From contig OY760937.1 of NCBI GenBank assembly GCA_963664225.1, positions 4,704,001-4,768,000 on the forward strand: a stretch of 64,000 bases of DNA, read 5' to 3'. Position 1 is the stretch's first letter; every line of letters begins with the position of its first letter. Shown piece by piece: positions 1 to 64,000 of the stretch. Source of the stretch: Verrucomicrobiia bacterium. GTDB taxonomy: Bacteria; Verrucomicrobiota; Verrucomicrobiia; Limisphaerales; UBA1319. A model generated the notes under the pieces. The model saw only the letters and a program-made list of their open reading frames with translations, was not told the DNA's origin and made no database searches. The position numbers were made by a program, and so were the translations under genes.

Positions 1-95
1 TTGGCGTTGGCGAGATACGCTGGTGGATAATCGTGTCCGATAATGGGCACTCCTTGAGAAGTGCCGGAACCCAGGAAGGTAAATTCGAGCGACAT
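1..95 (-). CDS. MBL-fold metallo-hydrolase, PhnP-like (N-terminal fragment; gene runs off the window start)
   Basis: Not in the ORF track. Hand translation from the ATG at 95 gives [34 protein letters not shown](S/T)GTSxGVP is the typical N-terminus of PhnP-like MBL phosphodiesterases. Starts 9 nt after the ferredoxin stop. Confidence 0.75.
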
Positions 96-104
96 GGGCG
101 GTAT

Positions 105-446
105 TTATGGCTTTTCGCTGGAGGGAACGTGATTGGCCACCAGGCGTTCAACGGGACGTCCGCCGATCAGGTGGGATTCGATGATTTCCGGGACATCCGA
201 GGGCTGGACATGGGCATACCAGACTCCGTCCGGGTAAACCAGGACGGCGGGTCCAATATCGCAAAAACCGACGCTTGAACAATCCGTACACATGAAATCG
301 CCCTTGATCGCCCGTTTTCGCTGCAGGCCGCGGGATCTTAGCTCCTCCAGGAACCGTGCTTTCACGGCGGCGGACCCGTTTCTGGTGCAGGATTCTCCGT
401 TGCACACGAAGACATGCTTTTTGAAAGGTATCAAATTTTCGGCCAT
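105..446 (-). CDS. Thioredoxin-like [2Fe-2S] ferredoxin
   Basis: HVFVC-x4-C...CSSVGFC-x2-GP-x3-VYPDGVWY pattern, 113 aa. Confidence 0.9.
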   Translation of the reverse strand: MAENLIPFKKHVFVCNGESCTRNGSAAVKARFLEELRSRGLQRKRAIKGDFMCTDCSSVGFCDIGPAVLVYPDGVWYAHVQPSDVPEIIESHLIGGRPVERLVANHVPSSEKP

Positions 447-509
447 GGCTAAAAAATTCTTTTGCCCAAATCTCGCACAATCGCCAGATTCAGCCCGTGT
501 AATTTTGCC

Positions 510-2204
510 ATGTTATCCACGTTGCGCATTAAAAATCTTGCCCTGGTCGCCGATTTGACCCTGGACCTTCGGCCCGGCTTCAACGCGATCACAGGGGAAA
601 CCGGGGCGGGCAAGTCCATCATCATCGGGGCGCTCAACCTTGTTCTGGGCGAGCGGGCGGACCGCAATTTGATACGAGCCGGGGAGGAGAGTTGCTCGGT
701 GGAGGCGGTGTTTGACTTGAAAGGATTGAAGACTCCGCTGGCAAGCATACTCGACGAATGCGGGATGGAGCCATCGGTCGATCATCAATTGATGCTCAAA
801 AGAGTGTTCACGGCGGCAGGGGCCAATCGTCAATTCGTCAATGGCTCGCCCGCCACATTGACCGTTCTGGCGCGGATAGGGCAATGGCTTGTGGATATGC
901 ACGGTCCGCATGATCATCAATCCCTGTTGCAGCCGGTCCAACAGATGGAGGTGCTGGATGCCTTTGGAAAACTTGAACCGGCGCGCGAGGCGTTTGCCGG
1001 ACTGGTGGCTCACCGGGCCGCGTTGATTGCGGAGAAGGCGGCCCTGATCATGGACGAGCGGACCTATGCGCAACAGATGGATCTGCTGCGGTTCCAGGTT
1101 CATGAGATCGCGGATGCCCATTTGGAGCCTGAAGAGGAAACCCAGGTGGAGGCGGAGCACAAGCGGGCTTCAAACGCAGCGCGACTGCTGCAACTGGTTC
1201 AACAGGCGCTGGGCCTTCTCGATGATGGTGATGCGAACATGCTGGCGCAGGCGGGCGGGTTGGGGCGAGTGCTCCATGATTTGAACAAGATCGATTCCAC
1301 GGTAAACGAACTGGTGGCCACGCATGAGCAGGCTGTGAACGCCTTGGGCGAGTTGCGCGATGGTTTGAGCCATTATGCCGACCGCGTGGAATTGGATCCT
1401 GCCCGTCTTCAGGAATTGGAGGAACGCCTGAACCTGATTCACTCCCTCAAACGCAAGTATGGGGCCACTGTGAGTGACGTGATCGCCTTTGGCGAGGAGG
1501 CGCGCAAAAAATTGACCAGTCTGGAACAGCGCGAAGGGGAACTGGCCCGGTTGCAGGGCGAAATTGGGCGCGTGGAGAGTGAATTGTGGCGGGCGGGAAC
1601 GGACCTTTCAATGCGTCGGCGCAAGATCATTCCGCAGTTGTGCAAGGCTGTGAGCAAGCAACTGTCCGACCTGGGATTCAAACAAAGCCAGTTCGGAGTT
1701 GCGCTGCAAAGCGTCAGTCCGGAGACCTTCGCTGGAAAGGCGATTGAGTTTGGAACCCACGGAATTGACTCGGTGGAATTTCAATTTGCGCCCAACGCGG
1801 GCGAGCCGGAACGCCCTTTGCGGGCCATCGCGTCCTCCGGGGAAATGGCGCGTGTGATGCTGGCGCTCAAGACGGTTCTTGCCGCCGAGGACCGTATTCC
1901 CGTGCTCGTTTTCGATGAGGTGGATGCGAATATCGGCGGCGAAACCGCCCGGACCGTGGGCCTGAAAATGGGCCAGATCGGGCTCAAGCACCAGGTCCTG
2001 TGCATCACGCATCTGGCCCCGGTGGCGGCTGCGGCCGCGGCGCATTACCGGGTCATCAAGGACAACCGGGATGGACGCACTTTCTCGCATATCAGCCTCC
2101 TTGATAAGAGCGAGCGCGTTGAAGAATTGGCGCGCATGCTGGGCGGGGCCTCTGCGGCCGCGCGCAAACATGCGGAGGAGCTTTTGAAGACGTCAGCAGA
2201 TTAG
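510..2204 (+). CDS. recN: DNA repair protein RecN
   Basis: MLSTLRIKNLAL N-terminus (ATG 510 preferred over 462), Walker A TGETGAGKS, long coiled coil, ASSGEMARVMLALK signature, Walker B LVFDEVD, LCITHL. Confidence 0.97.
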   Translation: MLSTLRIKNLALVADLTLDLRPGFNAITGETGAGKSIIIGALNLVLGERADRNLIRAGEESCSVEAVFDLKGLKTPLASILDECGMEPSVDHQLMLKRVFTAAGANRQFVNGSPATLTVLARIGQWLVDMHGPHDHQSLLQPVQQMEVLDAFGKLEPAREAFAGLVAHRAALIAEKAALIMDERTYAQQMDLLRFQVHEIADAHLEPEEETQVEAEHKRASNAARLLQLVQQALGLLDDGDANMLAQAGGLGRVLHDLNKIDSTVNELVATHEQAVNALGELRDGLSHYADRVELDPARLQELEERLNLIHSLKRKYGATVSDVIAFGEEARKKLTSLEQREGELARLQGEIGRVESELWRAGTDLSMRRRKIIPQLCKAVSKQLSDLGFKQSQFGVALQSVSPETFAGKAIEFGTHGIDSVEFQFAPNAGEPERPLRAIASSGEMARVMLALKTVLAAEDRIPVLVFDEVDANIGGETARTVGLKMGQIGLKHQVLCITHLAPVAAAAAAHYRVIKDNRDGRTFSHISLLDKSERVEELARMLGGASAAARKHAEELLKTSAD

Positions 2205-2277
2205 CAGGCTTTTGCCAAACACAGAGCCATACGCTGACGACCGCTGAAGAATTGTAACAACGAAATCGGGATAATTT

Positions 2278-4788
2278 ATGGCCAAATCGATAAAATCACT
2301 GATGCGCTCCATCCTACTTTTTGCGGCGGTTTTCGCTTTGGTCAGCGTTCAAGCGGGTGAGGCTCAAATTGAGGTCAAGGCCGGGCAAACTCTGCACCCT
2401 ATTTCGCGGTATCTCACGGGAGCGTGCATCGAGGATGTGAACCACGAGATCTATGGGGGCATTTATAGCCAGATGGTTTTCGGTGAGAGTTTTCAGGAGC
2501 CAGCGCCACCGTTGCCGTTTAAAGAATTCACAGCCTACGGAGGGCGCTGGACGCCGCGTGACGGCGGAATTGAAGCCGAGGGCGGAGACGGTTTCAAATT
2601 GGTGGCCAGGGAGCCGATGCTGTCCACGGGGGAAGTGATGGTGGACCTGTTGTTTCCAGAAAAAAAGGGGGGCAATGCGGGGCTGATCATCAATGTGGGA
2701 GAACCGGGCCTTGGGGCGGATCGCTTCGTCGGCTACGAGATCGCGCTGGATGTTTCGGGTCGGCTGATTCTGGGCCGACATCGGCAGAACTTCGAGCCGA
2801 TTCGCGAAGTGCCGTGCGAGGTGCCCATCAACCAGTGGATCACGCTGGGGGTGCGCATGACAAACGCCACGTTTGAGGTGTTAGTCAACGGAAAGACCAT
2901 TACACAATACGAGGACACACAGCATCCATTGACTGCGGGGCGCGTGGGGCTGCGCACGTGGCGACAGGACGCCTGGTTTCGCAATCTCCAAATCAACACC
3001 GCAGACAAGCGTCATGCGCTGGCGTTTGATGTCGCCGACGGTGCCAGTCCGGGTGGTGTCAGCGGCATGTGGCGCGCCGTGCGCCGTGGGACCGCACAGG
3101 GAGCGTATTTGCTGGAAACCAATGCCGCCTTTGCCGGGAAACAAAGCCAGCGCATGACGTTCGTTGGCGGGGAAGGGGAGATTGGCATCGAGAACCAGGG
3201 CCTCAACCGCTGGGGAATGAATTTCGTCAGGAACAAGCCCTATGAAGGCCATGTTTGGGCGCGGGCGGATAAACCAGTGGAACTCATCGTGGCGCTTGAG
3301 AATCGCGATGGAACCGTCGTGTATGCTGAAAAACGTCTCACAGTGGCCAAACTCAAAGAAGACAAATCAGCCAAAGGAACAAACTGGCAACGACTGAGTT
3401 TTACACTCACGCCATCGGCCGACGACAAAGCCGGACGCTTTACCATCAAACTCAAACACTCCGGTTCTGTCGTCGTGGGTCATGCCTTTCTCCAGCCCGG
3501 CGAGTGGGGACGGTTTAATAAACTTCCTGTGCGCAAGGACGTGGTCGAGGGGCTTATCGATCAGGGAATCACGGTGCTGCGCTATGGCGGATCAATGGTC
3601 AACCACCCGGAATACCAATGGAAGAAAATGGTTGGACCGCGCGACCGGCGTCCACCCAATGCCGGCACCTGGTACCCATACTCCTCGAACGGCTGGGGCA
3701 TTCTTGATTTTCTGAACCTTTGCGAAGCGGCCGGTTTCCTGGCGATTCCGGATTTCAACGTCAATGAAACCGCTCAGGACATGGCGGATTTTATCGAATA
3801 CGTCCACGGTTCCGCCGACACACAATGGGGACGCGCACGCGTTGCGGACGGACACCCGGCTCCCTATAAACTCAAATATATCGAGCTGGGAAACGAGGAG
3901 CGGGTCGATGAAAGCTACTGGCAGAAATTCAAGCCGCTGGCGGAGGCGATTTGGGCCAAGGACCCGGACATCACGATTGTGGTGGGTGATTTCGCCTATG
4001 GGAATCGCATTACGGATCCTTATCATTTCGACGGCGCCGCCTCCGGAATCACCACGCTGGCCGCGCATAAAAAGATTCTTGAGCTGGCCAAAGCACACAA
4101 TCGCGAAGTCTGGTTCGATCTTCACGTTTGGACCGAGGGGCCCAGGCCGGATTCCACGCTTGCGGCAACGCTCTCTTACATCGATGCCATGGGGCGCATC
4201 GCCGATGGAGCGCGTCACAAAGTGGTTGTGTTTGAGCTTAACGCGAATAATCCAACCCATCGCCGTGCCCTGGCCAACGCCGTGGCCATCAATGTCGCAG
4301 AACGCGATGGACGGCTGCCGATTGTCACCTCCGCCAATTGCCTCCAACCTGACGGCCAGAACGACAACGGATGGAACCAGGGGTTGTTGTTTTTGAATCC
4401 CTCAAAGGTCTGGCTCCAGCCTCCAGGCTATGTCACGCGAATGATCTCGAGGAATTACGAACCGCGCGCCGTTGGGTGCGAGGTCAAAAGCCCTGACGAC
4501 AGCCTCGATGTGAGCGCGAAACGCAGCGAGGACGGCAAGACACTCGTGCTGCAAGTGGTCAATACCAGCAAAAATGAGATGATGACAAACATCCGTATCG
4601 CGGGTTTTGCACCGACCAAGACTTCCGCAAAAGTAGAACAACTTGTGGGATCACTCGACGCCCGGAACAAGGCTGAGGCTCCGGAGCAGATCAAAACGAC
4701 TTTCCAACAATGGCCCCATGAATTGAAGAATGAAGAGACCGTTTACCATTTTCCTCCATACTCGTTCACGGTGATGCGGTTTGAATGA
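2278..4788 (+). CDS. Exported GH51 alpha-L-arabinofuranosidase-like glycosidase with an inserted DUF1080-like domain
   Basis: Signal peptide; EDVNHEIYGGIY, LRYGG, ELGNE (acid/base), VVFELN (nucleophile region) and C-terminal PPYSFTVMRF; a lectin-like insert at ~aa 80-240. Confidence 0.85.
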   Translation: MAKSIKSLMRSILLFAAVFALVSVQAGEAQIEVKAGQTLHPISRYLTGACIEDVNHEIYGGIYSQMVFGESFQEPAPPLPFKEFTAYGGRWTPRDGGIEAEGGDGFKLVAREPMLSTGEVMVDLLFPEKKGGNAGLIINVGEPGLGADRFVGYEIALDVSGRLILGRHRQNFEPIREVPCEVPINQWITLGVRMTNATFEVLVNGKTITQYEDTQHPLTAGRVGLRTWRQDAWFRNLQINTADKRHALAFDVADGASPGGVSGMWRAVRRGTAQGAYLLETNAAFAGKQSQRMTFVGGEGEIGIENQGLNRWGMNFVRNKPYEGHVWARADKPVELIVALENRDGTVVYAEKRLTVAKLKEDKSAKGTNWQRLSFTLTPSADDKAGRFTIKLKHSGSVVVGHAFLQPGEWGRFNKLPVRKDVVEGLIDQGITVLRYGGSMVNHPEYQWKKMVGPRDRRPPNAGTWYPYSSNGWGILDFLNLCEAAGFLAIPDFNVNETAQDMADFIEYVHGSADTQWGRARVADGHPAPYKLKYIELGNEERVDESYWQKFKPLAEAIWAKDPDITIVVGDFAYGNRITDPYHFDGAASGITTLAAHKKILELAKAHNREVWFDLHVWTEGPRPDSTLAATLSYIDAMGRIADGARHKVVVFELNANNPTHRRALANAVAINVAERDGRLPIVTSANCLQPDGQNDNGWNQGLLFLNPSKVWLQPPGYVTRMISRNYEPRAVGCEVKSPDDSLDVSAKRSEDGKTLVLQVVNTSKNEMMTNIRIAGFAPTKTSAKVEQLVGSLDARNKAEAPEQIKTTFQQWPHELKNEETVYHFPPYSFTVMRFE

Positions 4789-4977
4789 GATGATCCTGAG
4801 AACTGCGGAAGATTGAACCACAACGCCGCCCAACTTCCAGGCCGCATCTTGCCAATCGCCGGGAGCTGAAATTTCTGATTGCGGTTGATTGTTGTCGCTA
4901 CAGTTGTGCGCAGTTTGTAAGGTCAGCAACTAATTGCTTTGCGCCACCTGGATTGTATGTCCATCCTTGAACAGACG

Positions 4978-5601
4978 CTATGCAGTTCGTGCATGCTTCA
5001 GTCTGGTTGACAAACCGATACATCCGATCCCCATTAACCAGAGAACGTACGGATGCGGCTCAGGAATCGGCACTACTTCAACCGCGTCCAAGTAGAACTC
5101 TGTTCCAGTCGGAGTAAAACCCAGAATTGAGGATGTCCCATTCGCCACCACGGTCGTCGAAAAGTGTTCCCATACGATCTGAAGCCCCCGGTTTTGCCCT
5201 GGATCATAATCATGTGGCTGTGTGGTAAATGTAGCCACAGATTGGCCATTCCAGGAGATGTCTATAGTGGTGCTTCGCGAAAAAAGCAAATCATCAGCCG
5301 CGAAGAAAGAGAGCCGATACATCTGGCCTCGGGTGGTTGCCAGCGGTTGATAGACATATGCTGCTATGGAGGCATAATTTACGCCCTCTGGAGCATTGGG
5401 CCAACTTGTCATCAAGCTTTCCACCCCATACCAAGGAGTAAGAGGCCAACCATTGAAAATTTCAAAACTTCCATTTTGCACGATGCTTCGAGCGTTTAGT
5501 GTATAAGCGCCTGCACCATTGCTGGTAAGCGTGAAAAGCCCGGGCGAAATCAATAGGATTACACTCTTAAGAAAGATGCTGACCATGCAATGCCTGGTCA
5601 T
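4978..5601 (-). CDS. PEP-CTERM exosortase substrate with a DUF642/galactose-binding-like domain
   Basis: Signal peptide, NGSFE motif, C-terminal PIPEP + hydrophobic helix + basic tail (RLKHAR); visibly lower GC than its neighbours. Confidence 0.8.
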   Translation of the reverse strand: MTRHCMVSIFLKSVILLISPGLFTLTSNGAGAYTLNARSIVQNGSFEIFNGWPLTPWYGVESLMTSWPNAPEGVNYASIAAYVYQPLATTRGQMYRLSFFAADDLLFSRSTTIDISWNGQSVATFTTQPHDYDPGQNRGLQIVWEHFSTTVVANGTSSILGFTPTGTEFYLDAVEVVPIPEPHPYVLWLMGIGCIGLSTRLKHARTA

Positions 5602-5621
5602 AATGTGCCGTTAGTTGACAT

Positions 5622-5651
5622 ATTATATTATATAGGCCGAAAGAATATGAA
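5622..5651 (-). promoter_or_regulatory. Putative sigma70 promoter of the PEP-CTERM gene
   Basis: Minus-strand TTCATA (5651-5646), 18-nt spacer, TATAAT (5627-5622), about 20 nt upstream of the ATG at 5601. Confidence 0.35.
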
Positions 5652-5661
5652 CATAATTCAC

Positions 5662-5677
5662 TTGAACAAAAGTTCAA
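5662..5677. promoter_or_regulatory. Palindromic operator-like site TTGAAC-N4-GTTCAA
   Basis: Perfect 6-4-6 inverted repeat just upstream of the putative -35 element, in an AT-rich intergenic region. Confidence 0.4.
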
Positions 5678-5884
5678 AAAATCAATCAGCAAACTGAGAG
5701 CAATATTTGCAAAAAACAAAAAGTTGTCAATTAAGATCAAAGAATTAGCGGCATGCCATGATTACTCGCTTGGAAGGTGATGGTGTTTCATGGTCGAATA
5801 ATTGTGAAAGCCTATTTCATTGATCTTTTATACGGTCATTCCATCTACTGTTTTTATGGTGAGTGGTTGATTATAAAAGTACAC

Positions 5885-5928
5885 AAAAAAGCGCGGAAGC
5901 CGGACCCATCGGGCAAGACTTCCGCGCT
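5885..5928 (-). terminator. Rho-independent terminator of the giant surface protein gene
   Basis: Stem AGCGCGGAAG (5890-5899) / CTTCCGCGCT (5919-5928) followed by a T run on the minus strand, about 20 nt after the stop at 5948. Confidence 0.8.
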
Positions 5929-5947
5929 GAGTTAATCGCTGTCGCGG

Positions 5948-8900
5948 TTATGGTTTTTGAATTACGCGATAGAAGCGCCGACCGGAGACGGTCGCATTTT
6001 CGTCCACGCATTCCACAAGATTGGTGGTCACCGTGTTGGTGGTCACGAGGGTGGTCCAACCCGTCAGGTTGGTGGACACCTGGAATTCGAGGTTTTTGCC
6101 GTATTCAGCGGAAACCATGACATGGAACTTTCCGTTCACGGGCTTGCCCATGTACCTAAGGTAAGGCGGCGCGCTGAGTGGAATGACCCGCACCTGCACG
6201 TTATCCAATCCCCAGGACTCGAGGTTCAGATTGGTGCTCAGACCCGAGGCGCCGAAGTTAAGGGTCAGCGTGTCCGCCGAATGCGTGAAGGTCTGGCTGA
6301 ATTTATAGACACTGTCAGACGCGGCTCCATCCACACTGGCGTAGCCAAGCACATTGGTTTCCGCAGCGCCTGTCAGTGCCAGATGCATCGGCCCGGAAAT
6401 CGAGTCGGGATAGCTCTGGGCAAACTCGATGCTGTTGGTGGGACCGTTATTGAAGGAGGCATTGAGCAGTTTCAATCCTCCCGCGACGTCCACGTTAAAC
6501 AGGTCGGGTCCGTCGTTGGTGTTATTGCCGTCCCACGATCCGATGATCAACAGGTCGAAACTGACCATGACGGAAGAGTGCGGTGTGAGATCAGGCAGGG
6601 TGAGGACGACGTTTGTCGGGCCGAACCGGCCCAGGAATTTCCGCTGGCCGGAAGGCGCCGTGGTGATGTTGGTTTGTGACCACACGTCAGAGGCCGCGCC
6701 GCTTTGGAAGTCGGCGCCATAGACCAGATCGCCGGTCGGCGCCTGGCCTGAGGGAGTGACGGTGAGGTCGTAGAGAATGGGAGGAATCTCACTGGCTCCG
6801 GCTTGGAATGTGGCCTCCACTTCCAGATATTTGCCCGGCGCAGTCGAGTGGAGAGGAATCCCATTGAGGGCGTTTTCCCAGAGCGTCCAGTTCGCGCGAT
6901 CATTGGAACTGCGCACGCGCACCTTGATGAAGGTGCCGGCGGCTTCCTTGGAATGCCAACTGACCGTTCCCCATGGCGTGTCTTCAAGACCCCCATTATG
7001 AATGACTGACCAGCGGCCGGACCGGATGGTGGCGGTGTGGGAGATGATGCCGGTCATATCGCTGTAACCGTAGTGGTTGCCGCCCACTATGCGTTTGGAC
7101 AGATCGACGGTGTTGTTGGCGGGATTGATGCGCTCAATGTTCTCGTCGCCAAAGTTGACCGCCCAAACCTTGCCGTCGGCATCCACGGCAACGCCTGTAG
7201 GCTGGTTGCCGACCGGAATGGTGGCTTTGAGGGTGCCGTCATTGGACCAGCGCGAGACATAGCCTGGGGTCGAATTGGCAACCCAGACATCGCCATCATC
7301 GGTGACCGTGGCACCGCGCATTTCGTTGAGGGCGTCTTTAGTCCATTCCTTGAGACCGGTGAGCGTGTTGACGCGCGAGAGTTTGCTGGATTGCCAACCG
7401 GTGGCGAACAGGTGATTGCTGCGGTCCAAGGCTAATCCATAAACCGTGTGTCCAATATCAATGGTTCTGAAGGAATCATCCTTGGGATCCAGGCGCAGCA
7501 CATGGTTTTTGTCGTTGCCTGAGGACCAGAGGATGCCGTTGCCATCGATTAATGCCCCATACGAGGTGTGGTTCACGGAAGAAACATCGTTGGTTTTGAG
7601 AATCCGGCCGGTGAGACCGTCCGCGTAATAAAACTTTTTGGAACCGTAGCAGCCGAGCCAGACATTGCCCTGGGCGTCCACCGCAACGCCCCGCGGGCCT
7701 GGATTCCAATAATCATTGGCGTAAGCGTTTGTGAAGGCACCGGGAATAAACGTGCCTTCCTGGCCCGGAATGAGCACGAGTTCGAGCAAGACGCATTCAT
7801 CCTTGCCCCAGTCGAGCATCTCATCGGCGGAAATGATGCCGTCCCCGTTTTTATCCTGCGATGTTTCGATGATGCCGTTGCCGTTGCGGTCGGAATATTG
7901 ACCGTTTTCGTAGAGGCCGATTTTGACCACGGTGGCGCTCTGGCGGTTGGCGACCCAGCAATTACCCTGCAGATCCACTGTCGTGCGTGAAGGGCTCAAG
8001 GTTAATCCGGGAGGTCCTGTGCGATAGCGGCCCAACTCGCGCCCGGTGCGCGTATCGACTTTCGAGACCGTGCCTTCGTTGGAGTTAGGCACCCAAATGA
8101 AGGGCAGGGTGACCGCTTCCGTGGAAAGCTGGAGTTGGTTATGGACCGTTTGATACTCGACGCCGACCAGAACGCCCTTCTCGAAATCCGCATCCAGAGT
8201 GTAGGTGCCTGGTTGGGAGGTTGTGGCTTTGGCGGTGATTTTCACCGTGGAGATGGTGGCATCCAATTTTGTGCCATCGTTGCTCGACATGGCCATCACC
8301 AGCAGGTCTTTTATTGTGCCTGCGGGAATATTGGCCGATCCTGTCACGTCCACCTTGAACTCAAAGGCGTTTCCGGCTGCCACGGGAGCATTGGTCCAGC
8401 CCGTGCCGGTCACAGCGGCGGTGATCTCGTTGGCGCCATAGATGGCGTCGTAATAATGAACTTCCCAACCAGCACCTCCGGAGGGGCCTCGCACGACAAA
8501 GCTGTCGGGGAGATTGCCCAGATTGATGATTTTGAGGATGAAGGTGGCCTTCTCGCCGGGCTCGACTTCCAAGGTTTTTTGCTGACCCGCCCCGTTGTTA
8601 TTGACCAGGTTTTCGCCTGTAAAACGCACATCCTCCGTGCGGCGAACAGCCATGTCCGGCTGATAGAAAGGCTTGTTAATGGTCACTGCAGACAGGGAGT
8701 CCTTTACCAATGGATCGCCGCTGGCGAACAGATTAAACACCAGGGTCTGAATAGCGTTGCCCACTGTCGATTTGGAAGTAGTGACCTCGAAACGCAATTC
8801 AGTCGCGGAAGTGGCGTTGGTGGATACGACAAAGTTACCCTGATTGAAAACTCTATCCGTGATTTCATTGCCGCCAGTCAATGCGTCGTAAACGCGCACA

Positions 8901-11900
8901 GTCCAGCCTTGGGCGGGAGGGGTCACACGGAGTATCATCCCATCAGGCAGGTTGCCGTTATATTTTAACTTAAGGTTGTAAATAGCGGGCGTGTCGAAGA
9001 GCACCGTTTGCGTTACGGTTTGGCTGGCAGGATCGAAGACGTTGTCGCCGATGTAAGAAGCGTCTCCGGCCTTTCGGATCATGCCATCGACCAGGCGGGT
9101 TGCCTGGGCGGCTCCGGATTCGTAGGCGCCCATATCCACTGTTGCGGCATGGATGCGCAGGCGTCCGTCCAGATCGGTCCATGTCGGATTGACGAGAGCA
9201 TTATCCCCGGCATCGATGGCAGGAGATACAGCGTTGAGATGGTAATTTGCCGTGGCGAGATCCACGAATTGCGGATCAATCTGGAGATCGGAATCCGCGA
9301 GGTTCAGGATGGCTGCGCCGCCGAAGGGACCTTTGCCGTTTCCAAAAACGATATTGTGGTGCTCGGCGGGCGTGCCAGAAGGCACGAAAAGACCAAATCC
9401 ATTATTGAAGGCAATGATGTTATTGGCGATCAACGGCGCATTGTCAGTGGCATACACGCCCATGTCGCCGGCCGAGGCGAGCGTGTTGTTAATAATTCTG
9501 GCGGGCGAGGCCGCGTCGAGGCGGATATTGCCCCATGAGTTGGAATAGAGCAGCGAATTGCAGACCAGCGCGGAGGAGCCAAAGGTGCGGATTCCGTAAC
9601 CGCCATTGGCGAAGATTCTTACGTTCCGAAGTTGGGCATTGCCGCCATTGATGTAAACCGCGCATATCTGATACTCGCCATTGGCATAGAGGAGGTTGTC
9701 CCTGCCTGCGCCGTAGAGATCGCAGAAGCTGACTCCGGAATTTGTGGCTGAAGGCGCGAAATATATACCGGCCCATGACGCGGGCGTCGGCGTGTCTCCC
9801 ATATTGCCGAACACGACGCGATCGCTGGGCGAGCCGTTCACGAGCAGAGTGGAAGAGACATAAATGCCGCCTGTGCGCGGTTTGACCAAAACACCCGGTT
9901 CGATGTTAAGGCTGGCTGGCGCATCGACGCTGAGGTTGTTCCAGACGAGATAGGGGAAGTTGGTGCCCGCCTTGGTCCATGTCACGGCGGAGGACAGACC
10001 GCCTCCGGGAACATGGATTCCGAGGTAACCCGCGCCAGCGGCTGAATTGCCGCCAAGTTTCGGGAAACGCGACAGATCATCCATTACGACCGCAAACCAG
10101 CCACCCGGCACGTTGATGAATTGGTTGGAACGCACCAGCGCCTCGCTTCCAAACAGCTCGATGCCCTGGCCGCCCATGTCGCTAAAGACGCAATCTGTGA
10201 TGCGCGGCGAGGACCCGTCAATATACACAGCGCACCTGCGATAATCGCCATGGAGATAGCTCAGGTTGTCACGCCCGGAATAGGCCAGCCGGCATTTTTC
10301 CAGAGTGGATGCGCTGGAACCCGCCGACAAATAGATGCCTTTCCATTGGTTGGGAGCCGCCACGCTGTTGGTGGTGTCTCCATTGGAATCGCCGGCCACG
10401 GCATCATCATAGGCGGAAGTGAAGGTGACATTTGTGGCGTGGAAATTGCCGTAAACATAGAGGCCTGAATTAACCACTTTGACATTGGCTCCTGTTTGAA
10501 GGGTGAGTTCCGTTCCATTTCGAACAGAGACATCCCCGGTAATGACATAGGGCGCATTGGTGCCAAAACTGCGCCATAGGGTCGAATCGATGACTTCGCC
10601 GCCATAAATCTGAATACCCGAATAGCCGTTTGTGAGGAATGTGGTGTTGGCGGGATTGGGCACGGAGTCGGCGTCACAAGAAATGGTGTAAGCGCCGGTG
10701 TTGCCGGAGAACACCGCGTTGACGATCTGGGGATGGCTTGAGGCATAGGCCACCATCGCGCTTGAACCGCAGGCATCGATGATCAGGTCGTTAAAGGAGG
10801 GGCGCGCATTCCACATTTCAATGCCGAAGCGGCCGGACTGACTGACGGTTAGATGTTGGAAGGCTGGATTGGATCCATCAATGTAAATGGCGGTATATCG
10901 ATAGTTGCCATGCAGATAGTTCAAATTATCCTGGCCGGCATATTCGACGGTCGCATAGTTGACGATTGAGTTGCCGGCGGTTGCCCCAAAATAGATGCCT
11001 TTCCATTGCGAGGGCGCCAGATCCGCTGCGCGACTGGTGAACTTGACAGGGTCTGCCGCAGTGCCATCAACCAATAAGGTGCCGTCGATGTACCATCCGT
11101 TGTCCCGGTTTTTAAAAGTGCTGCCCGGTTCCAGTGTTAGAACGACGCCATTCGCCACGCCAACGTTGCCATAGACCAGGTAGGGGAAATTGGTGCCCGG
11201 TTTCTGCCAGTTGCCAGATTGAGTCACGGTGCCTCCCTGCATATAGACACCGGGATTACCGCTGGCATCGGTGGAATTGCCGCTGATTTTAAGCAGACAA
11301 TCGATTGTGTCGCATACGATGGGGAATCCATCGCTTCTGGTGTCGGCGAAGGTGTTGTTTTGGATCACCGCGCTGGAACTCCAGAGCTCGATGCCGTGGA
11401 GGTAATGCGCGAAGGAGGAGTTTTTGATGATGGGCGAACAGGCATCCACGTAGATTACGGGCATGCGGTAGGCGCCGTGAATATAGCCCAGGTTATCCTG
11501 ACCGGCATAGGCGAACGCGCAATGGTCCAGAACAGAGGATCCCGCGTCTCCAACAAGATAAATGCCTCTCCAATTACCCCGATCCGGGGCGGATTCGGTT
11601 CCATCGCCATTGCTGTCGCCAGCCACCGAGTCGTCCCGATAAGAGGTGAAGTTGATTTGGGAAGGATTGCCTTCGGCTTTGAGGACACCAGACACATAGA
11701 TTCCACTGTTTTGGAGCTTAACGGTGGCGCCTTGTTCGATGGTGAGCGTGACGCCTGCAGGAACACTGATTTGATCGGTCACATAATAAGGGGTTTCCGA
11801 AGTCCATTTCTTCCATAACGTGTTGGTTGCCATGGTCCCGCCCCAGATTCGGATGGCCTGAAAGCGATTGCTGGCACAGGTGATTCCTGTCGGATTGGGA

Positions 11901-13189
11901 ACGCAGGTGGCGTCCATTCCGACCAAATGATAGCCCGAGTCGTTGTTGCCGTTGTCCTGGAATTTTCCGGTGTTGATGACTGGACGACAGTTGGACTGGG
12001 CCTGGATGGCGAAACCGCCGCTTCCGCTGATGGTCAGGTTGTTAAAAGTCGAACTGCACTCCCACATATTGATTCCATCCCGACCGCTGTTGAGCACCTG
12101 CAAATCATTGAACACAGGGCTGGAACCATCCAGGTAGATGGACGTCAGCCGATAAGTGCCATGGATGTAACCGATATTATCCCGGCCCGCGCAGGAAACG
12201 GTGAGGTGGTCGAGCACGCTGGATCCGGCGTCAGGACTGAAATAGAGACCATACCATTGGCCTGGTGTTGGTTCCGCCGCGCGCCCGGTGAAAACGACGG
12301 GTTCTGCGGAGGTGCCTTGAACAAGCAACGTTCCCGCAACGGAAAACGATCCATTCCCGGTCTTTAGTGTGACCCCGGCATCAACCGACAATCGGGCATC
12401 CTTGGGAATTGTGACGCCGCCATCGAGGAGGTACGGAAAGTTCGCACCAGGTTTATTCCAGCGGTTGGTGCCGACCAACGTGCCTCCCGGCATGTAAACA
12501 CCTCCAATGCCCGTGCCCGAAAAACTGTTTCCACTGATGACCGGCACTGTGTTGATGTCGTCCAGGACGACAGGATAGCCTGAGGCGGCCATATTTTTGA
12601 AGGTGTTATTCTGGAGCGTGGACTGGCCGAGCCAGGCTTCAATGCCATGACCCGCGCTGTCCTGAATGATGCAATTGCGAATGGTTGCGGTTGCGTTATC
12701 CAGGTAGATGGAGGCGAGCCGGTAGGCGCCGTGGATATAGCCCATATTGTCCCTGCCGGCTTTTTCAATGGTGCAACCATCCAGCAGGGAATTGGTTGAG
12801 GTCGGCGACATGTAGATGCCCAGCCAGGTTGTGTCACCGCTGCTTGTGAATGTGGCGTTATTGGCTTGAATCGAACCATTTACAATGATCGCAAAGCCTG
12901 TGCTGACCTTGACGGTCACTCCGGACTCGATTGTCAGGATGGATCCGGGGGAAACGGTGACATGGCGCTCCAGCACGTAAGGGCTGTTGGCCAGGGTCCA
13001 TGTCGTGCTATTGAGAGTGACGTCCTGAACTGATTCGCCCACACGATTGACGAAAGTGTCGGCATTCGCCGCGCACAGGAGCGCGCCAAAACCAAGAACC
13101 GCCATCATGAAATCCAAAAAGAGACGCATTCCGCATGCGGATAAAGGCGAGCGCGAGCCGAGTGGAATTGAGTATTGGGCACTTTTCAT
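5948..13189 (-). CDS. Giant (2413 aa) exported multidomain surface protein: six beta-helix repeats, two NEW3/Ig-like domains, a Vgb-like beta-propeller, a lectin-like domain and a C-terminal FYR domain
   Basis: Hydrophobic signal region ending ANA-D; repeated WxGIY...G(R/Q)DNxxY(I/L)HGxYR; SPAIDAG...VDMGAYE cap; FIWVPNS..GTVSK / PSRTTVD / YSDMTG propeller motifs; terminal RRFYRVIQKP. Confidence 0.85.
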   Translation of the reverse strand: MKSAQYSIPLGSRSPLSACGMRLFLDFMMAVLGFGALLCAANADTFVNRVGESVQDVTLNSTTWTLANSPYVLERHVTVSPGSILTIESGVTVKVSTGFAIIVNGSIQANNATFTSSGDTTWLGIYMSPTSTNSLLDGCTIEKAGRDNMGYIHGAYRLASIYLDNATATIRNCIIQDSAGHGIEAWLGQSTLQNNTFKNMAASGYPVVLDDINTVPVISGNSFSGTGIGGVYMPGGTLVGTNRWNKPGANFPYLLDGGVTIPKDARLSVDAGVTLKTGNGSFSVAGTLLVQGTSAEPVVFTGRAAEPTPGQWYGLYFSPDAGSSVLDHLTVSCAGRDNIGYIHGTYRLTSIYLDGSSPVFNDLQVLNSGRDGINMWECSSTFNNLTISGSGGFAIQAQSNCRPVINTGKFQDNGNNDSGYHLVGMDATCVPNPTGITCASNRFQAIRIWGGTMATNTLWKKWTSETPYYVTDQISVPAGVTLTIEQGATVKLQNSGIYVSGVLKAEGNPSQINFTSYRDDSVAGDSNGDGTESAPDRGNWRGIYLVGDAGSSVLDHCAFAYAGQDNLGYIHGAYRMPVIYVDACSPIIKNSSFAHYLHGIELWSSSAVIQNNTFADTRSDGFPIVCDTIDCLLKISGNSTDASGNPGVYMQGGTVTQSGNWQKPGTNFPYLVYGNVGVANGVVLTLEPGSTFKNRDNGWYIDGTLLVDGTAADPVKFTSRAADLAPSQWKGIYFGATAGNSIVNYATVEYAGQDNLNYLHGNYRYTAIYIDGSNPAFQHLTVSQSGRFGIEMWNARPSFNDLIIDACGSSAMVAYASSHPQIVNAVFSGNTGAYTISCDADSVPNPANTTFLTNGYSGIQIYGGEVIDSTLWRSFGTNAPYVITGDVSVRNGTELTLQTGANVKVVNSGLYVYGNFHATNVTFTSAYDDAVAGDSNGDTTNSVAAPNQWKGIYLSAGSSASTLEKCRLAYSGRDNLSYLHGDYRRCAVYIDGSSPRITDCVFSDMGGQGIELFGSEALVRSNQFINVPGGWFAVVMDDLSRFPKLGGNSAAGAGYLGIHVPGGGLSSAVTWTKAGTNFPYLVWNNLSVDAPASLNIEPGVLVKPRTGGIYVSSTLLVNGSPSDRVVFGNMGDTPTPASWAGIYFAPSATNSGVSFCDLYGAGRDNLLYANGEYQICAVYINGGNAQLRNVRIFANGGYGIRTFGSSALVCNSLLYSNSWGNIRLDAASPARIINNTLASAGDMGVYATDNAPLIANNIIAFNNGFGLFVPSGTPAEHHNIVFGNGKGPFGGAAILNLADSDLQIDPQFVDLATANYHLNAVSPAIDAGDNALVNPTWTDLDGRLRIHAATVDMGAYESGAAQATRLVDGMIRKAGDASYIGDNVFDPASQTVTQTVLFDTPAIYNLKLKYNGNLPDGMILRVTPPAQGWTVRVYDALTGGNEITDRVFNQGNFVVSTNATSATELRFEVTTSKSTVGNAIQTLVFNLFASGDPLVKDSLSAVTINKPFYQPDMAVRRTEDVRFTGENLVNNNGAGQQKTLEVEPGEKATFILKIINLGNLPDSFVVRGPSGGAGWEVHYYDAIYGANEITAAVTGTGWTNAPVAAGNAFEFKVDVTGSANIPAGTIKDLLVMAMSSNDGTKLDATISTVKITAKATTSQPGTYTLDADFEKGVLVGVEYQTVHNQLQLSTEAVTLPFIWVPNSNEGTVSKVDTRTGRELGRYRTGPPGLTLSPSRTTVDLQGNCWVANRQSATVVKIGLYENGQYSDRNGNGIIETSQDKNGDGIISADEMLDWGKDECVLLELVLIPGQEGTFIPGAFTNAYANDYWNPGPRGVAVDAQGNVWLGCYGSKKFYYADGLTGRILKTNDVSSVNHTSYGALIDGNGILWSSGNDKNHVLRLDPKDDSFRTIDIGHTVYGLALDRSNHLFATGWQSSKLSRVNTLTGLKEWTKDALNEMRGATVTDDGDVWVANSTPGYVSRWSNDGTLKATIPVGNQPTGVAVDADGKVWAVNFGDENIERINPANNTVDLSKRIVGGNHYGYSDMTGIISHTATIRSGRWSVIHNGGLEDTPWGTVSWHSKEAAGTFIKVRVRSSNDRANWTLWENALNGIPLHSTAPGKYLEVEATFQAGASEIPPILYDLTVTPSGQAPTGDLVYGADFQSGAASDVWSQTNITTAPSGQRKFLGRFGPTNVVLTLPDLTPHSSVMVSFDLLIIGSWDGNNTNDGPDLFNVDVAGGLKLLNASFNNGPTNSIEFAQSYPDSISGPMHLALTGAAETNVLGYASVDGAASDSVYKFSQTFTHSADTLTLNFGASGLSTNLNLESWGLDNVQVRVIPLSAPPYLRYMGKPVNGKFHVMVSAEYGKNLEFQVSTNLTGWTTLVTTNTVTTNLVECVDENATVSGRRFYRVIQKP
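9670..12830 (-). repeat. Six intragenic ~190-230 aa repeats with alternating period
   Basis: GxDNxxYxxGxY motif near 12740, 12170, 11485, 10920, 10260 and 9690; spacings alternate between ~570 and ~660-685 nt. Confidence 0.85.
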
Positions 13190-13421
13190 ACAATTGATTT
13201 TGTAGGTTTACCTGGGTGCGAACACCCGTTCCAATGCATCTCCTTTGATAGGAACAGGGGATTCCAACCAATGCGCTTATATTGGCAAAAATTCTTGTCT
13301 GAATCAAGATTTAATGCATAATAAGTTCCATAAATATTCTCGCCACCGTAATTGATGAGAAGAGGCGCTTCGCATGGCGCAGATCATCACCGGTTGGCGG
13401 GTGTGGATACACCCTGTCTTC

Positions 13422-16298
13422 ATGTCTATGAAAACTGAAAAGTCCTGCCGGTTCATAAAATGGTCCGCCGCCGCGGTGTGTGCCGCGTGGCTGGCTGCCG
13501 GGTCATTCGTCGAGTCTTATGCCCAGACTCCTCCGCCTGGAGCTGCCACCAATCCGCCTGCGCCGGCGTCCAAATTCAAGGAATTCGGCGAGGTGGTGAA
13601 GGGCTGCGACAAGTTCGAGGGATTCTTCAATCTCTACCGGACCAATGACACGCTTTACGCGGAAATCAAAGGCGGGGTTCTGGACCAGCCCATACTGTCG
13701 CCGATTGCCATCGCCCGGGGAATGGCCTCGGCCGGACAGCCGTTGAATTTCGGGGATGAATGGATTTTGGTTTTTCACCGGGAAGGGGACAAGATTCAGG
13801 TGATTCGCCGCAATATTCATTACCAGGCGCCGGCAGGCACACCGCTCGAAAAGGCGGTGAAGCAGAATTACACGGATTCGGTGCTGATGGCCCTGCCCAT
13901 CGTCACGCTTAATGGGGCCAATCCGGTGATTGATTTTTCCCAAATCTATTTTACGGACTTCGCCAATTTGCGGATGGGGCAGTTGGATCGCAACCGAACT
14001 TCATGGCATAAGATCAGCACGTTTCCCAATAACATCGAGTTGGAGGTGGAGGCGACCTTCATGACTGGCGGGAACATGTCCATGATGTCCTCCTATAGTG
14101 ATGATGGAGTGGCGGATGGACGTGGTGTCACGCTGGTGATTCACTTCAGCCTGGCGAAGCTGCCGGAAACGGGCTACAAACCGCGCCTGGCGGACAACCG
14201 TGTGGGCCATTTCATCAGTGCGAGCAAGGACTTCGGCTCCACCGATGCGGATTCGATGTTTGTGCGGCAGATCAACCGGTGGCGCCTGGAGAAGGCGGAT
14301 CCCAAAGCCAAGCTCTCGCCGCCGAAGAAACAGTTGATCTGGTGGGTGGAGGATACCGTTCCCCATGAGTTTCGTCCGTATGTGCAGGAGGGAATTCTGG
14401 AATGGAACAAGGCCTTTGAAAAAATCGGATTCCGGGATGCGATCGGTGTGCGCTGGCAGAATGAGCGTGACGACTTCGATCCCGAGGACATCAATTACTG
14501 CACGTTCCGCTGGATTACGACGAGCACGACCTACGCCATGTCCGGGCTCAGGGCCAATCCCCTGACTGGTGAAATGATCGATGGGGATGTGATTTTCGAC
14601 GCAAGCTGGATTCGCTATTGGAAAACACAATACGCCTTTCTGGTGGGCAAGCCGGTGGCTGCCACGGAAGGTGGGCCGGAATCTTATCGCCCACTCATGG
14701 CTGCGGAGATCATCAGCCCCATCATGGCCGCCAAATACGGTTATGGCCTGCCGATGCCACTTCTTGCCAACCGGTTGAGAAATCAAATGAGTGCCGGACA
14801 AGCAGGGTTGGAAATTCCGGAGTTGGTTCCCGCCGAGTGGACTCCGATGCAGTTCCAGTTGAGCCGCCGACTCGCGCAGGGGCGATTCAACACCTGCCAG
14901 TGTGTGGCGGGGATGCAGCCTGAGTTCGCGCTGGCCGCGATCGCCATGGCGGCTGAGAGCAAGACCAATCTGGATGGCAAACTGCCGGATGAGTTCCTCA
15001 GGCAGGCCATCAAAGAGGTGGTCATGCATGAGGTGGGGCATTCACTGGGGTTGCGCCATAATTTCCACGGGAGCACGATGCTCAAGCCGGAGGAGATCAA
15101 CGACACCGCCATCACCCGCGTCAAAGGCATGTCGGGCAGCATCATGGATTACAACCCAATCAATATCGCCCCCAAAGGGCAAAAACAGGGGGATTATGCC
15201 AGCACCACTCTTGGGCCGTATGATTATTGGGCGATCGAATATGCCTACAAGCCCATTGAAGGGGACGAACCGGCCGAGTTGAAAAAAATCGCCGAACGCT
15301 CTCCGGAAGCGGATCTGGTTTATGGCACCGACGAGGACATGTACATGAATGACGATCCCTACGTCAACGTGTATGACCTGACCTCCGATCCCATGAAATA
15401 TGGCCAGGACCGTATCGCACTGGCGGCGGAATTGTTAAAGAACCTGGATGAAAACATCGTGAAGGACGGGGAATCGTGGGCGCGGTTGCGCCGGGCTTTC
15501 ACAGTCCTGCTCGGGCAATACGGCAACGGGACCTACCTGGCCGTTCAGTATATTGGCGGGCAATCTGTTTCCCGCGACTTCAAAGGCTCAAAGGACGCAC
15601 ACGATCCTGTGACACCCATTGCCGGCGAAACGCAACGGGAGGCGATAAAGTTCCTGGTCGATAAAATCCTGAGCACACAGGCCTTCGAGTTTTCGCCTGC
15701 ATTATTACGGCGCCTGACGGAGGAGCATTGGTATCATTGGGGGGATGAATCGATGTCATTCGGCGGTGGCATCAATTATCCCATCAATGAACGGGTGCTG
15801 AGCATTCAACGCATTGTGTTGAACCAGTGTTTCAACGGCAGCGTCCTGGCCCGCATCCAAAATCAGGAACTCCAGGCTGATTCGGGGGCGAATCCGATCA
15901 AGATTGCCGAAATCTTCCAAATGCTCACCGACGGCGTATGGACGGAGGTCAAGCAGGACAGCAACGGGAATGCCCAGAATGAGATGCGGATTTCCCTGCT
16001 GCGCCGCAATCTGCAGCGCGAACACCTGCAACGCCTTTGCACCATGGTGTTGGGGAACCGCCGCAATCCCTACGACGGGATGTATGGCTACGTCATGATT
16101 CTGGGAGGAACCAGCGGCAACGTGCCTGCGGACGCCCGAAACCTGGCCCGGCTGCATTTGCAGGACATCCGCAAGAACATTCAGGCGAGCCTGGACAATC
16201 AAAACCTTAAGAAAGACAAGGCGACCGAGGCGCATCTGATGGATTGTCAGGACCGCCTGAAAAAGGTGCTTGAGGCCAGTTACATGGCCAACGATTGA
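13422..16298 (+). CDS. Exported zinc metalloprotease, EcxA-like (DUF5117/DUF4953 Met-zincin)
   Basis: Signal peptide, PRLADNRVGHF, RWRLEK, HEVGHSLGLRHNF zinc motif, Met-turn SIMDY, GPYDYWAIEYAY. Start 13422/13428 preferred over 13374. Confidence 0.9.
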   Translation: MSMKTEKSCRFIKWSAAAVCAAWLAAGSFVESYAQTPPPGAATNPPAPASKFKEFGEVVKGCDKFEGFFNLYRTNDTLYAEIKGGVLDQPILSPIAIARGMASAGQPLNFGDEWILVFHREGDKIQVIRRNIHYQAPAGTPLEKAVKQNYTDSVLMALPIVTLNGANPVIDFSQIYFTDFANLRMGQLDRNRTSWHKISTFPNNIELEVEATFMTGGNMSMMSSYSDDGVADGRGVTLVIHFSLAKLPETGYKPRLADNRVGHFISASKDFGSTDADSMFVRQINRWRLEKADPKAKLSPPKKQLIWWVEDTVPHEFRPYVQEGILEWNKAFEKIGFRDAIGVRWQNERDDFDPEDINYCTFRWITTSTTYAMSGLRANPLTGEMIDGDVIFDASWIRYWKTQYAFLVGKPVAATEGGPESYRPLMAAEIISPIMAAKYGYGLPMPLLANRLRNQMSAGQAGLEIPELVPAEWTPMQFQLSRRLAQGRFNTCQCVAGMQPEFALAAIAMAAESKTNLDGKLPDEFLRQAIKEVVMHEVGHSLGLRHNFHGSTMLKPEEINDTAITRVKGMSGSIMDYNPINIAPKGQKQGDYASTTLGPYDYWAIEYAYKPIEGDEPAELKKIAERSPEADLVYGTDEDMYMNDDPYVNVYDLTSDPMKYGQDRIALAAELLKNLDENIVKDGESWARLRRAFTVLLGQYGNGTYLAVQYIGGQSVSRDFKGSKDAHDPVTPIAGETQREAIKFLVDKILSTQAFEFSPALLRRLTEEHWYHWGDESMSFGGGINYPINERVLSIQRIVLNQCFNGSVLARIQNQELQADSGANPIKIAEIFQMLTDGVWTEVKQDSNGNAQNEMRISLLRRNLQREHLQRLCTMVLGNRRNPYDGMYGYVMILGGTSGNVPADARNLARLHLQDIRKNIQASLDNQNLKKDKATEAHLMDCQDRLKKVLEASYMAND

Positions 16299-16374
16299 GC
16301 ATTCATCGAATAAAAACAGAGGGTTTCGACCATTGGCGGTCTGCGAAGCCCTGACTGAAGGACGGAAATTCAAG

Positions 16375-16428
16375 ACGCTGCCGGACGGATGAAGGAACAG
16401 CCTCGCCCGACCGGCAGCGTTTCTTTGT
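16375..16428 (+). terminator. Probable intrinsic terminator after the metalloprotease gene
   Basis: ACGCTGCCGG (16375-16384) / CCGGCAGCGT (16411-16420) followed by TTCTTTGT; the loop is long (26 nt). A second imperfect hairpin lies at 16320-16352. Confidence 0.55.
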
Positions 16429-16515
16429 GAATCTGGCCGGAAGGAAAACATCGAGCGGACGTTTGAATAGTATCCGATTGTGTCTCATCGATTTTGTGTT
16501 AACCTCAAATTCCCG

Positions 16516-17556
16516 ATGATGATGAACAAGCGCGAACGGTTTTTGAATGCCTGCCACTGCAAGCCGGTGGATTGTCCGCCGCTCTGGCTCATGCGACAAG
16601 CGGGGCGCGCGCTGCCGGAGTATCGGGCCATGAAGGAGCAGCGCACCTTTCTGGAGATGGTGCAAACGCCCGAGTTGGCCGCGGAGGTGACGCTGCAACC
16701 AATACGGCGTTTCGGATTCGATGCGGCCATTCTATTCAGCGACATCCTGGTGATTCCCGAGGCGCTGGGTCAGAAGTATCATTTCCGCGATGCGGGCGGT
16801 GTATGCATGGAGTTTTCCGTGCGCAGCGCCCAGGACGCTGAACGTCTGCGATGGGAGGGTGTGGCCGGGCGATTGCCTTACGTGGATGCCGCGCTGCGGC
16901 TGTTGAAGAAGGAATTAAACGGGCAAACGGCGTTGATTGGTTTTGCGGGATCGCCCTGGACGCTGGCCAATTTCATGGTCGAGGGAGGCAGTTCGAAGAA
17001 TTTTACGCGCGCACTGGCCTGGTGGCAGGAAGACCGCGCGGGTTGCGAACGCTTTCTGGCACGGCTGACCCAGGCGGTGATCGAGTATTTGGAGCTGCAA
17101 ATCGCGGCCGGGGCCGAAGCGCTGCAAGTTTTCGATACGCTGGGCGGGTTGTTGGACGAGGCCGCCTTCGGTCCGGCATCGGCGCGCTGGATGGGGCAGA
17201 TCGTTGAGGCTGTTGGCGGGCGTGTGCCGGTCATCCTTTTTTCCAAGGTGCCCCAATCGCATTGGCGGTTTATGATCGATTCGCGACCGGGGGGCATCAG
17301 CATGGACAGCGCGATCAGCATGGCGGCGGCACGAAAGGCGATTCCGGCGGGCATTGCCATTCAGGGCAACCTGGATCCAAACGTCATGACGGGTCCGATC
17401 GATGGGGTTGAATCGGGTGCGCGCGGAATTCTGCAGGAGATGAATGGCCGAAATGGGTATATCTTTAACCTTGGGCATGGATTGCCTCCGACCACGCCTG
17501 TTGAAAATGTGACGCGACTGGTGGAGACTGTGAGGACATTTAAATGGGAAAAATAG
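16516..17556 (+). CDS. hemE: Uroporphyrinogen decarboxylase
   Basis: PLWLMRQAGR, DAAILFSDIL, IGFAGSPWTL, QGNLDP, YIFNLGHG. Confidence 0.96.
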   Translation: MMMNKRERFLNACHCKPVDCPPLWLMRQAGRALPEYRAMKEQRTFLEMVQTPELAAEVTLQPIRRFGFDAAILFSDILVIPEALGQKYHFRDAGGVCMEFSVRSAQDAERLRWEGVAGRLPYVDAALRLLKKELNGQTALIGFAGSPWTLANFMVEGGSSKNFTRALAWWQEDRAGCERFLARLTQAVIEYLELQIAAGAEALQVFDTLGGLLDEAAFGPASARWMGQIVEAVGGRVPVILFSKVPQSHWRFMIDSRPGGISMDSAISMAAARKAIPAGIAIQGNLDPNVMTGPIDGVESGARGILQEMNGRNGYIFNLGHGLPPTTPVENVTRLVETVRTFKWEK

Positions 17557-18917
17557 AAGTCAATCTGGAGTTGGTCCGAAAATATAACGTTCCGGGACCG
17601 CGCTATACGTCCTATCCGCCCGCGCCCCGGTTTACGTCGGATATCGGATGGACAGAGCTGACGGATTACGTGCGGAAGAACAACGCCACGGAGCGGGATA
17701 TTTCGCTCTACTATCATCTGCCATTTTGCCGTTCGTTGTGCTGGTTCTGCGGCTGCACAACGGTCATCACCAAGAAACAGGAGGCCTCTGGAACCTATCT
17801 GACCTATCTGGAAAAGGAAATGGATCTCATGCAGCCCTTGCTGAATCCCCGCCGGAAGGTCACGCAGATGCATTTTGGCGGCGGCACGCCCACATTCCTT
17901 TTGCCGGATGAAATACGGCGGCTGGGCCAGTCCATTCATCAACGGTTCCAATTTGCGGAGAACTATGAGGCGGGCGTGGAGATCGATCCCAGAGGGGTGA
18001 CACGCGATCATCTGACGGCCTTGCGTGAAGCGGGTTTCAACCGGGCGTCGATCGGGGTGCAGGACCACAACCCGGAGGTGCAGCAGGCGGTGCATCGCAT
18101 CCAGCCACGGGAAATGTCCGAGGCGGTTGTGGATTGGATTCGGGAGGCGGGTTTTCACTCGCTGAACATGGACCTCATTTACGGGCTGCCGCATCAGACG
18201 CCCCATTCTTTTGAAAAGACCCTCTGTGACATTATTGCGCTAAAACCGGACAGGCTGGCGGTGTTCAGCTACGCGCATGTGCCCTGGCTCAAACACGCCC
18301 AGAACGTGTTGGAATCCCGGAATCTGCCAACGGCGGAGGTGAAGATGGAGCTGCTCAAGCTGACCATCGAGAAACTGACCTCCGAAGGTTATGTGTATAT
18401 CGGCATGGATCATTTCGCGCGGGAGAATGACGAGCTGGCGGTGGCCCAGAAGCAAAAGACACTGCAGCGGAACTTTCAGGGCTACAGCACGCATGGCGGG
18501 GCGGATATTTACGCTTTTGGCATGTCCTCGATTTCGCAAACCGATACGGTTTACTGGCAGAATCTCAAGGAATTGCCCCAGTATTACGGGGCGCTGGACC
18601 AGGGACGGTCACCACAGATCAAAGGCTATGTGCTGACGCGCGATGACCAGATTCGTCGGCAAACCATCATGCGGCTCATGTGCCATTTGAGCCTGGATCT
18701 GGCGAAGCTTTCCGCGGATTTCGATATCGACGCGCCGCGCTATTTTGAGAAGGAACTGGCGTCTCTGACCGATTTGGAGGCGGACGGCCTGGTCAAACTT
18801 ACAGATCAGGGTGTCGAAATCACGGATTTGGGGCGATTGCTCATACGGAATATCTCCATGCGTTTTGACGCCTACCTGCCAAAGGAAAACGAGCGCCGGT
18901 TTTCAAGAACGATATGA
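17544..18917 (+). CDS. hemN: Oxygen-independent coproporphyrinogen III oxidase (radical SAM)
   Basis: GPRYTSYP N-terminus, CxxxCxxC (CRSLCWFCGC), FGGGTP, IGMDHFA, RNFQGY. Confidence 0.97.
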   Translation: MGKIEVNLELVRKYNVPGPRYTSYPPAPRFTSDIGWTELTDYVRKNNATERDISLYYHLPFCRSLCWFCGCTTVITKKQEASGTYLTYLEKEMDLMQPLLNPRRKVTQMHFGGGTPTFLLPDEIRRLGQSIHQRFQFAENYEAGVEIDPRGVTRDHLTALREAGFNRASIGVQDHNPEVQQAVHRIQPREMSEAVVDWIREAGFHSLNMDLIYGLPHQTPHSFEKTLCDIIALKPDRLAVFSYAHVPWLKHAQNVLESRNLPTAEVKMELLKLTIEKLTSEGYVYIGMDHFARENDELAVAQKQKTLQRNFQGYSTHGGADIYAFGMSSISQTDTVYWQNLKELPQYYGALDQGRSPQIKGYVLTRDDQIRRQTIMRLMCHLSLDLAKLSADFDIDAPRYFEKELASLTDLEADGLVKLTDQGVEITDLGRLLIRNISMRFDAYLPKENERRFSRTI

Positions 18918-20338
18918 AATCAGTGGCCATTATTGGAGGGGGAATCACAGGGCTAACGGCCGCGTTCCGACTGGAACAAAAAGGAATCCCTGTCGCTCTT
19001 TACGAAGCGAACAACAGGGTGGGGGGCGTGATTGAATCAATTCGCGAGGGAGGTTACCTGGCCGAGTTCGGACCGAATACGCTTCTGGAGACCTCGCCCA
19101 ACATCATGGAATTGATTCGCGCGGCGGGGTTGGAAGAGCGTTGCTGGCATTCCGACCCAGGCGCGGAGAATCGCTACCTGGTGCGGGGGCGCAAAACCAT
19201 CGCCATGCCGGGCGGGTTGTTTGGATTTTTGAGCACGCCGTTGTTTTCCACTGCGTCCAAGTTCGCCCTGTTCAAGGAACCGTTTGTGCCGCGATGGAAC
19301 AACGCCCATGAAGAGAGCGTGGCGGAATTGGTGGTGAGACGGTTGGGAACGGATTTTCTCAATTACGCCATCGATCCCATGGTGGCGGGGGTCTATGCGG
19401 GAAATCCCGCGCGCCTGTCTGTGATGCACGCGTTTCCCAAGCTCTACGCGTTGGAACAGAAATACGGGTCGTTGATCAAGGGGCAGATTTTGGGCGCGCG
19501 CGAACGCAAACGCCGGGCGGAGGTTTCCAAGCAAAACGCGAAGAAGATTTCATTCGACGACGGTCTGCAGGTGCTGCCTGACGGACTGCGGGCGCGGTTG
19601 CGTGGGCCAGTCCGTTTGTCAGCCCGCGTGAAGAGCGTTGCGCGCAGGGCAGAGGGTTGGACGGTGACGTGGGAATCTGCCGATGGCGTGCATTCCGAGG
19701 AACACAGCACGGTTCTTTATTGCGGCACGGCTCATCAATTGGCGGAACTCCAGCTTGGCGGCCAGCAGACGATCGATACGAAGCCTTTCGCGGCGGTGCG
19801 ATACCCGCCAGTGGCGAGCGTTGTGCTGGGATTCCGTCGCTCGGAAGTGACGCATCCGCTGGATGGATTTGGGGCGTTGATTCCCAAATGTGAGGGTTTT
19901 AACATTTTGGGCACGCTATTCTCGTCGTCACTTTTTGCGCGGCGCGCGCCAGAGGGTTTTGTGACGCTCACGTCCTATGTCGGGGGCGAAAGAAATCCGG
20001 ATCTGGCCTTCAAACCTGAAAACGAGCTGGTGGATTTGGTGTGCAAGGATCTGGCTGTTTTGTTCGGGGTGAGCGGCGCACCGACGTATCGACGCTGCAC
20101 GCTGTATGCGAAGGCGATTCCCCAGTATGAAGTGGGCTATGGGCGCATCAAGGACCTGGCGGATCGGATGGAGACCGACGCGCCCGGATTCTTTATTGCG
20201 GGGAATTTTCGGAATGGCATTTCACTTAGCGATTCGCTCCTGTCTGGTTGGAATGTCGCGGACCGGATTGAAACATTCCTGAATCAAAAACCTGAGGGTG
20301 CGCCAAACATGACTGCGGCTGTGCCGATACACACCTGA
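18914..20338 (+). CDS. hemG: FAD-dependent protoporphyrinogen oxidase (HemY type)
   Basis: GGGITGL dinucleotide-binding motif, EFGPNT, GVYAG, AIPQYEVG; ATGA overlap with hemN. Confidence 0.93.
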   Translation: MKSVAIIGGGITGLTAAFRLEQKGIPVALYEANNRVGGVIESIREGGYLAEFGPNTLLETSPNIMELIRAAGLEERCWHSDPGAENRYLVRGRKTIAMPGGLFGFLSTPLFSTASKFALFKEPFVPRWNNAHEESVAELVVRRLGTDFLNYAIDPMVAGVYAGNPARLSVMHAFPKLYALEQKYGSLIKGQILGARERKRRAEVSKQNAKKISFDDGLQVLPDGLRARLRGPVRLSARVKSVARRAEGWTVTWESADGVHSEEHSTVLYCGTAHQLAELQLGGQQTIDTKPFAAVRYPPVASVVLGFRRSEVTHPLDGFGALIPKCEGFNILGTLFSSSLFARRAPEGFVTLTSYVGGERNPDLAFKPENELVDLVCKDLAVLFGVSGAPTYRRCTLYAKAIPQYEVGYGRIKDLADRMETDAPGFFIAGNFRNGISLSDSLLSGWNVADRIETFLNQKPEGAPNMTAAVPIHT

Positions 20339-20342
20339 TTCC

Positions 20343-21374
<1,032 letters not shown>

Positions 21375-21546
21375 GGCGGATTGTCAATTGCCGCGGTTTT
21401 CGGGTGCAGGCAAGGGGAAGGGAAGCGGTTTAGCTTTGTGAAGTTTCCGTAACGATTCCGGGAGGTCATTATTTAAAATTCGAAAATAAATTGGAATGGG
21501 GTTGACATAAGGGGAAATAATTAGTTTTTTTAGTTAACAATTAATT

Positions 21547-22425
21547 ATGCAACTCGAGACCCTCAAAATGTTCTGCGATCTGGCCGAAACGGAGAGTTTC
21601 ACACGGGCGGCCCAAATCAGCGAGGTCACCCAGTCCGCCGTCAGCCAGCAGATCAGCGCCCTGGAACGCCATTTCAAGTCGATACTCATCGAACGGAGCA
21701 AGAAGAAGTTTCGCCTCACGCGGGAGGGTCAGGTGCTTTACGATTACGCCAAGCAGATGATTCAAACTTATGAATCGCTGCAGAGCAAATTGCAGGAGAT
21801 CAAGGATGTCATTTCCGGCACGATTCGCATTGCCACGATTTACAGCATCGGGCTACACGATTTGCCGCCGTATTTGAAGAAATATCTCAAGACCTTCCCG
21901 ACGGTCAACGTGCATGTGGAATACCGGCGCGCCAACCAGGTTTATGACGATGTGCTCGGCAATGTGGTCGATCTGGGCCTGGTGGCCTATCCAGTCCGCG
22001 ACAGTAAATTGGAGATGATACCGCTGCGCAAGGATCGGCTCGTTCTTATTTGCCATCCCCACCATCCATTTGCGAAGAATTCGGGCGTGAAGCTTTCCGC
22101 GCTCTCAGGCCAGAAATTCATCGGGTTCGAACCTGACATTCCGACGCGCAAGGCGATCGACAAGATCCTGAAGGACCACGGTGTGCTGGTCCAGAACGTG
22201 ATGGAGTTCGACAATATCGAAACGGTGAAGCGCGCGGTGGAAATCGACGCGGGAATCGCCATCGTGCCCCAGGGCACCGTCACTCAGGAAGTGACCAATA
22301 AGACACTGGCCCAGTTGACGATCGATGACGGGGAGTTTTACCGTCCGCTGGCGGCCATTGTGAAGAAGAGCAAGGTCATTTCACCCGCGATCAAGCAGTT
22401 CATCAGCGTACTCAAAGGCGGCTAA
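21547..22425 (+). CDS. LysR-family transcriptional regulator
   Basis: SFTRAA..VTQSAVSQQISALE helix-turn-helix, LTREG, substrate-binding domain with DNIETVKRAVE. Confidence 0.95.
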   Translation: MQLETLKMFCDLAETESFTRAAQISEVTQSAVSQQISALERHFKSILIERSKKKFRLTREGQVLYDYAKQMIQTYESLQSKLQEIKDVISGTIRIATIYSIGLHDLPPYLKKYLKTFPTVNVHVEYRRANQVYDDVLGNVVDLGLVAYPVRDSKLEMIPLRKDRLVLICHPHHPFAKNSGVKLSALSGQKFIGFEPDIPTRKAIDKILKDHGVLVQNVMEFDNIETVKRAVEIDAGIAIVPQGTVTQEVTNKTLAQLTIDDGEFYRPLAAIVKKSKVISPAIKQFISVLKGG

Positions 22426-22449
22426 GGGGCAGGTTTTCGTTGGGCGTTC

Positions 22450-23244
22450 CTAGCGCGAGGCGGAAGAATCGGACGCATACCAATCGCGGATTCGGACGTC
22501 CACGCCCGCATCGGTTCCCAGGAGCTGTTTGAAGCGTTCCAGGTCGCTGCCCCGATAGTGGAATGGGAAAACGACTTTGGGATGGAACGCGCGAACGGGC
22601 TTCGCCGCCTGATCCACATCCATGGTATAGGGCAGATTCATGCAGACAAAGGCGAAATCGATATCCTTCAATGCGCGCATTTCAGGCGTTTCCTCAGTGT
22701 CGCCACTGATGTAAACGCGTTTGCCTCCAAGGGTGAGCACGTATCCGTTGCCGCGGCCTTTGGTGTGAAACTTGAGGCGCTCTTCGGTGGTGTTGTAAGC
22801 GGCGATGGCTTCAATGGGGAACTGCCCGGATATGTTTGTGTCGCCATTGACCAGGGTGGTTGCTTGCTTGCGCAATGAATCGGGGAGCAATTGGACCACG
22901 GCGGTTGGGGCGATGATTTGAGTCTCCGGCTTGATAAGACCCTCAAGCGTTTTGGCATCCAGGTGATCGCCGTGAATATCGGTGAGCAGGATGACATCCG
23001 GTTTTGGGAATTTGCCAAAGAGCTTCGCTCCCCCAACGGGATCGACATAGATGGCTTGTTTATTCCATTCCATGACAAAGCTGGCGTGATGCACGGGGTG
23101 GATGACCAGATCGCCGTTCGAGGTTTGGAAGCGATCCTCCGCGGAGGTGGCGCCAACGGCCGCCAGGCACGGCAGGATAAGGCAGCATAACAGCGAGTAA
23201 AACGCTCTGCTCATTTGCACAGGCATAGTACGATAGGTGCTCAT
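22450..23244 (-). CDS. Exported MBL-fold metallo-hydrolase
   Basis: HASF, IYVDP, TDIHGDH metal motif, YISGDT, MNLPYTM, PFHY; signal peptide (start 23244 or 23214). Confidence 0.88.
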   Translation of the reverse strand: MSTYRTMPVQMSRAFYSLLCCLILPCLAAVGATSAEDRFQTSNGDLVIHPVHHASFVMEWNKQAIYVDPVGGAKLFGKFPKPDVILLTDIHGDHLDAKTLEGLIKPETQIIAPTAVVQLLPDSLRKQATTLVNGDTNISGQFPIEAIAAYNTTEERLKFHTKGRGNGYVLTLGGKRVYISGDTEETPEMRALKDIDFAFVCMNLPYTMDVDQAAKPVRAFHPKVVFPFHYRGSDLERFKQLLGTDAGVDVRIRDWYASDSSASR

Positions 23245-23390
23245 AAAAGTCTCCAAATGGCCCGGCGGGTCAGATCGCGCGATGCCGGGCCTTTTCACGG
23301 TCTGCTGGCAGCATTCCACACGCGTCTGGTTCGCGCAAATGAAACGTTTTCGCAATCTGCCACCGTTCAGTTTTTCAACGACCTTCCAAT

Positions 23391-24332
23391 CTATACGCCA
23401 AAGACCTTGCGCACGAATTCGCGGCTGCGCTTGTGATTCTCAATGACTGAACGGGTGATTTTTGTTCCGCCTTCCAGTGCGAGCTCCACGGTGAACACGC
23501 GCGGCAGATTGTTTTTGCGCACGTAATCTGCGATGGACGTGTAATTGATATCGCCCTGATCGAGGTCTTCCCACCAGATGCCCTGGCGGCTTTGGCGCAA
23601 ATGCCAGGAAACGACTCTTTTGCCATACTGCCTGAGAGCGTCCATGGGTTCGATTCCGCCCTTAAAAACCCAATGAACATCGTAGCAGAAGCCGATCTTA
23701 TCCGGGTCCGTGTGGTCAAAATTATAGTGAAATTCGCGGGCATTATGGGCCATTTCAGGCATGTGATGATGAATGCCGATCTGGATGCCGATTTCCTTAA
23801 GGCCCGTTCCGAGGTCCTTGAGGGCGGCGACCTGGTTTTTCAGCTCCTCATCGGTTTTTTCGCGGCCGATGGGATCGAGATTGCAGCTCAGTCGTCGAAA
23901 ACCCTGGTCGTAGGCAACCTTGGCGGCTGCGAGCAAATTCTTGATGTTCTCAGCGGCTTTATCCGCTTCATGCAGGCGGGCACCGGTATAAAGGGTGACC
24001 GGTTTTAGTCCGCGAGTCTTCATCTGGCCGGCCTGACGGACCGTGTTTTCCGGTTGGTTGACGTCGAGATTGCTTTCCAAGTAATCGTAACCCGTGTCGC
24101 GCAAGGCCGACATGACCCCTTCAATATCGAAGGGCTTTTTATCGCGCTCGGCATACTGTCCCCAGCCAAATTGGTTGGAGCCCACAAGGCCTTTGGCGGA
24201 ATCCGGATTGTCGGCGGCTGTGAGTGCAACCACTGGGAGGCTTCCACCTGCGGCGATGGACAGAAGGGAGAGTTGTCGAAGGAAAACGCGACGGGACAGC
24301 GCGTTGGCCGCAGCAGACGATGTGTTGTTCAT
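23391..24332 (-). CDS. Tat-exported sugar-phosphate isomerase/epimerase (xylose isomerase-like TIM barrel, IolE-like)
   Basis: Twin-arginine SRRVFL signal after the ATG at 24332; IHHHxxE, CYDVHW, WHLR, GDINY, TVE metal-site motifs. Confidence 0.8.
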   Translation of the reverse strand: MNNTSSAAANALSRRVFLRQLSLLSIAAGGSLPVVALTAADNPDSAKGLVGSNQFGWGQYAERDKKPFDIEGVMSALRDTGYDYLESNLDVNQPENTVRQAGQMKTRGLKPVTLYTGARLHEADKAAENIKNLLAAAKVAYDQGFRRLSCNLDPIGREKTDEELKNQVAALKDLGTGLKEIGIQIGIHHHMPEMAHNAREFHYNFDHTDPDKIGFCYDVHWVFKGGIEPMDALRQYGKRVVSWHLRQSRQGIWWEDLDQGDINYTSIADYVRKNNLPRVFTVELALEGGTKITRSVIENHKRSREFVRKVFGV

Positions 24333-24488
24333 GAATTCAGCAAAAAGGATGTTTTGCTTTGCTGCAAGAAGATATTTGGCATTCCCATAAAGACTTAAAC
24401 ACGAATTGCCGCAAAAGTGCTTGTGGGGCCGGGCTTGGAGTTGAGGGACCCATTCGTTCTCTAATTGGGAAATGTTACTCACGCTCAC

Positions 24489-25520
24489 TTACTGTTGCTG
24501 GATGCGATAGAATTGTTTTGGTTGAGTGAGGGCGTTGGTGACCGTTTGTTGCAGGGTGCCGCCGGTGCCGGAAAATGCCGTCTGGGGAAGCGTTGTCCAC
24601 GTGCTCGACGACAAATCGTCGCGGCTTTGGATGACGTAGCTATGTCCCGAAACTGAAGTGACGCTCAGACGCAGATCGTTTCCGATTCTTTCCACAGCGG
24701 TGATGCGCAGTGACGACACCGGAAGGTGGAGGATGAGGGAAAGATGATCGGCCGATCCGTCATTATAGCTTCCGGCGTCACGGGTCATGACGAGCATGAG
24801 TTGAATGGCTCGGGTGCCGACGGGGACGACATTGTTCGTGGCGCGATAGAGAGTCATTGTGACGTTGGTTCGATCCAATGCCAGAACATTGCCTATGGTC
24901 GTCGTTCCCAGCGAATTGGATGATGCGTTTAAAAAAGTTGCGATCAGGGAAGCGCGATCATCTTGAGACGCGAATCCGCCGAACCAGCCGCTCAATTCGG
25001 ATTGTACGGTGCCTGAATCCACTTCCGTGGCTGCTGCGGAGAGATCAATGATCTGTGTGGCACTGGAGGAGGAATTGTTGGGGCCGCCCGTAAAAACATT
25101 GGTGCCGAAGGGCAGGCCCGGCCATGGAAGTGCGGACGCGTCGCCGTAAACTGTCACCGTGAAATTGCCACTGCTGGTCCAGTTTGGCACTGGCACCACG
25201 TCCAACCCCGAAACCGAGCCCGCTCCGGCCTCGGCGTCCGGGTTGGAGATCAGGTTTCTCTCAAACAGACCGGAAGGCGAAGTGTCCGCTGCTGGATTGC
25301 TCCAGAATCCGCCATCCATCGCATAGTCGCCGCCGGTCATGGTCACAGCGGCATCCGCCTGGCCGGTGGAGCCGCTGAGGGAATACTCCCCACCGGTACT
25401 TGTGCCACCGCTGCCGTCGATGGCGAACCAATCGATGGCGAATTGCGCTTCAGCACTGGATGTGCGTAGGCACGCCAAGGCCACGATAAGATTAAGAATG
25501 ACCTTCAGTTCGGTTTTCAT
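24489..25520 (-). CDS. Exported protein: N-terminal IDW/Gly-rich module, galactose-binding-like domain, C-terminal FYR domain
   Basis: Signal peptide from ATG 25520; AIDWFAIDGSGGTSTGGEYSLSGSTGQADA...GGFW; NLISNPDAE...SGWFGG; terminal KQFYRIQQQ. Confidence 0.75.
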   Translation of the reverse strand: MKTELKVILNLIVALACLRTSSAEAQFAIDWFAIDGSGGTSTGGEYSLSGSTGQADAAVTMTGGDYAMDGGFWSNPAADTSPSGLFERNLISNPDAEAGAGSVSGLDVVPVPNWTSSGNFTVTVYGDASALPWPGLPFGTNVFTGGPNNSSSSATQIIDLSAAATEVDSGTVQSELSGWFGGFASQDDRASLIATFLNASSNSLGTTTIGNVLALDRTNVTMTLYRATNNVVPVGTRAIQLMLVMTRDAGSYNDGSADHLSLILHLPVSSLRITAVERIGNDLRLSVTSVSGHSYVIQSRDDLSSSTWTTLPQTAFSGTGGTLQQTVTNALTQPKQFYRIQQQ

Positions 25521-25539
25521 GTCGGATTTCCAGATAAAT

Positions 25540-26835
25540 TCATCTCCCGATGGTGACGGGGCCGCCATAGGCCTCGATTCGCATTTTCTTATTGATCGTG
25601 GCCGTTTCATTTCTTGAACCGGCTTTGACGCTAAGGGTCCCATTATAGGCTACCGCGTTCACACCTGCCGCGAGGGTGCCAAACGGGAGATCGAAGGTTC
25701 CGAGTTGTGGCTGGCCTTGATAGTTAAAGTCCACCCACACTTCATTCCGGCCTATGTTGACTATGGCAGTTGAGGACGCGCTGTTGATGTTGAGAACCGT
25801 GATGGCGACGTTGTTGTTCAAATCATGGAAGGTCTGATCCTGGAGCCGCTCTGCCCCGCCATCGGCCCGAATGAGATAGAAAAGCCCGTCAGGACGAAGC
25901 TCATGAATCAATACTGTATCCTGAGGAATGCCCGCATCCCAGCCCGTCTTGCGGCGAAACTCGATGCTGTAATAATGGTTTGGATTGGCGGCGTCGATGG
26001 GCACCTTGGTCATCAAAAAGCCATTTGCTTCCGGGTGGTTCACGGCGGCGAGGGTTACGGTTTGGGATGTGCCATCCCAAGTCGAAATTCGATCTGCCGT
26101 CAGCCATCCAAGTTTGTCCAGGTTCAGGGTGGTGAGTCCTGGGCCGCTATTTCCGTATGTGCCCGCAAAAACAGGATTGGAATTGCCGAAGGTCATGGCG
26201 CTCATGATATCCCAACCGTCACCGTATGCCCCCGGGCGGCCATCGCTATTTGGATCATAGGACACAGCAGACTCGTCAAAGGTATGGTCCAAACCGTAGC
26301 AATGACCCATCTCATGCGCGGCAAAACTGACGAACCACGCATCCGGATCGAGCAGGACGCGCCCGCCCTGACTGCCTGAGTCAATCTTGACGTTCAAGAT
26401 CGCGATGACGCCATAAAACTTGGATGTATTAACGTTTGTTGCCGCGGCGATGCATGCATCGATGCGTTGCTTGCGGGTCATTGCCTGGCCTTGGGCCAGG
26501 GTAATCCCCATCGTGTACCATCCAGATGTTGCCGTGCCGTCCAAAGAGATCTGACCATAGGACGCATCGCGCCAGTACCCGGCCATCCCAGCGTTGCTGG
26601 TTATAAAAGAGGAATCGAATGTTGGCTCTTGAGGCTGATCGGAGAATTTGCACTTGATCACGGCCCAGGACGTTGGGCCCTGCGGGCCAGCGTTCGCAGT
26701 GAAAGTGCTCATGATCAAGCCTCCAATGGCTGCTCCCAGGACCAATATCAGGCGAGCCATCGAGATTAATAATGCCGGAAGTTGAAAAAACATTTGTTGG
26801 GGTGTTGGAACAGCAGGCATACTTTTCTCACTCAT
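25540..26835 (-). CDS. Exported metzincin metalloprotease (M6/M11-like) with C-terminal GGPVTIG module
   Basis: HEMGHCYGLDH zinc motif, YGDGWDIMS Met-turn, KLGWL, YSIEFR...GWD; signal peptide fits best from ATG 26760. Confidence 0.8.
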   Translation of the reverse strand: MSEKSMPAVPTPQQMFFQLPALLISMARLILVLGAAIGGLIMSTFTANAGPQGPTSWAVIKCKFSDQPQEPTFDSSFITSNAGMAGYWRDASYGQISLDGTATSGWYTMGITLAQGQAMTRKQRIDACIAAATNVNTSKFYGVIAILNVKIDSGSQGGRVLLDPDAWFVSFAAHEMGHCYGLDHTFDESAVSYDPNSDGRPGAYGDGWDIMSAMTFGNSNPVFAGTYGNSGPGLTTLNLDKLGWLTADRISTWDGTSQTVTLAAVNHPEANGFLMTKVPIDAANPNHYYSIEFRRKTGWDAGIPQDTVLIHELRPDGLFYLIRADGGAERLQDQTFHDLNNNVAITVLNINSASSTAIVNIGRNEVWVDFNYQGQPQLGTFDLPFGTLAAGVNAVAYNGTLSVKAGSRNETATINKKMRIEAYGGPVTIGR

Positions 26836-26950
26836 TGGCTCAAGGCCGCTGCCGTGAAGAACTGGCCGATGTTCGTTGCGTGAAGCATTGTGTTTGGATT
26901 ATATTCAGATTCACAGGTTGGCTTTCTTTAAATCGGCAGTCGGTTTTGTT

Positions 26951-27478
26951 TCATTGTCCGGAGAGGTGCCCGGCGGCGTTCTCCGCCGGAGACCAGAACG
27001 AATCCCCTTTGGGCCTCGAACTTCTGGCATGGGTGAGTTTCCGGGCCTCTTTGTAAGCCGTGCGGGCTTTAGCGGTGTGGCCGAGTTTTTCCTCGGCCCA
27101 GCCCTTGATCAGAAGGCACGTGGCCACGTCGTGAAGAATTCCATATTGGGCGATGCTTTTCCGCCCGGCCTCTGTGACCACACCGGTTGGCAGAGTCACC
27201 TTGGCGGAGTCGAGGGCGGCCTGGCTCCGATTGGCCGCTTCGCCAAAACGAGCGATGCACAGGTCGGCGTTCGTGATGGCTGCGGCGTACTGGGTATTCT
27301 GAAATGCAGTCCAGGCATCAGCCGTGTATTTTTGGTGGAGTGGTTCGCTCAATGGCGGGCGTGAGGAGTCCATGGCCGGGGAGGGTTCGGGAACCGGATC
27401 GCCCTGCGCGCATACATCAATTCCAAAACCGACGGCGAGGAAGGCTGCGAGGAGAACTATAAAACTTGAGTTTTTCAT
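26951..27478 (-). CDS. Small exported helical (TPR-like) protein
   Basis: Signal peptide from ATG 27478; AW.AF...Y..AI...D.CI..F, LHDVATCLLIKG, FWSPA. Confidence 0.65.
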   Translation of the reverse strand: MKNSSFIVLLAAFLAVGFGIDVCAQGDPVPEPSPAMDSSRPPLSEPLHQKYTADAWTAFQNTQYAAAITNADLCIARFGEAANRSQAALDSAKVTLPTGVVTEAGRKSIAQYGILHDVATCLLIKGWAEEKLGHTAKARTAYKEARKLTHARSSRPKGDSFWSPAENAAGHLSGQ

Positions 27479-27535
27479 TCGATTTAATGTACCAATTGCA
27501 TGTAGTTTCAACGATTCACAGGTGTTCGCATATCG

Positions 27536-29170
27536 CTATGGTGCGCCGATTGTTACGGGACCGCCTGAATAAGCCTCCAGCACGACGCTTTTGAATAGCG
27601 TTATCTGCTCGTTGTAGTGTCCTCCAAAGATGTGAAGCGTTCCACTCGTGATGTTCGCGTGTGCGGCGCCGACCGTCGTATAGGGAAAGGCGGGGGAACC
27701 GTCTTGAGTGCCCGGATTGGGGGTATTCCACCTGACAAAGAAATCGCGGGGCGGCATCGAGATCTGTGTCCACCAGGTGCTCCATGTGCCGGTATCCGTG
27801 CGGGTCCATTCACTTACAGCCCAAAAGGAGCCATCGTTTGGATCGGGCCACACACTGAAGTAATCGCCCCAGCGGCCGTCATTGTTGGCGGTGGGACTCT
27901 CTTTGACCACTATCGGCGCGCCAAAGGTGCTGCCATAGGCTGTGCGCCAGGAGACCATCATGGCTGGATAGCGCGTGGACGATGATCTCGTCCAGGTCAT
28001 GGCCACGTCTCCAGCTTGATTCGCGCTGATGGACGGCAGGTAGTTCCAATCGGTAAGAGCCCCAACGGTGCCTTCTTCTTCGAGGGTGGGGGTCCCGCTC
28101 TGGGGCCAGCCATTGAGGCGTATCTGCCAGTAGGCGGCCAAAGCTGGACCGCCGGGTTGGCCGCGAGTCATGCAACACCAGAGATCCCCGTTGACCAGTG
28201 TCGCATTGCCCTGCATTTTGCCTTGGATTGGATCCACCAAATTGGTGGAGCCGAGTTGGGGCGCCTGGTTGGTCGGGCCCGCACCGACATCCGCGACGGT
28301 TACAAAACTCGTGGTCAGCGTGCGCGTAGTTAGAGGATTACTTACGGCATAGAGCTTCAGGGTGGTGTTGTTCCAGTTGCCCACCATATACATCACGTTA
28401 CCCGGTCCTCCGCCCATGGGTGAGACCGGCTGAAGCGTGATGGCATCTGTGTAGAGTGAAGCGATTGTGCCGGTGCCAGCGATGAGTTGCGCCTTGTTCA
28501 TGATAAGCAGGGCGGAGTTAAGCACATCGCATCCGCAGCCGCTCATATTGCCGCTTTTGTCGAAGGCAAACATCCGGTAAGCCACGTAGAGCGCCTGACT
28601 GTCCACCGCCATTCCAGGATAATCGCCACCGTAATTCACCCCGCCGGCAGTATTGGTTGCTGTATATTCGGTGGCGTCGAAGCGGTAGATGATCCAGTCC
28701 GTCGCGCCCGTGCTGCGCGGATCGGAGTTACGCGAGACGGCCACGTTGAGCCACAGCCGGCTGTTATGATCTTCCTGCATGATCACGAAAAAGCGTCGGC
28801 TGCCTTGATCAAAAAGCACACGCGGATCGGCATTGTTGTTGCCGATGCCAGCGTTTCCGACGAAGAACGTCGGGAGGTTGGTCGGGCCCCAGATGAGGGT
28901 GCCAGACTTGGTGTAATAACTGATGCCGAGGTTCACCGTTGCGATCACACCATCCGGACCTGGCGCGCCGTGTGGATCGGGTGGTGGACCGACGGTGCCG
29001 CTTGGGTCAGGGCCGCTGATGCCTTCCCAGCTTTGAACAATGCCCTGGCCATGCGCAGTAACGATCATCAGCAAGCAGGCACACGACACGGCTGAAAAGT
29101 GTCGCCAGAGATCCTGCAAGCCTGAGTATGGATTCTTCATACAATCCGATCCATTCTGAAAACGCATCAT
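27536..29170 (-). CDS. Exported predicted beta-propeller protein with C-terminal GGPVTIG module
   Basis: Signal peptide; PPDPHGAPGP, DPRVLFD, DYPGMAVD, RWGDY motifs; ATGA overlap with the upstream fibre gene (alternative start 29140). Confidence 0.75.
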   Translation of the reverse strand: MMRFQNGSDCMKNPYSGLQDLWRHFSAVSCACLLMIVTAHGQGIVQSWEGISGPDPSGTVGPPPDPHGAPGPDGVIATVNLGISYYTKSGTLIWGPTNLPTFFVGNAGIGNNNADPRVLFDQGSRRFFVIMQEDHNSRLWLNVAVSRNSDPRSTGATDWIIYRFDATEYTATNTAGGVNYGGDYPGMAVDSQALYVAYRMFAFDKSGNMSGCGCDVLNSALLIMNKAQLIAGTGTIASLYTDAITLQPVSPMGGGPGNVMYMVGNWNNTTLKLYAVSNPLTTRTLTTSFVTVADVGAGPTNQAPQLGSTNLVDPIQGKMQGNATLVNGDLWCCMTRGQPGGPALAAYWQIRLNGWPQSGTPTLEEEGTVGALTDWNYLPSISANQAGDVAMTWTRSSSTRYPAMMVSWRTAYGSTFGAPIVVKESPTANNDGRWGDYFSVWPDPNDGSFWAVSEWTRTDTGTWSTWWTQISMPPRDFFVRWNTPNPGTQDGSPAFPYTTVGAAHANITSGTLHIFGGHYNEQITLFKSVVLEAYSGGPVTIGAP

Positions 29171-30876
29171 TGGAGCGAAACCAGTACGAGCACCATCCCT
29201 TTGCCGTCCTTGAGCGCGCTCATTGCCTTGCCCAGGATGGCGCCCTGGGCTTTCGTGTGATCGCTGGCTTTCATTGCGTGACCGGGGGTGTCGGAAGTGG
29301 TCAGCAAATCACCCGGTTTGATGGCTCCATTGGTGGTGTCAGCGAGCACATATAAACGGCCGCTCAAGGCCACGTTCTGGCCGCCCTCCAAAACACCATC
29401 CTGATGCAGGCTAATGCCGGGATTCACGCCGTTGGCGCCGCTCACAATTCCGGCCACGCGCGTGTCGTAAGCATGCGAACTGAGTTTCAGTTTTCCGGGA
29501 TTTTCTTCGTCAATGATCAGGACCGAGCCTTTGACAATATCAGCCGCAGAGAGTTCGAAAGGCTCCGCTAGATCGGCTCCGCCTCGAATGGTGAGGGTTT
29601 TGACACTGAAATTGCCCGAATTGAATAGTTTGGCGTAAGCGTTGCCATCGCTGCCATTGAGGTAGCTCTCGGGCTCGAACACTGTATCGCCGCCCACGCC
29701 CTGAATGCGGCTGCGGGCATAGCCCGCGTTATCGTCAAGCAGCGTGAGAAAGGGCTGATACCCAATAAGCCGAAGGGCATCCTGACTGACCACTTCGAGC
29801 TTCCCCACCGGTAGGGCCGAACCGATGCCGACGTTGCCATTGTTGGCGAGCTTGAGGAAAGAGAACGGGTTCGCGCCGCTCATGTAACTTTCGGTGAACA
29901 AATTCACGTCACCACCCACCCCTTGAATGCGGCTGCGCGCATAACCGGCGTTGCTGTCGTAAATGGTCAGGAACGGGTTGAAGCCAATGAGCCGAATGGC
30001 ATCCTGGGCCACTATTTCAAGTTTTCCGACGGGTGCCGACGAGCCGATGCCAACGTTGCCGCTTTCGGGATTGAGAATGACATCATTGTTGGGATTCAAA
30101 GCGAGCACCGGACTCCACGCGGCGGGACCAGTTTTCCTGAAGAAATAGAGGGCTCCAGGTCCAACGCCCCCAAGATGCATAATCCAGGACTGATCGCCAG
30201 TGTCGGCATCTCCCGTGAACCGAATCGTTGGCCGGTGTCCGCTCAACTGCAGAGCGCCCTGTTCACCATTCCAATCGCCCGCAACCTGCAAACGCCCACT
30301 GGGTGTGGTTGTTCCGATGCCAACATTGCCCGCGCTATAATAGGCATTATTGCCACTGACCGACCAGATGCCGCCCGCGGCGACCCCGGGATCGCTCCAG
30401 GAAAGATTGCCGCCACTATAGGAGAGGAACTGTCCTGGCTTGGGTGCAACCCCGCCTGTGTTCAATTGGCTCGCGGCCACGCTACCATCCCCAACGCTCC
30501 CTGCCGTTTGCGCGCGGATCGCATAGGGCGAGGAAGTGACTTCCTGCCGTGGAGTCAGGGCTGTGAAGGCGGCGGCACCCAACGGGCGGACGGAGATGTC
30601 CAGCCAGCGCGCCGGACCGGTGAAAGTATTCGCGCCAAAGTCGATTCGCACTGTGAACAAACCGTTCGCGACGTCCACAGGGCTGAGATCAAGCGGACCG
30701 GCAATGAGATTTCCGCCGGCATTCAAATCGTAAAGATTGAATCGCATTTCGTACGGTCCGGAGACTGGCACCCCTTTGCTATTGAGCCTTCCATTATAGG
30801 TGAAGGCGGTGCTTTGGGCGGAGGTCAGGGCCAGGCTGCCCAGGAAGAGTAGCAGTGTTGCGAATGTGGTTTTCAT
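29167..30876 (-). CDS. Exported tail-fibre-like protein with GNVGIG repeats and a C-terminal intramolecular-chaperone-like domain
   Basis: Signal peptide from ATG 30876; TAFTYNGRL...PRQ..TSSPYAIRA N-domain; three GNVGIG repeats; GGADLAEPF...VALSGR..V..D...G.I.PGDLLTTS..PGHAMKA...GKAM C-domain. Confidence 0.8.
   Translation of the reverse strand: MKTTFATLLLFLGSLALTSAQSTAFTYNGRLNSKGVPVSGPYEMRFNLYDLNAGGNLIAGPLDLSPVDVANGLFTVRIDFGANTFTGPARWLDISVRPLGAAAFTALTPRQEVTSSPYAIRAQTAGSVGDGSVAASQLNTGGVAPKPGQFLSYSGGNLSWSDPGVAAGGIWSVSGNNAYYSAGNVGIGTTTPSGRLQVAGDWNGEQGALQLSGHRPTIRFTGDADTGDQSWIMHLGGVGPGALYFFRKTGPAAWSPVLALNPNNDVILNPESGNVGIGSSAPVGKLEIVAQDAIRLIGFNPFLTIYDSNAGYARSRIQGVGGDVNLFTESYMSGANPFSFLKLANNGNVGIGSALPVGKLEVVSQDALRLIGYQPFLTLLDDNAGYARSRIQGVGGDTVFEPESYLNGSDGNAYAKLFNSGNFSVKTLTIRGGADLAEPFELSAADIVKGSVLIIDEENPGKLKLSSHAYDTRVAGIVSGANGVNPGISLHQDGVLEGGQNVALSGRLYVLADTTNGAIKPGDLLTTSDTPGHAMKASDHTKAQGAILGKAMSALKDGKGMVLVLVSLQ
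29617..30060 (-). repeat. Tandem 222-nt (74 aa) intragenic duplication in the fibre gene
   Basis: GNVGIGS..PVGKLE.V.QDA.RLIG..PFLT..D.NAGYARSRIQGVGGD occurs twice; units start at 30060 and 29838. Confidence 0.9.
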
Positions 30877-31334
30877 GGTGTGGGTTAATGGTTGGTGATG
30901 CTCATGAATTACCCCTGCCATCGGGGTTGGCGGTTTGAAAAGGGAACCAATAAGTTTTCAGGTAAAGCGATGGGACTTCCATGGCTTCGAATTGAATCCA
31001 ACTTTTCAACGCATTCATTTTTCCTGCCCTGTCGGTGACTGTGGTTACGGGTCGTTGCGCCTGCGAGTTAATGGGTCAGGCGGCGACTCTCCCGGCAAAA
31101 GTCCGCCTCGATAGAAGATGTGTCAAAATATAAATACGAATAATAATGATAAAAAAACCTAATGAAACAACGGGTCAATTCCTGCAGGTTTTGGGCCGCA
31201 TCCAAGTGAGCGACCGGCGGCAGAGGATGTCCGGCATTCATGTCACCGCAAAATTCGGGTGGCTTACACGGACGACCAGGTGCATCTTAGTGAGACGCTG
31301 GAAGGCCAGCGACAAGCCAAAGAATCAGATAAAC

Positions 31335-31544
31335 ATGAAACCGATCTTCTCACCCAACATCAGCAATAAAGGCCGACTCATTCGTGGGGGTGGAGCGTTA
31401 CTATTCTTTATTGGCGCATGGTTTGCCTTTGGCGTGTCGATATGGATCGGAGCGGGGATGATTGCGTGCGGCGGTTTCGTATTGTTCGAGGCGCTGCGGG
31501 GTTGGTGCGCGCTGCGCGCTTGCGGCATCAAGACGAGGTTTTGA
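31335..31544 (+). CDS. Small membrane protein, DUF2892/YgaP-like
   Basis: PNI...GRLIR, two hydrophobic helices, GWC...GIKT; ATG 31335 preferred over 31146. Confidence 0.75.
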   Translation: MKPIFSPNISNKGRLIRGGGALLFFIGAWFAFGVSIWIGAGMIACGGFVLFEALRGWCALRACGIKTRF

Positions 31545-31557
31545 GCGCAAGCCCTGC

Positions 31558-32001
31558 ATGAAAGAGTTTATCCTGCACGCCGAGCTTTGGCTTCCGCGTC
31601 CGTGCATCGAGATCTTTCCGTTTTTCGCCGACGCGCGGAATCTGGAGACCATCACGCCACCGTGGCTGAAATTCCAGGTGCTGACGCCTTCGCCCATCGC
31701 AATGCGGCCAGGAGCATTGATTGACTACCGGATTCGCATTCACGGAATTCCCATTGGCTGGCGGACGGAAATCACGACATGGGAGCCGCCGCACCGTTTT
31801 ATCGATGTGCAACTGCGCGGTCCATACAGTCTGTGGCACCACACGCACACCTTCGAGGCTTGCGATGGCGGCACGCTTTGCCGGGACAATGTGCGCTATC
31901 GTCCACACGGCGGGGCACTCGTTAACTGGCTTTTTGTGCGGCGGGATGTCGAACGCATTTTTGAGTATCGGCAGCAGCGGCTGAAGGAGTTTTTTAGTTG
32001 A
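31558..32001 (+). CDS. SRPBCC/START-fold protein
   Basis: FFADARNLETITPPWL, W.TEIT.WEPP.RF.D.Q.RGPY.LWHHTHTF. Confidence 0.85.
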   Translation: MKEFILHAELWLPRPCIEIFPFFADARNLETITPPWLKFQVLTPSPIAMRPGALIDYRIRIHGIPIGWRTEITTWEPPHRFIDVQLRGPYSLWHHTHTFEACDGGTLCRDNVRYRPHGGALVNWLFVRRDVERIFEYRQQRLKEFFS

Positions 32002-33013
32002 GAATTCGTGACACCCGATAATAACGTTGGCCGGTGCCGAGGGTATCCGTCACCATATTTGTGGCGCCATCGCCAATCAAGTTGGTCAAAACCTGCCAGT
32101 TCGCGTCGATTAAATTGTTTTTGGATTCAATCTGATAAGTCTGTCCCAGAAAAGTGGCGAAAGAGATCCTCAGGAGATCGTTGGTCTTGGTCGTCGAGAG
32201 GGCGAGCGGCGTTTCCGTGGCCGCGTAAACCCGCACGTAATCCACCAACATGCGCTGTGGAAAAGGCGTGGTGGCATCCGGATTGCCAGGCCAGTTGCCG
32301 CCCACGGCAACGTTGAGCAGCAAATATTGCGGCTGGGTGAACACCCACGGTGCGCCTGCGGGAAGGTTTGCCGGGGTGACTGTGAAATAAGGGTGGTTGT
32401 CCACGAACCACTTTATCTGGTTGGTTGTCCATTCGATTGCATATACATGGAAGTCGTCCGCAAAAAATGCGCCGCCTGGGAGCGCGCCTGGCCCTCCAAT
32501 GCCGTTTCCACCGGAATAGCCCGGCCCATGAATGGTGCCATGAATCGTTCCAGGCTCACGGCCGATGTTCTCCATAATGTCGATTTCTCCGCAGCCGGGC
32601 CAGCCGACGGAAGAGATGTTGGTCCCTAGCGTCCAGAATGCCGGCCAGATTCCCTGACCGCGCGGAATTTTGATGCGCGCCTCGCTACGGCCATAGGCCC
32701 AAGACCACCTGGCTTTCGTAAGCAGACGCGCGGAAGTGTAGTCTTTGCCGCCATAGCTTTCCCGGCGGGCTTCGATTACCAGTTGACCATTTTCAATCCG
32801 GGCGTTGTTCGTTCGCGATGTGTAGTACTCGAGCTCATTGTTGCCCCATCCGGTGCCACCCACCTCGAAGCCCCATTTGGCAGAGTTAGGTGAACTGCCG
32901 TTGGTCTGATTAAACTCATCGGACCATACGAGGGTCCAGTTCTGCGCCTGAACGCGGAGGGCGAAGCAGGCGCCACACACCAACAGACAAGAAAATCGAA
33001 TCCAATGTCTCAT
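31994..33013 (-). CDS. Exported GH16 beta-1,3-glucanase (laminarinase-like) with C-terminal YYR domain
   Basis: LVWSDEF, GWGNNELEYY, YTSARL, GIWPAFW, catalytic EIDIME, LLNVAVGG, VDYVRVY; terminal QRYYRV. Confidence 0.93.
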   Translation of the reverse strand: MRHWIRFSCLLVCGACFALRVQAQNWTLVWSDEFNQTNGSSPNSAKWGFEVGGTGWGNNELEYYTSRTNNARIENGQLVIEARRESYGGKDYTSARLLTKARWSWAYGRSEARIKIPRGQGIWPAFWTLGTNISSVGWPGCGEIDIMENIGREPGTIHGTIHGPGYSGGNGIGGPGALPGGAFFADDFHVYAIEWTTNQIKWFVDNHPYFTVTPANLPAGAPWVFTQPQYLLLNVAVGGNWPGNPDATTPFPQRMLVDYVRVYAATETPLALSTTKTNDLLRISFATFLGQTYQIESKNNLIDANWQVLTNLIGDGATNMVTDTLGTGQRYYRVSRILN

Positions 33014-33116
33014 CAAAGCTACAGCAAAATAGACGTCCCAGGGTGAATTGGGAAACAAAAAGGCCGACCATGTGCCAGCCTGGAAAACGTTTCTGACTAG
33101 AATTGATCAACGCCTT

Positions 33117-34340
33117 CTAGCGCGCCGGTTCTGAGGCTTTTTCCCGCACATCGATCCAGCTCAATCGTCCATAAGACTCGATGGTCTGCACGAGCGCTTC
33201 GATCCAGCTAGAGTCTCCGCGACAACTGGGGGCGCTTGCCATGTATCCGGACAAGGTGGAAGGATTGGCGCCAACCACCCAATATTCGATGGGGAAAATC
33301 ATTCCCATCATTTCGGGTTGGACCAAACCGACACCTTCATCGCCGGTGTAATCGCGCTGAAAATAGGGCGCATCGACCATCCACCAGAGCGGGAACTGCG
33401 ATTTGCCATACGTGTGGCGTTTAAGTGTTTCATCGCGGACGTTTTCCGCGAGGTAGCGACCGATCTCGGGAGAAATGCCCATGAACATCATGCCACGGTA
33501 GATCGAGCCATTTTGCTTGTGCCAATAGAGGCCGCCGTTGTTGTTCTTGAGATACATGCGAACGGTGTTCTTTTCCAACTGGCTCATGCGCGATTCGTCG
33601 CAGTTGATGCCGGGATCGCCCTTGAAGCCCAGGCCCATCAGAAGATTGTTGCTCAGGTTGAGCCATGAAGCCCGTTGCATCTCCGAATCATTGAAAGCCC
33701 CGGCCAGGCGGACCATCGCGATGTGGGCGCTCATGGTGGAATAGATGTCGCCCTGGGAAAGTTTGTTGGTGTAGCAGGACTTGATCTTGTTCCAATACGG
33801 CTGGAGGCTTTCAAAGTCGTTGGCGCGATAAGCCCACAACCAGGCTCCGTAAAGGGTCTGAATGGTGGGCCGGGTGGATTGCCAGTTGGTGGTCCAATTG
33901 CCGACGCGATTGATGGGATGAAACTCACGGCGCGTTCCGGCCACATCCGCATTCAGGCGACCGGGATTCCATGGGGCGAAAACGTCAGACTGGAATTGCT
34001 CATGCACGTAACGCTTAACGGCCGCCTGCCGGTCGGAAGGCAAATGCGGAAACGTCCAGGCCAGCGTTGTGACGATGCGTCCGGGTTCGAGATAGACGAA
34101 ATAGGCGTCGGTGAGTTCATCGGCATGATTGACGCGCCAGGGCGTCAAGTTGCCGGCAGCGAGGATGTCGTCGATCTGCTCGATCAACTGCGGCTTAAGC
34201 GCAGACACCTGGCGTTCGGGAATGTCGGTGGTCGTGGGGAATTCCCATGCGTAACGGTCCACGTTCACGGCGCGGGTCGTGACCGTGAAAGTAAGGAGTG
34301 CGAGGGCTGCGGAGATACTGATGAATGGGAATCGTTTCAT
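33117..34340 (-). CDS. Exported hypothetical protein, predicted mainly alpha-helical
   Basis: Signal peptide MKRFPF...TTRA; aromatic-rich; coupled to the upstream propeller gene (alternative ATG 34352 overlaps its stop). Confidence 0.7.
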   Translation of the reverse strand: MKRFPFISISAALALLTFTVTTRAVNVDRYAWEFPTTTDIPERQVSALKPQLIEQIDDILAAGNLTPWRVNHADELTDAYFVYLEPGRIVTTLAWTFPHLPSDRQAAVKRYVHEQFQSDVFAPWNPGRLNADVAGTRREFHPINRVGNWTTNWQSTRPTIQTLYGAWLWAYRANDFESLQPYWNKIKSCYTNKLSQGDIYSTMSAHIAMVRLAGAFNDSEMQRASWLNLSNNLLMGLGFKGDPGINCDESRMSQLEKNTVRMYLKNNNGGLYWHKQNGSIYRGMMFMGISPEIGRYLAENVRDETLKRHTYGKSQFPLWWMVDAPYFQRDYTGDEGVGLVQPEMMGMIFPIEYWVVGANPSTLSGYMASAPSCRGDSSWIEALVQTIESYGRLSWIDVREKASEPAR

Positions 34341-34348
34341 GGCGTGGC

Positions 34349-35914
34349 TCACTGGTCGGCATGTTCAATGGCGGTGACGCAGTAGCTTTCTGAGAGAAAC
34401 AGGCGCTGGTTGGCGACTGTGACGCCCACCCGACCTTGTGTTGCAGGACTCGGGGTGCGCGGCAGGGGAATATCACTGGTATCGGCATACATGACCGGTG
34501 CGTTCCAAGTGCCGCCATCGCGCGTGCGGACCTCGACTTGAATCTGCAGATGACGGCGTTCCTCCAAATCCATGGCGTAGGTGCCACGAAAACGCTGCCG
34601 CCAGTAACAGTATTTTCCCCCGGTCGACAAGGCATAGAGATTGTCGGTTTCCATGGGCCAGACATTGACTGGAGGACCGGCGTTGAACGACTTGCGGTGG
34701 CCGGTGATTGGATCCACCGCCGCCAGGTCAATGAAATAGCGTGTGCCAAAGGTGCCTTCGCGCAGTGTCAGACTGCAAAACCGGGTGGGCCACCAGCAAA
34801 CCACGTTTCCGTGCTGGTCAACGACCGGCGGGTTGGGAGGTTGGCCGCAACCCTCGGAGGGGCCGCAAGGAATCTGAAATGGTTCATCGAGGTCCGAGAG
34901 GTTCAACGCGAAGTAACTTTTCCAGTCATTCTTCGAAGACCATGCGCCATACGTGGCGGCGCCATTGAGCCAGTCCTGATACCTGGACTCCTCGTCGGCC
35001 AGACTTGTGGCTTTGGAAAGCAAATCATCATTAACGCCTTCGCTGCCGACACACCACACGGGGGCGGTTCGCACCCAGAGTCTATTATCGTGAATCATGG
35101 GCCATTCCAGGCGAAAGCTCTGGCCGTAAACTTGATGCGAAGCCATGATTTTCCCATTCGCAGCGTTCAGCATGTAAACCTTCATGTCCTCCGCGCCCAC
35201 ATAGACCGCGTCAGGAGTGGCGGCCAGACTGCCTTGAACAATGCCGCCCAGCGGTTCCGACTTCCAAAGGACCTCTCCCGTTTCCAAGCGAATGGCTGAA
35301 ACGACGCGGCTGTGGTTGGCGACATAGACGCGGTCACCGACCACGCATGGCGCGCCGGTGATTGCCTTTCCGGTATGAACCGTCCAGACGGGCGCGCCGT
35401 TGGTGATGTTGTACCCATGCACGCCACCCTGGATCGAGCCGAATACCACCACGGAACCCGCCGCCGCACCGGTGGCGATGGATCCGCCGGGCAAGTCCGC
35501 TGACCAGGCGGTCGTGCCATCGTCCTCGCGGATGGCATAAGCTTTTCCCTCCTGAGAAGCGACGAACACCCATCCCCGGTGGACGATCGGCTGCATCATG
35601 CCCGAGAGCGTGAACGGAACCGAAGCGGGCAGGGGATAGGATTTGCCAACGCCTGTGGTCAGATCGTTGGTCCAACTGGAATCGCTGGGTTTGGACGCCC
35701 GGTTTCTCAGAGTGCCAGCTTCGGCGAACCACAACCAGCGCGCGCGGTAAGGCGGGGCGACCTCATCCACACTACGCCCGGTGCGCCCGGCATCGCGCTG
35801 CAACTGCGGCCAGTCAGCAGCGCTGGTGGTTGGAAGCGTCCCTGCCAGATTTAGAGCCACAATCGCGAAAACCACGAAGGGAACCAGGGCGCTTCTTGAA
35901 GGGATGGTTTTCAT
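34349..35914 (-). CDS. Exported PQQ-like/BamB-type beta-propeller protein
   Basis: Signal peptide, DWPQLQRDAGRTG, repeated YA...DG...W Trp-docking blades. Confidence 0.8.
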   Translation of the reverse strand: MKTIPSRSALVPFVVFAIVALNLAGTLPTTSAADWPQLQRDAGRTGRSVDEVAPPYRARWLWFAEAGTLRNRASKPSDSSWTNDLTTGVGKSYPLPASVPFTLSGMMQPIVHRGWVFVASQEGKAYAIREDDGTTAWSADLPGGSIATGAAAGSVVVFGSIQGGVHGYNITNGAPVWTVHTGKAITGAPCVVGDRVYVANHSRVVSAIRLETGEVLWKSEPLGGIVQGSLAATPDAVYVGAEDMKVYMLNAANGKIMASHQVYGQSFRLEWPMIHDNRLWVRTAPVWCVGSEGVNDDLLSKATSLADEESRYQDWLNGAATYGAWSSKNDWKSYFALNLSDLDEPFQIPCGPSEGCGQPPNPPVVDQHGNVVCWWPTRFCSLTLREGTFGTRYFIDLAAVDPITGHRKSFNAGPPVNVWPMETDNLYALSTGGKYCYWRQRFRGTYAMDLEERRHLQIQVEVRTRDGGTWNAPVMYADTSDIPLPRTPSPATQGRVGVTVANQRLFLSESYCVTAIEHADQ

Positions 35915-35932
35915 TGGAGGATCGAAAGCTTT

Positions 35933-37408
35933 TTAGCGCGCCCGCTTGAAGTCGATAAATCCGCGTTCCACATCCGTGCTGACCAACTGGACGCGGAGTC
36001 TCTGGCCGACGTCCGCGCCTTCAAAGCCGCTTTCCAACCGCCCTTCAATGGGAGGCTGCATGATGCGAACCCACGTTCCCTTGTCGGATGCGCCGGTGAC
36101 GACGGCATCGAATTGCTCCCCGAGCCTCGATTCCAACAGCAGCGCGGCAGCGGATTTTCTGACCTGGCGCTCGACCTTGTTCGCGTTGTCCTCCTCCTCG
36201 GTGCAATGTTTGGCGAGCAAGACCAGTTCACCGTTATCATAGGGAACGGGGCTGTTGGCCAATGCGGCTTTCAGCAAGCGTTGCGTGATCACGTCAGGGA
36301 AACGGCGGTTCGGCGCTGTGGAGTGCGCGTAGTCCTTGACCGCGAGACCAAAGTGGCCGTCGCTGCTGGCTCCCGGGAATTGGACGATGTATTCACCCGA
36401 ACCGAGCAACTTGATAACGCTCAGGGAAAGATCGGGAAAACGGAGGGGATCAGCGGTTTTGGCCGTGGCCAGAAACAGCTCGAGGGCCTTCGAATCGGGC
36501 TCGGCGGGCAAATTCGAGCCGCGTTCGGCGGCAAGCTCGACGATGCGGTCCCAGCGCTTGGGTGTGCGGACCACGCGACGGACGGACGGAAATTGTTTCG
36601 CAGCAAGAAACCGCGCGGCCACGCCATTGGCGGCGATCATGAAATCTGCAATCAGGTCCTTGGCACGGTTTTGTTGATCAATTTCGAGATCCTTGAGCTC
36701 ATCGCCCGCAAACACCGGTCGCGCCTGGATGGTCTCGAGATCAAGCGCGCCGTGCGCGTGCCGGAGTGTTTTCAATTTTTGAGCCACGCGGTCCTGGAGC
36801 CGGATGTTCTCTTCCAGACCGGCAACGGCGCCGATTTCCTTTGGCATCGGGCCGATACCATCGAGCCATGCGGCAACGCTGTTGTAGGCAAGCTTGGCGC
36901 GATTGTGCACCGTGGCTCGATAGAGGTTCGAGCTTAGAAGCGAACCGTCCGCGGCAAACACCATTTCGGCGACGACGGCCAGGCGGTCTGAGTCGAAATT
37001 GAGCGAGGTCAGATCGGTGGACAGTTTCTCGGGCAGCATCGGAAACGTCTCGGCCACGGTGTAAACAGAGGTGGTGTTTTGACGAGCATGATCGTCAAGG
37101 GCTGAGCTCTTTTTGACGACGGCGTCCACATCGGCAACGGCAACGAGGATTTTAACAGAACCGTCGGGCATGGATTCCGCAACGGTAAGCTGGTCCAGAT
37201 CGCGCGAATCATCGTTGTCGATGGAGCACCAAAGCAGGTTCCTCAGGTCGTGTGTGGAAGGATCATTGCGCGTGGCGGGCCCGTGAATGGCGTCCAGTTC
37301 GGCAAGCGCCTGGGGCGGAAAGTCAGGAACCAGTCCTTTTTCCAGCATCATTCGATGGGCAATATTCTGCAGGATGGCTCGGTGCTGTTTGTCGTCAGTA
37401 TTAGTCAT
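35933..37408 (-). CDS. RNB-domain exoribonuclease (RNase II/R family, short form)
   Basis: SIDNDDSRDLDQ, VAVADV, TSVYT...PMLP, FMIAAN, HFGLA...YAHSTAPNRRFPD, C-terminal S1 domain. Confidence 0.92.
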   Translation of the reverse strand: MTNTDDKQHRAILQNIAHRMMLEKGLVPDFPPQALAELDAIHGPATRNDPSTHDLRNLLWCSIDNDDSRDLDQLTVAESMPDGSVKILVAVADVDAVVKKSSALDDHARQNTTSVYTVAETFPMLPEKLSTDLTSLNFDSDRLAVVAEMVFAADGSLLSSNLYRATVHNRAKLAYNSVAAWLDGIGPMPKEIGAVAGLEENIRLQDRVAQKLKTLRHAHGALDLETIQARPVFAGDELKDLEIDQQNRAKDLIADFMIAANGVAARFLAAKQFPSVRRVVRTPKRWDRIVELAAERGSNLPAEPDSKALELFLATAKTADPLRFPDLSLSVIKLLGSGEYIVQFPGASSDGHFGLAVKDYAHSTAPNRRFPDVITQRLLKAALANSPVPYDNGELVLLAKHCTEEEDNANKVERQVRKSAAALLLESRLGEQFDAVVTGASDKGTWVRIMQPPIEGRLESGFEGADVGQRLRVQLVSTDVERGFIDFKRAR

Positions 37409-37499
37409 AATATCACAATTCTGATTTCCCTAATCGAAAAGCTTCCCTCCGCAATAATTCGGACCTGCTCCAGGAATGGATGCGGAAAATGAGGAATCG

Positions 37500-37522
37500 G
37501 GGGAGATCATGGCGATCTCCCC
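37500..37522. other. Perfect 9-bp hairpin between the dehydrogenase and RNB genes
   Basis: GGGGAGATC-ATGGC-GATCTCCCC with no clear U tract; possibly an attenuator or RNA-stability element. Confidence 0.5.
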
Positions 37523-37556
37523 AAACTGGGACAAGAGTAAAGATGTGGCACCGCGC

Positions 37557-38576
37557 TCACCCAATGTCGTTCTGCAAGACGATGCGATAACGGGCCTTGC
37601 CGGCGCGCAGATGGTCGAGCGCGTCATTGACCTTGGACATCGGGAACACCTCAACCACGGGTGCGATGGAGTGCCGGGAGGAAAATTCGATCATGCGGGC
37701 GGTGTTGAACGGGCTGCCGAGAGGGGAGCCGGAAATCGCCTTCTGGCCGCCAATCAACGCGAACGCCGCGACGGGAATCGGTTCCAGAACCGCGCCGACC
37801 ATGTGCAACCGGCCCTTGGGAGCGAGGCTGCCGAGAATCGCATCCCATGGGAGCGAAACATTGGCAGTGCAAATGATAAAGTCGAGCGAGCCCTCAATCT
37901 TCTTCAGTTGGGCCGCGTTGCGCGAGTTGACGACATGATGCGCGCCAAATTTCATTGCCTCGTCGCGCTTGGAATCGCTCGAAGTGAAGGCGGTGACCTC
38001 ACAGCCCCATTTGTTCAGGAATTGCAGCGCCATGTGTCCCAGGCCACCAATGCCAATGACTCCGACGCGGTCCATGGGCAGCACATTGTACTGGATGATG
38101 GGATTGAACACGGTGATGCCGCCGCAAAAGAGGGGGCCGGATTTCTTCGAGTCGAGCGCGTCCGGCAGCGGCACGGCCCATGCCCAATGACAGCGCACGC
38201 GATTGGCAAAGCCGCCGTGCCGTTTCACGATGGTTCCCTCCACCGTCGGGCAGAGATTATGGTTTCCGGAAAGACATTGCGGGCAGGCCATGCAACTTTC
38301 CGCATACCAGCCCAACCCGACGCGCTGGCCCACCTTTACGCCTTTGACCTTGTCGCCGGCTGCCACGACGCGTCCAGCCACCTCGTGGCCGGGCACAAAG
38401 GGATAAGCGGTCTGGCCCCAGTCGTTATCCAGCATGCTCAGGTCGCTGTGACAGATGCCGCAATACTCGACCTGGATTTCCACCTGTTCGTCCCTCAACG
38501 GCCCGGGATTGAACTCGAACGGTTGTAATTTTGCGCCTTTGGATGTTGCCGCGCAGGCTTTGAAAGTTGTGCTCAT
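37557..38576 (-). CDS. Zn-dependent NAD(P)H aldehyde reductase / alcohol dehydrogenase (Ahr/CAD-like)
   Basis: CGICHSD, GHEVAG, structural Zn site CxxCxxC-x7-C, GPLFCGGITV, GIGGLGH; ATG 38576 preferred. Confidence 0.93.
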   Translation of the reverse strand: MSTTFKACAATSKGAKLQPFEFNPGPLRDEQVEIQVEYCGICHSDLSMLDNDWGQTAYPFVPGHEVAGRVVAAGDKVKGVKVGQRVGLGWYAESCMACPQCLSGNHNLCPTVEGTIVKRHGGFANRVRCHWAWAVPLPDALDSKKSGPLFCGGITVFNPIIQYNVLPMDRVGVIGIGGLGHMALQFLNKWGCEVTAFTSSDSKRDEAMKFGAHHVVNSRNAAQLKKIEGSLDFIICTANVSLPWDAILGSLAPKGRLHMVGAVLEPIPVAAFALIGGQKAISGSPLGSPFNTARMIEFSSRHSIAPVVEVFPMSKVNDALDHLRAGKARYRIVLQNDIG

Positions 38577-38767
38577 TGTAAAAAACATGTAACGCAGGTT
38601 TGTTGTTTCGGCAACTGATGGGAAACACAAATTTCCGAAACTGAAATACGATGGAGATGGGAAAAGCCGACCATGCCTTGCCTGCCAAATCCTAGCGGCG
38701 GACATCCAAGCTGTCATTAAAGATATCTGCATTGGAGATGAAATTCGTTCTTAACATCTTTTAAGCA

Positions 38768-40192
38768 ATGTTGTTTGATGCCTGCATGTCCACCGTAACA
38801 CAGAATCAGGATTCGCATCCGGGAACCGTCCCGGCGCATTCCAATCCCATGAATGGCCGCATCTTCCTCTGGTCGATTACATCCGCGCTCGCGGGATTTC
38901 TATTCGGCTTCGACACCGTTGTGATCTCAGGCGCTGAAAAGACCATTCAGGAGCTTTGGCACCTCGGCGCCGGGATGCACGGGATCGCAATGGCCTCGGC
39001 ACTCTACGGAACCGTTCTGGGCTCGTTGCTCGGCGGATGGCCGACCGACAAGTTTGGCCGACGCGCCACGCTGCTCTGGATCGGACTCCTTTACCTGATC
39101 TCCGCGATCGGGACGGGTCTGGCCCCGGACGTGAATATTTTCATCATTGCGCGGTTCATCGGCGGTCTGGGCATCGGGATTTCCACAGTGGCGGCGCCTC
39201 TTTATATCTCGGAAATCGCCCCGCCGGAACATCGTGGCCGGCTGGCCGGAATGTTTCAGTTTAACATCGTGTTCGGCATCGTGATCGCGTTCCTTTCCAA
39301 TGCGCTGCTGGCTGGGGTTGGCGAGCACGCCTGGCGCTGGATGCTGGGTGTGGCGGCGTTTCCGTCCCTGCTTTACACCGTCATGTGCTTCGGCATTCCG
39401 GAAAGCCCACGCTGGCTGATCGGTCGCAAGGGTGACCGCGAGGCGGGCCTCAAAGTGCTGCGCGTCATCCGGCCCGAGGCGTCTCCGGCGGACCTGAACA
39501 CCATGGCGGATGAAATCGCCGCGCAATCCACACCGCAAAAAGTATCCGGGCGTTTTTGGACGCGCGGACTTCGCATCCCGATCATGCTGGCCTTCCTGAT
39601 CGCGTTCTTCAACCAGCTCTCCGGCATCAACGCGATCCTATACTTTGCGCCGCGCATTTTTGAGCTGACCGGTTTGGGCACGAAAGCCGCATTGCTGCAA
39701 TCCGTGGGTATTGGCATAACCAATCTGCTTTTTACATTTGTCGGCCTGTGGCTGATCGACCGGCTGGGTCGGCGCACGCTGCTCTATATTGGATCGTTCG
39801 GTTACATTGCCTCGCTCGGACTCACGTCCTGGGCGTTCTTCACCCAACACTACTCCATCGTTCCTGTGTGCATCTTCTCGTTCATCGCCGCGCACGCGGT
39901 CGGACAGGGCGCGGTCATCTGGGTGTTCATTTCGGAGATCTTTCCCAACCGGCATCGTGCTGAAGGTCAGGCCCTGGGCAGCTTCACACACTGGATATTT
40001 GCGGCGCTGCTCACCACGTTCTTTCCGAAGATGGTCACCGTGTTTCCTCCCGGCTACGTGTTCCTGTTTTTCTGCGGCATGATGGTGCTTCAGCTCATCT
40101 GGGTGAAGTTGATGGTTCCTGAGACCAAGGGCGTGCCGCTGGAGCAAATCCAGCAGCGGCTCACGGCTGGACTCCTGTCGGGCTCGAAGTAG
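38768..40192 (+). CDS. MFS sugar porter (possibly fructose/hexose)
   Basis: GFLFGFDT, DKFGRR, YISEIAP, PESPRWL, NQLSGINAILYF, DRLGRR, PETKG; start may be 38786. Confidence 0.95.
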   Translation: MLFDACMSTVTQNQDSHPGTVPAHSNPMNGRIFLWSITSALAGFLFGFDTVVISGAEKTIQELWHLGAGMHGIAMASALYGTVLGSLLGGWPTDKFGRRATLLWIGLLYLISAIGTGLAPDVNIFIIARFIGGLGIGISTVAAPLYISEIAPPEHRGRLAGMFQFNIVFGIVIAFLSNALLAGVGEHAWRWMLGVAAFPSLLYTVMCFGIPESPRWLIGRKGDREAGLKVLRVIRPEASPADLNTMADEIAAQSTPQKVSGRFWTRGLRIPIMLAFLIAFFNQLSGINAILYFAPRIFELTGLGTKAALLQSVGIGITNLLFTFVGLWLIDRLGRRTLLYIGSFGYIASLGLTSWAFFTQHYSIVPVCIFSFIAAHAVGQGAVIWVFISEIFPNRHRAEGQALGSFTHWIFAALLTTFFPKMVTVFPPGYVFLFFCGMMVLQLIWVKLMVPETKGVPLEQIQQRLTAGLLSGSK

Positions 40193-40239
40193 GCGCACGC
40201 CACCGCATGCATGTCACTGGCGACTGAAAGGAGAGCGTT

Positions 40240-41124
40240 GTGAGTTTTAAAGTGGTTGGCATCGGCGAGGCATTGTGGGACTTGCTGCCCACCGGACGGC
40301 AGATGGGCGGCGCGCCGACAAACTTCGCCTATCACGCCTGCGCGCTCGGTGCGGAGGCGCAGTTGATCACGCGCGTTGGCAGTGACGAGCTCGGGCGCGA
40401 GCTTGTCGGTCGGTTGAAAAAACTGGGCGTGCCCACCGATTGCGTGGAAGTGGATGCGGTGAAACCCACGGGCACAGTGACGGTCACTGTGGAACACGAC
40501 GGCCAGCCGCGCTTCATCATTCATGAGGGTGTTGCATGGGACAACCTCGCCGGCGGATCGGCGGGGCGCGAGGCGGCGTCCAAGGCGGATGCGATTTGCT
40601 TTGGCACGCTCGGGCAACGTCTGGAACCCGCGCGTTCGACGATCCAGTCGCTTGTCAGCACCACACCCCCTGACGCGCTGCGCATATTCGATATCAACCT
40701 TCGGCAGCATTTTTACTCCCAGTCGATTATCGAGGAATCGCTCAGGCTGGCGAATGTGCTGAAGGTGAATGATACAGAACTGCCGTGCCTGGCGGAGATG
40801 TTCAATCTGATCGGGGATGAACACGCACAAATCTCACAACTCGCCCAGCGGAATAAATTGTGCGCTGTGGCTTATACGCGGGGGGAACGTGGGAGCCTGT
40901 TATTTGTGGATGGCCGCTGGTCGGACCATCCGGGTGTGCGCACGAAAGTCGTGGACACCGTAGGCGCTGGCGATGCCTTCACTGCGGCGATGACCCTCGG
41001 TCTGCTGGCCGGATTGGATGCGGATGCGATCAACCTGCGCGCCAATGAAGTGGCGGCGTACGTCGCGTCCTGCGCAGGAGCGACACCGGATTTTCCCGAA
41101 GAGATGCACGCAGTAAAGTTCTGA
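40240..41124 (+). CDS. PfkB-family carbohydrate kinase (fructokinase-like)
   Basis: GIGEALWD, GGAPTN, FDINLR, LKVN..E, DTVGAGDAF; GTG start. Confidence 0.93.
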   Translation: MSFKVVGIGEALWDLLPTGRQMGGAPTNFAYHACALGAEAQLITRVGSDELGRELVGRLKKLGVPTDCVEVDAVKPTGTVTVTVEHDGQPRFIIHEGVAWDNLAGGSAGREAASKADAICFGTLGQRLEPARSTIQSLVSTTPPDALRIFDINLRQHFYSQSIIEESLRLANVLKVNDTELPCLAEMFNLIGDEHAQISQLAQRNKLCAVAYTRGERGSLLFVDGRWSDHPGVRTKVVDTVGAGDAFTAAMTLGLLAGLDADAINLRANEVAAYVASCAGATPDFPEEMHAVKF

Positions 41125-41172
41125 AAACATTTTCCTGATGGAGAGTTAACGAATCAACATGAATCACCGGAT

Positions 41173-42279
41173 ATGAAGCGATCAAACCTCACCTCCTCGT
41201 TGTTCTCTTTGCTCATGGTCAGCAGCCTTTCAGCGCTGGCTGAAAACATCCCATTGCCGCGCAGCACGCCGGAGGCCCAGGGCGTTTCCTCGGCGGACAT
41301 CCGGGCCTACGTGGAGGCGGCGGATCAGCAGGTCAACACGATGCACAGTTTCATGCTGGTGCGGCATGGGCATGTCGTGGCGGAAGGTTGGTGGAAACCG
41401 GAAGCGGCGGACAAACCGCATGTGATGCATTCGTTAAGCAAGAGCTTCACATCGACGGCAGTCGGGCTCGCGGTCGCGGATGGGAAGTTGAGTGTCGATG
41501 ATCTGGTGCTGAAATTCTTCCCGGAGGAGGCACCAGCGCAGCCATCGAATAACCTCAAGGCGATGCGTGTGCGAGATCTGCTCACCATGACCTCGGGTCA
41601 GGAAGCGGAGGTGAAATTCTCGACGAATGCGCCCTGGGTGCAAACCTTCCTCGCGCAGCCAGTGCCGTTCAAGCCGGGCACGCATTTTCTCTACAACACG
41701 CCGGGCACCCACATGCTATCGGCCATCGTGCGCAAGGTGACCGGAGAAACCGTGCTGGACTATCTCAAGCCGCGATTGTTCGAGCCGCTGGGCATCGAAA
41801 ATCCCGAGTGGCCCAGCAGTCCGCAGGGCAACACCTTCGGCGGATGGGGCCTGAAGATTCGCACCGAGGACGTGGCGAAGTTTGGTCAGCTCTATTTGCA
41901 GAAGGGTAAATGGCACGGGAAGCAGCTTGTGCCCGCGGCTTGGGTGGCACAGGCGACCACGAAGCAGGTTTCCAACGGGAGCGATCCCACGAAAGATTGG
42001 GACCAGGGCTACTGCTTTCAATTCTGGCGCTGCCGTCATAATGCGTATCGGGGCGATGGAGCGAATGGACAGTTTTGCATAGTGCTGCCGGAACAGGACG
42101 CGGTGATCGCCATCACTGCTGACACGCGCGACATGCAGGCAGAGCTTAATGTCGTCTGGGACAAACTGCTGCCCGCGTTTCACGCCAAGCGTCTCCCGAC
42201 CAACAAGAAGGACAATCTTAAGCTGCAGGAAACACTCGCCAACCTCTCGGTTCGACCTGCGACCAACAGTGCGCCTTAG
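41173..42279 (+). CDS. Exported serine hydrolase, beta-lactamase/class C esterase fold
   Basis: Signal peptide, SxxK (SLSK), LLTMTSG, FLYN, RGDG..GQ. Confidence 0.88.
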   Translation: MKRSNLTSSLFSLLMVSSLSALAENIPLPRSTPEAQGVSSADIRAYVEAADQQVNTMHSFMLVRHGHVVAEGWWKPEAADKPHVMHSLSKSFTSTAVGLAVADGKLSVDDLVLKFFPEEAPAQPSNNLKAMRVRDLLTMTSGQEAEVKFSTNAPWVQTFLAQPVPFKPGTHFLYNTPGTHMLSAIVRKVTGETVLDYLKPRLFEPLGIENPEWPSSPQGNTFGGWGLKIRTEDVAKFGQLYLQKGKWHGKQLVPAAWVAQATTKQVSNGSDPTKDWDQGYCFQFWRCRHNAYRGDGANGQFCIVLPEQDAVIAITADTRDMQAELNVVWDKLLPAFHAKRLPTNKKDNLKLQETLANLSVRPATNSAP

Positions 42280-42480
42280 ACATTGAGTCACGTGTTGGGG
42301 TGCCAGTAATGGCGATTGACGTCCGGGACGCCAGGATTAATGCTGCCGTTAAAGGCACGCATGGAAGCCAGAGGGCAGTCCTATCGTGCGCATTGTCGTG
42401 GAAATCCGGGATGTGAACAGGCCCGGGATAATGGTTCTTCCATTTATGTCCCACGCAGGCATCGCATTGAGTCAGCAAGC

Positions 42481-44139
42481 ATGAGAATAGCATCGATGAT
42501 ATTGGCGGCCTTACTGGCGGCCGCGGCCGGGGCGGCGACGCCCGAGGCGGTGACCAATGTATTTGAAAGCGCCACCGTGCCCATCGCGGAAAACCGGCTC
42601 GATAAGCTTGTGTTTGACGGGCTGGCAAAATTGAACCTCCAGCCGGTCCTCTGTTCCGACGCGGTGTTTGTCCGACGCGCCTTTCTGGATGTGATTGGCA
42701 CCCTGCCAACGGCGGCTGAAGCGCGGGAGTTCATTCAGGATCCAGACTCGAAAAACAAACGCCGGGTCTTGATCGAACAGTTGCTGGCCCGGGAAGAGTT
42801 TGCCGATAACTGGGCCATGAAGTGGGGTGACATCCTGCGGATCAAAGCGGAGTTTCCCGTGAACCTCTGGCCTAATGCGGCGCAGGCCTATCACCGGTGG
42901 GTCCGGGCCTCCATCGCGGAGAACAAACCGTACGACAAGTTCGTCCGCGAGTTGCTCACCTCCAGCGGCAGCAATTTCCGGGTGGGTCCGGTCAATTTCT
43001 ATCGCGCGATCCAGAACCGCACGCCGGAAGGGATTGCCACCGCGGTGGCGTTAACGTTCATGGGCGCGCGGTCGGAGTCCTGGCCGACCAATGAACTTTC
43101 CGGAATGGCGGCCTTTTTCGCGCAGGTTGGTTACAAGCCAACTCGCGAGTGGAAGGAGGAGATCGTCTTTTGGGATCCGCTCCATTCGACCGGATGGGCC
43201 ACCAACGATGCGTCGGGACTAGCGATTCAGCCGCCAGCGGTCAATCCGTTGCAACAGGCGGTTTTTCCAGATGGAACCCGGATTGAACTGCCCGCAAATC
43301 GCGATCCGCGCGAGATCTTTGCCGATTGGTTGATCACGCCCAAGAACCCCTGGTTCACACGCAGCGTGGCGAACCGCGTCTGGTCCTGGCTGCTGGGGCG
43401 CGGCATCTTTCAAGAGCCGGATGATATTCGGCCGGATAATCCGCCGAGCAATCCCGCGCTGCTGGCGTTTTTGGAACAGGAACTGATCGCCTCCCATTAC
43501 GACTTGCAGCATCTCTACAGGTTGATACTCAAATCGAACACCTATCAACTTTCCTCCATGGCAGGGACTAATAATGAGGCTGCCGCCAATTTTGGGAGGT
43601 ATCCCCTGCGGCGGCTGGATGCGGAGGTGTTGATTGACGCCATCAACAAGATTACGGGCGCGACCGATCTTTACACCAGTTCCATCCCGGAGCCGTTCAC
43701 CTATATTCCCGAAGACAAGCCAGCCATCGCGCTGCCGGACGGCAGCATCACCAGTCCCTTCCTGGCCTTGTTTGGGCGGTCGGCGCGTGCCACTGGATTG
43801 GAGAGCGAGCGCGACAACAAAGCGGTCCCTGCCCAGTCGCTGCACCTGCTTAATTCAAGTCATATTCAACGCAAGCTCGAACAAGGACCCAAACTCAAAG
43901 AGCTGCTCAATTCCGGCCGCAAACCGCCGGAAATCGTCGAGGAACTTTACCTGACCGTTCTCTCTCGCTTTCCGACGCCAGACGAGGTGACCAGCGCCCT
44001 GGCCTACGGCAGCCTCAGCGCAACGAACAAGCCGGGCAAGGCCGGGGCGCGCCCGGCAGGGGCTGCAAAACGGCGCGACGACTGGATGGACATCACCTGG
44101 GCGTTAATCAACAGCACCGAATTTCTTTATCGGCATTGA
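42481..44139 (+). CDS. DUF1549/DUF1553 (PSD1-like) domain protein
   Basis: DAVFVRRAFLDVIGTLPT, NKPYDKFVRELL, NPWF...ANRVW..LLGRGI, PPSNPALL, RRLDAE, WALINS.EF..RH; signal peptide from ATG 42481. Confidence 0.9.
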   Translation: MRIASMILAALLAAAAGAATPEAVTNVFESATVPIAENRLDKLVFDGLAKLNLQPVLCSDAVFVRRAFLDVIGTLPTAAEAREFIQDPDSKNKRRVLIEQLLAREEFADNWAMKWGDILRIKAEFPVNLWPNAAQAYHRWVRASIAENKPYDKFVRELLTSSGSNFRVGPVNFYRAIQNRTPEGIATAVALTFMGARSESWPTNELSGMAAFFAQVGYKPTREWKEEIVFWDPLHSTGWATNDASGLAIQPPAVNPLQQAVFPDGTRIELPANRDPREIFADWLITPKNPWFTRSVANRVWSWLLGRGIFQEPDDIRPDNPPSNPALLAFLEQELIASHYDLQHLYRLILKSNTYQLSSMAGTNNEAAANFGRYPLRRLDAEVLIDAINKITGATDLYTSSIPEPFTYIPEDKPAIALPDGSITSPFLALFGRSARATGLESERDNKAVPAQSLHLLNSSHIQRKLEQGPKLKELLNSGRKPPEIVEELYLTVLSRFPTPDEVTSALAYGSLSATNKPGKAGARPAGAAKRRDDWMDITWALINSTEFLYRH

Positions 44140-44171
44140 GGTCGAGCCAAGAAGAAATGCGCTTTAATGAC

Positions 44172-45530
44172 ATGAAAACAAACCACACCCCGTCCCACGA
44201 AAGAAGGATTTCACGACGCGAGGCGATGCGCCGGGGCCTTTGCGGCACGGCGGGTTTGCTGCTGGCCGGGGGGCTTGGCGCGGATGCCCTGGCGGCCGAG
44301 ACGAAGCAGGCTGCCAAGATCCAACCCAAAGCCCGATCGGTCATCCAGGTTTTCTTGTGGGGCGGCATGTCGCATAACGACACCTGGGATCCGAAACCGG
44401 ACTCCGGCTACGATTACATGGGTGATTTCTCGAAGGTCATTCCCACCAACGTGGACGGCATTCAGCTCGGGGCGCTGTTTCCCGAACTGGCGAAACAGGC
44501 CGATAAATATTCCCTGATCCGTAGCATGACCCATGGGAACAACGGCCATGAAACGGCGGCCTACCTGATGCAAACCGGACACACACCCGGCGAACGGCTG
44601 GCGTATCCCAGCGTTGGTGCGGTGTTTTCCTTGTTCAAGAGTCCCGAATACAAGGGGATCATTCCGCCGTATGTGGTGCTGACCCAGCCCCAGGGGCGGT
44701 TCTCCGAAGAGGGCTTTTTGGGACCGAAATATAAACCCTTTGCCACGGGTGGGGATCCGAATGCGGCACGGTTCGAGGTGGAAGGTGTCGTGGCCCGGGG
44801 CATCTCCGATGACCGCCAAAAGAATCGGCGCGAGTTGCTCGAAAAGATGAACACGCTGGGCAACGCGATGAGCGCCAATCCGCAAGTGGCGGCCGCAGAA
44901 GATGCGAGGGACAAGGCTTACGAATTGATACTGGGCCAGGGCAAGGATGTGTTCGATCTCTCCAAGGAGAAACCGGAATTGCGGGATCGGTATGGCCGTC
45001 ACACGTTTGGGCAGGACTGCCTTGTGGCGCGGCGGTTGGTCGAGACAGGAGTTCCGTATGTTGTCATCAACTACCCCGGTGGGTGGGACACTCACAGCAA
45101 CCATTTTGCGACCATGCGCCGACAGTGCCCGCAACTGGATCAAGGACTGGCGATGCTGCTGCAGGATTTGAAGGATCGCGATTTGCTCGAGAGCACGATC
45201 GTCTGGTGTTGCGGGGAGTTTGGCCGGGGGCCCAAGGTGGACTGGCAGCCGCCGTGGAATGGGGGGCGCAACCATTACGGCAAAGTCTTCACCGTCCTGG
45301 TCGCCGGCGGCGGGTTCAAGGGTGGTCACATTGTCGGATCCTCCGACGCCAAAGCAGAGGAGGTCAAGGAGCGACCCGTTTATCCGGTGGACCTGCTCGG
45401 CAGCATTTATAAATTGGCCGGCATCGATGCCAACACCCGATTGCCGCACCCCATGGGCCTGGAAGCGCATGTGCTGCCCGACGCCTCGGAAGGGGTGAAG
45501 TCCGCCGGACTGCTGACCGAGATCATGTAG
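44172..45530 (+). CDS. DUF1501 domain protein (Tat signal)
   Basis: ISRREAM twin-arginine signal, LWGGMSHNDTWDPKP, GGWDTH, GEFGR.P, GRNH, AGGG.KGG. Confidence 0.92.
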   Translation: MKTNHTPSHERRISRREAMRRGLCGTAGLLLAGGLGADALAAETKQAAKIQPKARSVIQVFLWGGMSHNDTWDPKPDSGYDYMGDFSKVIPTNVDGIQLGALFPELAKQADKYSLIRSMTHGNNGHETAAYLMQTGHTPGERLAYPSVGAVFSLFKSPEYKGIIPPYVVLTQPQGRFSEEGFLGPKYKPFATGGDPNAARFEVEGVVARGISDDRQKNRRELLEKMNTLGNAMSANPQVAAAEDARDKAYELILGQGKDVFDLSKEKPELRDRYGRHTFGQDCLVARRLVETGVPYVVINYPGGWDTHSNHFATMRRQCPQLDQGLAMLLQDLKDRDLLESTIVWCCGEFGRGPKVDWQPPWNGGRNHYGKVFTVLVAGGGFKGGHIVGSSDAKAEEVKERPVYPVDLLGSIYKLAGIDANTRLPHPMGLEAHVLPDASEGVKSAGLLTEIM

Positions 45531-45539
45531 CCATTCCTG

Positions 45540-47765
45540 ATGAAACCCATGCGCTTGATTAAATACATTATGGTCCTGGCCTTGGGACTGGCCGGTTTGG
45601 CGATCGTTACACCAGTCGCGCATGCGCAGGGGCGGCCGTATGTCGGTTTTGCCTATCCAGCGGGCGGCCAGCAAGGCACGACATTTAAGATCAGGCTGGG
45701 CGGTCAAGGCTTGGACGGTGTCAACGAGGCGCTTATTACCGGCTCGGGCGTAACCGCCAAAGTGGTGGAGTATCACCGGAGACTCAACAACCAGGAGATG
45801 CAGTTGTTGAAGGAGCAATTGAAGATATTGAAGCAAACGAACGCCGAGGTTGCCACGGTAATGGCCCCGCAGATGATGCCCGATCTCATGGATGAGATGT
45901 CTGCAGGAGAGGCTCCGGCCAAAGATGATCTGATCGTCAGAATCGGGGAGCGGATCGACGAATTTGTTCCAACACCGGCCAGCGCCTCAATCTCATCGCT
46001 GGTTTTTGTGGAGGTTAAGATTGCGCCAGACGCCCAGCCGGGCGCGCGGGAAATTCGTCTGGCAACCTTGAGAGGGGTGTCGAATCCGCTCATGTTCCAC
46101 GTCGGCCAGGTGCCGGAGTTCAGCCGGAAACCAATGCTTACCGCCACACTGCAAGTGCTCGGCAAGGAGGCACAGGCGTTGCGCAAGCGTCCTGCCGCTG
46201 AGGTGGAGGATCGCATCACCATACCCTGCACCGTAAATGGCCAGATCGCCTCGGGTGAAGAAAATCGGTATCGATTCACGGCACGCAAAGGTCAACGGCT
46301 GGTGCTCACCACCCTGGGTCGGCAACTGATCCCGTTTATTGCCGATGCGGTTCCCGGCTGGTTTCAACCTGTCCTGGCCCTTTACGACGCGGATGGGAAG
46401 GAGGTGGCGTATGACGACGACTACCGGTTCATGCCAGATCCGATCCTTTTTTACGAAGTGCCCAAGGACGGGGAATTTGTATTCGCAATCCACGACAGTA
46501 TCTACCGCGGGCGCGAGGATTTCGTTTATCGTGTCACCATTGGCGAACTGCCTTTTGTAACAGGGATATTTCCTTTAGGTGGCCGGGCGGGGGCTCCGGT
46601 GACCCTCAAGATGAAAGGCTGGAACCTCGATAAGACCGAACAGACGCCACCGGCAAATGAAGCCGGGCCGGGAATTTATCTGCTCACAACGAGCGGGAAA
46701 GGATTTGTTTCCAATCGCGTGCCGTTCGCATTGGACACATTGCCTGAATGCTTCGACAAGGAACCCAACAACGACCCTGCGCATGCCCAAAAGGTAAAAC
46801 CACCCATGATCGTCAACGGGCGGATTGATCGACCGGACGATTGGGACGTGTTCCAATTCACGGGCAAATCCAATGACACGATCGTTGCGGAAGTTTCTGC
46901 GCGCCGACTCGATTCGCCGCTGGATTCCGTGCTCAAACTCACCGATGCGCAAGGCACCTTGCTGGCGTTTAACGATGACCACGCAGGCCTGGGATCGGGA
47001 GTAAACACGCACGACGCGGATTCTTATCTCATGGCCAGACTCCCTGCGGACGGCACCTATTATGTCCATTTGGGCGACACCGCGCGCAATGGCGGTGAAG
47101 CGTACGCCTACCGCTTGCGCATCAGCGCGCCGCAACCTGATTTTGCGCTGCGCGTCGTGCCATCCAGCGCCAGCCTTCGCAGGAACTCCACCGTCGCTGT
47201 CACCGTTCATGCCATACGCAGGGACGGCTTCACCGGCCCCATAAAACTGAGTCTGAAAGACGCGCCGGGGGGATTCACCTCGGCGCCAGTGACTTTGTCG
47301 GCGACTCAAACTGTGGCACAGCTCACGATTAAAACTACCCTGGTTGCAACGAAGGAGCCAGCTGCCCTGTCCATCGTTGGCAGCGCGAAGATTGGTGAAG
47401 CCGTGATCATCCATGAGGCCGTTCCTGCGGAAGACCGGATGCAAGCTTTCTTGTGGCGACACCTCGTTCCCGCCCAGGACTTCCAGGTCGTGGTCTTCGA
47501 TCCGGGATACAATCCAACGCCCCGACGCGCACCGCGGGTCCGTCCGTCGGCCCCGGTCGAAACCAACGCGACCTTCGCAGCCACGGCTCCGATGGCCACT
47601 GTGGGAACGAACACCGCGGCCACTGTTCCGGCGACCAAGAAACTCAACTTCACCAAACAACAGATCACCGGGCGTCTAAGGCAATTAAAACTGCTTTACG
47701 AAGAGGATTTGCTCACGGAAGATTTCTACGACGACAAGGTTGCAGAATGCGAAGCCGCGCGGTGA
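45540..47765 (+). CDS. Exported PPC (pre-peptidase C-terminal)-repeat protein with a SHOCT-like tail
   Basis: YPAGGQQG, KEPNND, NGRI...D.D.F.F, DSPLDSVL, Y.YRLRI; terminal RLRQLKLLYEEDLLTEDFYDDK. Confidence 0.82.
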   Translation: MKPMRLIKYIMVLALGLAGLAIVTPVAHAQGRPYVGFAYPAGGQQGTTFKIRLGGQGLDGVNEALITGSGVTAKVVEYHRRLNNQEMQLLKEQLKILKQTNAEVATVMAPQMMPDLMDEMSAGEAPAKDDLIVRIGERIDEFVPTPASASISSLVFVEVKIAPDAQPGAREIRLATLRGVSNPLMFHVGQVPEFSRKPMLTATLQVLGKEAQALRKRPAAEVEDRITIPCTVNGQIASGEENRYRFTARKGQRLVLTTLGRQLIPFIADAVPGWFQPVLALYDADGKEVAYDDDYRFMPDPILFYEVPKDGEFVFAIHDSIYRGREDFVYRVTIGELPFVTGIFPLGGRAGAPVTLKMKGWNLDKTEQTPPANEAGPGIYLLTTSGKGFVSNRVPFALDTLPECFDKEPNNDPAHAQKVKPPMIVNGRIDRPDDWDVFQFTGKSNDTIVAEVSARRLDSPLDSVLKLTDAQGTLLAFNDDHAGLGSGVNTHDADSYLMARLPADGTYYVHLGDTARNGGEAYAYRLRISAPQPDFALRVVPSSASLRRNSTVAVTVHAIRRDGFTGPIKLSLKDAPGGFTSAPVTLSATQTVAQLTIKTTLVATKEPAALSIVGSAKIGEAVIIHEAVPAEDRMQAFLWRHLVPAQDFQVVVFDPGYNPTPRRAPRVRPSAPVETNATFAATAPMATVGTNTAATVPATKKLNFTKQQITGRLRQLKLLYEEDLLTEDFYDDKVAECEAAR

Positions 47766-47781
47766 ATTGTTGAGATAAACC

Positions 47782-47910
47782 ATGAACCAAAAATCCAAAG
47801 ACCGTCTGTTTAACGCGGCGTTGATCGCGCTGTTTTTGGTCATTCTCACAGGGTGCGCGTGGTGGATCATACATACCATGACCAAATGGACGATCAAGGG
47901 ACTGGGCTAG
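47782..47910 (+). CDS. Unannotated 42-aa membrane peptide or possible lipoprotein
   Basis: Hand translation MNQKSKDRLFNAALIALFLVILTGCAWWIIHTMTKWTIKGLG*; starts 16 nt after the PPC gene stop; below the ORF-track length cut-off. Confidence 0.5.
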   Translation: MNQKSKDRLFNAALIALFLVILTGCAWWIIHTMTKWTIKGLG

Positions 47911-48072
47911 AAACTGCAGAAAACTCCGCAATGTCCACATTCATTGCGACTCTCAGCAGGCTTCCGAAATGCAAATCAAGGGCAAAACGCTCGAACGAAT
48001 TGAGAGAGACCTTGTGGAACGAAACGGAGGAAACCAAAAAACCCAGAAACTTAAAGGCGCTGAATTAACTCC

Positions 48073-51000
48073 ATGTCAATAGAGATGTCACACAAAGAAG
48101 TTGCCTATAACAAGCAGCCGGTAAAAGGCAAAGGGTTGGGCGCCGTTGCCGTCCGGATAGAGGAAGTCGTGATCCCGACTTACATGCCCGCGCTGCCTGA
48201 CAAGAATCCGATGTTTTTGGAGAAGCGGGTTTATCAGGGAAGCAGCGGGAAGGTCTATCCACTGCCTTTTACCGACCGCATTGCTGAAAAGCCGATGGAT
48301 CGCAAGTGGAAAGCCGTGTGGATCGAGAACGAGTTCATCCGCGCCATGGTGCTGCCCGAAATCGGCGGGCGCATTCACATCCTTCAGGACAAGACCAACG
48401 GTTATGATGTCATTTACAACCAGCCCGTGATCAAACCCGCGCTGGTGGGATTGAGTGGACCGTGGATCAGCGGTGGCATTGAGTTCAACTGGCCGCAACA
48501 CCACCGTCCGGCGACGTTTCTGCCTGCGGACTTTGAGATCGAGGAACACGCGGACGGCTCGAAAACGATCTGGTGCAGTGACCATGATCCCATGGCGCGC
48601 ATGAAAGGCATGCATGGCATATGCCTGCACCCCGGCCGCTCCCACCTGGAACTCAAGGTCCGGGCCTATAATCGGACCCCGTTTACGCAGACGTTTCTCT
48701 GGTGGGCCAACGTGGCGACACGCGTTCATGAATCCTATCAGAGCTTTTTCCCGCCAGACGTTTATTATGTGGCCGATCATGCGCGACGCTCCATGAGCGA
48801 GTATCCGCTCTGCCAGGGTAAATATTACGGGGTGGATTATGGCGAGCGCGGACGCAAAGGCGTGCCAATGACCGGGCGACCCGCGAAGTTTATTCCACCG
48901 CACTGCGGTGGGAAGGAAGACGTGGACTATGCGCCGAACGATTTGTCCTTCTACGCGAACATTCCCGTTCCCACATCCTACATGTGCATGGGGAGCAAGG
49001 AGGATTTCTTTGGCGGCTACGATTATGCGGCGCAGGCCGGGATTGTCCACTATGCCAATCACCATATCTCGCCTGGGAAGAAACAGTGGACCTGGGGCAA
49101 TCACGAGTTCGGTTATGCCTGGGATCGCAACCTTACCGATGCCGATTCGCGCGGTGAGTTCGCCCCTTACATCGAGATCATGGCCGGAGTTTACACGGAT
49201 AACCAACCCGACTTCAGCTTCCTGCAACCCGGCGAAACAAAATCCTGGAGTCAGTATTGGTATCCAATTCAGAAAATTGGCCCTGCTCGCCACGCCAATC
49301 CCGATGCGGCCCTTAATCTGCAATTAGTAAAAGGTGAATTGCACTTTGGCGTAGCGGTCACTTCCATCCGGCCTCGAGCGGTTGTCAGCATAACCGCGAA
49401 GGGGAGGCGGTTGGTGCAGTTCAAGCGCGACCTTTCGCCTGCGCAGCCGCTGGTTGAGAAAATTAAATTGCCGCACGGCATTGCCGAAACGGACTTGGTC
49501 ATTCGCGTTAACGATGAGGCAGGCTGTGAGCTGATTGCGTATCAACCCAAGAGACGCGTGAAGGGGGACGTGCCTCCACCTGCCACGGAGCCGCCAGAGC
49601 CAGAACAGATAAAGAGCGCGGACGAACTTTTTATTATCGGGCTGCATCTTGATCAATACCGCCACGCCACTCGATCACCGGTGCTCTATTGGCGTGAAGC
49701 GTTGCGCCGGGATCCTCTCGATGCGCGCTGCAATAATGCAATGGGCTTGTGGCATCTGCGCCGGGGTGAATTGCCTGACGCGGAAAAGCATTTTCGCAAG
49801 GCCATTGAACGCCTTACGAGTCGCAACTCGAATCCTTACGACGGTGAAGCTTTCCATAATCTCGGCTTGTGTCTGCGTTTCTCAGATCGTGACGACGACG
49901 CTTACGCTGCATTCTACAAGGCGACCTGGAATCAGGCTTGGGCCGCGGCCAGTTACCACGCTCTGGCGGAAATCGATTGCACGCGCTCAGATTGGAGGAC
50001 TGCTTTGGAGCACATCAATCGGTCGTTGCGTTTCGATAGCGATCCTCTCCGCGCGCGAAACCTGAAAGTCCTGATTTTGCGAAGATTGGGCGATGTCGGC
50101 GCGGCTAACATACTGCTTCAGGATACGCTCCAACTCGACCGGCTCGATTGGTGGGCACGCCATCTCAATGGGCAGCGTGTGGGCTGCGATTTGCAGACCC
50201 AGTTGGATGTCGCGCACGATTATGCCAGGGCCGGTTTTCTGGACGAGGCTATTGATTTACTCAAAGGTGCGACAGCAACGCCGCGTGATTTGCCAGATCA
50301 AAGTTGGGGTGCCTTGCCATTGGTTCATTATACACTGGGTTGGTTGGAGACGAAGAGGTGCGATCCAAAGGCGGCATTAAGCCAATTCAAACGAGCGGCT
50401 GCACTGGACCCTGATTATTGCTTTCCGGCGCGCCTTGAAGAAATTGCCGTTCTCGAAACAGCCATGCGCGCAAATCCTGGTGATGCCCGGGCTCCGTATT
50501 ACCTTGGGAATTTGCTTTATGACCGTCGGCGTCACGAAGAGGCGATCCGTTTGTGGGAACGCAGCGCAAAGCTTGATCCAGAATTCTCCATTGTCTGGCG
50601 CAATCTCGGCATCGGTTACTTCAACATTCGGAAACAACCAGCCAAAGCTCGCGCGAGTTACAATCAGGCGTTCAAAGTCAATCCGGGCGACGCGCGGTTG
50701 CTCTACGAGCGTGATCAACTTTGGAAGCGTTTGGGTGACAAGCCGCAGAAGCGCCTGGGAGAACTCGCCAGGCATCCCGATCTCGTCCAGCAAAGAGATG
50801 ATTTGAGCGTTGAACTGTGCGCGATATTTAATCAGACAGGCCAGTACGACAAGGCTACCGAGATGGTCGCCAGTCGGCAGTTTCAGCCCTGGGAAGGCGG
50901 CGAGGGCGGGCCACTGGGACAGCATGTACGCGCTCAACTCGCTCTGGGTCGCATGGCGTTGGAACGACGCGATTTTACCGAAGCCCGCGCGCATTTTGAA

Positions 51001-51507
51001 CAGGCCCTTGCAGCGCCGCGGAATTTGAGCGAAGCCAGGCATTTGCTGGCGAATCAAAGTGATATCCATTACTGGCTTGGTTGCGCGCACGCCGGTTTGG
51101 GCGATTCCGCGTCCGCCAAAAAGCACTGGATTGCGTCAGCGAATTTCAAGGGTGATTTTCAGGAAATGAGCGTTCGCGCATTCAGTGAGATGACCTATTA
51201 CTCGGCGCTTTCCTGGGAGAAACTTGGCCAGCATGTGCAATCGAAACAATTGCTTCTGGATTTGCTCGCGCATGCCCGGAAACTTGAGAAAACTACAGCA
51301 AAGATCGATTACTTTGCCACATCTCTCCCAACCATGCTCCTGTTCGATGACGACATGCAATATCGTCAGGTGACCACCGCGTTATTCCTGCAGGCGCAGG
51401 CGCACCTTGGACTTGGCAAGAAGGCGAAAGCGAAGTCGTTGCTTCGAACGGTTCTAATGCGGGACCCAAACCACGCGCTGGCGGCGGATCTTTTAAGCGG
51501 GCTTTGA
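48073..51507 (+). CDS. DUF5107 domain + TPR repeat protein
   Basis: YQGSSGKVYP, LPEIGGRI, IKPALVGL.GPWISGGIEFNWPQHHRP, PGKKQWTWG, YIEIMAGVYTDNQPDF; TPR-rich C-terminal half. Confidence 0.9.
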   Translation: MSIEMSHKEVAYNKQPVKGKGLGAVAVRIEEVVIPTYMPALPDKNPMFLEKRVYQGSSGKVYPLPFTDRIAEKPMDRKWKAVWIENEFIRAMVLPEIGGRIHILQDKTNGYDVIYNQPVIKPALVGLSGPWISGGIEFNWPQHHRPATFLPADFEIEEHADGSKTIWCSDHDPMARMKGMHGICLHPGRSHLELKVRAYNRTPFTQTFLWWANVATRVHESYQSFFPPDVYYVADHARRSMSEYPLCQGKYYGVDYGERGRKGVPMTGRPAKFIPPHCGGKEDVDYAPNDLSFYANIPVPTSYMCMGSKEDFFGGYDYAAQAGIVHYANHHISPGKKQWTWGNHEFGYAWDRNLTDADSRGEFAPYIEIMAGVYTDNQPDFSFLQPGETKSWSQYWYPIQKIGPARHANPDAALNLQLVKGELHFGVAVTSIRPRAVVSITAKGRRLVQFKRDLSPAQPLVEKIKLPHGIAETDLVIRVNDEAGCELIAYQPKRRVKGDVPPPATEPPEPEQIKSADELFIIGLHLDQYRHATRSPVLYWREALRRDPLDARCNNAMGLWHLRRGELPDAEKHFRKAIERLTSRNSNPYDGEAFHNLGLCLRFSDRDDDAYAAFYKATWNQAWAAASYHALAEIDCTRSDWRTALEHINRSLRFDSDPLRARNLKVLILRRLGDVGAANILLQDTLQLDRLDWWARHLNGQRVGCDLQTQLDVAHDYARAGFLDEAIDLLKGATATPRDLPDQSWGALPLVHYTLGWLETKRCDPKAALSQFKRAAALDPDYCFPARLEEIAVLETAMRANPGDARAPYYLGNLLYDRRRHEEAIRLWERSAKLDPEFSIVWRNLGIGYFNIRKQPAKARASYNQAFKVNPGDARLLYERDQLWKRLGDKPQKRLGELARHPDLVQQRDDLSVELCAIFNQTGQYDKATEMVASRQFQPWEGGEGGPLGQHVRAQLALGRMALERRDFTEARAHFEQALAAPRNLSEARHLLANQSDIHYWLGCAHAGLGDSASAKKHWIASANFKGDFQEMSVRAFSEMTYYSALSWEKLGQHVQSKQLLLDLLAHARKLEKTTAKIDYFATSLPTMLLFDDDMQYRQVTTALFLQAQAHLGLGKKAKAKSLLRTVLMRDPNHALAADLLSGL

Positions 51508-52388
51508 AAATGAATGGAACGGAAGAGAGTTTTGAAGTGCGACACGAACAGGGGTTTGCTGTTTATGTGCTGAGAAATCGGAGGGTCGAAGTGGCTGTCG
51601 TTCCGGAACTCGGTGGGAAGATCATCTCCATGAAGGACCTTCAAACCGGTCGTGAATGGATGTGGCATCCGGCGGACGGGAAGAAGCTTTTTCGGAATCA
51701 ATACGGCGATGACTTCTCGAAAAGTCCGCTGGTGGGCGTGGATGAATGTCTGCCAACAATCGCGCCCTGTTCATGGCAGGGGCGCGACCTGCCCGATCAT
51801 GGCGAGGTTTGGAGCACCTCTTGGGACGTGGATGCCGACCTGTGGAAAGGGGGAGTTTTAAAAAATCGCGTTATATTGCGCGTCTCGCCTTTAGAATTTC
51901 AAAGAGTCATTGAGTTGCGGGGAAATGAGATTCTTCTCAGCTATCAATTGGACAACAAAAGCCAGGTAGAGGAGCAATACTTGTGGGCCATTCATCCGTT
52001 GCTGCAATTACGGGCGGGTGATCGGCTCGAATTGCCGGAGTCCACACGAATCCTGATGCATGGAGCGGCGTGGATCGATGCGGTGGATTCAGCCGTTCCC
52101 GAGGGCCGCTGCGCAAAGGCATTCGCGCGACCCTTGAGCGAGGGATTGGCGGCGATTGCGAATCATGAGACGGGGGATTGCATCGAGTTTGCATGGGACC
52201 CGGCTCAAAATAACACGCTTGGTTTGTGGCTCACCCGCGGAGGCTGGCATGGGCATCATCATTTTGCCCTGGAACCCACAAATGGGGACGATGATGCGCT
52301 CACGGTGGCGACTGGCCGGAAAATGTGCGGAATTGTTCCGGCGTCCGGTTCCGCAACCTGGCAGGTTCGTATTCGCATTGGGCCATGA
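51504..52388 (+). CDS. Galactose mutarotase / aldose 1-epimerase-like protein
   Basis: PELGGKI.S, GVDECLPT, PDHGEVW, WAIHP, ALEP; overlaps the upstream stop (ATG alternative at 51510). Confidence 0.78.
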   Translation: MKMNGTEESFEVRHEQGFAVYVLRNRRVEVAVVPELGGKIISMKDLQTGREWMWHPADGKKLFRNQYGDDFSKSPLVGVDECLPTIAPCSWQGRDLPDHGEVWSTSWDVDADLWKGGVLKNRVILRVSPLEFQRVIELRGNEILLSYQLDNKSQVEEQYLWAIHPLLQLRAGDRLELPESTRILMHGAAWIDAVDSAVPEGRCAKAFARPLSEGLAAIANHETGDCIEFAWDPAQNNTLGLWLTRGGWHGHHHFALEPTNGDDDALTVATGRKMCGIVPASGSATWQVRIRIGP

Positions 52389-52487
52389 TTGGATTCGAAA
52401 CGGAATAATGCCACGACGGATGTTCCAATCCATTGACTCAAAAAATCTGATGGATAAGTGGATATTCAGCCTGCTAAATTAACACGC

Positions 52488-55058
52488 ATGATGCTCAAAC
52501 TAGTAACGCAAATTGGACTTGTCGTGTCGATTTGCGCGGTTCCGTCCGTGTTCGCCGAAACCGTCCGGCTCTCATCGCTCGACCTTGGGCAGATGACGAT
52601 CGGCTGGAGTGTGCCGAAGGCCGATCGCGGGGTCATGGGACAGCCCATTGCCATTGGAGGAACGAAGTTCACGCATGGCGTCGGGACCCATGCGGCGAGC
52701 TATTTCCGAGTCAATCTCAATGGTGGTGCTGAACGATTCCGGGCGCAGGTGGGGCTTGATGAAAGTGCGGGCAAGCAGGGGAGTGTGGAGTTCATCGTCA
52801 CGGGCGATGGTCGGGAGCTTTGGAGAAGCGGTGTGCGGACGGGAGGTCAGCCAGCGGCGGCCGTGGATGTGAGTGTGGTCGGCGTGCAGGTCCTGGGATT
52901 GCGCGTCACGGATTGCGGAGACGGCACGGATCACGATCACGCGGACTGGGCGGAGGCTGAGATTATTATGAAAGACGGCGCGGCAAAACCAGTGGCGTTG
53001 CCTTCCTCTCAAACGTTTGGTTTGAAAACAGCTCATTTCAGCGTCGATTTCCAGGTTAATGAGGATGGGCGGTTATACCAGCGCGCCATTGGCATGGTGG
53101 GCATGCAGGTTCAACGCAACGATGAGGCTTATCCACAGGCGGGCGACGGTTACATTTGGGAGCCTGCGCTACAGGTGGTGCATGTGGATGGCAACACTTC
53201 CACCGCGCTTCTCTTTCAGAATTTGACGCGGACAAACGAACCCGCGGGCCATGAAGTAACCCGCATCAATCTGCGCGATCCTGCTTACCCGCTGGAGGTC
53301 GCACTTTGTTTCCGAACGTATCGCGACGTCGATGTCGTTGAGCAATGGACGGAAATTCGTCATCACGAGGCCGGGGAAATTGTGTTGGAGCGCATGGCGT
53401 CGGCGTCATTACTGCTGTCGCCAACGAATCTTAACCTACACCACTTCCATGGCGATTGGGCGTCGGAAATGAAGCCCGTCACCGAGTTGCTCACACCCGG
53501 AACGAAGATTTTGGATTCCAAAATCGGTGTGCGCGCTCATCAGTTTGGCAATCCATCTTTCGTCCTGTCGATGGACGGGCCTCCCATGGAAACCAAAGGT
53601 CGGGTCCTGGCGGGTTCACTCGCATGGTCCGGCAGTTTTCAAATGGCCTTTGACAACTTTGGCGGACGCGTTCGCGCCTTGTGTGGCATGAATCCATTTG
53701 CCTCCGCTTATCATTTGAAAGCGGATGCGACATTTACCACGCCCACCATGATCTGGGTGTGGAGCGATAATGGGTTGGGTGAAATGAGTCGCAAACTGCA
53801 CGCCTGGGCTCGGGACAACGGCATGCGCGATGGTCATAAGATACGCGAGGTGCTGTTGAATAACTGGGAGGCCACGGGCTTCGATTTTGATTTTGATCGC
53901 ATCGCAGGGCTGTTCGGTCCGGCAAAGGAGATCGGCACAGAGTTGTTCCTGCTGGATGACGGCTGGTTTGCGAACAAATATCCGCGGGTCAGCGACAACG
54001 CGGGCCTGGGCGATTGGCAGCCGAACCGTAAACGGCTGCCCGGTGGACTTGCGCCTTTGGCGGAGGAGGCGGTGAAGAAGGGTGTTCGATTTGGAATCTG
54101 GATTGAGCCGGAAATGGTCAATCCAAAGAGTGAATTATTTGAACAGCATCCCGATTGGGTGATCGCGCAGCCCAAGCGTGCACTGGAGTTACAGCGCAAT
54201 CAGCTTGTTCTCGATCTTACGCGTCCGGAGGTGCAGGACTTCGAATGGAAGGTCATTGACGGTATTTTGAGCGTGCCTGGGATCAGCTACGCCAAGTGGG
54301 ATTGCAATCGTTATCTGACGCAGCCTGGCTCTTCCTGGCTGGCGCATGATCGGCAATCGCACCTGTGGATCGAATATGTCCATGCGCTCTATGGCTTGAT
54401 GGAAAAGACGGCCAAGGCCTACCCCAAAACGGAATTGATGCTCTGCTCCGGCGGCGGCGGCCGTGTCGATTATGGATCCTTGCGTTACTTTCATGAATTC
54501 TGGCCGAGTGACAACACGGATCCGTTGGAACGCGTGGCAATGCAATGGGACTATTCCTATTTCTTCCCGCCGATGGCCATCGCCAGCCATGTGACGCACT
54601 GGGGAAATCGTCCCATGCATTTCGCATGTTCCGTGGCCATGAGCGCGCGATTTGGCATGGACCTCGACCTGACCAAACTATCGGCGGAGGACAAGGCCAT
54701 CTGTGCGGGGGCCATATCCGCTTACAAAAAAATCCGCGACGTGACGCTGCTTGGGGATTTGTATCGACTGGAAGATCCGCGCCAGGGAATTCGCGGGGCT
54801 TTGAATTTTGTTGCGCCGGACCGTGCGCGTGTCGTGGCGTTTGTGTTTCAGTTGAAGGATGGCCAGAATGCAGCCGTGCATCCTCAAGGGCTTGATCCCG
54901 CAAAGCGTTATACGATTCGTCAGATGAATCCCGCGCCTGGTCGCGCGGCGATGACGCAGGAAGGTCAGACATTTACGGGCGAAGAAATCATGCGCGACGG
55001 CATCATGCCTGCATGCACAAAAGGACACGAAGCATGCGTTATCGAACTCGGCTCGTAA
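52488..55058 (+). CDS. Exported GH36 alpha-galactosidase with N-terminal NPCBM domain
   Basis: NPCBM (GVGTHA...DHADWA), LNNWEA, LFLLDDGWF, FGIWIEPEM, nucleophile YAKWDCN, CSGGGGR, WPSDNTD. Confidence 0.94.
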   Translation: MMLKLVTQIGLVVSICAVPSVFAETVRLSSLDLGQMTIGWSVPKADRGVMGQPIAIGGTKFTHGVGTHAASYFRVNLNGGAERFRAQVGLDESAGKQGSVEFIVTGDGRELWRSGVRTGGQPAAAVDVSVVGVQVLGLRVTDCGDGTDHDHADWAEAEIIMKDGAAKPVALPSSQTFGLKTAHFSVDFQVNEDGRLYQRAIGMVGMQVQRNDEAYPQAGDGYIWEPALQVVHVDGNTSTALLFQNLTRTNEPAGHEVTRINLRDPAYPLEVALCFRTYRDVDVVEQWTEIRHHEAGEIVLERMASASLLLSPTNLNLHHFHGDWASEMKPVTELLTPGTKILDSKIGVRAHQFGNPSFVLSMDGPPMETKGRVLAGSLAWSGSFQMAFDNFGGRVRALCGMNPFASAYHLKADATFTTPTMIWVWSDNGLGEMSRKLHAWARDNGMRDGHKIREVLLNNWEATGFDFDFDRIAGLFGPAKEIGTELFLLDDGWFANKYPRVSDNAGLGDWQPNRKRLPGGLAPLAEEAVKKGVRFGIWIEPEMVNPKSELFEQHPDWVIAQPKRALELQRNQLVLDLTRPEVQDFEWKVIDGILSVPGISYAKWDCNRYLTQPGSSWLAHDRQSHLWIEYVHALYGLMEKTAKAYPKTELMLCSGGGGRVDYGSLRYFHEFWPSDNTDPLERVAMQWDYSYFFPPMAIASHVTHWGNRPMHFACSVAMSARFGMDLDLTKLSAEDKAICAGAISAYKKIRDVTLLGDLYRLEDPRQGIRGALNFVAPDRARVVAFVFQLKDGQNAAVHPQGLDPAKRYTIRQMNPAPGRAAMTQEGQTFTGEEIMRDGIMPACTKGHEACVIELGS

Positions 55059-55148
55059 TTCCGAACCATCACGCAAGGGAATGACTGACGCTGCATCCAT
55101 AAAGATTGCAGCATGCGTCATGCGGTTTTTAAACCAATAAGGTTCACC

Positions 55149-57086
55149 ATGCTTTTGAAACTGAAGAAACTCCGGACGGTCCTTTTCAGCCTTGCTCTGT
55201 TGATTGCCTATCCGGCCAGCTCCGCAATGGCTGACATCGCTGATGGAAATTCGTGGTTGCTGAAGTCTCCAAAAAGTCAGTGTGAGATTTCCGTTTCGCT
55301 CGAAGAGGGGCGTTTGAGCTTTCAGGTTTTGCGCGCAGGTAAAGTCGTTCTTCAGAAATCACCGCTGGGAATTCGGCGCGATGATCAGAGTTTTGAAAGC
55401 GCGTTAACGTTCGATTTGGCTGGGAAGATATACAGTCGGCGCGAAAAATACGAACTGTTTGCCGGTGTTCAGCCGCGTGTGAATCATGAGTTGAACCATC
55501 GCCGACTGGTTTTTCGCAACGCCAATAAGGTTCCCATTGAAATCGAATTGGCTGCCAGCGACGAAGGGGTTGCCTTCCGCTATCGTTTCCCTGAAACCAA
55601 CGATGCCGTTCATGTTGTCCAATCCGAGTTGACCGGTTTTTCCGTGCCATCAAATGCCAAAGGTTGGCTGCAGCCTTACCACAAGGCGGGGCCGTACACG
55701 CCCGCTTACGAGGATTTCTATTTTCACGTCTCGCCCGGTGATCTACCGCCGGAATCGCGGGCCAAACCGATGGGCTGGGCGTTTCCAGCGCTTTTTCATG
55801 TTGCTGACGCGGACACCTGGGTGCTGCTGACCGAATCGGGCACGGATGGATCTTATTGTGGTTGTCATCTCAGTCCTGATTCAATCGGTGGAACATATCG
55901 CATCGCCTTTCCTCTGGCCGATGAAGCCACGAAAGGCGTTACCAACAAAGTCGGGCCCGAGCCCCGGTTCACATTGCCATGGACGATGCCATGGCGCGTG
56001 ATCGTGCTCGGCAAGTCAGCGGGTGAAATCGCCTTGGAGACATTGGTGACCGATCTAGCCCCGGCATCGAAGATTACTGACACCTCCTGGATCAAGCCCG
56101 GTCGCGCGTCATGGGCCTGGTGGTCGTATCCGGACGAACGGGCCAACGAAAAGCGATTCAATGAATTCACCGATTTTGCCGCCAAAATGGGCTGGGAATA
56201 CACCTTGTTCGACGCAGGGTGGGGGAGGCCTGGAATAAAACCCATCGCCAGTCACGCCCAGGCCGCTGGTGTTACGTCGCTGGCTTGGATGTTTGCCGGG
56301 GATTTCTATGACGCGGGCAAGCGAGGGACGAAACTCGATGAAGTGGCCGCTGCCGGTGTTCGAGGCGTGAAGGTGGATTTCTGGTGTTCGGACCGTCAGG
56401 AGGCGATTGCAGCGCAACTGTCATTGATGGAAGATGCCGCCGAGCGTAAAATGACGGTGAATCTACATGGCTGCACCATTCCTCGCGGCTGGCAACGGAC
56501 GTTCCCGAATTTCATGACCTGCGAAGGAGTTCTGGGATCCGAATCTTATTTTTATGAATCGCGTTATCCCGAAAAAGCGGCCGAATTGGACACTGTTTTA
56601 GTTTTCACGCGGAACGCAATCGGGCCGATGGATTACACCCCAGTGGCCTGTTCGCCCAAGAAATACACGCGCCTGACCACCGCCACCCATCAACTGGCGT
56701 CCGCCCTCATTTTCACATCCGGCATTGTCCACTACGCAGACAAACCGGAATTCTTCGAGTCGCTGCCCGCAGCGGCGTTGCAGGTTTTTCGTGATGCCCC
56801 GGCGCGCTGGGACGAAACCCGCTGCCTTGCAGGCGATCCCGGTCGCGAGGTGATTTTCGCGCGGCGCTCGGGCAAAAGCTGGTTCATCGCGGGCATTAAT
56901 GGAACCACCAATCTTCTGCCGGTAAACGTGGATTTGTCCGGCTTCAAAAAATACCGTCATCGAATCGCCATTTCCGAAGGGGCTGACGCAACCATGCAAG
57001 TCACTGTTGCGCCTTTGAGCACCTCGGCCCAGTGGCAGCATGAGATGCCATCGCGCGGTGGATTCATCCTTCGACTGGACGAGTGA
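55149..57086 (+). CDS. Exported GH97 glycosidase (retaining-type motif)
   Basis: PWRVI, TSWIKPGRASWAWW, DAGW, GVKVDF (Asp nucleophile position), NLHG...P.GW.RT.PN, EGV.G.E, GPMDYTP. Confidence 0.92.
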   Translation: MLLKLKKLRTVLFSLALLIAYPASSAMADIADGNSWLLKSPKSQCEISVSLEEGRLSFQVLRAGKVVLQKSPLGIRRDDQSFESALTFDLAGKIYSRREKYELFAGVQPRVNHELNHRRLVFRNANKVPIEIELAASDEGVAFRYRFPETNDAVHVVQSELTGFSVPSNAKGWLQPYHKAGPYTPAYEDFYFHVSPGDLPPESRAKPMGWAFPALFHVADADTWVLLTESGTDGSYCGCHLSPDSIGGTYRIAFPLADEATKGVTNKVGPEPRFTLPWTMPWRVIVLGKSAGEIALETLVTDLAPASKITDTSWIKPGRASWAWWSYPDERANEKRFNEFTDFAAKMGWEYTLFDAGWGRPGIKPIASHAQAAGVTSLAWMFAGDFYDAGKRGTKLDEVAAAGVRGVKVDFWCSDRQEAIAAQLSLMEDAAERKMTVNLHGCTIPRGWQRTFPNFMTCEGVLGSESYFYESRYPEKAAELDTVLVFTRNAIGPMDYTPVACSPKKYTRLTTATHQLASALIFTSGIVHYADKPEFFESLPAAALQVFRDAPARWDETRCLAGDPGREVIFARRSGKSWFIAGINGTTNLLPVNVDLSGFKKYRHRIAISEGADATMQVTVAPLSTSAQWQHEMPSRGGFILRLDE

Positions 57087-57161
57087 GGCGTAGCCAATGC
57101 CAGGCTTTCGAAGTTAAGCAAATTCGCGATTCTCGCGCGTCCTATTCGTCAATTGCCCTGA

Positions 57162-58118
57162 CTATTGATAGATCCGTGCGGTTTCAATCAGGATGCTTTC
57201 CAACTGGCGGTAGTAATCGTTTTCATTGATGGTTCCCTTGCGTGAGCGCAATACACTGAGTTGTTTTTCCAATGCATCACGACGAGCGCGCTTTTCTTCA
57301 GACAGTTCCTGTTCGTGCGTGCTGCGGACCAGGTGCATTTGATGGGCGCGGATGCCGTCAACGGATTTGCCGTTCGCGGCGGTCTTGACGGCACGCACAC
57401 CGCGAAACCAATCGGCGGGTGTGCCAAGTCCGTCGCCGTTGTCGTCCAGCAAGGCATGCTCGGTGGCCAGGCGGCCCGCCTCCTTGTAGAACTGCTCGAT
57501 CTGTCGCGACGCAAAGAGGAAGGCCTCCAGCAACGAGGTCTGCCCATCCTTGTCCAGGTCCGCGGCCGGATCGGCAATCACCCTGGAAAAATAGCCGCCG
57601 AACCGAGTCGCGTTGACTTCGTTGCCGCTCCGGGTGGCAGTGATGATTGCCCGGCCGGGCGCGGACAGGGCATTGATGAAGGGCCCGCTTGCGGAAGCGC
57701 AGTTGATCACTGCCATCGGCCGGACACATGGTGTTAATGCCGCAGCCAGATCGGTCGCGGAAATATCCGGGCCTCGCAGATTGAACTTCGCCAGACGTCC
57801 GTCAAATGTGCCGTGACCGATGAACACCAGCCACAACTCGCCGGAAGGTTTTACCACCTCATTCGTCAAGACAGTGAGCAAACGGACGAGATCGTTTTCG
57901 GGTTGGTCCTTGTCTTCGCCGATCACGGTGGTTTGCAGCCCGCCTTTCGTCGCGGCCTGCTTCCAGAGTTGAGCCGATGCGTAGAATTGTTCGCCATATT
58001 CCGGTTCCCCAGCGGCGCCAATGACCAGAACAAGCGTGCGTTGCTCGTTCGTTTGGGCAAATAAAGAATGAGCGAGGAACAGTCCTGAAAGTAAAAGGAA
58101 CGCATGCAGGAACCTCAT
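57162..58118 (-). CDS. Exported conserved protein of the DUF4175/VWA-GATase locus (caspase/C13-like fold suspected)
   Basis: Signal peptide from ATG 58118 (ATGA overlap); VIGAAGE, FIGHGT, ADLDKDGQTSLLEAF, RLATEHALLDDNGDG. Confidence 0.7.
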   Translation of the reverse strand: MRFLHAFLLLSGLFLAHSLFAQTNEQRTLVLVIGAAGEPEYGEQFYASAQLWKQAATKGGLQTTVIGEDKDQPENDLVRLLTVLTNEVVKPSGELWLVFIGHGTFDGRLAKFNLRGPDISATDLAAALTPCVRPMAVINCASASGPFINALSAPGRAIITATRSGNEVNATRFGGYFSRVIADPAADLDKDGQTSLLEAFLFASRQIEQFYKEAGRLATEHALLDDNGDGLGTPADWFRGVRAVKTAANGKSVDGIRAHQMHLVRSTHEQELSEEKRARRDALEKQLSVLRSRKGTINENDYYRQLESILIETARIYQ

Positions 58119-60571
58119 GGTAATCCTTTCCAGCGGCGGATGCCCCACTCTGAAACGAAGCAAGCCAGCACAAAGAGAAAGATTGCCGGCTTATGCCACA
58201 GGGGTTCGCTCCACGCGTCTGTCACGGGTGCGCGGCGATCAGGAAGCTTGCGGACGAATTTCTCCAAATTCTCCATCTGCACCATTTCACCGCCAGTGCG
58301 ACGCGCCAGGGATTCCATCAACGTCCGGTTCGGTTTTAGCGAGCGAAACTCAACCGCAGCCGGGTCAGAGGTCCAGCCGGTGGCCGCCCGGCCTGTAATG
58401 ATACCGTTTGCTGATGTAACCACGGCCTCGACTGAATAGGCTCCCGCTTCGCGCGCCACATAGGAGGCTTCATACGTGCCCGGATTTGTGGCGGACGGTT
58501 CGGCAGTGAACTGGATGTAATTTGTGTCGGCCGCGGTGTTCGCTGTTTTGGAGTTTGGCGATGACATTAACATTACGGGGCGGATGGTTAATCGCACCAT
58601 GGAATTATCCAAAGGCTTGAATACCTTGTCACGCGCCTTGACCGTTAACCGAACCTCGGCGGGGTCACCGCCAATGGAAGGTTCAACGGCAATGGAAACA
58701 TGGTCTGGCACATCCGACACCAGCCAGCGGATCAATTGACGCCAGGACTTGCCCAAATCCTTTTGCATCGCCTCGTCCCGCAATCCCCAGCGCCACATAT
58801 CGCCGATCATCAGGGCGGCGGAACGTCCCAATCCGAAGCGTTGGGCCACAAGCGCCGGATACTTTTTATCCGTGGGATCTGCGACCGTGGCGAGAATGCT
58901 GGCTCCCGGCTTGATGTCGTGAGTGGGATTGAACACCTCAAAAGGCGGTACAGATTCGAGCAGCGCTTTCTCGTCTTCCTCGGTGGCGCGCAGTCGTGTC
59001 CACGGTTGGAGCCAGCCTTCGCGCGTGAGCGTGAGTCTCAACTGAGTGGGTAATTTTGCGTCGGTTTTCCGATCCAGATAAACCGGCAGCATGGAGGCAA
59101 TGGGCGTTCCTGCGTAGTTACCCTCGCGAAACGATTCGGCCCCGCCGAGCATCAGGAAACCGCCGCCGCGTTCCGATACAAATCGCTGCAGCAGCGCCTG
59201 CTGATCGTGAGTAAAGAACTCCGCTTCCAGATCGGCCACAATGACCGCCTGATATTGAAATAATTCCTCGGCCGTCTTCGGAAAGCCTCCGCGTAATTCA
59301 ATTTCATCCTTCGTGTTCAGGCGAATCAGCACGGGCTGATCATAACGGGCCGCCTCTTCGCCCTTGTTGTCAAAACCGCGAAACAGTGGGTTGCTCGTTT
59401 CGCCGGGGCGTCCCTTGAATTCGAATTTCGGTTCCCGGCGCGCGACGCGAATCAGGGATACCATCTTCAATTGGGGATCGTCCTGGATTGCGCGATTGAG
59501 GAATTTGTATTCCCAGTTCGGTCTGCCGCTGACATATAAAATCCGGAAGGGTTCCTGCCCGCGATCCACCACGACCATCTGACGGTTGTTGACGAGCGTG
59601 GCCTCGTGTGTGGGCGCGTTTGAGTTGACCAATTCCTCTTTCGCACGCGTCTCCAATTCGTAAAAATGCAGACCGGGGCCAATCGGCTGAAATTGAAAAC
59701 GAAAATTCAACGAGGCCTCCGCATCGGTCGCGCGCCGGGTCAATTCGACCACCGCGTTTGAAACACTCGTGATGCGCAGGCCCGCCGCATCTGGATGGTT
59801 TGTGACAGCGCTGGTTCTGCCGGTGGCCACTTCCGTCAATCGCGTCACGATCTCCCCGCCCGAAAATCCGTTTGCGGCCACTTCCGCTTGAACGGTTACG
59901 GGCGTGTCTTCAAAGGCGGTCTGGCTCACACCCACTTTGCTCAAGGAGAGATCCCTGAAGCTGCTGTCCCTGCCAACCACAACCGGATAAACAGGCGGGC
60001 AACCTTCCAGTGAAGCTAGGTCCGCGGCAAGGTCTGTTGCATTTCCGTCGGTGAACAACAAAACGCCGGCAACCGGCTGGCCATGCCACTGTTCAACAGC
60101 CGTTTTCAGGGCGCTTCCCAGCGATGAGGCGCAGCCATCAAAATTCAGTTCGCCAAAATCCCGCGCGTTTTGCAGTCGCGAATCGAACGTGTAGCGTCGC
60201 ACCTGGAAGGTCTCCTCCAACGCAGCCTGCCAGCCTTTCGGATCTCCGACGAGCAGACCGCGCAGGGTGTCGCCGCGCGATTTTGAATCGCCCACATCCT
60301 TTATTTGCAGGCTCTGGCTGTTGTCGGCGAGCAACGCAAAAATATTGGCCCCCGGACGCGCCCGCTGACCAACCCACATGGGCTCCAGTAGAATCAAGCC
60401 AAGCATTACGATTCCGGCAAGTTTCAAGAGACCGCAGCCGAATCGAACCCGGCGCTCGGTGGAGCTGCGATGCCCGGACCAAACGAGCGCGGCAGCCAGC
60501 ACGACAATCGCGACGCTGGCCGGCAGCAGCCATGCGCTCCCCGGAAAAATGATCGTCGCAAGTCCGGTCAC
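58115..60571 (-). CDS. Membrane-anchored VWA-like + class I glutamine-amidotransferase-like protein
   Basis: Two N-terminal TM helices, DNSQS (MIDAS-like), LFTDG, RPNWEYKFL, GGGFLMLGG, GRSAAL, C-terminal TM + EWGIRR; GTG start overlaps the upstream stop. Confidence 0.85.
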   Translation of the reverse strand: MTGLATIIFPGSAWLLPASVAIVVLAAALVWSGHRSSTERRVRFGCGLLKLAGIVMLGLILLEPMWVGQRARPGANIFALLADNSQSLQIKDVGDSKSRGDTLRGLLVGDPKGWQAALEETFQVRRYTFDSRLQNARDFGELNFDGCASSLGSALKTAVEQWHGQPVAGVLLFTDGNATDLAADLASLEGCPPVYPVVVGRDSSFRDLSLSKVGVSQTAFEDTPVTVQAEVAANGFSGGEIVTRLTEVATGRTSAVTNHPDAAGLRITSVSNAVVELTRRATDAEASLNFRFQFQPIGPGLHFYELETRAKEELVNSNAPTHEATLVNNRQMVVVDRGQEPFRILYVSGRPNWEYKFLNRAIQDDPQLKMVSLIRVARREPKFEFKGRPGETSNPLFRGFDNKGEEAARYDQPVLIRLNTKDEIELRGGFPKTAEELFQYQAVIVADLEAEFFTHDQQALLQRFVSERGGGFLMLGGAESFREGNYAGTPIASMLPVYLDRKTDAKLPTQLRLTLTREGWLQPWTRLRATEEDEKALLESVPPFEVFNPTHDIKPGASILATVADPTDKKYPALVAQRFGLGRSAALMIGDMWRWGLRDEAMQKDLGKSWRQLIRWLVSDVPDHVSIAVEPSIGGDPAEVRLTVKARDKVFKPLDNSMVRLTIRPVMLMSSPNSKTANTAADTNYIQFTAEPSATNPGTYEASYVAREAGAYSVEAVVTSANGIITGRAATGWTSDPAAVEFRSLKPNRTLMESLARRTGGEMVQMENLEKFVRKLPDRRAPVTDAWSEPLWHKPAIFLFVLACFVSEWGIRRWKGLP

Positions 60572-62664
60572 TGCGCGCTCCCCAGTTTTTCGTAATACTT
60601 TCTCACCAATTCAGTAAAATTATCGGGCACGGGATCGCGATCCAATGGAACGAGGCTGTCGGCTCGTTCCTTGCGTGCCAATTCCTCCTGCAGCCAGACG
60701 CGGACTTGCGTCAAGGGCGTCAGGATCTGGTCGCGCACCACGCCGGTGTCGGGTTTTCGTCCGCTCTGCCTGAAATCCTGGCGCATGACCGATGCACGTT
60801 CGCGCACAGTCGCCAATTGATTGCGCAAATCCGAAGGATCGACAACCTGTTCGACATCGCGCAAGCGATCCGACCAGTTCAAATAATCGTTTCCCGTGAT
60901 GGGTCCGCCATCTCCACCGCCAGAGCCCAATTGTTCTGCAATTTGCCGCAAACGATTTCCGCCGCGATCGGCATTGCCGCCTTGTTGGGTTTGCGCGCCT
61001 CGTTGTTGGGAATCCGCGGGACGCTGCTGCGGGTTCGGCGAATTTGCATTGGCCTGCTGTCGATCGGGGCCAGGGCGGTTTCCACCGGGGGACTGTCCAC
61101 TGGCCTGATCCGTGGAATTTGTATTCCGGGTGTCCGAAGCATTTTCTGAAGATCCCTTTTCACCGGACAGTGCCAGACGATTTGTTTCACCTGCATTGCC
61201 GTTTGAAGCTCCGGCTGCGCGGGCCGCTGCGTTTGTGCCTGCACCGCCCATTTCCCGTTCCACCTGGCGAGTCAGGTCATCGAGTTCCTTTTGCGCGTAA
61301 CGCAGCGCATCGGCTTCGCTTCCCAGAACGCTCTCTGCGGCGCGTTCCACGCTGCGCGCCAGTTCAGTGATGTTCGTACGGACCGCGCGCGTCACCTGGG
61401 TGGCCTGCGGGAGAAATCCGCGATCGGTCAGTTGCGAGCCCACGTCGAGGAGGTTCTCCGTGCGCATCTGATCCGCGCGGCGCAGCGTATCATAGAGCTG
61501 CTTCGACAACAGCGGTTCGGTGGCCTCGGCCTGCTCGGTTACGTTGCGCATTCCGGAAAGCAGATTCGTCAACGAACCTTGCTGCTTCTTCATTTGATCC
61601 ACGATTTGCTGGCGCCCGGTTGAATTGTCCAGCGTCTTGTGATCGGGGTTGTTGAGATCATCCAGTCCGCGCGCGATTTCGTCCTGCTGGCGTGCAAGCT
61701 CGCGGGCCTGGTTGCGCAACTCCCGCATCTGTTCGGCAAACTGGCTGGAGGATTGCTTACGCAAATCATCGCGCATGTTTTTCATCCGTTCCTCCGCGCG
61801 TGTGCCGGCGGCGAGGGCGCCCGAGGCTGATTGACGCTCCATCTCCTGCGCGGCCTTTTCCATGTCCGAGCGCGTCTGTTCCAGTTGCTTCTGTGTTTCG
61901 GCTTGTGCGCTGGCATTGGGCGACTGGTCGAGTTTCTGGCGCATTTCATCCACCTTCGCCAGCATCTGACGCTGCTCATCCTGGAGGCGCTTGAGCTGAC
62001 GTTGAAGTTCCTCGCGTTCCTGAACTGTGCGCGCGGCCTGCAATGCGGTCTGAAGTTCGCGCAGACGGCCGTTCAAATCCTGCTGGCGCTGGGAAAGTTC
62101 TTTGAGGCGATCCGCCGTCTGCGTCTTTTCCCGCTGCTGCGCATTTTGGGGTGTTGAGGCCTGACGTTCGGTTTCGTAACGGTTTTCCTCCCGCTTCATA
62201 TCCAGCTCGTCGAGTTGACGCTGACTGGCCTCGCCTGCGCCACTGTTTTGACTGCCTCTCTGTGACCGGTTCATGCGATATTCGCGTGGCGTGACTTTGA
62301 GCAGGGCCTGGTAGGCCGCCTGTTCCGCCGCGAGTGCCGCTGGTAATTTGTCCGGGGACTTCCTGGCGTCGTCCAACGCGGACTGTGCCCGCTCCATTTC
62401 CTTGATCGCGGTTTCCAGCGCGCTGCGGTCACGCAGGCCTTCACCCTTTTCCAACATTTGCCTGGCCTGTTCGAGAGCCTGAATCTGTGCGTCTCGGACC
62501 ACACCGATGTCCGATGAGTAATCGCTGGTGGATCCGGGTGTGGAGGGCGCACCGTTTCTGGCGGGTTTCGCTGAAATCCGTGGCGGACTTGGATTCTCCT
62601 GCGCCATCAGCGGCGCAGTTATCACCAAGCTCACGACCAAAAAGAGGGAAAGCTTCCTTTTCAT
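60568..62664 (-). CDS. Exported coiled-coil protein resembling the C-terminal half of DUF4175-type proteins
   Basis: Signal peptide, Q/E/R-rich heptads, W.DRLRDVE, LVPLDRDPVP...ELVRKYYEKLG terminus. Confidence 0.78.
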   Translation of the reverse strand: MKRKLSLFLVVSLVITAPLMAQENPSPPRISAKPARNGAPSTPGSTSDYSSDIGVVRDAQIQALEQARQMLEKGEGLRDRSALETAIKEMERAQSALDDARKSPDKLPAALAAEQAAYQALLKVTPREYRMNRSQRGSQNSGAGEASQRQLDELDMKREENRYETERQASTPQNAQQREKTQTADRLKELSQRQQDLNGRLRELQTALQAARTVQEREELQRQLKRLQDEQRQMLAKVDEMRQKLDQSPNASAQAETQKQLEQTRSDMEKAAQEMERQSASGALAAGTRAEERMKNMRDDLRKQSSSQFAEQMRELRNQARELARQQDEIARGLDDLNNPDHKTLDNSTGRQQIVDQMKKQQGSLTNLLSGMRNVTEQAEATEPLLSKQLYDTLRRADQMRTENLLDVGSQLTDRGFLPQATQVTRAVRTNITELARSVERAAESVLGSEADALRYAQKELDDLTRQVEREMGGAGTNAAARAAGASNGNAGETNRLALSGEKGSSENASDTRNTNSTDQASGQSPGGNRPGPDRQQANANSPNPQQRPADSQQRGAQTQQGGNADRGGNRLRQIAEQLGSGGGDGGPITGNDYLNWSDRLRDVEQVVDPSDLRNQLATVRERASVMRQDFRQSGRKPDTGVVRDQILTPLTQVRVWLQEELARKERADSLVPLDRDPVPDNFTELVRKYYEKLGSAQ

Positions 62665-64000
62665 CGACTGGTCTCTTTTGTTGAAATTAATTTGTTTCGC
62701 TGCAGTTTCCAGGTGGCGATCACGATTTGCTTCTGCATCTCTGCAAGGCGCGGACTTTGATTCCCGCCCTGATTGCCTTCCTGGTTTTCCTGTTGATTCT
62801 GGCTGGCGGATGCGCCCGATTGGTCCGCACGGAAGATTTCTTCGAAGGGACGGACCTCGGCGAAGAAGATGTCACTGAACGTGCGGCGAACCTCGCCGTC
62901 CGGGCCGTAATCCTCGGCCCAGGCAAAGTATGAAACCAACTGGTCAATCTCCACCCCGAGTTTTTCCAGGGCGATCTGGTTGGTGAACTGGCGCTTCTCG
63001 TTGGCAGGTGCGGACTGGCCCAGTTCGATGAAATGGGGATCACCGCCCGCAACACCGTAACCGACGCCATACTTCAAAAGCCCAAAATCATCGCGGGCCT
63101 CGCCCTGCAATTGCATTTCTTCCAGGCGCGAAACACGCTGGTCACCGCGTGGAAAGGCGATTTTAATTTCAGGCGGACGATTCGGCAAAACCTGGATTAC
63201 AAACTCAGTCGGAGTCTTGTTGGTGCGTCCATCCGCGTCGAGTAGTTCCAGCAAATAACGCGCATCTTTACTGAGTGCGATGGGATCAAGGGTTGCCACA
63301 GCGTTGGTCTGCACGATGAGCGGCAGCGACTGCTCTTTGCCAACGAATCTTGCGCGCGCCACAGGCTTGTTGAGTTGCAGGGTGTAACTCAGACGCGTGC
63401 CTTCCACTGCGCTGATGCGACGGGTGTCGGGGATTGTTTTATTCGTGAGGCCGGTGTAGTCTGGATAATGAAGTGCGGCATCGGCGCGCGTGAGCGCCGG
63501 AAAATCGAAAACGCGGATTCGATAGTCACGTGTCTTTCTTCCGCTGTACTCGATGTGATAAAGTCCGTCCTCTGTGACTTCCATGAGGCTGATGCCAAAA
63601 ACCGGATCGGCAAGGTGGCGCGCCAACGGCAGGCGTTGTGATTTGCCGGAAGCAGGAACAAGTACGAGCGCCGCCTCCGGGGGCGGCTGTCCGCCGAAGC
63701 GTGCGGAAATCACCAGACCCATTCCGCGCTCAATTTGGGTATCGCCGGGCGTCACGACAATCTCCTCCTTAAATGGCGAATCCGGGAGTCCGATCCATCG
63801 CGGCAATACCAGATTACTCCCAACGGAAAAGATGAGGAGCATGGCGAACAGAATGAGAACGTGCGCGTTACGGGCCAGGCTCGTTTTCCGCGCGATCTCC
63901 TTCCTCCATAACTGGGCTTGGGGATGTGCCAGGGCTTCCTCAATGACGCGAAGCTGTAAATATCCAAACTCACCGGAATCAGGTAGTGGCTCCTGTTCCA
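62661..64000 (-). CDS. DUF4175-type membrane protein, N-terminal half (5' end outside the window)
   Basis: The frame stays open upstream of 63842 to the window edge (EQEPLPDSGEFGYLQLRVIEEAL...); TM helix, V.PGD, YPDYT, P.I....P..D, ARDDFG, RPFEEIFR. Confidence 0.78.
   Translation of the reverse strand, partial: EQEPLPDSGEFGYLQLRVIEEALAHPQAQLWRKEIARKTSLARNAHVLILFAMLLIFSVGSNLVLPRWIGLPDSPFKEEIVVTPGDTQIERGMGLVISARFGGQPPPEAALVLVPASGKSQRLPLARHLADPVFGISLMEVTEDGLYHIEYSGRKTRDYRIRVFDFPALTRADAALHYPDYTGLTNKTIPDTRRISAVEGTRLSYTLQLNKPVARARFVGKEQSLPLIVQTNAVATLDPIALSKDARYLLELLDADGRTNKTPTEFVIQVLPNRPPEIKIAFPRGDQRVSRLEEMQLQGEARDDFGLLKYGVGYGVAGGDPHFIELGQSAPANEKRQFTNQIALEKLGVEIDQLVSYFAWAEDYGPDGEVRRTFSDIFFAEVRPFEEIFRADQSGASASQNQQENQEGNQGGNQSPRLAEMQKQIVIATWKLQRNKLISTKETSR

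What the first reader, a model, noticed from the sequence alone, without database searches (positions are those of the whole stretch)
25540..27748. Two unrelated exported proteins share a ~68-aa C-terminal module ending EAY(S)GGPVTIG
Seen: the metalloprotease ends EVWVDFNYQGQPQLGTFDLPFGTLAAGVNAVAYNGTLSVKAGSRNETATINKKMRIEAYGGPVTIGR (~25540-25746). The propeller ends DFFVRWNTPNPGTQDGSPAFPYTTVGAAHANITSGTLHIFGGHYNEQITLFKSVVLEAYSGGPVTIGAP (~27536-27748). They align throughout although the rest of each protein is unrelated. Known: the pattern V...G(S/T)...P(F/Y).T...A......GT..I..G...E resembles the N-terminal cap of right-handed beta-helices (DUF1565-like). Inference: an orphan cap at the extreme C-terminus may be a sorting signal, or a docking module that completes a beta-helix in trans.
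Basis: partly seen in the sequence, partly recalled or inferred. Interest (0 to 1): 0.78.

Follow-up and report, generated by a model that had tools for sequence, protein, structure and literature searches.

The report
Cargo plug for bacterial surface fibres
The shared 68-residue tail is real and marks a large, undescribed family of exported enzymes and propellers whose genes almost always sit directly behind a phage-like surface-fibre gene, so it most likely plugs these proteins onto the fibre.

Summary
The two proteins (window 25540-26835 and 27536-29170, minus strand) share only their last ~55-68 residues (BLASTP 44% identity, E 1e-6).

A profile of the two tails finds 1467 proteins at E<=0.001. 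Of the 97 single-match proteins among the best 150, 92 carry the tail within 5 residues of the C-terminus. The passengers are unrelated: many peptidases, Kelch/BNR propellers and a lipase.

In sequence and fold the tail is the N-terminal cap plus first rung of a right-handed beta-helix (DUF1565 start). No Pfam or NCBIfam model covers it.

New here: tail-bearing genes lie next to a MAT-like fibre gene (window 29167-30921). That gene's ~150-residue C-terminal domain (CTD) is very conserved and folds like tandem beta-tulips (phi29 gp8.5 base, gp12 autochaperone).
- 20 of 22 full tails in relatives lie within 4 kb of a CTD.
- 58 of 68 named loci have a strict tail gene just downstream of the CTD.

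A complex prediction gave weak support: ipSAE 0.44 against 0.00 for the best control.

Best reading: a plug-and-socket docking pair, not a sorting signal. This scan had also flagged the same stretch as a candidate fibre system.

The parts
29167..30921 (-). Fibre gene (584 aa). It has a signal peptide, a conserved N-terminal region (about residues 35-150) and a MAT-like shaft with GNVGIG...P..KLEV repeats. Its stop overlaps the start of P0002 (shared bases 29167-29170).
   Evidence: ORF. PDB 8OND Bd2133, E 5.4e-4 on the shaft; profile against 8OND 1.4e-7 and against 8OJN 0.0097. PHROG tail fibre 1.9e-5. NF053851 Bdello_MAT_N 0.039, below cutoff. Homologues next to module genes.
29170..29694 (-). 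Fibre C-terminal domain (CTD, residues 410-584). Motif ...LTIRGGADLAEPF...; ends LVLVSLQ. This is the proposed socket.
   Evidence: alignment with 54-78% identity to the window CTD; 5377 proteins at E<=1e-5, all named 'hypothetical'. AF2 pLDDT 69.5. VIA Z 9.8 to phi29 gp8.5 N-base and Z 8.2 to phi29 gp12 694-854; ends at the protein C-terminus in 118 of 120.
27536..29170 (-). Cargo 1 (P0002, 544 aa). Exported protein with no Pfam family; possibly a beta-propeller.
   Evidence: A 70%-identical orthologue sits behind a fibre gene in L023.
27536..27745 (-). C-terminal plug module of P0002, stop codon included.
   Evidence: (HMM E 1.8e-39).
26951..27511 (-). Small TPR-like exported protein (186 aa) between the two cargo genes. 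Role unknown. Among the fetched loci it is conserved only in L023.
   Evidence: TPR_2 at 0.002, below cutoff; 56%/120 aa (segment listed from the window side) or 49%/182 aa (from the L023 side) to L023 8987-9832.
25540..26835 (-). Cargo 2 (P0001, 431 aa as the longest ORF). Exported zinc metalloprotease (HEMGH). The likely true start is the Met at 26760, which precedes the signal-like stretch (inference).
25540..25746 (-). C-terminal plug module of P0001, stop codon included.
   Evidence: AF2 pLDDT 96.4; beta-helix N-cap fold.
24489..25643 (-). Exported protein whose N-terminal Gly-rich region (residues 46-127, ...IDWFAIDGSGGTSTGGEYSLSGSTGQ...) belongs to a small-protein family that follows fibre cassettes. 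The likely true start is the Met at 25517 (inference).
   Evidence: homologues after the cassettes in L016, L018, L020 and L023; the family is present in 38 of 80 loci, 41 of 42 members on the fibre strand.

Best explanation
The ~68-residue tail is a docking module, a 'plug'. It is a free-standing beta-helix N-cap plus first rung, and it ends in a conserved terminal strand (...EAYGGPVTIG). It attaches Sec-exported cargo proteins, mostly peptidases and beta-propellers, to the trimeric beta-tulip C-terminal domain (the 'socket') of a MAT-like surface fibre encoded immediately upstream. One fibre gene can serve one or two cargo genes; here these are the propeller-like P0002 and the metalloprotease P0001.

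Shown: the module family and its strict C-terminal position; its beta-helix-cap fold; the CTD family and its beta-tulip-like fold; and the near-obligate adjacency of the two gene families across Verrucomicrobiota and some other labelled phyla.

Inferred: direct binding; three-fold stoichiometry; display at the fibre tip.

Speculative, by analogy with phi29 gp8.5 N-base and the C-termini of the capsid Ig domains: the free C-terminal strand of the plug completes a beta-barrel of the socket. That would explain why the module must be the last thing in the protein.

Open: whether the CTD stays on the fibre, so that cargo is displayed, or is auto-cleaved like phi29 gp12 D4, so that cargo leaves with it.
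For: Module family. A1 profile: 1467 proteins at E<=1e-3. Of the best 150, 97 have a single match, and 92 of those end within 5 aa of the C-terminus. Four more carry C-terminal tandem copies.

Passengers. Among 63 representatives they are unrelated: reprolysin, trypsin, S8, C1, S53, M23+LamG, GDSL, Kelch, RCC1, FG-GAP, galactose oxidase. No Pfam family covers the tail in any of them.

Fold. AF2 pLDDT 96.4. VIA: 9rkv_M Z 8.0, rmsd 2.1, 67 aa. Pectin methylesterase 1xg2_A residues 3-69, Z 5.0. Pel9A, Z 4.9. The top Foldseek rows (ranks 1-13) are all beta-helix proteins, but E >= 0.07.

Synteny in 61 genomes of the window's order. 20 of 22 module matches that reach the model end lie within 4 kb of a CTD match on the same contig. 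16 of 18 strong CTD matches have such a module. The other 2 sit at contig ends (gene maps).

Synteny in other classes of the phylum. Only 2 of 300 genomes (G064, G353) had a full module. Both have the CTD directly upstream.

Synteny in 80 named loci fetched with the CTD. Of the 68 with >=2500 nt downstream, 58 have a strict module ORF downstream on the same strand, with a median of 1785 nt from CTD-ORF end to module-ORF end. Five of the 10 exceptions have weaker or C-terminally extended HMM matches in the next ORF. Four have a by-eye similar ending. One (L039) has none.

Other points. The window shows a 4-base stop/start overlap between the fibre gene and P0002. The CTD fold matches trimer-forming beta-tulip domains, and in phi29 such a base is completed by C-terminal strands of its partner (PMC6542822, passages read).

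Complex prediction, three CTD copies plus the P0001 module: verdict 'weak support'. ipSAE 0.44 (runs 0.44, 0.60, 0.41) against a best of 3 controls of 0.00. Partner pLDDT >= 82; runs agree in >= 88% of contacts. In the tool's calibration the mark was reached by 116 of 157 solved complexes and 2 of 215 mismatched pairs. Scores of 0.60 or under came from only 18 of those 157 solved complexes and from both mismatches that passed.
Against: No binding has been measured. The complex score lies in the tool's weak band, which it calls 'more often wrong than right unless the guess was likely beforehand'. No interface was returned, so the strand-complementation idea is untested. That job used my own shallow alignments and three copies of one chain, unlike the tool's calibration.

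No fused CTD+module protein (Rosetta stone) was found among the 272 proteins held.

The two modules in the window are only 44% identical, so one socket would have to accept divergent plugs.

If the CTD is cleaved off like phi29 gp12 D4, cargo would not be displayed on the fibre.

Adjacency shows a functional link, not contact.

Exceptions exist: P0087 carries the module at residues 32-99 of 478, and P0124 and P0077 have 236 and 60 residues after it.
Confidence: 0.6

Rival explanations
1. The module is a C-terminal sorting or secretion signal, like a T9SS CTD or PEP-CTERM. Dedicated export or anchoring machinery recognises it, and the fibre is simply another substrate encoded nearby.
For: The module is strictly C-terminal on diverse exported passengers with signal-like N-termini (54 of 62 by a crude rule). 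That is the pattern of known sorting domains.
Against: There are only 2 copies in the 5.78-Mb genome and 1-4 in relatives, whereas known sorting tags usually mark many proteins per genome (general knowledge). No export, sortase-like or outer-membrane family is conserved beside the loci; the only recurrent neighbours are the fibre, a small Gly-rich protein and a Ser/Thr kinase. The fibre itself lacks the module. No match to sorting-domain models in Pfam or NCBIfam. The module is a well-folded globular domain (pLDDT 96.4).
Confidence: 0.1
2. The module is an autonomous binding or anchoring domain, for example glycan or cell-envelope binding, or a self-association unit. Synteny with the fibre then reflects only co-regulation in a common surface programme, without contact between the two.
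For: Beta-helix proteins are typically carbohydrate-active (entry titles). The complex support is only weak. No fusion with the CTD was found.
Against: The link is specifically to the CTD and not to fibres in general. In L023, four further fibre genes match only the fibre's N-terminal region and are not followed by module genes, while the one with the CTD is. Adjacency is nearly one-to-one in both directions. A 68-residue cap lacks the long groove that binds polysaccharide in beta-helix enzymes (general knowledge).
Confidence: 0.15
3. The fibre CTD is a gp12-D4-like chaperone or escort. It is auto-cleaved from the fibre and works in trans on the cargo, for folding, trimerisation or release. 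The complex would then be transient or would leave the fibre rather than decorate it.
For: The CTD model matches the phi29 gp12 C-terminal fragment 694-854: Z 8.2, rmsd 2.4, 92 aa, 24% identity, the highest identity in the list. That region is described as an autochaperone made of tandem beta-tulips (preprint 10.1101/216911, passages read). Mature gp12* ends at residue 691 (PMC6542822). The near-invariant D41 and invariant E44 of GGADLAEPF fall just before the aligned start (model 43 = gp12 694). I recall that the gp12 cleavage site and acidic residues lie there; this is recall and was not tested.
Against: No sequence-level match to Pfam Peptidase_G2 even at E<=10. No tblastn match to 50,697 phage records. 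The equally good matches, decoration proteins and the gp8.5 base, are stable and uncleaved trimers. One homologue has A in place of D41 (P0221).
Confidence: 0.15

Closest known systems
Bdellovibrio bacteriovorus MAT (mosaic adhesive trimer) fibres, e.g. Bd2133 (PDB 8OND) and Bd3182 (8OJN); Caulton et al. 2024, PMC10769870 (passages read)
   Same: An exported, phage-tail-fibre-like protein with the same shaft repeat. Modular, diversified functional ends. A C-terminal domain takes the place of the S74 chaperone.
   Different: In MATs the adhesive tip is fused to the fibre. Here the variable part is a separate protein with its own signal peptide, and the fibre ends in one conserved domain. The cargo is mostly hydrolases, not adhesins. 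The NCBIfam Bdello_MAT_N match is below cutoff. No S74 domain is present.
phi29 head fibre gp8.5 N-base on capsid Ig domains (PDB 6QYY/6QVK; PMC6542822)
   Same: Best fold match of the CTD: Z 9.8, 102 aa. It is a trimer of tandem small beta-barrels at the base of a fibre. Its missing strands are supplied by the C-termini of the partner. This is the model for a strictly C-terminal plug.
   Different: No detectable sequence relationship. The domain sits at the N-terminus of a phage fibre and binds a capsid. The contact in our pair is not known.
phi29 gp12 tailspike D4 autochaperone (PDB 3GQH/3SUC; MEROPS/Pfam Peptidase_G2)
   Same: Fold match Z 8.2, 24% identity. A C-terminal position on a trimeric fibre or spike. 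An acidic motif just before the domain.
   Different: No Pfam PF11962 match. Cleavage is untested. gp12 has no separately encoded partner with a matching module, as far as I recall.
DUF1565 (PF07602) / right-handed parallel beta-helix N-terminal cap
   Same: The module profile matches the first ~45-60 positions of DUF1565 domains. The fold superposes on beta-helix N-termini.
   Different: The chain stops after the first rung, lies at the C-terminus of unrelated proteins, and has its own conserved ending EAYGGPVTIG. The window modules do not reach PF07602 even at E<=10.
Cohesin-dockerin (cellulosome), and phage fibres with separately encoded tip proteins (T4-type gp37/gp38; recalled)
   Same: Works alike if the reading is right: a small terminal module on many different enzymes plugs them onto a scaffold or fibre encoded nearby.
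   Different: Unrelated folds and sequences. Dockerin is a Ca-binding helical module, and Dockerin_1 was seen in only one unrelated giant protein (P0121). The scaffold here is a trimeric fibre with a single socket type.

Membership tests
DUF1565 / right-handed beta-helix (PF07602, PF13229) | Sequence match to the N-terminal cap region of the family | tested here: met
   The module profile hits positions that coincide with profile positions 1-6 of PF07602 in P0026, P0041, P0073, P0085 and P0121. The window modules themselves give no PF07602 hit at E<=10.
DUF1565 / right-handed beta-helix (PF07602, PF13229) | Several stacked beta-helix rungs following the cap | tested here: not met
   The protein ends 0-2 residues after the first rung. 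The model has only E2-5, H25-31, E36-45 and E55-66.
DUF1565 / right-handed beta-helix (PF07602, PF13229) | Cap fold | tested here: met
   9rkv_M Z 8.0, rmsd 2.1, 67 aa. 1xg2_A residues 3-69, Z 5.0. 1ru4_A, Z 4.9. 3vst_A, TMq 0.81. Foldseek E-values are all >= 0.07.
MAT fibre family (Bdellovibrio) | Shaft repeats homologous to solved MAT fibres | tested here: met
   8OND Bd2133: E 5.4e-4 with the single sequence, 1.4e-7 with the profile. 8OJN: 0.0097.
MAT fibre family (Bdellovibrio) | N-terminal MAT domain (NCBIfam NF053851) | tested here: inconclusive
   E 0.039, 13.8 bits against a cutoff of 60.
MAT fibre family (Bdellovibrio) | S74 chaperone or a fused adhesive tip | tested here: not met
   No Peptidase_S74 or other tip family. 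The C-terminus is the conserved CTD instead.
Peptidase G2 / phi29 gp12 D4 autochaperone | Tandem beta-tulip fold at the C-terminus of a trimeric fibre | tested here: met
   3gqh_A Z 8.2, rmsd 2.4, 92 aa, 24% identity. The model's pLDDT is only 69.5.
Peptidase G2 / phi29 gp12 D4 autochaperone | Sequence membership (Pfam Peptidase_G2) | tested here: not met
   Absent from Pfam scans of four CTDs at E<=10. The only hit was PF23982 XM1_gp53_minor_capsid at 1.7e-4, below its cutoff.
Peptidase G2 / phi29 gp12 D4 autochaperone | Autocatalytic cleavage releasing the domain | not testable with these tools
   Only the conserved GGADLAEPF motif is seen. That it corresponds to the gp12 site is recalled, not tested.
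Known C-terminal sorting domains (T9SS CTD, PEP-CTERM, LPXTG and the like) | Match to a curated sorting-domain model | tested here: not met
   No such family in Pfam or NCBIfam for P0001, P0002 or the isolated modules, nor in Pfam scans of 63 + 61 relatives.
Known C-terminal sorting domains (T9SS CTD, PEP-CTERM, LPXTG and the like) | Many tagged proteins per genome and a linked sorting enzyme or translocon | tested here: not met
   2 copies in G000 and 1-4 in relatives. No such neighbour family in 80 loci.
Cohesin-dockerin | Dockerin or cohesin sequence families | tested here: not met
   No Dockerin_1 or Cohesin hit on cargo or fibre. The likeness is functional only.

The most novel reading that the evidence does not exclude
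Verrucomicrobiota, and some other soil and water bacteria, carry a widespread and undescribed plug-and-socket system. Phage-derived MAT-like surface fibres end in a universal trimeric beta-tulip socket. Interchangeable, separately exported enzymes (S53, astacin, S8, M4, C10 peptidases, a lipase, propellers) are loaded onto it through a 68-residue orphan beta-helix cap whose free C-terminal strand completes the socket. The result would be enzyme-armed fibres: a fibre-borne, cellulosome-like way to hold degradative enzymes at a distance from the cell. Cargo cassettes would be swapped by recombination behind a constant fibre gene.
Probability: 0.4. Interest if true: 0.85.

Novelty: new variant of a known kind. 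Interest (0 to 1): 0.74.

Why it matters
Two large domain families have no Pfam or NCBIfam model. One is the ~68-aa C-terminal plug: 1467 representative proteins at E<=1e-3, a count that includes beta-helix caps. The other is the ~150-aa fibre CTD: 5377 clusters at E<=1e-5, every source name listed among the best 120 being 'hypothetical'. Here they turn out to be near-obligate genomic partners.

If the docking reading holds, MAT-type fibres are more than adhesins with fused tips. They would be carriers for separately encoded, exchangeable enzymes, mostly proteases. That bears on how abundant soil and freshwater Verrucomicrobiota feed or attack other cells. It would also supply a compact natural tag-and-socket pair for displaying proteins on trimeric fibres. 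Finally, it gives a concrete, testable function to an 'orphan' piece of a beta-helix.

Tried and rejected
1. The search for related loci with the module alignment A2 failed because no stretch was conserved enough. I used the genome search instead, and later search for related loci with the CTD alignment.

2. Pfam and NCBIfam on the isolated modules gave only noise: SlpA at 0.089 and GEVED at 0.12.

3. Foldseek against PDB gave no hit at E<=0.001 for either model. The fold assignments rest on VIA Z-scores and on the consistent nature of the top rows.

4. A PDB sequence search with the CTD profile found only MAT shafts. It found no gp12 and no decoration protein.

5. tblastn of the CTD against 50,697 phage records gave no match.

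6. I looked for a CTD+module fusion among the 272 proteins held and found none.

7. 'Cap-less beta-helix partner': none of the conserved neighbours is a beta-helix protein. The own-genome weak hits (2205139, 2041466, 1919266) are ordinary beta-helix N-caps that end before the module's terminal strand.

8. Cargo as a protease that matures the fibre: rejected as a general explanation, because 12 of the 35 cargo proteins with a Pfam family are Kelch or BNR propellers, and a lipase and a beta-lactamase-fold protein also occur.

9. Literature searches found nothing on this domain pair. The library lacks most subscription journals.

10. Complex prediction returned only weak support and no interface, so the strand-complementation idea could not be examined.

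11. Promoter and terminator scans of 22300-31700 were no better than shuffles.

12. Not done: a mirror-tree or co-variation test of plug against socket. With ~58 pairs that share phylogeny it would not be decisive.

Full report
**1. Observation**

The window region 24.4-31 kb carries five co-directional minus-strand ORFs:
- 29167-30921, 584 aa.
- 27536-29170, P0002, 544 aa.
- 26951-27511, 186 aa.
- 25540-26835, P0001, 431 aa.
- 24489-25643, 384 aa.

P0001 is a zincin metalloprotease: Reprolysin_5 at 1.8e-6, and the M6 domain TIGR03296 at 1.2e-13, which is below that model's cutoff. P0002 has no family. Language-model look-alikes are propeller-like clusters, which is a lead only.

BLASTP of the two proteins gives one significant segment, their extreme C-termini: 24/55 identical, E 1e-6. 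Every other segment has E >= 1.

**2. The module is a large, strictly C-terminal family**

An HMM of the two tails (A1) searched against 1.84 billion representatives gave 1467 proteins at E<=1e-3 and 78 at E<=1e-10. I re-scanned the best 150 together with the two window proteins (152 in all; 151 matched). They fall into two classes.

(A) 97 proteins have a single, full-length match. In 92 of these the match ends within 5 residues of the C-terminus. The five others are:
- P0080 and P0109, with 6 residues after the match.
- P0077, with 60 residues after.
- P0124, with 236 residues after.
- P0087, with the module at residues 32-99 of 478.

(B) 54 proteins have multiple matches.
- 50 are long proteins (785-6359 aa) that match only the central part of the profile (about positions 15-70), usually at 300-450-aa spacing.
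- Four (P0048, P0056, P0062, P0146) carry tandem full-length copies at the C-terminus.

The class-A alignment shows the consensus WVDF.Y.G...E.GTF..PFNTL.EG..AV..GGTL.IK.GS..ET..I.K.M.I.AYGGPVTIG(R/Q), followed by the stop.

Pfam scans of 63 class-A or near-class-A proteins found unrelated passengers: reprolysin, trypsin, S8, papain C1, pro-kumamolisin, M23+LamG, GDSL, Kelch, RCC1, FG-GAP and galactose oxidase. No family covers the tail in any of them.

In the window's own genome there are only these two full copies.

**3. What the module is structurally**

In six class-B proteins the profile hits coincide with the first positions of DUF1565 (PF07602) or precede Beta_helix repeats (against the coordinates).

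AF2 on an alignment of 25 modules gave pLDDT 96.4: strand, cap loop, helix and two long strands.

Structure searches returned the N-terminal ends of right-handed beta-helix proteins:
- Phage 7-7-1 tail fibre 9rkv_M residues 184-251: Z 8.0, rmsd 2.1, 67 aa.
- Pectin methylesterase 1xg2_A residues 3-69: Z 5.0.
- Pel9A 1ru4_A: Z 4.9.
- XylC 3vst_A residues 1-75: TMq 0.81.

Foldseek E-values were all >= 0.07. The assignment therefore rests on the consistency of these hits together with the sequence link.

The module is a cap plus first rung, after which the chain ends.

**4. The partner**

Searching 61 genomes of the window's order, G000 included, with the module alignment showed few copies per genome, often in pairs on one contig.

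Gene maps of ten fetched regions showed that module genes sit next to homologues of the window's 584-aa protein. The shared part is above all its last ~150-175 residues (CTD; 54-78% identical to the window CTD).

Searching the same 61 genomes with the CTD and cross-tabulating coordinates gave:
- 22 module matches reach the end of the model. 20 of them lie within 4 kb of a CTD match on the same contig. The two without are G003:C272, a 68-aa open frame in a 560-contig assembly, and G051:C45, inside a 3440-aa frame.
- Of 18 strong CTD matches, 16 have such a module. The other two (G021:C253, G028:C599) lie within 850 nt of a contig end, on the side where the next gene would be.

In a 300-genome sample of the rest of the phylum, only G064 and G353 had a full module. 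Both have the CTD directly upstream.

An independent set came from the search for related loci with the CTD alignment. It found 580 relatives in species-representative genomes and kept the best 80. Most are labelled Verrucomicrobiota (Limisphaerales, Verrucomicrobiia, Chthoniobacterales). Some MAGs are labelled as other phyla.

Of the 68 loci with >=2500 nt downstream of the CTD ORF, 58 have a strict module ORF ending downstream on the same strand. The median distance is 1785 nt, and 56 lie within 3.3 kb. The 10 exceptions break down as follows:
- L092 and L094 have good HMM matches followed by 7- and 24-residue tails.
- L042, L059 and L095 have weaker matches in the next ORF. L095 also has a strict module gene upstream.
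- L086, L088, L093 and L103 have next-ORF endings that look module-like only by eye (...RATRGPVTL.R).
- L039 has nothing.

**5. What the partner is**

The 584-aa protein has shaft repeats homologous to the Bdellovibrio MAT fibres Bd2133 and Bd3182: PDB 8OND at E 5.4e-4 with the single sequence and 1.4e-7 with the profile, and 8OJN at 0.0097. It also has PHROG tail-fibre hits. MAT fibres are trimeric, phage-like surface fibres with either an S74 chaperone or diverse fused tips (PMC10769870, passages read).

The CTD has 5377 relatives at E<=1e-5 among proteins of similar length. Every source name listed is 'hypothetical protein', and no precomputed Pfam domain is recorded. It ends at the protein's C-terminus in 118 of 120.

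Its AF2 monomer model is of middling quality (pLDDT 69.5). It nevertheless matches trimer-forming tandem beta-barrel or beta-tulip domains:
- phi29 head-fibre gp8.5 N-base, Z 9.8.
- HFTV1 8qsy_JI, Z 9.6.
- TW1 capsid-stabilising protein, Z 8.4.
- phi29 gp12 fragment 694-854, Z 8.2, with the highest identity in the list (24%).

The only Pfam hint is XM1_gp53_minor_capsid at 1.7e-4, below cutoff. The XM1 capsid entry 7kmx also appears in the fold list, at Z 7.3.

According to the P74-26 decoration-protein preprint (10.1101/216911, passages read), gp12 D4 is a pair of beta-tulips that acts as an autochaperone.

**6. Mechanism**

The linkage is specific to the CTD. In L023, four further fibre genes match only the fibre's N-terminal region and are not followed by module genes. 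The CTD-bearing one is.

Cargo proteins have signal-like N-termini in 54 of 62 cases by a crude charge-plus-hydrophobicity rule. Several of the eight misses show a signal further in.

Cargo families from 61 ORFs (L085 dropped as a duplicate of L084):

| Family | ORFs |
|---|---|
| S53 pro-kumamolisin | 9 |
| Kelch | 8 |
| Astacin | 6 |
| Sortilin/BNR | 4 |
| S8 | 2 |
| GDSL | 1 |
| C10 | 1 |
| Trypsin-like | 1 |
| M43 | 1 |
| M4 | 1 |
| Beta-lactamase fold | 1 |
| None | 26 |

The most economical reading is that the module docks separately exported cargo onto the fibre's trimeric CTD.

A precedent explains the strict C-terminal position. In phi29, each barrel of the gp8.5 base lacks a strand, and that strand is supplied by the C-terminus of a capsid Ig domain (PMC6542822, passages read).

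Its verdict was 'weak support':
- ipSAE 0.44 (runs 0.44, 0.60, 0.41) against 0.00 for the best of 3 controls.
- Partner pLDDT >= 82; runs agree in >= 88% of contacts.
- In the tool's calibration the mark was reached by 116 of 157 solved complexes and 2 of 215 mismatches. Scores <= 0.60 came from only 18 of those 157 solved complexes and from both passing mismatches.

No interface was reported. Strand donation, stoichiometry and tip display therefore remain inference.

It is also open whether the CTD stays on the fibre or is auto-cleaved at the conserved GGADLAEPF motif. In the CTD alignment D41 is nearly invariant and E44 invariant. The fold alignment puts model residue 43 at gp12 residue 694, and mature gp12* ends at 691. 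That the gp12 cleavage chemistry uses the corresponding acidic residues is my recollection and was not tested.

**7. Rivals**

A sorting signal is unlikely:
- Copy numbers are low.
- No conserved export or sortase-like neighbour exists. Besides the fibre, the recurrent neighbours are a small Gly-rich exported protein (38 of 80 loci) and a Ser/Thr kinase with WD40 repeats (27 of 80 loci).
- No sorting-domain model matches.

An autonomous binding domain that is merely co-regulated with the fibre cannot be excluded, but it does not explain the one-to-one, CTD-specific adjacency.

A trans-chaperone or escort role for a cleaved CTD is a live variant of the main reading.

**8. Novelty**

Five literature searches found nothing on this pair. 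The library lacks most subscription journals, and supplements were not consulted. Neither domain has a Pfam or NCBIfam model.

The scan had flagged the same stretch as a candidate surface-fibre system (e1-7663502). Its follow-up was withheld, and I had reached the fibre link beforehand.

I class this as a new variant of a known kind: MAT-type or phage-type fibres, with a separately encoded, plug-in cargo. Binding still has to be shown.

Noticed in passing
window 24489-25643 (-); also L016 8700-9272, L018 4346-4813, L020 9658-10128, L023 2001-2579 / 4749-5555 / 15108-15701: A family of small exported Gly-rich proteins (signal peptide, then ...IDW.AIDGGGGTSTGG.YSLSGTIGQ...GG.Y.L.GGFW) follows fibre cassettes. 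It is present in 38 of 80 CTD loci, with 41 of 42 members on the fibre strand. It also follows fibres that lack the CTD. The window copy is longer (384 aa), has a weak PHROG virion-structural hit, and ends ...FYRIQQQ. Possibly a fibre anchor or assembly factor.
   Followed up: partly
L027 3-2141 and 26 other loci of L025-L104: A ~845-aa Ser/Thr protein kinase with C-terminal WD40 repeats recurs beside the fibre cassettes: 27 of 80 loci, 26 of 30 members on the fibre strand. None is adjacent in the window. An earlier scan note (e1-2409390) describes kinase-linked ECF sigma clusters with secreted partners in Verrucomicrobia.
   Followed up: partly
L023 (G013:C37:314000-332000): An array of at least five fibre genes shares the window fibre's N-terminal region (residues ~35-150). 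Only one of them has the CTD, and only that one is followed by a module gene (70% identical to P0002) and a TPR gene like window 26951-27511.
   Followed up: partly
window 29167-29170: The fibre stop codon overlaps the P0002 start codon by 4 bases, which suggests translational coupling.
   Followed up: no
L058, L060, L063, L071, L087 (labelled Bifidobacteriaceae/Bifidobacterium); L027, L088, L093 (labelled Akkermansia); L044 (Saccharimonadales): Several MAG records that carry the cassette bear taxon labels that look implausible for a Gram-negative surface-fibre locus. This points to mis-binning or mislabelling in the deposited records. Labels such as Ignavibacteria, Eisenbacteria, Acidobacteriota and Thermoflexales on long contigs may reflect real spread.
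   Followed up: no
P0087 (478 aa), P0124 (732 aa), P0077 (440 aa): Rare proteins carry the full module away from the C-terminus: residues 32-99, 431-496 and 313-380 respectively. These could be gene-call fusions across a stop, or genuine internal copies.
   Followed up: no
P0048, P0056, P0062, P0146: Some proteins end in two or three tandem copies of the module. This could mean multivalent docking.
   Followed up: no
window 21547-24488: Flanking genes are a LysR regulator (by eye), an exported MBL-fold hydrolase (Lactamase_B_3) and a xylose-isomerase-like TIM-barrel protein. The last abuts the cassette with no gap (24488/24489). Upstream of the fibre lie a GH16 glycosidase, a PQQ/BamB-like propeller and an RNase II gene.
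   Followed up: partly
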